Shown here in pieces: positions 1 through 64,000 of a stretch of DNA of 64,000 bases (positions are counted from its first letter, which is position 1; each line of letters opens with the position of its first letter). The notes beneath the pieces were generated by a model that was given only the letters and a program-made list of their open reading frames with translations, was not told where the DNA came from and searched no databases. A program made the translations under genes and the position numbers. The stretch is from Macrostomum lignano (lineage: Eukaryota). Location: assembly GCA_002269645.1 (NCBI GenBank), contig NIVC01001878.1, positions 1 through 64,000 on the forward strand, given 5' to 3'.

Positions 1-3000
1 GATCAGTTATACTTGGAGATCGTGATGCTTGGGATCTGTGATGCTTGGGGATCTGTGATGCTTGGGATCTGTGATGCTTGGGGATTCTGTGATGCTTGGG
101 GATCTGTGATGCTTGGGATCTGTGATCTTGGGATCTGTGATGCTTGAGGATCTGTTATACTTGGAAATCTGTGATGCTTGGGGATCTGTGATGCTTGAGG
201 ATCTGTGATGCTTGAGGATCTGTTATACTTGGAGATCTGTGATGCTTGAGGATCTGTGATGCTTGGGGATCTGTGATGCTTGGGGATCTGTGATGCTTGG
301 GGATCCGTGATGCTTGAGGATCTGTGATGCTTGAGGATCTGTGATGCTTGGGGATCTGTGATGCTTGAGGATCTGTGATGCTTGGGGATCTGTGATGCTT
401 GAGGATCTGTGATGCTTGGGATCTGTGATCTTGGGGATCTGTGATGCTTGGGGATCTGTGATGCTTGGGGATCTGTGATGCTTGGGGATCTGTGATGCTT
501 GAGGATCTGTTATACTTGGAGATCTGTGATGCTTGGGGATCTGTGATGCTTGAGGATCTGTGATGCTTGAGGATCTGTTATACTTGGAGATCTGTGATGC
601 TTGAGGATCTGTGATGCTTGGGGATCTGTGATGCTTGGGGATCTGTGATGCTTGGGGATCCGTGATGCTTGAGGATCTGTGATGCTTGAGGATCTGTGAT
701 GCTTGGGGATCTGTGATGCTTGAGGATCTGTGATGCTTGGGGATCTGTGATGCTTGAGGATCTGTGATGCTTGAGGATCTGTGATGCTTGGGGATCTGTG
801 ATGCTTGGGGATCTGTGATGCTTGGGGATCTGTGATGCTTGGGGATCTGTGATGCTTGAGGATCTGTTGTACTTAGAGATCTGTGATGCTTGGGGATCTG
901 TGATGTTCGGGGATCTGTGATGCTTGGGGATCTGTGATGCTTGAGGATCTGTTATACTTGGATATCTGTGATGCTTGGGGATCTGTGATGCTTGAGGATC
1001 TGTGATGCTTGGGATCTGTTATACTTGGATATCTGTGATGCTTGGGGATCTGTGATGCTTGAGGATCTGTGATGCTTGAGGATCTGTTATACTTGGAGAT
1101 CTGTGATGCTTGGGATCTGTGATGCTTGGGATCTGTATGCTTGGGATCTGTGATGCTTGGGGATCTGTATACTGGATATCTGTGATGCTTGGGATCTGTG
1201 ATGCTTGAGGATCTGTGATGCTTGGGGATCTGTGATGCTTGGGGATCTGTGATGCTTGGGATCTGTGATGCTTGGGGATCTGTGATGCTTGGGATCTGTG
1301 ATGCTTGGGGATCTGTGATGCTTGGGATCTGTGATGCTTGAGGATCTGTGATGCTTGAGGATCTGTGATGCTTGAGATCTGTGATGCTTGGGGATCTGTG
1401 ATGCTTGGGATCTGTGATGCTTGGGATCTGTGATGCTTGGGGATCTGTGATGCTTGGGGATCTGTGATGCTTGGGGATCTGTGATGCTTGGGATCTGTGA
1501 TGCTTGGGATCTGTGATGCTTGGGGATCTGTGATGCTTGGGGATCTGTGATGCTTGGGGATCTGTGATGCTTGGGGATCTGTGATGCTTGAGGATCTGTG
1601 ATGCTTGGGGATCTGTGATGCTTGAGGATCTGTGATGCTTGGGGATCTGTGATGCTTGGGGATCTGTGATGCTTGGGGATCTGTGATGCTTGAGGATCTG
1701 TGATGCTTGAGGATCTGTGATGCTTGGGATCTGTGATGCTTGGGATCTGTGATGCTTGGGATCTGTGATGCTTGGGGATCTGTGATGCTTGAGGATCTGT
1801 GATGCTTGAGGATCTGTTATACTTGGAGATCTGTGATGCTTGGGGATCTGTGATGCTTGGGATCTGTGATGCTTGGGGATCTGTGATGCTTGGGGATCTG
1901 TGATGCTTGGGGATCTGTGATGCTTGGGGATCTGTGATGCTTGGGGATCTGTGATGCTTGAGGATCTGTTATACTTGGAGATCTGTGATGCTTGGGGATC
2001 TGTGATGCTTGAGGATCTGTGATGCTTGAGGATCTGTTATACTTGGAGATCTGTGATGCTTGAGGATCTGTGATGCTTGGGGATCTGTGATGCTTGGGGA
2101 TCTGTGATGCTTGGGATCCGTGATGCTTGGATCTGTGATGCTTGAGGATCTGTAATGCTTGGGGATCTGTGATGCTTGAGGATCTGTGATGCTTGGGGAT
2201 CTGTGATGCTTGAGGATCTGTGATGCTTGAGGATCTGTGATGCTTGGGGATCTGTGATGCTTGGGGATCTGTGATGCTTGGGGATCTGTGATGCTTGGGG
2301 ATCTGTGATGCTTGAGGATCTGTTGTACTTAGAGATCTGTGATGCTTGGGGATCTGTGATGTTCGGGGATCTGTGATGCTTGGGGATCTGTGATGCTTGA
2401 GGATCTGTTATACTTGGATATCTGTGATGCTTGGGGATCTGTGATGCTTGAGGATCTGTGATGCTTGAGGATCTGTTATACTTGGAGATCTGTGATGCTT
2501 GGGGATCTGTGATGCTTGGGGATCTGTGATGCTTGGGGATCTGTGATGCTTGAGGATCTGTTATACTTGGATATCTGTGATGCTTATCTGTGATCTGTGA
2601 TGGGATCTGTGATGCTTGGATCTGTGATGCTTGAGGATCTGTTATACTTGGAGATCTGTGATGCTTGGGGATCTGTGATGCTTGGGGATCTGTGATGCTT
2701 GGGGATCTGTGATGCTTGGGGATCTGTGATGCTTGGGGATCTGATATACTTGGATATCTGTGATGCTTGGGGATCTGTGATGCTTGGATCTGTGATGCTT
2801 GAGGATCTGTTATGCTTGGAGATCTGTGATGCTTGGGGATCTGTGATGCTTGGGGATCTGTGATGCTTGGGGATCTGTGATGCTTGGGGATCTGTGATGC
2901 TTGGGATCTGTGATGCTTGGGGATCTGTTATGCTTGGATCTGTGATGCTTGGGGATCTGTGATGCTTGGGATCTGTGATGCTTGAGGATCTGTTATACTT

Positions 3001-4230
3001 GGAGATCTGTGATGCTTGGGGATCTGTGATGCTTGGGGATCTGTGATGCTTGGGGATCTGTGATGCTTGGGATCTGTGATGCTTGGGGATCTGTGATGCT
3101 TGAGGATCTGTGATGCTTGAGGATCTGTGATGCTTGAGGATCTGTGATGCTTGGGATCTGTGATGCTTGGGATCTGTGATGCTTGGGGATCTGTGATGCT
3201 TGGGATCTGTGATGCTTGGGGATCTGTGATGCTTGGGGATCTGTGATGCTTGAGGATCTGTGATACTTGGGGATCTGTGATGCTTGGGGATCTGTGATGC
3301 TTGGGGATCTGTGATGCTTGGGGATCTGTGATGCTTGGGGATCTGTGATGCTTGGGGATCTGTGATGCTTGGGGATCTGTGATGCTTGGGATCTGTGATG
3401 CTTGAGGATCTGTTATACTTGGAGATCTGTGATGCTTAGGGATCTGTGATGCTTGGGGATCTGTGATGCTTGGGGATCTGTGATGCTTGAGGATCTGTTA
3501 TACTTGGATATCTGTGATGCTTGGGGATCTGTGATGCTTGAGGATCTGTGATGCTTGGGATCTGTGATGCTTGGGGATCTGTGATGCTTGGGGATCTGTG
3601 ATGCTTGGGATCTGTGATGCTTGGGGATCTGTGATGCTTGGGGATCTGTGATGCTTGAGGATCTGTGATGCTTGGGGATCTGTGATGCTTGAGGATCTGT
3701 GATGCTTGGGGATCTGTGATGCTTGGGATCTGTGATGCTTGGGGATCTGTGATGCTTGAGGATCTGTGATGCTTGAGGATCTGTGATGCTTGGGGATCTG
3801 TGATGCTTGGGGATCTGTGATGCTTGGGATCTGTGATGCTTGGGATCTGTGATGCTTGGGATCTGTGATGCTTGAGGATCTGTGATGCTTGAGGATCTGT
3901 GATGCTTGGGATCTGTGATGCTTGGGGATCTGTGATGCTTGGGGATCTGTGATGCTTGGGATCTGTGATGCTTGGGATCTGTGATGCTTGGGATCTGTGA
4001 TGCTTGAGGATCTGTGATGCATGGGATCTGTGATGCTTGAGGATCTGTGATGCTTGGGATCTGTGATGCTTGAGGATCTGTGATGCTTGGGGATCTGTGA
4101 TGCTTGGGGATCTGTGATGCTTGAGGATCTGTGATGCTTGAGGATCTGTGATGCTTGGGGATCTGTGATGCTTGAGGATCTGTGATGCTTGAGGATCTGT
4201 GATGCTTGGGGATCCGTGATGCTTGGGGAT
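1..4230. repeat. Minisatellite array, 17-18-bp unit GGATCTGTGATGCTTG(G/A)G with variant GATCTGTTATACTTGGA; probably inside intron 2 of the SEC14-like gene
   Basis: Unit directly visible more than 200 times; the ORFs at 3413-4243 are translations of the repeat. Confidence 0.98.
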
Positions 4231-4297
4231 CAGTGAAACTCAAGGCCCTACAAAGCTACAGGGACCGTAGAAGACCTGCAGGCAATCAGCAATTCAC

Positions 4298-5244
4298 CTT
4301 GCCAGTCCCTCGGATCATTGCGGCCGATAGGATCGTACCAGACCGGGCGGCCCTCGCGGTCGTGGCCGCAGAAGCCGCCAGTATAATAGTCGGCTAGCAC
4401 GGTCGGCATAGCGAACTCTTCTAAAATTGCGTCGGCGCGAAATTCTCTGCGCCATTCGAGATGATCGCGCAGCATCTGCTCCGCCTTCTTGGCGTCGAAT
4501 TGGCGCGCTTTCACCCACCTGTTGAGTGAGAAAAATTTGTTTATAAACTGAAGAATGACAACCGCTGCTAGCAGCTAATACAACCGGTGCTAGCAGCTAA
4601 TACAACCGGTGCTAGCAACTAATAACAACCAGTGCTAGCAACTAATAACAACCGGTGCTAGCAACTAATAACAACCGGTGCTAGCAACTAATAACAACCG
4701 GTGCTAGCAACTAATAAACCCGTGCTAGCAGCTAATACAACCGGTGCTAGCAACTAATAACAACCGGTGCTAGCAACTAATAACAACCGGTGCTAGCAAC
4801 TAATAACAACCCGTGCTAGCAACTAATAACAACCGGTGCTAGCAACTAATAACAACCGGTGCTAGCAACTAATAACAACCGGTGCTAGCAACTAATAACA
4901 ACCGGTGCTAGCAACTAATAACAACCGGTGCTAGCAACTAATAGCAACCGGTGCTACCAACTAATAACAACCGGTGCTAGCAACTAATAACAACCGGTGC
5001 TAGCAAACGCAGCCCACCTGAACAGGTAGAAATCGTCATCGAACTCAGGACGCCAGATGTCGGCTACGTTGCTCTTTAATCTTTCGAATGCGCGGGCCTT
5101 TTTAGGGTCCATGAGATCCTGCAGCACGGCCTGACTGTAGGCATTGTGCTCGCTTGGAAATTGAAAATTCACGCCATTAGGCGAGGCAGTCGAACGGCTC
5201 ACTGGAGTCGTGGGTTGCGGGGTCAACTGCCGAAGTCGCTTCAT
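4298..5244 (-). CDS. SEC14-like protein 2 family (CRAL-TRIO lipid-transfer protein), 5' part; exons 5244-5018 and 4518-4298, remainder beyond the window start
   Basis: Spliced translation ...FERLKSNVADIWRPEFDDDFYLFR/WVKARQFDAKKAEQMLRDHLEWRR...YYTGGFCGHDREGRPVWYDPIG matches the SEC14L2 N-terminus ([23 protein letters not shown]...GGMCGYD..G.PVWYD); GT donor at 5017, AG acceptor at 4519-4520, donor GTGAAT at 4297. Start codon uncertain (5244 or 5112). Confidence 0.85.
4565..5006. repeat. 23-bp tandem repeat (GCTAGCAACTAATAACAACCGGT) filling intron 1 of the SEC14-like gene
   Basis: About 19 copies visible. Confidence 0.95.
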
Positions 5245-6002
5245 AGCGACTTGATTGGCGTTTTAATTGGTAACTGCTTGTTTAGCTTAACGATCGAGTT
5301 CAATACTGCTATTGAATATATCTCGCTGCAAAAGGTGCAACAGGGGTGCGATAGTATGGTCTTTAGGTACATGAAGTCTGTAGATAGTGTCTATAGGTAC
5401 ATGAAGTCTGTAGATAGTATCTGTAGGTTCATGAAGTCTGTAGATAGTGTCTATAAATAAAATTTCGGCTTTAAGTATCTCTAGTTTATAATATAGCTTA
5501 TAATAGACTGGTTTGTTAAACAGAAAAATGTATAGCAATATCAAACCACGCAATACTTACTTATCTGCCCTAAGTGTAAATATAAAAAACTACTTCAATC
5601 GCGCATGAGATGAGAAAAAATTCAAAAGAACTTTATTTAAACTACTCTAGCTACTATGAAACTGCTTATTTTATACAGAAGAAACTGTGTAACATACAAT
5701 TTTGCTACCTTCACAATGCGCAGGCTATATATATACCGTCATTTTTGTGTGCGTGTGTGTGTGTCAGGTTGTTACAGCAATTAGAGTGCTGCAGCGCTGA
5801 CAGGAGGTAGGAAAGTAACACACACGCATACACACACTGTACATGTAAACACAAGCATACACAGGTAAATCAGCTCTGTAGACGGTCTTGTCTCTTTCTC
5901 TCCATCTCTCTCTCCCCCTCACTCTCTCCTAGACCGAACATAGCAACTACACAGCAATTCAATGATAGAACTGTCTTTGGGGCTGCAGCTCAAGCAAGCG
6001 CA

Positions 6003-6718
6003 GATAGACTAGACTCAGTAATGGATATACTAGACTCAGTAATGGATATACTAGACTCAGTAATGGATATACTAGACTCAGTAATGGATATACTAGACTC
6101 AGTAATGGATATACTAGACTCAGTAATGGATATACTAGACTCAGTAATGGATATACCAGACTCAGTAATGGATATACTAGACTCAGTAATGGATATACTA
6201 GACTCAGTAATGGATATACCAGACTCAGTAATGGATATACTAGACTCAGTAATGGATATACTAGACTCAGTAATGGATATACTAGACTCAGTAATGGATA
6301 GACTAGACTCAGTAATGGATATACTAGACTCAGTAATGGATATACTAGACTCAGTAATGGATATACTAGACCTAGTAATGGATATACTAGACTCAGTAAT
6401 GAATATACTAGACTCAGTAATGGATATACTAGACTCAGTAATGGATATACTAGACTCAGTAATGGATATACCAGACTCAGTAATGGATATACTAGACTCA
6501 GTAATGGATATACTAGACTCAGTAATGGATATACTAGACTCAGTAATGAATATACTAGACTCAGTAATGGATATACTAGACTCAGTAATGGATATACTAG
6601 ACTCAGTAATGGATATACTAGACTCAGTAATGGATATACTAGACTCAGTAATGAATATACTAGACTCAGTAATGGATAGACTAGACTCAGGAATGGATAT
6701 ACTAGACTCAGTAATGGA
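6003..6718. repeat. 21-bp tandem repeat (ATGGATATACTAGACTCAGTA)
   Basis: About 33 near-perfect copies; produces the artefactual (MDILDSV)n ORF. Confidence 0.97.
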
Positions 6719-7479
6719 TCTATATGCTAGAAATGACTAAAATTTAATAAACAAAACACCCTATATAAATCCTATTGCGCTGAAAAAGGAGTTACAAAGA
6801 CTCGCACACACAGACAAGTCAGTCAGTACACAATAGGTCTCAACAAGTGTACTTTTAAAGCAATGGCCGGTGGATCACAGACTGAACTTCCATTTATGAA
6901 ATATTATAGAATAGTTTTCAATAAATATTTAATTCCAGCAATTAAATATACCATCGCATGCATGTCAGTTGACCTAGAAAACAACACAAATGAAATAAAT
7001 ACAGTTATACATTTTTATTGTCAGCTTACAGACCGAATCTAGGGAAACAAGAAAGAAATGACACACATACTCTAGGCAAATTATAATAATAATATAACTG
7101 AACCGAACATGACATTAGCAAAACCTGATACATTGGAAGAGCAGGGTAGGCCATTCGAATGATTTGGCACCGCGAGAGACGGGCAACAACACAAATAGGG
7201 GCATGTGGCAGCTTGTCTGGATATTATTAGAGTAGCAAGCGGGAGGCTAGCAGCAGAAATTATATTATTGAAACACGGAAAAGATTTCTTAGAGTCAATG
7301 GACTAACCAAATATTTTTATTGCACTGGCAGAAGTAGTTCAACACACATAGCCCTCAGTAGCTTTGCTGTGATAATAAAATTATAATTTTAGCATAATGA
7401 AATACTGAAATCTATATATAAGGAGGAAAGGTTGGGTGCCATTTGAGAATATCAATTCATATCAATAGAATTCGCGGCG

Positions 7480-8585
7480 TGGTAAAGAGGAGAGAGGAAA
7501 AACGGAAACAGGGAAGAAAAGGGGAAAGAAGGGAAGAGGAGAAAATAAGGGGGAAGAGAGGAAGAGGGAAAAGAGGAGAAAAGGGGGGAAAGAGAGGAAT
7601 AGAATGGGAAGAGAAGAAGAGGATGAGAAAAGAGAGGAAGAGGAGGGGAAAGAGAGGAAGAGGATGAGAGGAAGAGGAAGAGGAGGGGAAAGAGAGGAAG
7701 AGAGGAGGGGAAAGAGAGGAAGAGGAGGGGAAAGAGAGGAAGAGGAGGGGAAGAGAGGAAGAAGAGGAGGGGAAAGAGAGGAAGAGGAGGAGAAAGAGAG
7801 GAGAGAGGATGAGAAAAGAGAGGAAGAGGAGGGGAAAGAGAAGAAGAGGAGGGGAAGAGAGGAAGAGGAGGAAGAGAGAAGAGAGGAAGAGGAGGGAAAG
7901 AGAGAAGAGGAGGGGAAAGAGAGGAAGAGGAGGAAAGGGAAAGAGAGGAAGAGGAGGGAAAGAGAGGAAGAGGAGGAAAGAGAGGAAGAGGAGGGAAAGA
8001 GAGGAAGAGGAGGGGAGAGAGGAAAGGAGGGGAAGAGGAAGAGGAAAGAGAGGAAGAGGAGGGAAAGAGAGGAAGAGGAGGGGAAGAGAGGAAGAGGAGG
8101 GGAAAGAGAGGAAGAGGAGGGAAAGAGAGGAAGAGGAGGGGAAGAGAGGAAGAGGAGGGGAAAGAGAGGAAGAGGAGGGGAAGAGAGGAAGAGGAGGGAA
8201 AGAGAGGAAGAGGAGGGGAAGAGAGGAAGAGGAGGGGAAGAGAGGAAGAGGAGGGGAAGAGAGGAAGAGGAGGGGAAGAGAAGAGAGGAAGAGGAAGAGG
8301 AGGAGAGAGGAAGAGGAGGGAAGAGAGGAAGAGGAGGGGAAAGAGAGGAAGAGGAGGGAAGAGAGGAAGAGGAGGGAAGAGAGGAAGAGGAGGGAAAGAG
8401 AGGAAGAGGAGGGGAAAGAGAGGAAGAGGAGAGGGAAAGAGAGGAAGAGGAGGGGAAGAGAGGAAGAGGAGGGAAGAGAGAAGAGGAGGGGGAAGAGGAG
8501 GGGAAAGAGAGGAAGAGGAGGGGAAGAGAGGAAGAGGAGGGAAGAGGAAGAGAGGGGAAAAAAGAAAACAGGGAAAGGCGGGGGA
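7480..8585. repeat. GA-rich low-complexity / degenerate GAGGAAGAGGAGGG(G)AAGA repeat
   Basis: Almost pure purine tract. Confidence 0.95.
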
Positions 8586-9919
8586 ATCAGATAGACAAGA
8601 TTTCCAGCAATTATTGAGTTAAATAAATAAGAAAATAAATTACAGTACAGCTATAGAACCCACAGTAGAATGAAGACCATAAAAGCGAAACATTTTAAAA
8701 TAAGTGAACCGAACTGGGACAGCTATAAGCAGAATACAGAGAATTAAGCAAAAACACAATTGGTAAAAAAGGCAAAATATCGATCCAACAAATAGCAGCA
8801 TTTCACCTCGCGAGAGACACGCATACATCAAAAGTTGCTTCAAAGAAATCAAAGAAAAAATCAAATTTATCAGAACAAAGATCACTGGGGAGGGAGGATC
8901 ATTTTTGCTTCTTTGTTTCAATACTTTCAGCTTGTATCGTTGCACAAAATAAGAGATAACGGTTGCATGCTATAAGCTATGTATAGGGATACGCAGGAAA
9001 AGCCTAATAATGTTTCATTACTTAAGTTTAATCTATGGTGATTCCTAAGATAGATAGAGGGTGATTCTTAAGGGAGATCGAGGGCGATTCCTAAGGTAGA
9101 TCGAGGGCGATTCTTAAATGAGATTTTATTACACCAAAAAATATATTTGAAATTAACCACAGACTGCCGCACAAAACGATAAGTAGGTATTGACGTAAAA
9201 TATGGAGAATCAGGCTAAATATTTTTCATCAAACTGAAAACAGAGCCCACAGTTACAACAGCTAGAAATTGTCTCAGTCCGCAAAAGCAAACAAACTAAA
9301 AGCATCTTGTGCCGAAATTAAGCAAATTGGTATCAAGTCGAATGAATCAGATATTCTCACACAGGTACAAAAACTGCCACGGGAACTTTACGGATTAATT
9401 GGACATTGAAGTTTGTAAATTAAATTTCTCTTTTTTTAGCATAAAAGCAAAAGACCTAAACAAATGTACACACTAAAGAGACCAGTTATATGCTAACAGC
9501 TAGCTAACAGCAGGTCAATGTCAGAGGAATAAGAGATAAAAGGCACACAATACGGATGAGCTAGATATGACTGCCCGACAGACAATCAAAGTTTAACATT
9601 CAAGTAATGGATGGCGTTATATAGGGTTTGGCAGTGGGACACAACCAAGTAATTTTTGTTAATTTCTCGATTCTAATAGTTAGGGAAAAGTTTTAATAAC
9701 CACTTTAAATATAAATATCGGTTATGTCGGTTAATTTTCTAATCGAGCACCTTAAGAACGTGAAATGATTTTCAACATTAATTTGCGTTACCATTGCGCA
9801 GAATTTTTTCAAGCGAATAAGAAATATTAATGAACACAGCACAATAACCGCTGGCAAATTAGAATACACATTAAGGGCTGTTTTAACAGCTTATTTAAAG
9901 AGGCCAGTCAAGACACCAT

Positions 9920-11110
9920 TAATGTCTCAAATGTGTCTCGTTAATGTCTCAAATGTGTCTCGTTAATGTGTCTCAAATGTGTCTCGTTAATGTGTCTCGT
10001 TAATGTGTCTCAAATGTGTCTAGTTAATGTGTCTCGTTAATGTGTCTCAAATGTGTTTCGTTAATGTGTCTCGTTAATGTGTCTAGTTAATGTGTCTCGT
10101 TAATGTGTCTCAAATTTGTTTCGTTAATGTGTCTCGTTAATGTGTCTAGTTAATGTGTCTCGTTAATGTGTCTCAAATGTGTCTAGTTAATGTGTCTCGT
10201 TAATGTGTCTCAAATGTGTCTAGTTAATGTGTCTCGTTAATGTGTCTCAAATGTGTTTCGTTAATGTGTCTAGTTAATGTGTCTAGTTAATGTGTCTCGT
10301 TAATGTGTCTCAAATTTGTTTCGTTAATGTGTCTCGTTAATGTGTCTAGTTAATGTGTCTCGTTAATGTGTCTCAAATGTGTTTCGTTAATGTGTCTCAA
10401 ATGTGTCTAGTTAATGTGTCTCGTTAATGTGTCTCAAATGTGTTTCGTTAATGTGTCTCGTTAATGTGTCTCGTTAATGTGTCTCGTTAATGTGTCTCAA
10501 ATTTGTTTCGTTAATGTGTCTCGTTAATGTGTCTAGTTAATGTGTCTCGTTAATGTGTCTCAAATGTGTCTAGTTAATGTGTCTCGTTAATGTGTCTCAA
10601 ATGTGTTTCGTTAATGTGTCTCGTTAATGTGTCTAGTTAATGTGTCTCAAATGTGTTTCGTTAATGTGTCTCAAATGTGTTTCGTTAATGTGTCTCAAAT
10701 GTGTCTCGTTAATGTGTCTCAAATGTGTTTCGTTAATGTGTCTCGTTAATGTGTCTCAAATGTGTTTCGTTAATGTGTCTCGTTAATGTGTCTAGTTAAT
10801 GTGTCTCGTTAATGTGTCTCAAATGCGTTTCGTTAATGTGTCTCGTTAATGTGTCTCGTTAATGTGTCTCAAATGTGTTTCGTTAATGTGTCTCGTTAAT
10901 GTGTCTCGTTAATGTGTCTCGTTAATGTGTCTCGTTAATGTGTCTCGTTAATGTGTCTAGTTAATGTGTCTCAAATGTGTCTCGTTAATGTGTCTCAAAT
11001 TGGTCTATTTAATGTGTCTCAAACGTGTCTGGTTAAGGTGTCTCAAATGTGTTTCGTTAATGTGTCTCAAATGTGTCTGGTTAATGTGTCTCAAACTTGT
11101 CTTGCTAAAC
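9920..11110. repeat. Compound minisatellite of GTTAATGTGTCTC / AAATGTGT(C/T)TC units
   Basis: Directly visible. Confidence 0.95.
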
Positions 11111-11243
11111 TGTCTCAAATGTGTCTCAAACGCTCTGAGTACTTTCCTCATTCGCCATTAAACTGATGACGCCCTCATAAACCGATAGCCTGAGTACATA
11201 GATACTAGGGAATTAATCTCAACTTATATTAGCAACAAAAAAA

Positions 11244-16205
<4,962 letters not shown>

Positions 16206-17223
16206 GCTTTCTGTGTGCTCTTTGTTTCAAACTAGTTGGGGACTGGGAGATGAGCAGCAATTGAGAGAGGGGCCCAATTTTCAGCGACTTCAATTGTTGC
16301 CTCCAGTGTGTTATCGCTGGCTGGGCATGCAGTAATTACATACCAACTTTAATTTTACAAAAAATCTATAACTCAATTCTATTGAGTCTGCAGAAATTTT
16401 CAACTTCTGTGTGCCAAAGAGGCTCAGCTGTGTTAGGCATTTTATTTTTTTTATTTGACTGAACCTAGCTTCTGTGTTTAAATACAGGATGCCATAATTC
16501 TGATAATTATCAAATTTTATAAATATTTATCATAGGACTGCATAACTTATATTACAGGTTTGCCTCAATGAAAGCTTAATAGCTACTAAGTAATGAAGTT
16601 AACAATTGAGATAAGTCTAAAAGGGTTCATTTGCATTTCTATCAACTTAAGGTGCAATGCAATTTTGCATCAAAGTCTTGCCTATATTTTAAAGTATTTG
16701 ACAATATTTGTTTAAGTTTATATTATTATAAATATAATATAGAAGAAAACAGTCAAAAAAGATGATCAAATTAATAGGGTGTCACAGATGCATTCTATAC
16801 TATCTGCAGAACAATATTTTTCATATTTAGATTTTTACAACTGTAATAGCCAGTAGCAAGAAGTAACAATTCCCTATCTATGACATTCTTGCTTGAAATT
16901 TGATAACAAATTAAAGATTTTATATTATTTTTGGGTAAGTTATAAAACTATAAAAATAATTTCAGAGATAGTGCTTATATACATATTAAATATCTATATA
17001 TTGAAGGTCTATGATCATAATAAAAGAGACAAAGATCTAAAGCAAGATTTAGCAAAAGTCCTTTGAAATTTAACAATAGCAATTTGGCTTGCTTAAGGTT
17101 AGCCTTTTCTTAGCTGTCTTCAGTATTCTCTCTTTTCTTATCTTGTTTCTCCTATTTTTTTCCTTTTTCTAATCTTTTTCCCTCTATTTTCTTTGTTTCT
17201 TCTTTACTTTTATTTTCTTTTCT

Positions 17224-17275
<52 letters not shown>

Positions 17276-18019
17276 TATATTTCTCTTTTCTAATTTGTCC
17301 CCTCTTATTTTTGTAGCCTATAATCATGTGCTACATTCTATACCTGGCCTTTAGTTAAAAAGGTTTTCCAACCCTTAGTCTTGAGAGTAAATTGGTTTAA
17401 AATAAATTATATACACTTTTCTTTATAGCTATATTGCTTTAGTACACTATAAATTAGGGAGAGAGTAAATTTTAATCTCAATTCTATAATCTTAGTCTCC
17501 CAATATAACTTAGGTTTTAATTAGTCCAAAATAATTCTTTTGTTAGACTTTCATATTCTTATTTGAGCTTAGACTATTAAAATTATAATCTTAACAAAAT
17601 ATAAATTCTCAATCTTGATATATCCACAGACATTATTCTTAGCTAACCTAATAAATGTCTATATTTGCTATAACTAGTCCAACCTATTGAAGATCTTATA
17701 ATAGGAGTTATAATAAATATTTAAAACTTATTTCAACCTAGGCTAGGCCTTAATCTACACTATTTTATAATTATATTTCAAAAACAAAAATACAATTTTC
17801 AATATAGATAGTTTATCTTATTTTCTTAAATATAAGTCAAAAGGTCTAGGCATTTTAGAGTTTTATGCTTTATCTAATAAAGACATAATAGTTAAGGTCA
17901 TTCAATGGGACTATATGAAACATTTTAAAACTCTAATTTCTTAGCATATAAATTGTGCATTTGTTTTTAAGACCTTTCTATAAATTATTATTAATTAAAG
18001 ATTCAAATATATATCTAAA

Positions 18020-18300
18020 TCAAGGATTGGCAACCTTTAGCACAAAGGCTAGATCTAGCCCCTAAAGGCTTCCAATCTAGCCTTTAAGGTTTTAGATGAT
18101 CTAGAATTCTCAAAAAAACTACACCAATTGTTAATAGATGGTCAAATATTCAAAAAGCAAAGTTTTTAATGCTTTCAATATTTAAATTTTCAATTTGAAT
18201 GCTTATTGTCAGGGGGCTAGTATTGTAGTATGCTAATATATTTAGCAACATCAAAAAGTTGCCATCACAAAAGATTCTGTCTGCGGTTGCCACTTTTGAG
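18020..18300. mobile_element. Decayed hAT/Charlie-like non-autonomous element
   Basis: CAAGGATTGGCAACCTTT...GATCTAGCCC resembles a CAGGGGTTGGCAAC...GATCCGGCCC terminus with CpG lost; GGTTGCC end near 18286. Confidence 0.4.
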
Positions 18301-18614
18301 AGTGCAGGTAAAGTCTTTTATCTTTGTGAGTGACACAACTTGCTACATTGTGGCAGGCTTAATTTGAAGAATGAAGTGAGAGGCGGTGAGGCATGCAAGG
18401 ATTTTGTTCAATGGATTAAAGCCACCCAATCAGTTTTTGTATTTTTTTAGAATAGTCCAAGAGAAATGGCTTATTAGCCCATATAGTAATGACTTTTCAA
18501 TGTTGCTGAGTATATATAAAATATCAAACAATAAAAAAATTGATTTGGAAGTTGGTCAAATATTCAAAAATGGTTTTTTCATGCTTTCAATGTTTTGAAT
18601 TTTGAATTTGAATT

Positions 18615-19118
18615 CCAGTAACCATTTGTTTTGCCCATAAACCATTTCAGCCATGGACATTTTGCCCCCAGACCATTTCGCCCATAGACCATTTTGCCCA
18701 CAGACCATTTTGGCCATGGACCATTTTGGCTTTCGCCTCCAATTTGGACCAGGGTTGAAATGAACATGCGCACAACAATACGATTTATTATAAGCAAGGT
18801 TCAATAGTAGCCACCCCCAGTCCAGGGCTAAAACACCAACAATCTATATACTAATCCGTATACTAAAATTACAATAGAGCAGAGATGTGCAAATTGAGCG
18901 TGAGCCGCGGACTATGAGCACATGTATTGCATTACTGGCTGACTGAGAAATAACATTAATACATATACATTGTAACTTCAATTCCATTCAATTCATTCCA
19001 GGCTAAAATATATAATCACCATTTTGGCTAAAACACCCATTGCCAAACTGGTTTATAGGCGAAATGGTCTAGGGGTGAAATGTACATGGCCGAAACAGTT
19101 TAGGGGCAAAACAACCGG
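18615..19118. mobile_element. MITE with ~90-bp imperfect TIRs and ACCATTT(T/C)GCCC subterminal repeats, candidate AATT TSD
   Basis: Left CC...TTGTTTTGCCCATAAACCATTTCAGCCATGGACATTT matches the reverse complement of the right end; AATT flanks both ends. Confidence 0.65.
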
Positions 19119-19411
19119 AATTCTTGAATTCCCCATGGGGGCTTAATACGCTAGTAGTCCCTAATTATTTTCTTGCTTGTTCTTTCCTATTCCAGGTCCA
19201 AATTTTGTCACTTGCAAAAAATAGCTTCTTAGTAACTCATATCACTGATTAACTATAAACAGAATAACATATAGGTCACTAGGGGCTCTACTTTATGAGC
19301 TCAAGTTGATAGGCCCTTTGTATATAGATCCCAGGGCCATAATAGGCTTAGATATAGATTAACCTAGTAGGCCCCCTAATGCCCTAAGTAGAACCTAATA
19401 TTGCAATAGGG

Positions 19412-19804
19412 TAGAGGTCGGACGGGATCCCGATCCCGATCCCGAAATCTCGGGATCCCGAGGAAAATTGAATTCCCGCGGGACCAGAATCCCGACCCTA
19501 AAAAAGTCGAGATTCGGGAACAGGTCTTTCGATTAATAATTTATAGAATTAGTGATTACTTAAAGGTATTTTGCTTCAACTTGTACTCGTTATATTATTT
19601 ACTTTGTTGGTTACAAAACTTCATATCAATTTTGTTGTGTTTTACTTCTTGATCTTGACAATCTTTTCTCAATTTTGTTTAACTTTACATGGACAATACA
19701 CTAAAAGACCTGATCCCGATTCCCGAATCCCGATCCCGATCCCGATCCCGAGAAAAAAATTATTCCCGATCCCGACCGAAGATTTCAATCCCGTCCGACC
19801 TCTA
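19412..19804. mobile_element. hAT-type MITE
   Basis: 17-bp TIR TAGAGGTCGGACGGGAT/ATCCCGTCCGACCTCTA, 8-bp TSD CAATAGGG, CCCGAT subterminal repeats. Confidence 0.9.
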
Positions 19805-21406
19805 CAATAGGGCCTACCATAGGCATAGGCTCATAATAGTTTAATTTTAGGACAAGACAAGACTAAGAAGGCTAAATAATAAATATTAGACCTAATAATT
19901 AATATTAATGGAAAACCCTATTTATACTTAGCCTAAAGGTTTATATTTAAAATGAGTAAAGTAAAGTCCAATCATTTCTATGAACAATCTAGACTTAGGA
20001 TGGTAGACTAGGCCTAGCTGCTATAAGTATACATCATAGGCATATATGTATGCCAAAAAGTTCCAGCATATAGAGGGATTTGGCGGCAATCTTCTAGTTT
20101 CACATGTTTAATTCAAAATATTTTTTTAAACAACAGTTAACGATAGATTTGTTTTATGTTTTATGCCTCAAAGGGCATAATAGTGTGCCACCCAGAAAAG
20201 GATGTTCCCAAAGGTATTGTGTAGGTAGCAGCAACACCAGAGAAATTTGTCCAAGTGAATTTTGAACAGGGCCTTGGACATGCCATACATGGCCCTGAAA
20301 CGGGCCTTAGCTTAGTGTATACCCATGTGCCCTCCACTGTGTTTGTGTAGACTTCTAGGTGGTTAGGATCCACAAAGTGCAGCTGATGGTTCACTATCAA
20401 ATGATTGGGTAGTTTAAATAATTAAAAATGCTTTAAAATAATTAAACATGCAAAACTAGAAGATTGTCGATTTGGCATATACCACTAGCATACAAATTTG
20501 CATAATAAGCCTACAGAGGGGCCTGGTATAGGCCTACATTGCATTACCTATATTTAGTATAGAGAGCCTACCTCTTGGCCTTGGGCTTGGTATATAGCCA
20601 TAGGTACAATACTAAATTTTGTGTATGTATATATTTTTGTTGAGTCCTAAGTTATTAATCTTATTTCATTGTCATCTATTTTTTCTTGTCATTTCTCAGA
20701 TATTAGGCACTAGGCCTATCTTGTGGTTGTGTTCAGTTGTTCAGTTCAGTAAAGTGAGTAGGCCTAACTAGGCCTAAGTTCAACCTTTTTTAAAGTCTAA
20801 CTTATGTCTCGAGCTTTCTAGTTTAACATTATATACATTCTCATACTTTACTAGAATAGATGTCTAGCAGTTGTTAAAAATGGGGATCACACCATACATT
20901 ACAATTCAGTATCACAATTTGCACATCATAGTATCGGGCACGGCTAGGCCTAGCAGGAGTGACTTACTAGACTTGGGGTCGTACATCTATAAAGCTGTTG
21001 TAGCGTAAGTTCGATCGTACGTCTTAAGTTTTACACTGCAGAGATAGGAGCTAAGAACGATCTTATCTTACGATGGCGTTATATAGAACGGGCCCATCTT
21101 TACTTTACATATAAAAAAATAGTCCATACAGCGCACTCGCAGGATAAAAATATCGACAATGGACGATAAACAACAGGAAAAAATCTTAATTTCTAACGTT
21201 ATTTCACTCTTTTAAGGTACAAGCTAATAATAATTATCTAATTAGTTTGTAATGCTATCTTAGAAATAAAACATTTTGTTTTACTTTTAAGTTTCTCGGC
21301 AAACATATATTAACGCACGGATTTAAGACATGAGATTTTTCTGTTTAATTCGTCCTTTCTGAATCTGCAATACACATTTCGCTGTTTCGGAAAATAAATT
21401 GCGGAG

Positions 21407-23308
21407 ATGGCATCTTCTGAGCCAACAAAAATCGAAAAAGTTGTGAAAATTAATTTATCTCGAGGAATTAACGACGAAGTCACGGTCGACATAGAACGCT
21501 TAGAAGATTTGTTTGTATTGGACGAGGAGGGAAACTCAATACGCTTCGGTGATCTATTCAAAGATAAGAAGACGGTTGTCGTCCTTCTCAGGGTATGAAA
21601 GTTGGAGTATTTTGAATGATCGAGCTACGGTATGAAAAATCATGGTTACTAAAAAGGCAATTATATTTCCCTGTATGCACTGTTTTAAGGCACTGCACAA
21701 GTCGTAGCGCTGATGAGGGGACTAAGATAGCATTACAAACGTTCAATTTGCACTGGATGTTCTTCACTCTCAGTTTATTGACGTCGACGATTTCCACTGA
21801 AATAAGCTGTGCTAAAAATAACCAATTAGCTTTCAGTGGCGCAACTAAGGGGGACAGGGTCAGTCGCCCCCTTTAGGTGGAGACCTGAAAAAATCAAAGG
21901 GGGTAGGGACCAAGCGCATTTTCGCCAAAATACAGAGGCTCCCTTCCGAACCCGGCTAGTTGCGCCACCGTTTTAGTTTTTTTTCTGTTGAAAGTCGCAC
22001 ATCAAATTTTGATATAAAGATTTGGGCTTTCTTTGCTTTGATTCGAAGAATCATCTATCTTCAAGTAAGTCCTTTTTAAATTTAGTACCACCTCTAAAAT
22101 TTTATCCGTTATTCTGCAGCATCCCCAGTGCTTCACGGCAAAAGAATACGCTGAGGACCTGGCAAAAATACCAGATGACTACCTTGAAAAGGGAAATGTG
22201 CAGCTCGTAACCATTGGGCCTCATGGGCCTGATCTGATTCCTGTACGTTTGACCCATTTTAACTCTTAAGAAATCTAAACACTAAAACAATGTTATTTGA
22301 GAAACGATCATTCCGAAATCCTCACAGATGTTCAGGGAGGAGACCGGATTCCGCCACGCTATGCTATGCGACCCAGACGCCGCAATCTACAAGGCGATCG
22401 GTTGCAAGTGCGACGAATTGAACGGCAACAATCAGGGTGGGTGCGGCGAGTGCCAGCATCGATTTTTGGAGGAGGGAGGGTTGAAAAGAGTTTTGAGGAA
22501 GCAAAATTCGAGGAATGTGAAGTTTCGGGTATTTATGAATTATGAGGTAACTTGAGGAATCTAAATAGTTGTAATAAATTCTTATCTAAACGGTTTTAGA
22601 TAATGCAAGTCTTCCTCTCTTCCACTCTCTACCTCTCTACTTCTACTTCTATCAGGCTCGATCACGCTCTCCCTCTCGCTCCATCTCTCCGCCTCTGACT
22701 CTACCTCTCTCTCTCACTCACCTATCTCTTTCCCTCACCCTTGTGTCTCTCCCTCTCCCCCATCTCTCCCCTCCCCCCCCATATCTCCCTCTCCCCATCT
22801 CCCTCCTCTCCCCCATCTATCCTTCTCTCCCCATCTCCCTCTCTCCTCTCTCCATTCTCCCCCGTCTCTCCCTGTCTTCCCCATGTCTCCCCTTTTCTCC
22901 CTCTCTCCTTTTGTCTCTTTGTACTTCTCCCAAGTCTCACTCCCTTTCCCACTGTCTTTCTCTCCCTTTTCGGCTCTCCCAAGGCATCATTTATATAGTT
23001 GTAAAACAGCAGTCAAGTGATTGTATTTTTTCTTTCAATATTTTCCAGACCCCACTACCAGCAAGCACGTGAAGTCTGGCTGGCTCTCCGGCATCCTCAG
23101 CAGCACCTACCGGGCCATGTGGTACCGCGACTTCAAGGCCAACTTGTTGCTAAACGGCGCCTGTCTGGTACTCGGGCCGGGCAAGCAGGTACACAGCAGC
23201 CACTTGGACAAGGGCATGTTCGACCAGATGCCAATCAATGCCATATTAGAGGCTGTCTGCGGGCTTACGATGAGCTTCCCTAAGGATAGGCGAGTCTTGA
23301 AAGTTTAA
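21407..23308 (+). CDS. PRXL2C: Peroxiredoxin-like 2C / AAED1 (AhpC-TSA-like thioredoxin fold), ~225 aa; exons 21407-21592, 22120-22242, 22328-22436, 23049-23308
   Basis: VVVLLR/HPQCFTAKEYAEDLAKIPDDYL...LVTIG, DPDAAIYKAIG, SKHVKSGWLSGILSS, GACLVLGPG, DQMPINAIL align by eye with human PRXL2C (RHFLCYICKEYVEDLAKIP, SPHIKS, GGTLILGPG, DHKPINSVL); GT-AG introns in consistent phase; exon 3 donor is the least certain. Confidence 0.88.
21834..21970. mobile_element. Small MITE in PRXL2C intron 1
   Basis: TIR CAGTGGCGCAACTA / TAGTTGCGCCACCG; no clear TSD. Confidence 0.55.
22615..22980. repeat. CT-rich low-complexity tract in PRXL2C intron 3
   Basis: Directly visible. Confidence 0.9.
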
Positions 23309-24007
23309 AATGATTTGTATAGAGTGGGGATGCTACACTCGCAAATTGTGTGAATTTCGTCAGAGGACAGCCGGTTGTCGCTGCATTAGAAATTGAGCAA
23401 GAAATCTTGCATTGTCACAACTCTGGACTTCAGAATTGCAAGTGAGGCAGATTTTTTTCTAATTTCGAGTCGGAATTTAAAAGAAGAATAATCAAATGTC
23501 ACTCGCAAAAAATGCGCTTATATTACTCTTTTCTCATGAGTAGCATACTAGCAAGCTGCGCCCCCCTTGGGGAGCCATGCACAAAGAAATGGAATACATT
23601 TTTTTTAATAAAGTACGTGTAGATTCTAAACTCAGCTTTGACATCTCAGATTCCCCCATAATCCTTGAAATCTCAGCAATACCTAAATCTAAGCCTTGAC
23701 ATCACAGTGCAGTAATTCCCCCATAAGCCTTGACATCTCAGCAATTCCCCCATTAAGCCTTGACATCTCAGCAATTCCCCCCAGTAAGCCTTGTGTAGTG
23801 ACTGTGCATCGGGCCTAGGTGTTGTAACTAACTAACTTTGAGGCTAGAATTGTTCAATTACTTTATATGCATCGTGCGTTCAATCATGGTATCGTTGTTT
23901 CGATTGCGTAACACTGTTTTCAACGTGCACATGAGTATAAATATATTGAGCGAGACTCAAGTGTCTCCAACTGAATTGAGTTTAATCAATCAACTAGAAC
24001 ACAACAA

Positions 24008-24805
24008 ATGGCGACGAGCGGACTTCCGTACCCAGCGGAGTTTCAACCAGTACCAGGCGAACCTCCTGTGCCATGGGCAAGGTGGATCAAGTCATTTGAG
24101 AACTTCCTGGTAGCTGGAGCTCTCGAAGAGGCATCAGAGAGTCGGAAAAAGGCGATCCTCCTGCATCTGCTTGGTGAGGAAGGACGCCGCCGAGCTGCAA
24201 ACGTCGATGCAAGCAAGTCGCTTCAGGAGACCAAAAAGGCACTGAAGGCGATTTTCAGCTCGTCGAGAAGCGTCATAGCAGAGCGCTTCGCCTTTCGGCA
24301 GCGAGCCCAGCACGACGGCGAGAGCATCGGAGACTACGTGATGGCCCTGAGAGAACTGGCAACAAACTGCAAATTTGACACCTTTCACGACGAAATGATT
24401 CGAGACCAACTTGTGGAGAAAACCTGCGTACCTCGCATTAGGGAAAGACTCCTGATGGAGGAGGACGATCTGACGCTAGATGACGCCATCAAGAAGGCTG
24501 AGCGAATCGAAGCAGCCATCAAAGATGCCAAGCAGGTCAGCGGCCCAGAGCTCCACGTGAAGGCGCTGAGCAAGAAGCCGAAGCCAGCTGCTCGCCATGA
24601 GAAGACCGCAGCAGCAGGTCCAAAGTGCACTCGATGCGGAGGCAACCACGGACACAAGGGCGAATGCAAGGCGATGGGCCAGAAATGCAGACGATGCGGC
24701 AAGGCGAACCATTTCGCGAAAATGTGCCGCATGAAAGCGGTCTCTGCGATCGACACCAAAGAGCCTGCAGAGTCCAGTCTGACGGTCCTGGCCGTGAACA
24801 ACTAG
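24008..24805 (+). CDS. gag: Gag of the Mag-like element (capsid-like region plus two Cys/His knuckles)
   Basis: WARWIKSFENF..., ERFAFRQRAQHDGESIGDYVMALRELATNCKF, EMIRDQLV, CTRCGGNH...C...CRRCGKANHFAKMC. Confidence 0.92.
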   Translation: MATSGLPYPAEFQPVPGEPPVPWARWIKSFENFLVAGALEEASESRKKAILLHLLGEEGRRRAANVDASKSLQETKKALKAIFSSSRSVIAERFAFRQRAQHDGESIGDYVMALRELATNCKFDTFHDEMIRDQLVEKTCVPRIRERLLMEEDDLTLDDAIKKAERIEAAIKDAKQVSGPELHVKALSKKPKPAARHEKTAAAGPKCTRCGGNHGHKGECKAMGQKCRRCGKANHFAKMCRMKAVSAIDTKEPAESSLTVLAVNN

Positions 24806-27800
24806 AGCACAGACAGCTTATTCTGCGAATGCCGTCTGGGCGGACAGCTGATTCGACTGCAAATCGACTGCGGTGCTGCCGTTTCGTTGCTCAACATGGA
24901 GACGTTCAAGAAGTCCTTCGCTAGGCACCCGCTGCTTCCGACGAGCACAAAACTGGAGGCATACGGCGGATCTGCGATCAAGACCATCGGCAAGGTCGAG
25001 CTTCCAGTGACGTTCAACGGCATCAGGACAGAAGCCACATTCTACGTCGCCGACAAAGGAGCGAACATCCTGGGCCGCGACCTGTTTCAGGCCCTCGGAT
25101 TCAAAATCTTCCAAGGTGACAACAGAGTGATGAGCATCAGCGAGACTACGATCGAGCGCGACTTCCCCGGAATCTTCGACGGTCTGGGCCGGTCCAAGAG
25201 CTTCATTCACCGGACAAAGATCGACGCCTCGGTCAAGCCAGTGTCTCAGCCAATGCGGAAGCTGCCGATCGGCCTGAAGGACGAAGTGACGTCAGAGATC
25301 AGCCGGATGGAGCAACAGGGCATCATTGAGAAGGTCGACGCGTCCGAGTGGGTTAGCAACGTTGTCGTGACGCGCAAGAAGGAGTCCAACAAGGTTCGTC
25401 TCTGCGTGGATCTGCGGCAGGTCAACAAGGCGGTGATCGCGGACCGCTATCCGGTACCGTCAATCGAGGACCTATCGGCCAGCATCAACGGCTCGAAGTG
25501 CTTCAGCAAGCTGGACCTGCGTCAAGGCTACCAGCAGATTCCGCTGCATCCAGACTCTCGAGGACTGACGTGCTTCATCACCGATGCCGGCCTGTACCAG
25601 TTCACCGTGGTGCCATTCGGGCTATCTAGCTCCGGAGCTGCCTTCCAGCGAGCCCTGCAGACGGTGCTTCGAGGAGCTCCTGGCGCCATCAACATCGTGG
25701 ACGACATCCTGGTGCACGGCAAGGACGAGACTGAGCACGACAAGAACCTCCGAGAAGTCCTAGGGCGGATTCATCGCGAAGGCTTCACACTCAATCGAGA
25801 GAAGTGCAAATTCCGGCAGGCGAGCGTGGATTTCTTCGGATTGGTCATCTCTGCAGACGGCATCAAACCGACCAAGTGCAACGTCGACGCAATTCTAAGA
25901 ATTCCTGAGCCATCAACGGTCGCGCAAATTCAATCGTTTCTCGGGGCAGTGAACTTTTTGCACAAGTTCATACCGCATTACTCAGCAATTGCCGAGCCTC
26001 TGAGACAACTGCTCAAAAGGGACGCGGACTGGCACTGGGGTGAGCGGGAACGTACAGCCTTCCGTACACTCAAGTCAGCCGTAACCAGCAGCCCAGTGTT
26101 AGCTCATTTTGACTGCCAAGCTGAGACGTACGTCACCTGCGATGCAAGTCTAGACGGACTGGGGGCAGTGCTCAGCCAAGTACAAAACGAAAAAGAGGTG
26201 CCAATCGCGTTCGCATCGAGAGCACTCAGCCCAGCGGAAAAGCGATACTCAGCCGGAGAGCGAGAAGCCCTGGCCTGTGTATGGAGCATCGAACGCTGGC
26301 ACTACTATCTATACGGCAGACGAGTAACGCTGCGCACCGACCACAAGGCCCTGACAACTCTGCTCGACTCGAAAGGCATGGGGCACAGGCCTCTTCGCAT
26401 TCATCGATGGGTCGAGAGACTTCGCGGCTACGACGTCCGGTTTGAGCACATCCCTGGCGCTGACAACAAGTGCGCGGACATGCTGTCCAGATGGGCCACG
26501 ACGGAGCGCGTTCCAGCCGAGGAGACCGACGAGGAGGGCTACGTCTACGCAGTCGTCGACTCGAAGACAACGCTGACGGCAGACGCACTGGCAACGGCGA
26601 CCAAGGAGGACGAAGTGCTGCAGGCGGTTTTGCAGTACATCTCGGGCGAGTGGCCAACGAAGGTGGACAGCTCTCTAAAGCCGTACTTCAACGTCCGGGA
26701 CGAGCTGTTCTGCTGGAACAACGGTCAGTGCCTCGGTCGTGGTGAACGCGCGATCATCCCGACGAGCCTGCGACTTCAAGTCATCGAGGAGGCCCACGAA
26801 GGGCATCCGGGCGTCGTTCGGTCAAAGCAGCGGTGCCGCGACACGGTCTGGTTTCCTGGAATTGACCGGCAGGTGGAGGACTACGTCAAGAACTGCACGG
26901 CCTGCACTCTGGCGGAGAAGTCCGGCAAGCCTCAACAGACGATCGTGACACCAATCGAGTGGCCAGATGGACCGTGGGACAAGGTCGAGATCGACATCTT
27001 CGGCGAGGTCGCCGCGGCTCCTCGACACCAGCGGTTTCTACTGGTGATCCACGACCTGTACAGCAAGTGGCCGGAGATTGCAGCCATGGAAACCGTCACC
27101 TCTGCCAACATCATCAAGACGCTTCGGAAGCTATTCGGCCGGTGGGGAGTCCCGAAGATGCTGATCAGCGACAACGGACCCCAGTTCGTCAGCGACGAGT
27201 TCGAAGAGTTCCTGCGAGCCGAGGGCATCAAGCACAGCCGAGTGAGCCGGTACTACCCGCAAGGCAACGGCGGAGTCGAGCGATTCAACCGGAGTCTGAA
27301 GGAGGGCCTGGCAGCGAACCTGAGGGCGGGAGCGAAGTTCGAGGACGCTATCGACCTGGTGCTCAAGACCTACAGGACCAGCCAGCACGCTCTCACCGGG
27401 CTGACTCCAGCCGAGCTGATGATCGGGCGCAAGCTGCGGTCCGGACTGCAGCTGCTCAGGCCAACTCCAGTGCAACAGCGGGACGACAGCGACCTGCGAG
27501 ACAGTATCGCACAGAGGCAAGCCAAGAATGCCGACTACACCAACAAGCGAAGGCGAGCTCGTGACTCTATGCTCCAGGCCGGAGACTGGGTCTGGCGACA
27601 GACGCCGCACCGAGCGCACAAGCTGGCGACCCGACTGAAGGAACCGCTAAAGATCGCCTCCAAAGCAGGGCGCAACACCTTCGTGCTGTCCGACGGTACA
27701 AAGTGGCAAGCGAGTCGGCTGGTTAAGTGCAGCAGCCCACCGGCTGACAACGGCGCGGCCGACCAAGAGGACGACTGGTTCGATTTGCCGCTGCCGCCGG

Positions 27801-27910
27801 CTCCGCCCCCACGGACGGGCGAGCCGCCACCTCCACCTGAACGTCGAAGGTCAACTCGAGCTCGACGGCAACCGGCGCGTTATCCTCTTCCGGAAGGGGG
27901 GAGAATGTAG
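24806..27910 (+). CDS. pol: Pol (aspartic protease-RT-RNase H-integrase) of the Mag-like element, same frame as gag after a UAG
   Basis: PR motif IDCGA lies upstream of the first ATG (24887); RT LCVDLR..N, KLDL..GY.Q, PFG, VDDIL; RH CDAS..GLGAVL, EREALA, TDHK; IN HHCC (H..H...C..C) and D-D-E (HDLYSK, SDNGPQF, GVERFN). Confidence 0.95.
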   Translation, partial: STDSLFCECRLGGQLIRLQIDCGAAVSLLNMETFKKSFARHPLLPTSTKLEAYGGSAIKTIGKVELPVTFNGIRTEATFYVADKGANILGRDLFQALGFKIFQGDNRVMSISETTIERDFPGIFDGLGRSKSFIHRTKIDASVKPVSQPMRKLPIGLKDEVTSEISRMEQQGIIEKVDASEWVSNVVVTRKKESNKVRLCVDLRQVNKAVIADRYPVPSIEDLSASINGSKCFSKLDLRQGYQQIPLHPDSRGLTCFITDAGLYQFTVVPFGLSSSGAAFQRALQTVLRGAPGAINIVDDILVHGKDETEHDKNLREVLGRIHREGFTLNREKCKFRQASVDFFGLVISADGIKPTKCNVDAILRIPEPSTVAQIQSFLGAVNFLHKFIPHYSAIAEPLRQLLKRDADWHWGERERTAFRTLKSAVTSSPVLAHFDCQAETYVTCDASLDGLGAVLSQVQNEKEVPIAFASRALSPAEKRYSAGEREALACVWSIERWHYYLYGRRVTLRTDHKALTTLLDSKGMGHRPLRIHRWVERLRGYDVRFEHIPGADNKCADMLSRWATTERVPAEETDEEGYVYAVVDSKTTLTADALATATKEDEVLQAVLQYISGEWPTKVDSSLKPYFNVRDELFCWNNGQCLGRGERAIIPTSLRLQVIEEAHEGHPGVVRSKQRCRDTVWFPGIDRQVEDYVKNCTACTLAEKSGKPQQTIVTPIEWPDGPWDKVEIDIFGEVAAAPRHQRFLLVIHDLYSKWPEIAAMETVTSANIIKTLRKLFGRWGVPKMLISDNGPQFVSDEFEEFLRAEGIKHSRVSRYYPQGNGGVERFNRSLKEGLAANLRAGAKFEDAIDLVLKTYRTSQHALTGLTPAELMIGRKLRSGLQLLRPTPVQQRDDSDLRDSIAQRQAKNADYTNKRRRARDSMLQAGDWVWRQTPHRAHKLATRLKEPLKIASKAGRNTFVLSDGTKWQASRLVKCSSPPADNGAADQEDDWFDLPLPPAPPPRTGEPPPPPERRRSTRARRQPARYPLPEGGRM

Positions 27911-30690
27911 TGACTGTGCATCGGGCCTAGGTGTTGTAACTAACTAACTTTGAGGCTAGAATTGTTCAATTACTTTATATGCATCGTGCGTTCAATCATG
28001 GTATCGTTGTTTCGATTGCGTAACACTGTTTTCAACGTGCACATGAGTATAAATATATTGAGCGAGACTCAAGTGTCTCCAACTGAATTGAGTTTAATCA
28101 ATCAACTAGAACACAACACCTTGACAACTCAGCAATTCCCCCCAGTAAGCCTTGACATCTCAGCAATTCCCCCAGTAAGCCTTGACATCTCAGCAATTCC
28201 CCCCAGTAAGCCTTGACATCTCAGCAATTCCCCCCAGTAAGGCTTGACATCTCAGCAATTCCCCCAGTAAGCCTTGACATCTCGGCAATTCCCCCCGGTA
28301 AGCCTTGACATCTCGGCAATTCCCCCCAGTCAAGCCTTGACATCTCGGCAATTCCCCCCGGTAAGCCTTGACATCTCAGCAATTCCCCCAGTAAGCCTTG
28401 ACATCTCAGCAATTCCCCCAGTAAGCCTTGACATCACAGTGCAGTAATTCCCCCAGTAAGCCTTGACATCTCACCAATTCCCCCAGTAAGCCTTGACATC
28501 TCAGCAATTCCCCCAGTAAGCCTTGACAACTCAGCAATTCCCCCAGTAAGCCTTGACATCTCAGCAATTCCCCCAGTAAGCCTTGACATCTCAGCAATTC
28601 CCCCAGTAAGCCTTGACAACTCAGCAATTCCCCCCAGTAAGCCTTGACATCTCAGCAATTCCCCCAGTAAGCCTTGACATCTCAGCAATTCCCCCAGTAA
28701 GCCTTGACATCACAGTGCAGTAATTCCCCCATAAGCCTTGACATCTCAGCAATTCCCCCAGTAAGCCTTGACATCTCAGCAATTCCCCCAGTAAGCCTTG
28801 ACAACTCAGCAATTCCCCCCAGTAAGCCTTGACAACTCAGCAATTCCCCCCAGTAAGCCTTGACATCTCAGCAATTCCCCCAGTAAGCCTTGACAACTCA
28901 GATTCCTCCTATAAGCCTTGACATCTCAGCAATTCCCCCAGTAAGCCTTGACAACTCAACAATTCCCCCCAGTAAGCCTTGAAAACTCAGCAATTCCCCC
29001 AGTAAGCCTTGACATCTCAGCAATTCCCCCAGTAAGCCTTGACAACTCAGCAATTCCCCCCAGTAAGCCTTGACATCTCAGCAATTCCCCCAGTAAGCCT
29101 TGACATCTCAGCAATTCCCCCAGTAAGCCTTGACATCTCAGATTCCTCCTATAAGCCTTGACATATCAGCAATTCCCCCAGTAAGCCTTGACAACTCAGC
29201 AATTCCCCCCAGTAAGGCTTGACATCTCAGCAATTCCCCCCAGTAAGCCTTGACATCTCAGCAATTCCCCCAGTAAGCCTTGACATCTCAGCAATTCCCC
29301 CAGTAAGCCTTGACATCTCAGCAATTCCCCCAGTAAGCCTTGACATCTCGGCAATTCCCCCCGGTAAGCCTTGACATCTCGGCAATTCCCCCCAGTCAAG
29401 CCTTGACATCTCGGCAATTCCCCCCGGTAAGCCTTGACATCTCAGCAATTCCCCCAGTAAGCCTTGACATCTCAGCAATTCCCCCAGTAAGCCTTGACAT
29501 CACAGTGCAGTAATTCCCCCAGTAAGCCTTGACATCTCACCAATTCCCCCAGTAAGCCTTGACATCTCAGCAATTCCCCCAGTAAGCCTTGACATCTCAG
29601 CAATTCCCCCAGTAAGCCTTGACATCTCAGATTCCTCCTATAAGCCTTGACATATCAGCAATTCCCCCAGTAAGCCTTGACAACTCAGCAATTCCCCCCA
29701 GTAAGCCTTGACAACTCAGCAATTCCCCCCCAGTAAGCCTTGACATCTCAGCAATTCCCCCCAGTAAGCCTTGACATCTCAGCAATTCCCCCAGTAAGCC
29801 TTGACATCTCAGATTCCTCCTATAAGCCTTGACATATCAGCAATTCCCCCAGTAGGCCTTGACATCTCAGCAATTCCCCCAGTAAGCCTTGACAACTCAG
29901 CAATTCCCCCAGTAAGCCTTAACATCTCAGCAATTCCCCCAGTCAAGCCTTGACATCTCAGCAATTCCCCCAGTAAGCCTTGACATCTCAGCAATTCCCC
30001 CAGTAAGCCTTGACATCTCAGCAATTCTCCAGTAAGTCACATCGGCTTGTGAAACATATCTCAGACAAAATGCTTACTTGCTTCATTTGGAATTTGAAAG
30101 TCCAGAATATGTGAGGGTACACGTTGAAGCAATTTTAGTTCCAAAGAGACTGAAAACGCCGCGTAAAACTGCATGGCCTCCGCCCTCCGGAGAAATTTGG
30201 CGCATTTAAACCGAAGTGTAGTCTGGCGTTGCAGTGGACCGAAATGTTATACTGTTAATTTGTTTTTTTTACTAGACATTTGCCTTCTTTAATTACGCGT
30301 ACACAAACGTAATTCTTTTTAGCTGATAAATTAATTTTAATTTGATGCAATTCATAAATTGCACAGACAACATTTTTTCATCTGCAATGATCTCATGGAT
30401 AGTTTAGCGCGATATGCCGATATTACTAAAACCAAGCTTGGAACATTTTTCTGTCACCTGCAAAAGTCTTTTGACGCACTAATATAGTCCTCAGTCTCAA
30501 GCAATTAAGCAATTAATTAAACTGCTGCAATTCTTTTATTTGTAGAAAAGTGCTTCATCATTTCCTACTTAATGGTTCAATCTTACGGCATGCATTTTAA
30601 ATGTTGTCGCGCCTTTCTTATTCATTTCTTTAGTTCGTCAGCATTGATTGGTCTCTGTCTACTCTGTGTTCTCTCTTATCTGTTACTTTA

Positions 30691-31183
30691 GGGGGTCGCT
30701 TTCATAAGACCGAAATTTCACAACGCCGAAAACTCAAAATGCAGGGCCCTTCATAAGACCGAAACTTCATAAGACCGAAATTTCACAACGCCGATAACTG
30801 CTGCACGATCCTTCATAAGATCGAAACTATTAAGTTTTATTTAGTCAAAAATTTTCTTCCAATGTATAAAAATGATGTCGATTTCGGTCATTTGTAAATC
30901 TTGAGTATGTATTTGTTGTACTTAAGTTTCCGCCATTTTTATTTTACGTTTTTAAACCATTAATTTTCTTCGCCCGCCGACTGTATGAACCTCATTGACT
31001 CAACTTTTTAAGCTTGAAATTTAACGTTTGAGGTTTGAGGCTCGTGCAAATAGCCAATTAGATTAATCTAATATCTAATTATTAGTTCTTAGTTATTTGT
31101 ATTAGTAAGACCCTAGGTCTTATGAAGGGCCCTGCATTTTGAGTTTTCGGCGTTGTGAAATTTCGGTCTAATGAAACCCCCCC
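30691..31183. mobile_element. MITE with ~70-bp TIRs
   Basis: GGGGG...TTTCATAAGACCGAAATTTCACAACGCCGAAAACTCAAAATGCAGGGCCCTTCATAAGACC and its reverse complement at 31115-31183; TTTA flanks both sides. Confidence 0.85.
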
Positions 31184-31254
31184 TTTAGGGAGCACGGAAA
31201 TTTCCCGCCGAGGTTTGCCCGCAGGGTCCCAATCGGAATTTCAAGTCAAATCCA

Positions 31255-32610
31255 GGCGTTAAGCCTCCGGGCCTCAGTTCTGAGAAATAAATCAATTAGT
31301 GTCCCCCCACTCCTGTCAGATGGTCAGCCCCATGGTGAGCTTGATCGTGTGGCGAGCAGTCTAGGTCCTATAGCTAAGAGAGGGACAGCGAGAGACAAGC
31401 AGGGAGAATTTTGAAGGTAGAGATCAGCTAATCCGCAGATTAACTAACCCGCTGCCACCAGCCCGTGTGTCCTGGCTCACCAAACCGGGACTCTCGAAAT
31501 CGGGCTTCCGACTAGAAGGGGCTTTGCACTTTACCTGCCAACTAGTGTCCTTTTGCTGTCAATCTCGAAGTCATAGCCGATGATAAGGGACTCTGCTGGG
31601 ACGTGATCGCATTGGCCATGCAGGTACAGAGGGGACTTGTGCAGGGGATTCTTGCAGTGTCGAGACTATGAGGTACTGTAGCTACATGTACATGTATTTA
31701 AATTGCTAAATAAGAGGGATTGTATTTTCGGCCTTCAACGCGCTAACCGGCCTCTCGTAGCGCTGATGATAAACTTACTCAAACTTTAGAGACCGCATGA
31801 TTCATTACCCGAGCCGCTTGGCGAACCTAGAGTGCACAAAGTACATCTCTGGTGCCGGTTTTGCACTAATTGGCAATTTTGCTCACTGATTTGATAGATT
31901 GATCGACTGAGAACTGCCTTGCCATTGGTCCACTGTGACCGGCGCCTACTAGCTTAGCCACTCATCTGAGCCATCGGCGAACAAAGAAATAAAACCGATA
32001 GAAATAACTGCCAGATTTAACCTTCTCACTGAATTAATTCACACCTCAGATTAAATTGGAGCTTCTGACTACTAACAGTATCATTGAATGATTTCTGCCT
32101 CAATAACAGCACTACTGAACAAAATGAGCAAAAGTGTGCGCCTAATCCAGCTACTGAAATAGGGGACAGATAATTAAGGAATCACCCAATCAAGCAAGTC
32201 TAGGTAGCCTCTCACCCAACCAATCAGAAACCAGCCGGGAGACCATGCAGGTAATCCACAGTGACCAAATCGGCTTAGTGCTTCGCAGCTGTAGGTCCGG
32301 AATGATGCTGTCCACAATCGTTGCAGATAGCTAGCAGGTGATGGACTTGGTCCCGAAGAAGTCAACTGGGGGAGATGTTCTCAGTGACGAGAGGGGAGAT
32401 GTCGTAGTCCGGGGGGGTCGCAAATCCAAGGGGAGTGAGACCGGGGATGCTTCTAGAGCCAGTCCGAGCGTCTAGAGCAGGGTCAGAGTGGGAAGAAGTG
32501 AAAGGTTGGTTCCGAGCGGGCCAAAACATCGGCTTAAATGGTCGCCAACTGGACCTTATAACCTAGTTTGTTATAATGAAACACCTCGACGCTGATTGGC
32601 TGAGCTTGTT
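31255..32610 (-). repeat. Copy A of a ~1.4-kb dispersed non-coding repeat (copy B at 54090-55510, inverted)
   Basis: Multiple collinear blocks match the reverse complement of copy B, e.g. CCTGTCAGATGGTCAGCCCCATGGT, TCTCGAAGTCATAGCCGA, GGTCCACTGTGACC, GCCTCTCACC.AACCAATCAGA, GCTCAGCCAATCAG. Confidence 0.85.
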
Positions 32611-33649
32611 GCCACCCAACTGAAGTGATCAAAAGATCCTATCAGTTCCCTCGCGGCCATAAAAATACGCCAGGTATTGTCATAAATCACTCAAAATCGC
32701 TACATAATGATTTATGGCTTTTTGCGTAGGAATTACTGCAAACATTTATAAAAAATATGCACTAGAAGGTCTCATTATGTAGAAAGAAGATGATGAAGAG
32801 AAATCGATAATCGCTAATCCAAAAGTACTTTTAGGGATAAAACGCATGCTGTCAAAGCTGACAAACGCTTGAGAAAACACGAACAACAGGCCCTGACCTC
32901 ATAAATCTGATGGCCTGCCAAAAATGATGAGAAAAAGCCAACCGCCCGCATCTTCTCAGACCATCTGGCGCCAGCTTCAACACTGAGTGAGATGCAGGTG
33001 GCTGTCAGACACACCTACAAGCAATGATTTATGACCCAAAAAGTACCGAAAACCACGCCTATGCTATAATGACTACAAATATGGCAAAATCATATAGCTA
33101 TAAAAATCCTACTTGTATGAATTCGAGTAAAATTACAGAAAAGAAAGAAGTGGGAAGAATGCCCATATAGCCTGCTATCAGTAGGCTAACAAGTTTAGAA
33201 CCCATATGTGAGCATGAGATATGGAAAAAAATGCGTCCTCATCATATTGACATAATACGAGTATATCCCCCTCTGGGCCCTGAGCCCCATTTTTGTCTGT
33301 TTTTATTGCTTTTAAATCTAATTAAACACTCATTCATGATTATACACTGTAATTATTTTCAAGGACTACTTAAGTAGTTAAGTAGTTAAGTAGATATATA
33401 TGTTAATTTAGTCGTCCTTAATTATTTTTTTATTACACAATTAGCAGCTCTTGAGAGCTCAGCTATCTGTTTTGGCAGGACAATGAGTACAACCAACGTA
33501 GATACTACTAGTGCCGTCATGAGGGATGTGCATGCATGTAATGCTCACTCAATGGTTCTCAGATGGATTAATTAGAGAGCTGAGAGCAACCTTTTTTTCT
33601 TTTTTAGAACTTTCATCATTTTAGAAACAGTAGTTTCTGTACGAGCACT

Positions 33650-33970
33650 GCAAGCTGTTGAAACCCGCGGATTTTGAACCCGTGGAATTCCAATTTCCGG
33701 AACTATTTTTGCATGTACATGTACTCTAAAATCTGAAGTCATACTCAAACAAAAACTTGTTAATAGTTAGGATAGAGGTAAACATAAAATGGAGTAAATG
33801 CGTGAAATTAAGATTTGAAGCAAGCATTGATCTCATTGGCTGGACTGCTGCGCAGAATGTCAGGCAATGTCTTTCGAAAACATGTACATGTATTGGCAAA
33901 CTCTGGCCTCCGTCTCTGCCTCTCTCTATGTCCCTGATCAGATCCTTTGAAACTTCTATCTTCTCTTCTG

Positions 33971-34001
<31 letters not shown>

Positions 34002-34006
34002 CTTTA

Positions 34007-34079
<73 letters not shown>

Positions 34080-34490
34080 ATTTCTTCTATCCTCTCTCCT
34101 TTCGACTCTGTAATCTCTTCCCTCTCCTCTCTCCTCTCGTCTTCGTCTATGCAATCTTTTTCTCTCTTCTCTCTTCTCTCTCTTCTGTTCTCTCTACTCT
34201 CACATATCTCGTCTCTGCTCTCTCATCTCTTCTTTCTTCTCTTTCATCTCTCCCAACTCATCTCTTCTCTCTTCTTTCATCCTTCCTCTCGCCTCTCTCC
34301 CCTCTTCTATCGTCGCTTCCCTCTCAGCTTCTCTCTCGTCTCCTCTCTCCTCTCGTCTCCTCTCTCCTCTTTGCTCTCCTCTCTTATCATTCCTCTCTCC
34401 TGTCTCATCTCTCCTGGCTCATCCCTCCTGTCTCATCTCTCCTCTCTTCTCTCTGCTCACTCATCTCCACTCTATAATCTCTTCCGTTCC
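33650..34490 (+). repeat. Dispersed repeat followed by (CT)n and a CT-rich tail; related copies at ~56850-58050 and ~61740-61860
   Basis: Shared blocks GAATTCCAAT...GAACTATTTTT, TTGTTAATAGTTAG, ACATGTATTGGCAAACTCTGG, ATCCTTTGAAA. Confidence 0.8.
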
Positions 34491-34940
34491 GCACGGAAAT
34501 GAGTTCCGGCGCTGGCTGGTTCACCCTGTCGATTCTTGCAGCAGTTTGTGTGCAGATCTGCACAAGCCAACTCTCTGCAGGCATAAAGCTTAGCCAGCTT
34601 CAAGTCCTCCTTTATATTCCCTACTAGTATGACCACCGTCTTATACGGTCTGACCTCGCCATCGCCCACACGGTAGTTGACGCTTTAAACTACGGAGTTC
34701 ATGGCAGCTAATTCTAAAGATTGCAAGCTTGCTAAACTCGCTAAAAGGCATTGGAAGCAACTCGACAGCAATGTGGGTTCGTGATGCAGAAATATATTTC
34801 AAAGATGCTTTTAGGTCAAATTATTTGGAATCAGGGAGCGCAATAGAATGTACTGTATCTTAAATGCAGCGCACCGGTTGGCTGTGAGGAAGCTCTTCGT
34901 GCTTTGTGCTCTCACAGAACTCCACTCAGGTTATCCCATA
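34490..34940 (-). pseudogene. Possible highly decayed processed pseudogene of 60S ribosomal protein L18
   Basis: Frame-broken fragments SRTH..., PMPLASLAS, KTVVILVGNIKEDLKL..KLYAC resemble RPL18 SRTNRPPLSLSR...KTAVVVGTITDDVR..KLKVC; several stops and frameshifts. Confidence 0.35.
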
Positions 34941-35934
34941 GAAATCTAGAATACTAGAAACTAGAATTTGGCGCAGAAGAATACTAGAAATCTAGTTAGT
35001 ATTCTAGATTTCTATGTATTTAACTGAGAAAAACCTTGGGTAGAAGAGCCCGCACAGCTTCAGACGTGAATTTTTCCGGCCATAAATACATCCAAAACTG
35101 ATCAATCTTCCATATAACTAAATCTGAATAAAAACTCGGCTCAGGCACGGCTCGAAATCTGACAAAATGACATTGTAAAGTCTCTCCGACTTTTTGGTCT
35201 GGGATAAATTGTTTGCGATTGCTGTGCCCGGTCGCGACCTGGCTACCATTTCTATTCATCCAACTCCGATTCATTCAGAAAATTTCCTTTTGTTTACTCA
35301 AGTTATTTCTCCCATTCTGACGCACGCACACAGCATTCGAATTCGCGCTAATATGAGGGGGCGCGGCCCACCACAGAGACTATATGGGATGGGGCGCCAG
35401 AAAATCCATCACGCGTGCTCATGGAGAGTAATTACCCGCGTTCTGAAAGATTGGTTCTGGTCCTAGGGTTCCTTCTTTGGTCTGTGCTGGGAGGGCAGCC
35501 TTATTTAGTTAATAATTACTCTAGGATAGCTTGTTGGACAGTGAGGTAAAGCGGTTATAAGACAAGGTTAATTATAACAAGTACCAGAAATATTTACTGG
35601 CTTTAATTGTCACACTTCTAGCAGAATATCTAGCAGAATAGGGTATATTCAGTTGCATTGCAAGCCCGTAAAGCTTATTATAAACAGTTTTGTTCGACAT
35701 GCATGCAGTCTCCTCAGTCATTGACACGTAAAACGTCAGAAGAGTTGATCTGCTTGTCTCTATTGAAACCTCACACTGTCATCAAGTCACACCACGGAGG
35801 TTCAAAGCGACAAAAGTCGTCAGATCAAGCTAAAGTTTTCTTCAGTTTATGCTGTTTTGAGTGGGCCTAATTAGGCCTCTTAAATTGCAATATCTTCGGC
35901 TTTCAGTTAAAAAAAGAAATTCCAGATACTCGAA

Positions 35935-36110
35935 GGGTTTGCAGCCTGGTGGTTAGAGCGTCAGACTCACGACTGAAAAAGTCAGGGGTTCGATTCTCGA
36001 TCTCTCTCGGAATTTGTGTCCTTGAGCAAAACACCTTTTACCCACTGCAGCTGTAATATGGGTGCCAGCATTAGCTGGGGCAATTGACAGTGTATGGCGA
36101 CCCCCAGGCT
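35935..36110 (+). mobile_element. tRNA-derived SINE with a CORE-like segment
   Basis: A-box-like GCCTGGTGGTTAGAGCG, B-box GGTTCGATTC at 35987, followed by TGTGTCCTTGAGCAAAACACCTTTTACCC; no complete cloverleaf. Confidence 0.7.
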
Positions 36111-36387
36111 TTGGACTGAACAGCCTTCAGAATTCCGGTGCGTCGCTCAATAGCTGTGGCTGAGCTCTCGGTTGCACATCTGCCCATTAGTGCAGACTCA
36201 ATGTGCCGGGGAACTCAATTATTATTATTACGAGCTGTAGATCAAAAGGGGAAATACGTCTGTTGAGAAACCTGTCTGCCTGCGAGCCTGAAGCACAGCT
36301 TCTTCTATATGATAAGTTAGAGCTCGCACTGGACCTCAATATCACTGGCGTGGCCGAAAGGAACTGAAAGCGGTTCCTGAAAGTGGG

Positions 36388-36737
36388 ATGTTGAGGAAAG
36401 ACTTTGGTGCGATCGTAATGGGTCGAGTTTCTAGCGATGGAACTGCCGGTCAGCTGATGGTATTTCTGTGCAACACCTGGCGCAGGTGCTTGAATATCAG
36501 GAAAAGAATCTCTGCGGACCCATCCTACATCCAGAAAGCTGTGCAATTCGCGCCCTACGGCTGGCAGGACGGCTCTCAGAAAGAGTTCGGCATCATCCGA
36601 TCTAAAACCTGTGCCCAATCCTGAAGACAGCTCTGATGTGGTCTTCCAGCGACACCTGGATAACAGCCTTTCGTTCGCACAGAACTGGGACACCTACGTG
36701 AGGGGATTCGGAGATCCCAGCGGCAACTACTGGATGG
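36388..36737 (+). pseudogene. Fibrinogen-related domain (FReD) exon fragment, frame-broken near 36610
   Basis: VVFQRHLDNSLSFAQNWDTYVRGFGDPSGNYWMG matches the FReD consensus VFQRR.DGS.DF.R.W..Y..GFG...GEFWLG; phase-1 donor G/GTGAGC at 36738; no downstream FReD exon recognised. Confidence 0.7.
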
Positions 36738-37974
36738 GTGAGCGGGTGGGTGACCCAGAGCCCATCTGGTTGGTAATCCAACGCAATTCAAGAGTACTGT
36801 GTGATGCAGTGAGCAGGTACTGGTGAGGGCGAGAGGCAGAGACAGCTCTTTTACAGCACATTTGAATTGCAAGCCCAGTACAAAGTTTAGCGGGTGGCAA
36901 GCTCCAAGTCACCACGTGTACAATCCGGGCCCCCAGACCAGAAGGGATGGGAGTGTACATTGTATGTACGATTATTCCTTTCTTTTTAATTAGCCAACTT
37001 AACTCAGCCCAACGACGAACGCCATCCATGCAAGCATCGCCAAGCAATCGCATGCAAATGCAATGCGGTATGCAGCTTAATCTGAAGAATTTTGGTTCAA
37101 AAGTGTCGGCGGGCAAACTTTGGCGGGCAAACGTCGTACCCCTATGGTAAGATGGGGTTGTAGATGTGTTTTCGTATTTCTCAATAAACCGCTCAGCTTG
37201 CCTACCTTCCCTTTCCACCCCTTATGGGGTGAAAAGCGGTCATCAATAGTTGCAGCCGAGGCAGTCTTAGCTGCCAGCTGCAACCCGCTTCGCGCTCAGA
37301 AAGGCAGGCTAGTGCTCGTCCTCGCGGGTTTGGGTCCAGGGTCAATTTTGGTTGACGTCCTGGCGATACATACTATAGAAATGATCCCTAAAAGTATGAT
37401 CTTGAAGATTGAGTGGCAATTTCAACTGGCATATGTGTGACCACTGGTAACATGGTGAATGAAAACTTCGTTTTCGTAAACTCGCTAATTTGAAATTTCT
37501 TTGACCTGAGTACTAGGCCGTTAAAATATTATTATAAACTCATAAATACACGGTTCACCTACTTTTCCAATTGGATTTGATGTTTACTGCTATTGTATCA
37601 GTGTTCAAACAATTAGACGAGTAGGGGGTCAAATATACTACACGCATAATACGTCGTGCTACTTAAAGTAGACGAAAAGCTTTTATTTTGAAAAATCTGT
37701 AATTTATTAATTGACGGGTCTCCGACTGTTGGGCTGCCTTACTGGAGGCGCTTCTCGGGTTGTGCGCGCAATCCAATTGACCTGCCGTACTCGGGTACAA
37801 TTATTAAATGCCCCCTCACCGGAAGTGATGTGCATTCTAAAAATAACTTCTTTCTGCCCTGCCCGGCCAGTTTTGATGCCTGCAGCCCGGCCCTGATGAT
37901 CGAGGCTGAGCCGTTGAGCCCCAGGTACTTGTAAATGTATGGTGATCGTCCATTAATTATTTGTGTTTTTATCC

Positions 37975-39012
37975 TATAAGAGTTAGAAATCTGAAGTTTT
38001 GACCCCAAGTTAGAAGATAGGTAGAAATTTATGAAAAGCCCAGGCGCAGTGAAGGGCGAGGCAGAAGAGTACAATGGAACCCCTATATAGCTATTAGAAG
38101 AGCAAACAGAAGCAGCTTTAAGATAATTAATCAACTGTCAAGTCAATTTGAATAGCCGAATCTAACAAAGCCTCCTTCCATTCCAGTTAGTAGCGTCACC
38201 CCGCCGCAGGCACAATGGCGACTAAACCGGCCGGGAAAAGCAAACTGAGCAGCAGCCTGACTTAGAGAACAACGCGGCACGCGGCATCTTCTGGCGCACC
38301 CTGAGGGAGAAAACGTGAGGCCCACCTAGAGACTCCTACCCAACCCGAAGCTGCCCAAGAAGGCGAGATCAACCCCAAGCTGCCTGACAACCGAGAGAAA
38401 CAGAGGACTGTTTAATCATTCATGGACAGAGTGTAGAGACGGAAAACTAAGCACTTTTTCTATAATCTTTCTATCCCAAATTTTATCCAACTCAACACAT
38501 AGATTTGCGAAAGCCCGAATAATCTCTAACCTTCACACTTAGCAACCTACTAGAACTAACTAAATTCATGTACAATTAGGGGACTGAGTCCCAGTTTGTT
38601 ATTGCTCAAAACCCCCCGCCGTTGCTAACAACGCGAAGACACCCCACCGGCGGCGGGGGAGGCCAAACATGCTAATTGGTACAAATAGACGCTCATCTCA
38701 AACTGGAGCGGCGCTTCGTTTTTTTCCTGCGCAGTTATTCGATCTTGAATTGCTCCATTTGAATTAGTTTCTGGATTATCCAGTTGGCAGAAACCCGAGT
38801 CTCAAATCGATCATTTGCCTTAACTGTGACATAGGGCAAATCTTAGGGAGACTCCAACTCAGCTTAGATACTAGGAGATCCCGTCAGTTTATACGGTCTT
38901 CTCTGACGGCCTGATAGGAGAGACTAAGAGCTGTAAGAACCTTAGACCGCTAGACATCTATCTTAAGAAAGTGAGAACGCGAACTCAAAGGCCCCAGAGA
39001 AAGACGCGTATA
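37975..39012 (+). repeat. 5' LTR of the large element
   Basis: Direct repeat of 50724-51761 at offset 12749. Confidence 0.97.
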
Positions 39013-39014
39013 AG

Positions 39015-39027
39015 TGGTTCCCTGACC
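39015..39027 (+). promoter_or_regulatory. Primer-binding site complementary to tRNA-Glu(CUC)
   Basis: TGGTTCCCTGACC, 2 nt after the LTR; complement of the conserved tRNA-Glu 3' end GGUCAGGGAACCA. Confidence 0.85.
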
Positions 39028-40571
39028 TCGGAGTCATCTGATCAACAGCTCTTCGATTTTCACCTGACGAGATCGCCCGGTATGGCTGAGTAACTTCATC
39101 GGCGGAGGACGGAGCGTGGAAGGCCAGGATGAGTGCAGTCACCTTTTAATTCTCTTTCTACGTAATTACTCTGTGTCGTAGAAGGACACAAACGCGTCCT
39201 TATTCAAAAAGAAAAAATTGATAAAATGCTAAAACGAACAAAAAAAATTGATAAAATTCGAAAACTAACAAAAACAATTAACTGTATTACCTTCCCTGGT
39301 GATGAACAGCGTTTCACTGCCAGTGGACACATAGACTAACCATACTTTATCTGTTCGCGTAGAAGAGAATTTAATCAATTTTAATCACTTAACACTGTCT
39401 AAGAGGGTAGCTACCTGGATACCATAATTGATTTTGTCTAACAATTGAATAATCATTTTCTGTTGAAACGGATCCGTAATTTATAATCCAGCCACAAGGT
39501 ATGGCAATAATCCAGCCACAAGCTATGGCAAGTACCGTGCACGGGAATTACTTTTGATCACTTTAATCGACTGATCACTAAGGAGCTCACTTTACTAATT
39601 GCGCGCGCGAGTTTGGCCCGCGGGAAGGCAGGTCCTTGCGGGGAGAGTTCTACTCTCGGCAGCAGGGTTGACGTAAAGAATAGAGGTGCGAGTCACTGAG
39701 ATGTCCTTATCCGGATCGGGCATCTCCCTGCCTAGCACTTCCATTCTGCACAGACGCCCGCCCGTGTCACTGCACCCTGCCAGTGTAGTGTCTTAGGGTT
39801 GTTAAACTAACACGTCTGCCCCACCAGGCATAGCTACATAAACCCTCGTTAATACTGAGCTCACTTTTCAAGGCATCTCAAGCCAACATAATACTGCTAA
39901 CAGCGGGAAAGCCCGCAGAAATGAGTGATACTAAAAATAACTACAGCATTCCGCTATTTCCAGCTGCGCAACCTTAGCCATTCCAGGAGAAGCGCTACTT
40001 TTGATTGAATTATATTGTTAACCATTTATTAGGCGCACATAACAAAGCCAAGCAGAATCAATTCAAATGAAATTGTCCAGTTGCCTTCGAATTCATAGCT
40101 GCACCGGCACACTCCAAAGCCTGCGGGCACAGTCAATTTAATTCTCAATAAGTACACATCTTGCGTTATATTGCATAAACGTTAAATGCGGAATTTTGTT
40201 TTATTGCTTGAAATGACAGTCACTATGACAAAATGCATATAGCAACACTATAATTATTTTACAACAAATGCGAATTGTTTGGTACAACAAAAACCCACCC
40301 CGACTGCACCGCCTGAGCCTGAAGCGTATCCTAACCTCTGCCCCTTCTCAATTTGTCTATTTAAAACCGTTTAATTGCTCACTAGCAGACCAGCACTGCC
40401 AACGATATTTTGTTTGTCTTTTATTATACTACTTGCAACCTGAATCGTACCAATTTTTTGCGGCCCACACCGCAACGTTTACAAGCGCATCCTCACTTTT
40501 TGGAAGATTACCAAGCTCCAGACCCTACAGGTCTACCTAACAATCGACGTACTGCCCAAGCCAGAAGGCGC

Positions 40572-42269
40572 ATGCTTCAACAAGAAGAACAGCACCAAGA
40601 AGACTTGCATCAAGACGATCCTCAACAAGACCAGCAACAACCAGAAGAAGCACTACAAGACAACATGGCCGAAGATTTAGCGCAACTACAGGAGCGTATC
40701 AACGACCTGACAAGACAATTGGCACTGCAGCAGACCCGAGATCTACCGACAGTTGTCCAAGCCATCAAGCTATCAGTAGGAGACTACGAAATGGGACGCT
40801 CATTCGTCCGTTGGTTACGAGAGTTCGAACTTCAAGCGCAAACATATGGACTGGGAAATGCTGAGAGATGTCGACTACTACCACTACTGCTACGACCGAA
40901 TGCTCGCAATCAATACTCAACTCTGGACGAGGCAACTCGCCTGAACTACGAGGAACTGATACCAGCACTACGGGCAATGTTCGACACCCGAAGGATGGAC
41001 CGATCAACGGCGATTCTACAACTGGCATCCCGCAAGATGCAACCGGGAGAAGACGTCAACAAATTCATCGCAGATATCACCAACCTGGTCGAGAACTCCG
41101 TCTATCAAGAACCAGCCCCGGAAGAAGAAAATGCAGCAGATGCGGCACTACGGCGACAGAGGAACCAACGGATCATTCAAGATCACATCATGCTACACGT
41201 CCAGCAGAACGCAGTTCCGGCACTACGACTTCACCTAGCCAGAGGACGCTATCAAACAGTGACGGAAATGACTCGAGAGGTACTGCAATGGCAAGCACTT
41301 CACGACATTGAGCGAGAAACCGAGGACACCCGCAAGCTATCGGCATTGGTCGCCCAGATGGAGGCGACGATCAAGACAGTGAACAACAGACCGCAACAGT
41401 CATGGAACAATCCACGCCCGCGAAGCGGAAACGCAGCGACAAGCTGCCAGTTATGTCAGAAGCAGGGACATACGGCAGACAGGTGCTATCAGCGCAACCG
41501 ACAGCAAGGCGCTAGCCCAGGAAGCAGCCGTCAACAGCCACAAGGAGCCAGAGGCACCAGCAGAAACTGCAACAATTGCGGTAAGCCTGGCCATTTGGCC
41601 GCTCAGTGCCGACGTTATTGTCACCATTGTAAGCAGAAGTCTCACTGGACAGTTGAATGCGACCGCCCGAGCCCCCAGAGACAGGGCCAACCGGCTCAGC
41701 GTCAAGGATACCCGAGCAATAGGAATAACGGCTATCAAGGTCCTCAGCACAATAACGGCTACCAAGGTCCTCAATACAACAACGGCCGACCAAATCAGCA
41801 ACGGCAACCACGACAAATCGCGGAAGTAACCGAGGAACAACCTCAGCAACAGCCACCGGCAGACATTCTAGCTGTGTTCACCCAGGAAGAAGAGAAAACA
41901 GCGGAACTAGTGGTGACTCGCGACGACTTCATTCAAGCTCGACGACAGCTCCGCAAAGCAGCCAAGGTCAAGATTGGCTACAATACAGCGGTGACACCAA
42001 CACCGCAACCACGGCAAACTGCAGAAGTAACCAAGGAGCAGCCTCAGCAACAGCCACCGACGGACACTCCAGCAGAGTCGACCAAGCAAAAAGAGACAGT
42101 TACGGAACCAGCGGTAACCCGCGACGACATCATTCAAGCCAGGCGACAACTTCGCAAGGCAGTCAAGGAGGTCAAGATCGGCCACATCACGACGCGACAC
42201 CAACACCGCGCTCCGAGAGCGACCGGACGAGAAGCAAGAGCGACCACAGAAGATCGAGAAATGTCCTGA
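40572..42269 (+). CDS. gag: Gag with three CCHC zinc knuckles (frame open from at least 40410; first ATG at 40572)
   Basis: Capsid-like SFVRWLREFELQAQTYG...LLPLLL...YEEL..ALRAMF; CQLCQKQGHTADRC, CNNCGKPGHLAAQC, CHHCKQKSHWTVEC. Confidence 0.92.
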   Translation: MLQQEEQHQEDLHQDDPQQDQQQPEEALQDNMAEDLAQLQERINDLTRQLALQQTRDLPTVVQAIKLSVGDYEMGRSFVRWLREFELQAQTYGLGNAERCRLLPLLLRPNARNQYSTLDEATRLNYEELIPALRAMFDTRRMDRSTAILQLASRKMQPGEDVNKFIADITNLVENSVYQEPAPEEENAADAALRRQRNQRIIQDHIMLHVQQNAVPALRLHLARGRYQTVTEMTREVLQWQALHDIERETEDTRKLSALVAQMEATIKTVNNRPQQSWNNPRPRSGNAATSCQLCQKQGHTADRCYQRNRQQGASPGSSRQQPQGARGTSRNCNNCGKPGHLAAQCRRYCHHCKQKSHWTVECDRPSPQRQGQPAQRQGYPSNRNNGYQGPQHNNGYQGPQYNNGRPNQQRQPRQIAEVTEEQPQQQPPADILAVFTQEEEKTAELVVTRDDFIQARRQLRKAAKVKIGYNTAVTPTPQPRQTAEVTKEQPQQQPPTDTPAESTKQKETVTEPAVTRDDIIQARRQLRKAVKEVKIGHITTRHQHRAPRATGREARATTEDREMS

Positions 42270-45200
42270 CACTGACGAGCCCAAGCCACAGATAGCGATT
42301 CGACAGCCGAGAACTACACCGACATGGAGCCAAAGCCGACGAACAGCCTCAACCACAGGATGGCTGCTGCGAATAGTACTGCTCGCACTGTTCTGCACCG
42401 CGGCTGGCAACGCAACAACGGCACAGCACAGCAGCTACGTGGACACACCACTCTACTGCCCAGAAGCGAACAGCCTTCAAGCCTTCAAATTGCCTCCGGA
42501 CATCGAATGCACAGTCCCGAGTAGCATTCAACAGCATCGGCAACCGATCAACATCACAGTCTACAAGGAGAACCAGGTATCACACCGGTCTACACTGAAG
42601 ATATGTTACCGAGAGACCTACACGTTCACGAGTAAGCCACAGATTGTTGTAACATCACAAGTGGTAAGTCCAGCCATGACTGTTACTGTGCAACAACATT
42701 CAGTTTCGAAGGACGATTGTAAAACATGGGAAGAAAACACCCGAACCCAAGATGGGACTTTAGAAGCAGGAACTAAGGCTATGGGACAAGCTAAAAGATT
42801 CATTACCCATAAGTGGACAACCCAGGAATTGGAACCTACAGCCAGTACAGCTCAAACCTTCACTCAAACAGTGTCAGTCCTAATCACCCAGGTCTCATTC
42901 TTTGTGGAAGAGAAAAAGATGTCTTCGTTAGCCCTCCCTATAGGTCAATGCGACTACAAGACAGGAACCTGTACCACGACTACTAGCCTCACGGCAGAGA
43001 AGGACTCGCCACTGAACCGACAGGCACCAGACAGACTCTGGGCCGTAATGGAATACTATGATCTCAGCTACACAGTGAGAGGAGATAGACAATACCGCCT
43101 AGTATGGACACCCAGCGCAGAGATAGACTGCCCCTATCAAACAGACAGATTCATTCAAGGCAAAATTCACACTGGATGGTTCATGTCTAACGACGCTACG
43201 TTTGCCCTCACATTCAAACATCCACCTCAGACTAAGGACTTACAATGTGGAGACACGACAGTAAAGCTATACAAGTCGGAACAAGGTAAACTAGTCCAGG
43301 TGCACGGCTCAGACCAAGAGTTTCGCAGCATAATTGAAGGTTCATTCAACAATTCAAGCACCGCTAAGAGACCAAAACGAGACCTCACATCGGACACAAC
43401 GCTAGCAGCAAAATTACAAGGGCTAGAACTCACAATGGAAGACAGAATAGGCGACCTTACTCGAAACATGATACTACAACAATGCAAGCATCAGCAAACA
43501 CTGTTTCGGTACATAAAAGATCTTTTTCTTATGCAGCCCACCCTAGCAGCGCGCACTTTGTTCAAAGACAGCCAATTAAAAGCCACCACGCTAGCACAGC
43601 ATGTAGTCATTTCTAAGTGCCTACCCATCAGAAACTTTCGTTTTCACCAACCAAGATGGGATGAGAATATCTGCTTTACCAAACCACCAATTGCCTTCAC
43701 GATATTCAACATGAACCACACAGGCTTTCTAGATGTTAGAACCCTGGAAATCCAAAAGGAACACCCGCCATTTCACGATTGCTCTAACCAAACGTCGTAT
43801 TTCCTACCAAAAGGAGACGAAATCTACAAAACAGACCTCAACTTTACGAAATTTACTGTGCAAACGGTCACTAAGCTAGAAAGAGAAGCGTGGGGGGTAA
43901 CCCTCATAAAACCCCCAGAGATTCAGCATGTCATATTCACTCCTGATGGAGACATCAGGATAGCCGATCTCAAAAGCCCGGTCACAGTACACGACTTGTA
44001 CAACCAGCTAAATGACCAGAGAGAGTTCTTAAGAACTGTTTTCAAACTGCCCAAGTCAGAAACCTCTCACTCTATACATCTTCCACCGTTAGATGCCACC
44101 ATAGCGGAAGGCACCTTTGATCCAGCAAGTTGGCTACCATGGCTAGGCATGCGAGTGAATCTTTTCGATATCGCTGTAGGAGTAGCTGCCATTGGGTTCT
44201 ACATATATCTTTTATACCAAATGATCCTTATCTGCCACAGACTCAACAAACAGAAGTACCAACGTCCTGGCATCCGCACGATCCAGCGCAAAGCTGCTGC
44301 AAAGCAAGAACAGCAGGAGCTACAGGAGTTACGAGCACCGCTAGTAGCGAACTCGACAAGCCAGAACACGCGGCAGGAGACCACGACAACCAGACAGGCA
44401 CCACAGCGCCCGCCACCGTGGACGCCACCAGCACCAGCATCAACAGGACTCTACCCGAAGATAGAGTCCAGTTGGCCACCTCCGATGGTGGCGACGGTCA
44501 ACAACGGCCAGAAGCAGAAGTACACAATCACCCGACTTCAAGTGGGAACGCGATCCTGCCGAGCCCTGATCGACAGTGGAGCCGAACGATCCTTAATCGA
44601 CGAAGCCACAGCAAAGCGATACGGCAGGACCTTCAAGCCGGCCACAGTTGAACTGCAAGGAGTACAAGGCTCACGACTACAGCAATCCGGCATGATCAAC
44701 CTCCCTGTGGAAGCTGGCGACACCACGGCTGACGTTGAGTTCCACGTTATTCCCAATTTGAGTTCAGGAACTTATCAAGTCTTATTAGGCATCGATTACT
44801 TATCTCAACTAAATCAGGGCGTGCTCGTAAACTATCAGCAACAGAATATCCATCTCAACGGGAAATGCTATGACATCCTCGCTATCACTACAAAAGAACC
44901 CGTTAACTGCATCAGATTAGTCTCTACAGTCAATCTCAATCCATGGGAAACAACTCGAATTTCCGCAAGAGCCATCGCCAGAGAGAAACTACCTCCAGCT
45001 ATGCTTTTCGAACCCAACGAACGTATCCTAGAGAAGAAACCCATTTGCCTTACACCCGAATTGGTATACCCTGACGAGTCAGGAGAGGTTCAAGTCATCA
45101 TTTCAAACGAATCGGCAACCCCAATGACACTATATCCAGACACCAACATAGGATCTTTCGATACAGAAATCCAAGCCTTTGAAATTGCCGAAATCCAGTC

Positions 45201-45450
45201 AGAAACCCCAACAATGACGGAACAAGAGTTCAAGAACGCCATTGATCTCAAAGGATCCAACCTGACAGAATCCCAGAAAGAACAGCTCATTAAGGTTCTC
45301 TGGGACAACAAGAAAGCCTTTTGCCTATCCGAGGAGGAAATAGGATACACAGATGTAGCGAAACACGAGCTTCACATTAAGCCTAACGTGGAGATTAAGC
45401 TCAACAAACGGTACCCAATCCCATACCAACTCACGGGAGAACTCCAAAAA
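42118..45450 (+). CDS. env: Env-like glycoprotein fused in frame to aspartic protease and the start of RT (frame open 42118-45645, no in-frame ATG before the signal peptide)
   Basis: Hydrophobic signal-like WLLRIVLLALFCTAAG at 42361, Cys-rich ectodomain with N-glycosylation sequons, furin site RPKR at 43369-43380, TM at ~44161-44235, then ALIDSGA protease motif at 44563-44583 with no intervening stop. Confidence 0.85.
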
Positions 45451-48185
45451 TCATCGATAGAATGGAAATGCAAGGAATTCTTAGAAAAGCAGCCACCCCG
45501 TACATCTCACCAATTCTATTGGTCAAGAAGAAACCGGAATCGCCTCAAGCCAAACCAGTGTACCGTCTCTGTGTTGATTTTCGGGACCTCAACCAAATCC
45601 TGGTCCCAGAAAGGCAATGCATGCCCCGAATCCCAGACCTCTTAGCCAAATTAAAGGGATCAGAATATTTCACTACTCTCGACATGGCGCAAGCATTTTT
45701 TCAAGTGGCGCTAGAAGAAGAAAGTCAGAAGTATTGTGGCATCTCCACGCCCGACGGACAAACTTACGTCTTCACCAGAGCCCCAATGGGTCTACAAACC
45801 TCACCAGCAGCCCTCTCTAGAGCAGCTAGCTTAATCCTTCAAGGGATTAACAGAGTCTCAACATACGTAGACGACCTACTTGTCTTCAATGAGACATTTG
45901 AAGACCATCTCGAGACATTGAAAGCTACACTAGAAGCTCTAGGAAAGTACGGCATGAAGTTGAAATTACAAAAGTGCAAATTCGCTAAGCCCACAATCAC
46001 ATTCCTAGGACATAAGATAGACAAAAATGGAATACAGATTGATAGAGCTTTAGTCGACAAAGTGCAGAAGGTACCAAAGCCACAAAATGTCACACAGCTC
46101 AGATGTTTCCTAGGACTCTGCAATTTCTTTCGCAAACACGTACCTAACTACGCCAAGAAAGCCAAGCCACTCACAGACCTGCTTAAGGGCACACCGAACA
46201 CTAAGGCTCAAGCATCCAAAACCCCACTAAAGTGGACAGAAGAAGCGACCCAGACCTTTGAAGACATGAAAAAATGGATAGCAGAAGATCTCAGACTCAC
46301 TCACCCTGACTTTAATAAACAGTTCATTGTCTCCAGCGACGCTTCTACAAAAGGCATAGGCGCAATGCTCTCACAGAAAGATGAGACAGGAAAAGAAAAA
46401 CCAATAGCATTCACGAGTCGACAACTGAGAGAGGCAGAGACAAGATATGCGGTCACCCATTTAGAACTCTTAGCCGTCTTTTACGCATTCAAGACATTCG
46501 AACAATTTCTGTACGCAGCACAAATACCCACATTGCTAAGAATAGATCATGCACCACTCAGAGGTCTACTCACAGGGAAAACCCTGCGGAACAATCAGGT
46601 ACTCAGATGGCTTCTCTATTTACAACAGTTTCAAATGCAAATTGAGTACGTCCCAGGCGCATCCACCAAACACGCAGTCCCAGACGCACTCTCAAGACTA
46701 TATGAGGACCAAGAGACACCCATTAACTTTGTCACGATCAAGCACCCGATACCACACCTGCAAGCCTTAAAAGAGGCTCAAGCAGAAGACCCATTCTGCC
46801 AAGGCATTCGAGCACTATGGGAACAAAAGCCCATGGATGACAGCTTAGCTATGAGATACAAAAGACACATCCAGCGACATCTATCGGACTATGCGGATAT
46901 TCACGGAATCATTCACAGGACAGCAGATCACACCCAACAAATAGTGCTCCCATTCAAGTACCGTGAAACAATCTGCCACTCGTTACACGCACTACCACTA
47001 GCAGCGCACTTAGGCTTTGACAAAACCCTAGAAAGAATTAGGCGACACTATTTTTGGATCTCAATGGTTTCCGATATTCGAACCTTCTGTCAAGACTGCA
47101 TGGATTGCGCTAAGAACAAATCTGGCCAACTGCATAAGGGACTCATCCAAATGCCTGAAATTCCGATGAAACCAATGGACAAGCTATCAGTAGACCTAGT
47201 AGGACCCATGGTCCCCACGAAAATCCGGAACGAGACCGTCACCCACATCCTGACTATCCTGTGTTGTTTTTCAAAATTCGCCTTTGCATTCCCGATTCCA
47301 GATCTATCAGCAGAAACCACAGCCGAAACTTTGTTCCAAGTCTTCTGTATGTTTGGAATCCCGATGGAAATTTCCACCGATAATGGAAAAAATTTCACGG
47401 CATCGCTATTAGCGGAAGCTCTAGAAATTCTGGGAGTCAAGCACATCTTCTCGTCTACCTACCATCCGCAAGCAAACCACGTAGAGAGACTACACTCTAC
47501 CCTACATAACATGCTTAGACATTACACTGCGGAGAATCCAAACGAATGGCATAAATATCTATCAGCCACAATCTACGCCTACAATACAGCCAAGCAATCC
47601 TCTTCAACTTATTCTCCCTTCGAATTGGTTTTCGCAAGGAAACCCCTGATGCCCACAGAGCTCACAACTCAGCTGAACCTAGTAAGATACATGGATGAGC
47701 CGTCCTATGCAGCCCGAATGCAAGAAGCTATCACCCTGGCTAGAGACATAGCCAGACACCATCTCAAAGTGGCCCAGGAAAAGAACACAGGCAGAGCTAA
47801 CAAAAACCGAATGGCCCCTACATTAGCCATAGGCACCAGAGTTATGCTACAGATCCCAATGAGACAGGGAAAGCATCAAGCCAAGTTCACGGGTCCATAC
47901 GAAATTGTGAAAAGAAATAGTGTCACGTCCGTCATGATAAGGAAAATTGACGATCCGACTCAAGAACCCTTTCAGGTGCACACGGACAGGCTAAAGCCAA
48001 TAGCATCGCCAACACCTAAGGTACTGCTCCCCGATCTGCGCCCGAGTGATCCGCGAAGACTGCAACGCCAGCACCGGCAACTGTTCAGCAAGGAAGTGGG
48101 CGTACAAGCTGATGACGAGACGCTCGCGGACACAGTTCGAAAGAAGTACAATCTAAGGAGCAAACCCATACTCCTAGACAAATGA
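45451..48185 (+). CDS. pol: Pol: RT-RNase H-integrase, continuing the previous ORF after a 1-nt frame break in the A-run at 45446-45450
   Basis: SPILLVKK, RLCVDFRDLN, TTLDMAQAFFQV, PMG, YVDD (45864-45875), SDAS..GIGA, HLELLA, IN HHCC, VDLVGP, STDNGKNF, HVERLH, GPY. Confidence 0.95.
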
Positions 48186-48345
48186 TGTCAGGAGATGGGG
48201 GGAGAGTACAGAGACTATAAAGACTATTTGATTTACGTATTCATTCGTTGGCGTGCTGTGCACACTAGATATAGATATCCACACTAACTATTCACTCAAA
48301 TATCAATACTTAATTTTACCCTTCTAAAATTACTCATTATACCAG

Positions 48346-49128
48346 ATGTATGACCGACAGCTCGATACGCTAGATGACTGTACCCTGGGAGACGAAGATA
48401 CCCAGACACCGTGTCCTATAGTTCGACCTCTCTTCAAGCCAACATCTCACACCGAAACTGATGACCCTAAGTGGCCCGAGCAAGATATGTCAACATGGAC
48501 AGAACAACAGCTGGACAAGCTACGACAGGAATGGCAACGACGCCGACCTACGCTCCCACGACAAGCAAGCACGGCAACATCGGCGAGCAACGATTTCCGC
48601 CAGGCTAAAACACTCGCAGAGCGATTCCAAACAGCTCTGGCGGCACAGACGGTAGTTCAAAGCAAGCCGGCGCGGTATGATGAAACGAAACTGTTTGACA
48701 TTCACCAGCAGATGCTTGACATGCCACTAATACCCGCTAACATCGTCACACACCTTACTACGCGACGCATCCTGTCAGATCCTAAAGACCCACGCTGGTT
48801 ACTCTCTGACTATTCTATCTTGAACTTCAACACGACGCTCTTTTTCCTCTACGACGACACAGCTGCGTTCTCTTGTCTCCGTATCATAGTATGGAACAGC
48901 AGGGTGACGACAACCCTAATCCATCCTCGTGGACCGACCAGCACACTATCACTCCAAGCCGACATGCTTATCACTTATCTACTCAACACCTTAAATTATC
49001 ACGGCATCGAAATCAAACCCAAGGAACGGCAATCGATAGCCACGATTGCGTATTCACCGGCCAACCTACAATGGCACCACCTTTTCACAGCGTTGAAAGC
49101 AGCAGAAGGCCCCAACCTGGACCCTTGA
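48346..49128 (+). CDS. Accessory ORF of unknown function downstream of pol (260 aa)
   Basis: ATG-initiated, non-repetitive, protein-like composition, inside the LTR element; no recognised family. Confidence 0.6.
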   Translation: MYDRQLDTLDDCTLGDEDTQTPCPIVRPLFKPTSHTETDDPKWPEQDMSTWTEQQLDKLRQEWQRRRPTLPRQASTATSASNDFRQAKTLAERFQTALAAQTVVQSKPARYDETKLFDIHQQMLDMPLIPANIVTHLTTRRILSDPKDPRWLLSDYSILNFNTTLFFLYDDTAAFSCLRIIVWNSRVTTTLIHPRGPTSTLSLQADMLITYLLNTLNYHGIEIKPKERQSIATIAYSPANLQWHHLFTALKAAEGPNLDP

Positions 49129-49608
49129 GGTGCTATAGGAAGGCCCGGTTGCAAGAGAACAAAAGGATAATACAAGGGATGAAATACTGCCCTAGGGTTG
49201 TAGCGAATTGGTGGGATACCAATCCGCCTCATCCCTGAGGCACCTTCACCCACAGGTACGCTCCTTTGTTCAATGCAGCCTCACAGCAGGGCGGTCTACT
49301 CTTGGGATAAGACTAGACCAAACGAAAGTGAATTTTTGAAGCGAGCTACAACGCTATATAATCTAACACTAACCACATTAACCTTGAAACAAATTGTATC
49401 CACAAATATTGCTCATCCTGATAATTTTTGCACCCGAATTGTATCTCTCGATATATTCTCTATGTTACTCTTTATTCTCAACGTCGTGATATTCGACGCC
49501 CACTGACACTTATACACCCGATTGATAACCATGTTTATGACATACAAAATAGACTTCCCGAATATATATTGTTATTAAATAATCTAATCAATGCAATCAT
49601 TTTGCTTA

Positions 49609-49869
49609 CTAGGCAGGTAGGGCCTGGTAACGACGCCGGTAGAGGCAGCAGAATAATAGAACTAGGAGTAGACACAGGAGGAGGCCGCCGCCCCCCACTC
49701 CGCCCAGCCAACCTTGTAGTGTACGTAGCCCATAATCTTGCGAAACCGATCGTGATTCCAAGTAAAGCAGTCGCCGCTCGAGACCGACAGACCGGTCTTC
49801 CACGGCGTGTAGACGCTCCTTCAACTCGCCAATAATGCGAATCAAACGTTGCATAGCAAACTCAGACAT
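49609..49869 (-). CDS. Antisense accessory ORF: small coiled-coil protein with a C-terminal transmembrane anchor (~86 aa from ATG 49869)
   Basis: Heptad-like LIRIIGELKERLHAVEDRSVGLERRLLYLE, then GGGGLLLCLLLVLLFCCLY and RRRY stop-transfer. Confidence 0.5.
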   Translation of the reverse strand: MSEFAMQRLIRIIGELKERLHAVEDRSVGLERRLLYLESRSVSQDYGLRTLQGWLGGVGGGGLLLCLLLVLLFCCLYRRRYQALPA

Positions 49870-50185
49870 AATGAGATCAGTTAGCGTTAAGGGCAATCGG
49901 AAAACAAGCTGAATAGATAACTTTAGGGGCTACTCTCACATGCGCCGCGTTTAAAAACGGAAGGAGCCGGCGATTAGAAAAGAAAGGACCCCCCCTGCGG
50001 CTCCAAGTCCAGATTCAAAACCCCTCCCCCATGCGTCCCGCCACACCCACCACCCCATGTACGCAGGGGATAGATCTAATGTACAGTCGAACCGCTAAGC
50101 GAAGCTTTAGGCCAAGGACGATACACACTAAAACCGCCACACGGAAAATCAATAGCACACTCTTGCTTAATTTCAGAGCATTCCC

Positions 50186-50503
50186 ATGGCCACTTACTCA
50201 CCCGAAGACGCTTATGCTCGGCGACCCGGCGAAGCCTTTGTGGACGTAAATCTCCACGTCCACAAGTGCATCAAAAAGGATGCGCAGACGCAAGTCGCCG
50301 AGAGCGACATAGATGGGGGCCATTCAGTGGCCACCCAAGTTGACAACGACGCCGAGTGGGGACGCGAGATGACCCCCACGGAGATACCGTGGAGGGGAGG
50401 CGACTACACGGCCTCCAGTACCATTCGACCCTGGCCCACACTGCAGGGATATCGTCAGTACCTATGGGCCAGAAGCGGCAATGTTCAGCTTGAAGATGAC
50501 TAA
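50186..50503 (+). CDS. Possible small acidic accessory ORF (105 aa) before the PPT
   Basis: ATG in good context (CCCATGG), protein-like; no family recognised. Confidence 0.4.
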   Translation: MATYSPEDAYARRPGEAFVDVNLHVHKCIKKDAQTQVAESDIDGGHSVATQVDNDAEWGREMTPTEIPWRGGDYTASSTIRPWPTLQGYRQYLWARSGNVQLEDD

Positions 50504-50723
50504 ATACGGCCCATAGATACGACTGTGAACTGTTTCCCCTCAATTAATTTCCCAGGTTTCGCCTCTTTACACCTTTAACTATCTACGTCTCCAGACGCTT
50601 GACTCGTATACAGATTTCTAACGTCTTATATTTGATAATTTCAGTACCTGCAATGTCGTTTAGCCCTGATGTCGATTGATCAAATCCTTGTTAGCACAAG
50701 GATTTCGAAAAAAGGGGGAATCA

Positions 50724-51761
50724 TATAAGAGTTAGAAATCTGAAGTTTTGACCCCAAGTTAGAAGATAGGTAGAAATTTATGAAAAGCCCAGGCGCAGTG
50801 AAGGGCGAGGCAGAAGAGTACAATGGAACCCCTATATAGCTATTAGAAGAGCAAACAGAAGCAGCTTTAAGATAATTAATCAACTGTCAAGTCAATTTGA
50901 ATAGCCGAATCTAACAAAGCCTCCTTCCATTCCAGTTAGTAGCGTCACCCCGCCGCAGGCACAATGGCGACTAAACCGGCCGGGAAAAGCAAACTGAGCA
51001 GCAGCCTGACTTAGAGAACAACGCGGCACGCGGCATCTTCTGGCGCACCCTGAGGGAGAAAACGTGAGGCCCACCTAGAGACTCCTACCCAACCCGAAGC
51101 TGCCCAAGAAGGCGAGATCAACCCCAAGCTGCCTGACAACCGAGAGAAACAGAGGACTGTTTAATCATTCATGGACAGAGTGTAGAGACGGAAAACTAAG
51201 CACTTTTTCTATAATCTTTCTATCCCAAATTTTATCCAACTCAACACATAGATTTGCGAAAGCCCGAATAATCTCTAACCTTCACACTTAGCAACCTACT
51301 AGAACTAACTAAATTCATGTACAATTAGGGGACTGAGTCCCAGTTTGTTATTGCTCAAAACCCCCCGCCGTTGCTAACAACGCGAAGACACCCCACCGGC
51401 GGCGGGGGAGGCCAAACATGCTAATTGGTACAAATAGACGCTCATCTCAAACTGGAGCGGCGCTTCGTTTTTTTCCTGCGCAGTTATTCGATCTTGAATT
51501 GCTCCATTTGAATTAGTTTCTGGATTATCCAGTTGGCAGAAACCCGAGTCTCAAATCGATCATTTGCCTTAACTGTGACATAGGGCAAATCTTAGGGAGA
51601 CTCCAACTCAGCTTAGATACTAGGAGATCCCGTCAGTTTATACGGTCTTCTCTGACGGCCTGATAGGAGAGACTAAGAGCTGTAAGAACCTTAGACCGCT
51701 AGACATCTATCTTAAGAAAGTGAGAACGCGAACTCAAAGGCCCCAGAGAAAGACGCGTATA
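50724..51761 (+). repeat. 3' LTR of the large element
   Basis: Direct repeat of 37975-39012; preceded by the PPT, followed by TSD TATCC. Confidence 0.97.
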
Positions 51762-52621
51762 TATCCCTTTTTGTTTTACTTTTTGGTCATGAGCCAACTT
51801 CAAAATTTTCGCCCCAGTTTTTCTTTGCGCGCGCACACTCGTTATTTATGGATCGTTTGCATGGTGGGTGGCTGGGCACTGGAGGGGATCCTAACGCAAC
51901 TGCGCCTCTAGCTTAAACCGTGTCATTTTTCTAAAGAAACTGACTGTATGCAAAATACAAGTATTTACGGAAGCAGAATAACGCGGTGTCCCCATAGGTT
52001 TAATTGGGTCCTGTATCGCTATGCTAGGGCCAGATCCTAGCCCCAATCTTGGTCCCCTACACATCTACATGTAGATCCCGCGGCAGAGCCCTTCCCTGGG
52101 CTGACCCTAGGCGAGCTTAGCTCTCCACACCCTGTTTAAAAACAGTATTATTGTACTTTCGAATTAAAAATTCCAACCTAAAGATAAATCGAGGGACCGA
52201 AAGAAGACGAGAAGAAAGATATTATTTTTCCAAAATTACGGTAAGCATAGCCCGTGTTTCTACTACATGTAGCTGTTAGTAGTTTAATGTTTAGATGCAC
52301 AATCGGAAAAAATATGAAAATTTTTCTAACTTGATCTCTAATTGATAAATGTACTCCTACATGTAATTAAAAATACGATCATCCGCAGCTCCCTGCATCT
52401 TCCATTCTGCACCTTTTGTTACTGGGAGAGGACGACTTTTCGTCTCTTTATTTTAGAGACCTTAATAACATTACAGGTAAGTCTTTAATTATAATTTGTG
52501 GAACTGTAATCTCAAAGCATAAATTAGCATTTTAAAGCATAACTTGTGATTTTATGCTTTCCGTTTATTGCTTATCGGCGACGAGCTATGCACTTGATCT
52601 ACTACGATGCATGACATATAC

Positions 52622-53317
52622 CAAGGACGACTTAAGTAGAAGGACGGGAAACCTCGTTTCTTAGAAAAGTTTTGAAGGCACTTTTTCCCGAAAAATACAC
52701 TACGGAGATAGGAAGTTTTCATTTTTTCAGCACAAAAATTGTTATTGCGTTTGATAGGAGGCAGATCCAGTGTTCATCTTTTGATATGTTGTGCCTTTTT
52801 TATTGCTCTATCGATATTTATAAAGCTTTTCGTTCAGAAAATTAGGATTCTATGTTAATTTTTTATTCTACGTATATTTCCTGTATCTAAAAATCACAAA
52901 AATGCATGACGCAGCTCCAATATTTGGTTTTATGAATCTATTTTATCATCTCTGTTACAAATATTTGCTACACAGTCGGGTAAGAATGATAAAATAGACT
53001 CATGAAACCAAAGAGCCCAGCCGTGGCATTCTAATGTATTTCAAGCACAAGACACGCGAAAATATACGTAGAATAAAAAATTAACATAGAATCCTAATTT
53101 TCTGAACGAAAAGCTTTATAAATATCGATAGAGCAATAAAAAAGGCACAACATATCAAAAGATGAACACTGGATCTGCCTCCTATCAAACGCAATAACAA
53201 TTTTTGTGCTGAAAAAATGAAAACTTCCTATCTCCGTAGTGTATTTTTCGGGAAAAAGTGCCTTCAAAACTTTTCTAAGAAACGAGGTTTCCCGTCCTTC
53301 TACTTAAGTCGTCCTTG
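52622..53317. mobile_element. Foldback-type non-autonomous DNA transposon with ~258-bp near-perfect TIRs and a 9-bp TSD
   Basis: CAAGGACGACTTAAG...CTTAAGTCGTCCTTG; GACATATAC at 52613-52621 and 53318-53326. Confidence 0.92.
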
Positions 53318-54089
53318 GACATATACATGTACGAGCGTACGTACAGTATATATGTGACTTAAATGTACAGAGAGTGTCAATTGGACCATGTAATTGTATA
53401 CACCATGCTAGTGGTCCTTGATGTGTGCATTTATATGTATGTATGAGGCACTGTTTTAATTACATGTTTATACCCTTATTCATATACTCCATCGTTAATA
53501 TTTTTATAGCGTCGCTATTGATGAGGACGCTGCACCTTTTTTCAATCTTAGAGCCGCACATTTTGCTTCGATGCGCTTTTCCCCTACTGTCAGTCGGCTA
53601 GCTTAGGAATTTCTCTCTATTCTCTCATCTAGGCTAAGTTCTATACTAATTATGCCATTACTATTAGTTATGTTAGAAGCTCAATGTACTTCGCTTAGGA
53701 TCCCAATTTTGAATTGTTTATGCATCTCTGAAGGTCAGACTGTCTGGGTTCGAGACGGATTGACCTACAACAGTCTAGGCAGGCGACACTAAGTCTGGGA
53801 GAAGTGTTTTCTGACCCCCAGATTTGTGGATTTTTCCCTGTGTCCCGTGATTTATGGCCGTCTAGCTGTCACTTTTGGCGCCAGCCTGTCTGGGTCAAAG
53901 AGGGTCCTTCCAGCTCTCTCCCCACTCACTCTGTTACTTTCCCCCTTGATTTATGGGCGTTTTGCTATCACTTTTGGCGCCAGAATGTCTAGACAAGTGA
54001 CTTTTATTATGTTTTGCTTATGATTTATGATCGCATCTGTCAACTTCCCTGGGGTCTGAAGGCCACCTGGTGGGGTGGGTTTTGGGGTC

Positions 54090-54290
54090 TTGAGCTCAGC
54101 CAATCAGAGTCGACCGGACTGCCCCCGGCTCGACCAATCAGAAAATTCGGCGCCTATGTTAACAATAAAAGCTCTCAGACATGCAATCGGAAAATTCGGC
54201 GTGCGTTATAACAAATCGGCCACGTGAGAGCTATAAAAAGGCGGCAACTCGCCCCGCGCTCGCTCACGCGCTCTCGCTCTTCCGCTCCGG
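54090..54290 (+). promoter_or_regulatory. Pol II promoter-like module
   Basis: Two CCAATCAG boxes, CACGTG, TATAAAAAG at ~54233, pyrimidine-rich initiator-like CTCTCGCTCTTCC ~30-45 nt downstream. Confidence 0.5.
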
Positions 54291-55510
54291 ACCCTCCTCT
54301 TCTGGTCCTGCCGACCTGATCCCCCTTTCCCCGGCAGTTTCGGCTTCAACAGCCAAGTTCCCCCTGAGAAGCATCATCAATATCTCTCGACAGTGATCAA
54401 GAGCAGCAACAGCATCCCATCTGAGCGCTTCGGTCTCTGTGGATTCCTTGGCTACCGGCAGATATAGGTCCTCTGATTGGTTTGGTGAGAGGCTCTCTTG
54501 ACCTGCTTAACTGGGTACACCCTTTGTCTGACCCCTTCCTATAGGTATAGTCTGATAGGATTTGCACTTTTGCTTACTTGCTTTTGTGTGCCAATCTCGA
54601 GGCAGAAGTGCCAATTAATATTAAAATTAGCCATTTGCTCTAACTTAATCTAAAGTGTTTAGGATTGCGGATTAAGTGAGAAAGTCAAATCTGAAAGTTA
54701 AAGACTTGGCGTTTTCATTCTTTTTCGCAACGCCAGCGAGATGAGCAGCTAAATCTGGAGGCAGAGGTCACAGTGGACCGGAAGCGGCACTGCAGTTCCC
54801 AGTCAATCAGTCGATCTAAGAAATCATTATGTAATTAAGCATGCAAATTAAGTGCCAGACGCGGTCACAGGTGCCGCTTTGGCGCGGTCACAGGCAGTCA
54901 AGCGGCTAAAGTAAGTTAAGTATTAGTCTATAACGATCTCCGAAAGTGACAATGCATCTTCATCATCGCTATCTGTCGACGTGTTAACACATTTAGTGCC
55001 AAAAGCGTGCAGTTACGTGTACTCTTATACATGTACTTCTGGGAATTTGGTAATGAAATAGCATTTAGTAGTGTATGAAGGCTCGCCAGCGCAAGAACCC
55101 CCAGCAAAAGTCCTCTCTGTCCCTGCAGGCCAATGCGATCTTAGTCCCAGCAGCGTCCCTTCTATTCGGCTATGACTTCGAGATTTAGACAGCTAAAAGA
55201 CACTAGATGGCAGGTATAGCTAGGAGAAGACAGCGAGAGACAAGCAGGGAGAATTTGAAAGGTAGAAATTAGCTAACCCACGGATTAACTAACTCGCTGC
55301 CACCAGTCCGTGCGCCCCGGCTCACCAAACCGGAGCTGTCGAAATCGGACTTCCGACTAGAGGGGCACTGCACTTAGGACCTTGCTGCTCGCCCACAATC
55401 TAGCTACCATGGGGCTGACCATCTGACAGGTGAGCTAGTAGGCCATGCAGAGCTCTTAGTGATTCATTTCTGAGTTCTTAGGCCCGAAGCTACAGGCTTA
55501 AAAAGGCCGA
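54090..55510 (+). repeat. Copy B of the ~1.4-kb dispersed non-coding repeat
   Basis: Inverted homology to 31255-32610. Confidence 0.85.
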
Positions 55511-56274
55511 ACCCATCACTATGTAAAAAATGATTCCAGCAGTTTATAAACATTATATTACATGTAAAATCCAGAATTAGGTGTAATAAGTGTTCGATTT
55601 TCAGGTACGTTAACATCTTAAAATTTTCATGAGAACGGATTCGAAAACTAGAAAAAATCCTATTCTAAAATCAAAATGTAGAGAACTATGATTTTTTTAA
55701 GTTTAACACAACACAAGGGTCCGGACTACTCATGTCGTAGTAGTAGCTACGTACTTGAGTAGTCCTTGGTTTAACAGCCCTTATAAGAAACGTTGACATT
55801 TAGATTTAGAAAAATTTTTAAACTCCTAAACAAGAACACTGTTTTGGAACTAACTAGCTGATTATGTAAACGCAATATTGAAAACAAGGTTCGAACCATT
55901 TTCGTTTTCAGAAAGAGTAACTCGTCGTAATATGAGAGAGCTTTCTAATAAGTATATTATTAAGCTAAGCAAAAAAATCATTTAAAAAAACTTTTACAAT
56001 TTTTTTAGGTTTTTACTTTAGGATCTTGTAACAGAACATACGTTAACAACAAAAAATCTTTTTGTTATAATGATTCTCTAATCATGATCAGAGATATTAA
56101 TTGATATTTGTATTCCATGACTCACTTATTATTCGGAATCTGAATCGACAAGTCAGTACTGATCTCTGGAATTCAGTTTTGTAAATTTTTCAACTTACTT
56201 AAATAAAAACTATTAGGCCTTGCTAGGCTGATAGTATTTCGATTCAATTTCTGTCAGTTAACTGTCATTGAATT

Positions 56275-63312
<7,038 letters not shown>

Positions 63313-63529
63313 GTAAGGCTAGTGAGGCTCACCTCAATAAGACAGTTTTAGTAGGATGTTAAATAAGAAGCATTTTTGTGTCAAATCAAAAATCTCTTAT
63401 TACCCCCTTCTTTTGCCTTCTTTAGCCTGGTGTTTTATTAATAGCCTAAAGTTGGCCTGCCATGTACATTTCAGTGGCGCTGGGCTAACGACAGCACTAA
63501 TAACATTCTTCCATATGTATACTTTAAGT

Positions 63530-64000
63530 CAGGGGTCGCCAAACTTTTTTCAACGTAAGGGCCAGATATAAAATCTAGCGCGTGACTGCAGGCCAGAGAG
63601 GGAATAGAGGAGAAAAGGGAAGAAGGGAGGTGTGTGTGTGTGGGTGTGTGTGTGAGTGAGAGAGAGAAAAGAGATAAGAGTGGAGAGTGAAGATGAGAGG
63701 AGAGGGAAAAAATGGGAGAAAGGAGAGAAGGAAAAGGAGAGGGGAGAGAGGAGGGAAGGGATAGGAGAGTGGAGAGGTGGGGAGAGAGGAGGGAGGCGAG
63801 ATGAGAGGGTAGATCAGGTGCGAGAAGCGGCGACATGATAGATGAGAGATCAGAGGGTAGATCAGGGGCGAGAAGCGGCGACATGATAGATTAGAGATGA
63901 GAGGTTAGATAAGTAGAGAGATGAGAGAAGGGATAGGAGACCCCGAGGGAGCGGAGAGAGGAGACCTGAGAACAGACAAACTTTGAGCGGGCCAGATTGC
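63530..64000. mobile_element. hAT/Charlie-like non-autonomous element with a GA-rich interior (right end outside the window)
   Basis: Starts CAGGGGTCGCCAAACTTTTTT; GGGCCAGAT subterminal motifs near both ends. Confidence 0.6.

Follow-up and report, generated by a model that had tools for sequence, protein, structure and literature searches.

Macrostomum lignano carries a recently active gB-type Ty3/gypsy element that probably encodes Gag, Env and Pol as a single polyprotein

Analysis of the window, a 64,000-nucleotide stretch of Macrostomum lignano contig NIVC01001878.1, revealed a 13.8-kb Ty3/gypsy retroelement (37975-51761) that is recently active and probably encodes Gag, Env and Pol as one polyprotein, with a gB-type env between gag and pol. 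Judged from its sequence features, the element is a young, multi-copy member of the GAG-ENV-POL gB-type Ty3/gypsy elements. A preliminary description had given its extent as 40572..48185; the domains recognised there stand but the boundaries do not, the element reaching from LTR to LTR and including two genes 3' of pol (Table 1).

Table 1. Features of the element, in window coordinates
Feature	Position	Strand	Remarks
Target-site duplication TATCC, left copy	37970..37974	+	right copy 51762-51766
5' LTR, 1,038 bp	37975..39012	+	run contigs depart from the window at 39012/39013
Primer-binding site, tRNA-Glu	39015..39027	+	13 contiguous bases
gag, from first ATG	40572..42269	+	three CCHC knuckles, 41445-41660
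Gag-Env linker repeat, two 167-nt copies	41801..42168	+	201 bp apart, 78% alike
Putative internal signal sequence	42352..42408	+	basic before, hydrophobic core, small residues at end
Env ectodomain, 585 aa, class III	42412..44166	+	herpes gB / nyamivirus G-like
Furin-type RPKR	43369-43380	+	in Env ectodomain
Transmembrane (TM) anchor	44176..44232	+	basic residues follow: 5 K/R after, 1 before
Cytosolic tail joining Env to PR	44233..44526	+	late-domain-like LYPKI, 44449-44463
Aspartic protease (PR)	44527..44814	+	DSG at 44572; Pfam E 1e-8
RT, RNase H, integrase	45399..48185	+	YVDD at 45864
Accessory ORF, 260 aa, orphan	48346..49128	+	41-43% identical in sister families
Antisense small ORF, 86 aa	49609..49869	-	heptad-like amphipathic N-part, Gly-rich stretch, TM, Cys, basic cluster, YxxL
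Polypurine tract	50707..50720	+	
3' LTR	50724..51761	+	identical to 5' LTR

The hallmarks of Ty3/gypsy (Metaviridae) elements were all present, namely an LTR pair, a target-site duplication, a tRNA primer-binding site and a polypurine tract, and the Pfam domain order of Pol, PR-RT-RH-IN, is the one expected of this group. The LTRs showed 0 mismatches over the 1,037 bases compared, the match being unbroken across the 1,038-bp span, and end in TATA...TATA in place of TG...CA; the LTR of another copy in the same genome, L009, is also bordered by a 5-bp duplication. The primer-binding site is complementary to the end of a genomic tRNA-Glu plus CCA. These features bear out the recent activity claimed at the outset and indicate a young element, of which four other loci, among 76 matches, carry near-identical copies (97-100% over env). 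Pol best matched Ty3 (E 1e-79), with foamy virus (2e-32) and HIV (1e-10) behind, and yeast Ty3 is the closest solved structure for RT-RH-IN. Ty3 itself has no env and makes its Gag-Pol by frameshifting. Assignment to the env-bearing BEL/Pao elements was rejected, the element having neither a BEL-type Pol nor an env 3' of integrase.

The frame 42118-45645 proved stop-free over 1,175 codons and holds the signal, ectodomain, TM and DSG; together with Pfam domains and sister copies it confirms an env located between gag and pol and fused to the protease. Within the window, the gag frame breaks in the Gag-Env linker near 42.2 kb, so that the frames of gag and env there differ and overlap, and RT-RH-IN follow in another frame after a break near 45.45 kb. 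Elsewhere gag continues into env, and the second break is absent from sequencing runs and sister copies; in 4/4 runs the Env-TM-PR region agreed with the window, its junction being free of stops, and the window's breaks were missing at full depth. A single frame of 2,458 codons in L031 carries CCHC, signal, furin site, TM, DSG, YxDD and HHCC, the whole CCHC-to-HHCC series is likewise in one frame in L032 and L033, and one frame runs from gag through PR in L034 and L037. Two proteins, P0001 (Macrostomum lignano, 2,852 aa) and P0022 (Globodera rostochiensis), have the same layout, and Pfam places env before PR in P0030 and P0079. Because a single frame is seen in sister copies, in sister families and in the runs, the breaks in the window are probably assembly errors. 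No Met precedes the signal in the Env-PR frame, whose first Met is at 42676, and none lies between NC and the signal in L031 and L034; L033, L037 and P0001 have a Met shortly before the signal. Since the window lacks such a Met and gag is in frame elsewhere, the coding unit is Gag-Env-Pol rather than Env-Pol. The separate gag and Env-Pol of about 2,020 codons described earlier must therefore be revised to one unit of 2,538 codons (40572-48185), gag sharing the frame in other copies and run contigs.

Comparison of the window with the sister family L035 gave pN of 0.11-0.33 and pS of 0.78-0.87 in all seven polyprotein segments, an omega of 0.0 in this comparison denoting saturated pS, not zero. 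Such values indicate that all parts of the polyprotein are under purifying selection. Read from the sequence, the family has a single frame, some 2,500 codons long, with the order Gag (CA, three CCHC)-linker-internal signal-class III ectodomain-TM-tail-PR-RT-RH-IN. The conservation of this layout across copies, sister families and runs is in line with the earlier view of a working design rather than debris.

The ectodomain lies between signal and TM, as in GAG-ENV-POL gB-type elements, and several comparisons support the viral-fusogen-type fold first suggested for it. Pfam identified Monjiviricetes_fusion on Env (E 3e-7), the Env profile matched EBV gB (E 9e-19), and an alignment-based monomer model (pLDDT 76.6, pTM 0.51; pLDDT 32 for the single-sequence fold) matched herpes gB (E 5e-22) and, as best match in BFVD, Nyavirus G (E 8e-27). 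Because superposition on solved gB gave TM-scores of 0.23-0.38 with large rmsd, and because of the pTM of the model, the likeness to gB is at the level of domains only. Herpesvirus gB and the G of Nyamiviridae/Monjiviricetes resemble Env in profile, fold, furin site and TM anchor, whereas identity is 10-16%, Env here is part of a retroelement polyprotein and its loop tips are atypical. In a by-eye alignment with loops placed from predicted secondary structure, the first of the putative domain I fusion loops is aliphatic and hydrophobic and the second polar, and the putative tips in the window and L034 lack the aromatic residues that most relatives have. The ectodomain, its cysteines and the furin site are conserved (pN 0.24, pS 0.83 against L035). 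The pattern of charges and sequons agrees with the topology predicted earlier, in which the ectodomain is lumenal and the cytosolic tail bears Pol. A search of solved structures with the single Env sequence gave no match, nor did a word-based homolog search and a viral-contig scan for env, blanks that do not show absence.

Late-domain-like motifs were found in the Env tail of 5/5 families in this genome. Among 22 distinct tails we counted four LYPxL-type motifs (shuffle mean 0.12; 0/500 shuffles reaching four) and five P(T/S)AP motifs (shuffle mean 0.23; 0/500 reaching five), in sequences that are related and with a LYPxL variant picked after being seen. Fourteen of the 22 tails carry no such motif, and L037 and P0001 have three between them outside the tail. 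A cleavage motif before PR was not enriched: it occurred 4 times in 408 residues there and 52 times in 7,237 residues of ectodomain. By eye, a hydrophobic patch lies 25-31 residues before the catalytic Asp, and may be the first strand of the protease.

Of the two genes 3' of pol, the 260-aa ORF gave a weak match to APP_E2 below the cut-off, and that assignment was rejected; it did not match an ORF in L037, and a word-based homolog search and Atlas returned no match, which does not show absence. The antisense ORF is, on the evidence of sequence conservation, a putative membrane protein under purifying selection, with a single TM and a basic cluster after it in 12 of the 13 copies compared. It resembles the sORF2/FAST-like proteins of MDG1-group LTR elements (PMC11952523) in its small size, single TM, basic cluster after the TM and amphipathic part. 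It differs in being antisense, whereas 105/105 of those candidates are sense-oriented (PMC11952523), in belonging to an Env-bearing element, in starting with MS and thus lacking the MG of the N-myristoylation start, and in its TM beginning near residue 60, which leaves an ectodomain of ~58 rather than ~30 aa.

We propose that translation would start at gag in the cytosol and that the internal signal would send the ectodomain into the ER, where signal peptidase may cut behind the signal, Gag staying membrane-held through the signal stub. The TM would stop transfer, leaving Pol hanging from the cytosolic tail, and furin would cut RPKR. Env trimerisation could then crowd the attached protease domains, leading to their dimerisation; Gag and Pol would thereby be freed at the site of particle formation on the membrane. 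Budding would use ESCRT, recruited through late-domain-like motifs placed on the Env tail instead of on Gag. We infer from this scheme that the protease frees Pol and that Env mediates packaging, with Gag, Env and Pol made 1:1:1 without frameshifting or env splicing, and that the resulting particles could fuse and take the element from cell to cell, the germline being the probable destination. Flavi- and alphaviruses have alternating polyproteins of a similar kind. Three predictions follow from the sequence: signal peptidase, furin and PR process a single precursor, the Env tail carries ESCRT motifs, and a distinct membrane protein is encoded in antisense. Should they hold, they would point to a way of building an enveloped retroviral particle without frameshifting or env splicing and would be relevant to how retroelements originally came to link a captured fusogen with capsid and enzymes. 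For gB-type elements generally, the mechanism of entry and transmission is stated to be unknown (PMC13524379, Discussion).

Several other explanations were weighed against the single polyprotein. That a nested insertion or assembly chimera placed env in a gag-pol element is barely conceivable: the assembly is repeat-rich and contains frame errors, but the Env-PR junction is common to dozens of loci (23% to 100% identity), other animals and single run contigs, and no internal LTR pair exists, so this reading is refuted. Of 82 matches spanning TM to DSG in this genome, 72 are stop-free and 10 contain stops (17 sit in frames of at least 2,300 codons); because 72 lack a stop, the junction is neither chance nor a nested insertion. 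It is very improbable, too, that programmed frameshifting links a gag frame to a separate Env-Pol frame. The overlapping gag and env frames of the window invite this reading, yet gag and env share one phase in 4/4 runs and all 7 long copies (L035 and L036 having in-phase stops), and 41800-42400 contains no slippery heptamer matching the tested pattern, which largely refutes it. An unlikely alternative accepts the single frame but has splicing supply gag-only or gag-pol products, so that the bulk of Pol would be made free of Env and no 1:1:1 ratio results. Assembling a capsid takes far more Gag than Pol, copia and errantiviruses splice, and the 1.5-kb leader could hold a splice donor; against this, no segment, the tail included, has lost the frame and each is under purifying selection, in keeping with use of the through-read product. 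Run contigs showed no joint across env in three runs, whose RNA label is a guess and which are uninformative on splicing or expression.

The remaining alternatives concern what Env does within such a polyprotein. We consider it decidedly doubtful that Env no longer fuses and serves as membrane scaffold and budding organiser, transfer taking another route such as the antisense small protein. This reading is favoured by the tips without aromatics and by conservation of the small TM protein, which has a Cys and a basic cluster and partly resembles sORF2/FAST proteins (PMC11952523); the conservation of the whole ectodomain, the hydrophobic first loop, and the missing MG start and longer ectodomain of the small protein argue against it. 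Likewise rather unlikely is a broader proposal in which virion assembly has moved onto Env, with Gag and Pol tethered, budding signals in the tail, a FAST-like second route in antisense and drifted Env fusion loops. If true, this would be a two-fusogen or scaffold-Env design, and our literature search found none described for any retroelement.

Comparison of the preferred single-polyprotein element with published elements indicated which of its features may be new. The gene order, whose novelty was implied earlier, is not new: GAG-ENV-POL gB-type gypsy elements are already published from three phyla, nematodes, bryozoans and flatworms (Chary and Hayashi, eLife 2026, PMC13524379), where the HSV/gB-type errantiviruses share a Ty3/gypsy pol, a gB-type env between gag and pol, LTRs and several near-identical copies. 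The main text of that paper contains none of the terms 'polyprotein', 'single ORF', 'fused', 'in-frame', 'frameshift' or 'late domain'. It reports the GAG-ENV-POL order in separate host clades (PMC13524379), as does our RT tree (quick method, no bootstrap). No published report was found of late-domain-like motifs in an Env tail, the antisense 86-aa protein, the 260-aa gene or loops without aromatic tips, and the small antisense membrane gene and the budding-like motifs seem to be undescribed. Nematode ERVs reportedly have a continuous gag-env-pro-pol ORF, as found here, extra ORFs and a nyamivirus-like env, for which Nyavirus G as best BFVD match is the counterpart here. These non-canonical ERVs are described as having env and pol flipped (Sacco et al. 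2022, doi 10.1099/jgv.0.001739, as cited in PMC13524379). In the quick tree, with one named nematode protein, RT monophyly with nematode elements was not found; RT grouped with P0001 and the families of its own genome (SH-aLRT 95), apart from the clade of the Globodera protein (99). The M. lignano genome holds many young families of gag-env-pol design, and the best named relative comes from this species. The one curated M. lignano element listed in PMC13524379 has an LTR of ~864 bp and another primer-binding site, in contrast to the 1,038 bp and tRNA-Glu of the element described here.

The Env-TM-PR junction is conserved as a design within the window's own genome. Searching that genome with the end of the ectodomain, TM, the tail (the predicted cytosolic Env segment between TM and PR) and protease returned 121 matches, 82 of which span TM to DSG. 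The preliminary description had counted a stop between TM and protease in other copies as evidence against its reading; 72 of the 82 spanning matches are stop-free, 10 contain a stop, and 17 belong to frames that are 2,300 codons long or longer. Because identities ranged from 100% down to about 23%, the junction is common to many families. Comparison of the window with sister family L035 gave pN of 0.11-0.33 and pS of 0.78-0.87 across seven segments (Gag CA, ectodomain, tail, PR, spacer, RT-RH and IN). The same Gag-Env-Pol layout was found in P0001 (Macrostomum lignano, 2,852 aa, 29% identity, the best match of the homologue search), in P0022 (Globodera rostochiensis) and further in proteins such as P0030, P0138 and P0155. 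The relationship to P0001 points to a flatworm as the likely host. Three other env-before-pol relatives, P0079, P0076 and P0007, have two protease-like motifs or domains.

The layout first proposed for the window, with gag, a stop-free Env-TM-PR frame and RT-RH-IN, proved accurate: the frames, TM and DSG were confirmed. The Env-PR frame also carries RPKR, and its Pfam matches are an aspartic protease and a fusion glycoprotein of viral type. This frame has no Met upstream of its signal, and the related loci show gag to be part of the same frame as env and pol. CCHC, signal, furin site, TM, DSG, YxDD and HHCC all lie in one frame in L031, L032 and L033; L034 and L037 are open from gag through PR, and L035 and L036 have in-phase stops. 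In the window the frame is interrupted twice, near 42.2 kb within the gag-env linker and near 45.45 kb where RT starts. These breaks are most likely assembly errors, both being absent at full depth in all four sequencing runs compared (of 24, from four studies) and also in L031, itself broken in 5' gag. The alternative is private damage to the window's copy; since run contigs merge copies, they show the prevailing form rather than the window's own locus. Env-TM-PR in the contigs matches the window in all four runs.

Features of the element and their positions in the window
Feature	Position	Strand	Remarks
Leader, 1.5 kb	39028-40571		without long ORF
gag	ATG at 40572		three CCHC knuckles
Env-PR frame, 1,175 codons	42118-45645		signal-like stretch, RPKR, TM, DSG at 44572
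RT-RH-IN	45399-48185
Sense accessory ORF, 260 aa	48346-49128	+	orphan
Antisense ORF, 86 aa	49609-49869	-	TM, Cys, basic cluster, YxxL
3' spacer, 0.8 kb	49870-50706		without long ORF
Purine tract	50707-50720		inside element

The LTR element (13.8 kb, 37975-51761) has TATCC at both outer flanks, and its LTR pair matches unbroken over 1,038 bp, with 0 mismatches in 1,037 bases compared. The LTRs end in TATA...TATA (37975-37978, 39009-39012), not TG...CA, as do those of L004 and L009, another LTR copy with its own 5-bp duplication. The PBS behind the 5' LTR is complementary, over 13 contiguous bases, to a genomic tRNA-Glu 3' end with CCA added. Signals for packaging or splicing, or an antisense promoter, may lie in the leader and 3' spacer. 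Internally deleted copies, possibly non-autonomous derivatives, also occur: in L008 (contig C255), gag up to about 41765 is fused to 3'-region sequence starting at about 49022, L004 (C1405) retains the LTR, the leader and the end of the 3' region, and further such copies lie on C2712 and C1205.

The ectodomain had been read as a viral glycoprotein, which was borne out by matches of a profile from 51 relatives to Epstein-Barr virus gB (E 9e-19) and of an alignment-based model (pLDDT 76.6, pTM 0.51) to PDB chains of herpesvirus gB (best E 5e-22) and to Nyavirus G in BFVD (E 8e-27). Env is a class III fusogen-type protein; TM-scores against gB were low (0.23-0.38), and the likeness to solved gB is therefore at domain level only. 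In alignments inspected by eye, the two hairpin tips at the expected fusion-loop sites lack aromatics in the window and L034, and the second is polar; most relatives have aromatic residues there. These atypical putative tips would count against fusion activity. Ectodomains of 800-870 aa in sister families P0001, L032 and L037, versus 585 aa in the window, indicate an insertion of about 200-280 aa.

Gene order, single frame, selection and fold class were observed; the predicted topology and processing of the polyprotein follow standard membrane-protein rules. Gag would be cytosolic, an internal signal would start translocation of the ectodomain, and TM, with five K/R after it and one before, would end it, so that Pol would trail from the tail on the cytosolic side. 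The chain would be cut by the element's own protease together with signal peptidase and furin; a protease-site motif was not enriched before PR (4 in 408 residues versus 52 in 7,237). In retroviruses, late-domain motifs bind ALIX, TSG101 or NEDD4-type ligases. The window tail carries a late-domain-like LYPKI, and all five distinct own-genome tails have a LYPxL-type, P(T/S)AP or PPxY motif. Merging near-identical sequences reduced 43 tails to 22 distinct ones, which are related by kinship. Of these, 4 carry LYPxL-type motifs, a variant picked after it was seen in the data, and 5 carry P(T/S)AP, counts reached by none of 500 shuffles; PPxY occurs in 3 (reached by 4 of 500), and 14 have no such motif. 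Three late-domain-like motifs lie outside tails, in L037 and P0001, and a search of the window gag found none.

Pol is of the Ty3/gypsy type: among solved structures it matches Ty3 Gag-Pol best (E 1e-79), with HIV and foamy virus far behind. In a 45-row RT-RH tree built by a quick method, without bootstrap and with imperfect env labels, the window groups with L035, P0001 and L033 (SH-aLRT 95), separate from a clade holding a nematode protein (SH-aLRT 99). Sacco et al. (2022) reportedly describe one continuous gag-env-pro-pol ORF with a nyamivirus-like env. The implied novelty of the order did not hold: according to Chary and Hayashi (PMC13524379), elements of Nematoda, Bryozoa and Platyhelminthes have only gB-type env, in GAG-ENV-POL order and in separate clades, with Sacco et al. 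2022 cited for nematode elements with flipped env and pol. The one curated M. lignano element in its table differs from ours in LTR length and PBS; with 93 POL and 51 ENV hits counted for M. lignano in ENV-POL order, the window family may be among the uncurated hits. The window element is real, functional-looking and of an already published kind, and the remaining value lies in the inferred single-polyprotein mechanism and the extras found in this family. The main text of Chary and Hayashi does not contain 'polyprotein', 'single ORF', 'fused', 'in-frame', 'frameshift' or 'late domain', and a literature search covering chiefly openly readable text turned up nothing on the antisense protein or the motifs in the tail.

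Additional ORFs downstream of pol are frequent in gypsy elements (PMC5408684). The 260-aa ORF (pN 0.41, pS 0.78) has 29 matches in the window's genome, at 41-43% identity in sister families, and homologue searches found no family or relative outside it. Of the 32 matches to the 86-aa antisense ORF, at identities down to 43%, 31 are stop-free. With every pair including the window copy, pN was below pS in all 13 fetched copies, omega was 0.10-0.49 in the 12 non-saturated ones, and TM followed by basic residues was kept in 12 of 13, pointing to a membrane protein under purifying selection across sister families. Its size, its TM and its basic cluster are like those of sORF2/FAST proteins (PMC11952523), but it is antisense, lacks an MG start and has a longer ectodomain; it is at most a functionally similar candidate, not a member.

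Elsewhere in the window, a second gypsy element (23975-27910, + strand) has a PNMA-like gag and a 1,033-aa RT-RH-IN; neither of these two frames gave an env match. Tandem-repeat arrays with strong strand skew occupy 1-4236 and about 5800-8650, and the long open frames within them are probably repeat artefacts.
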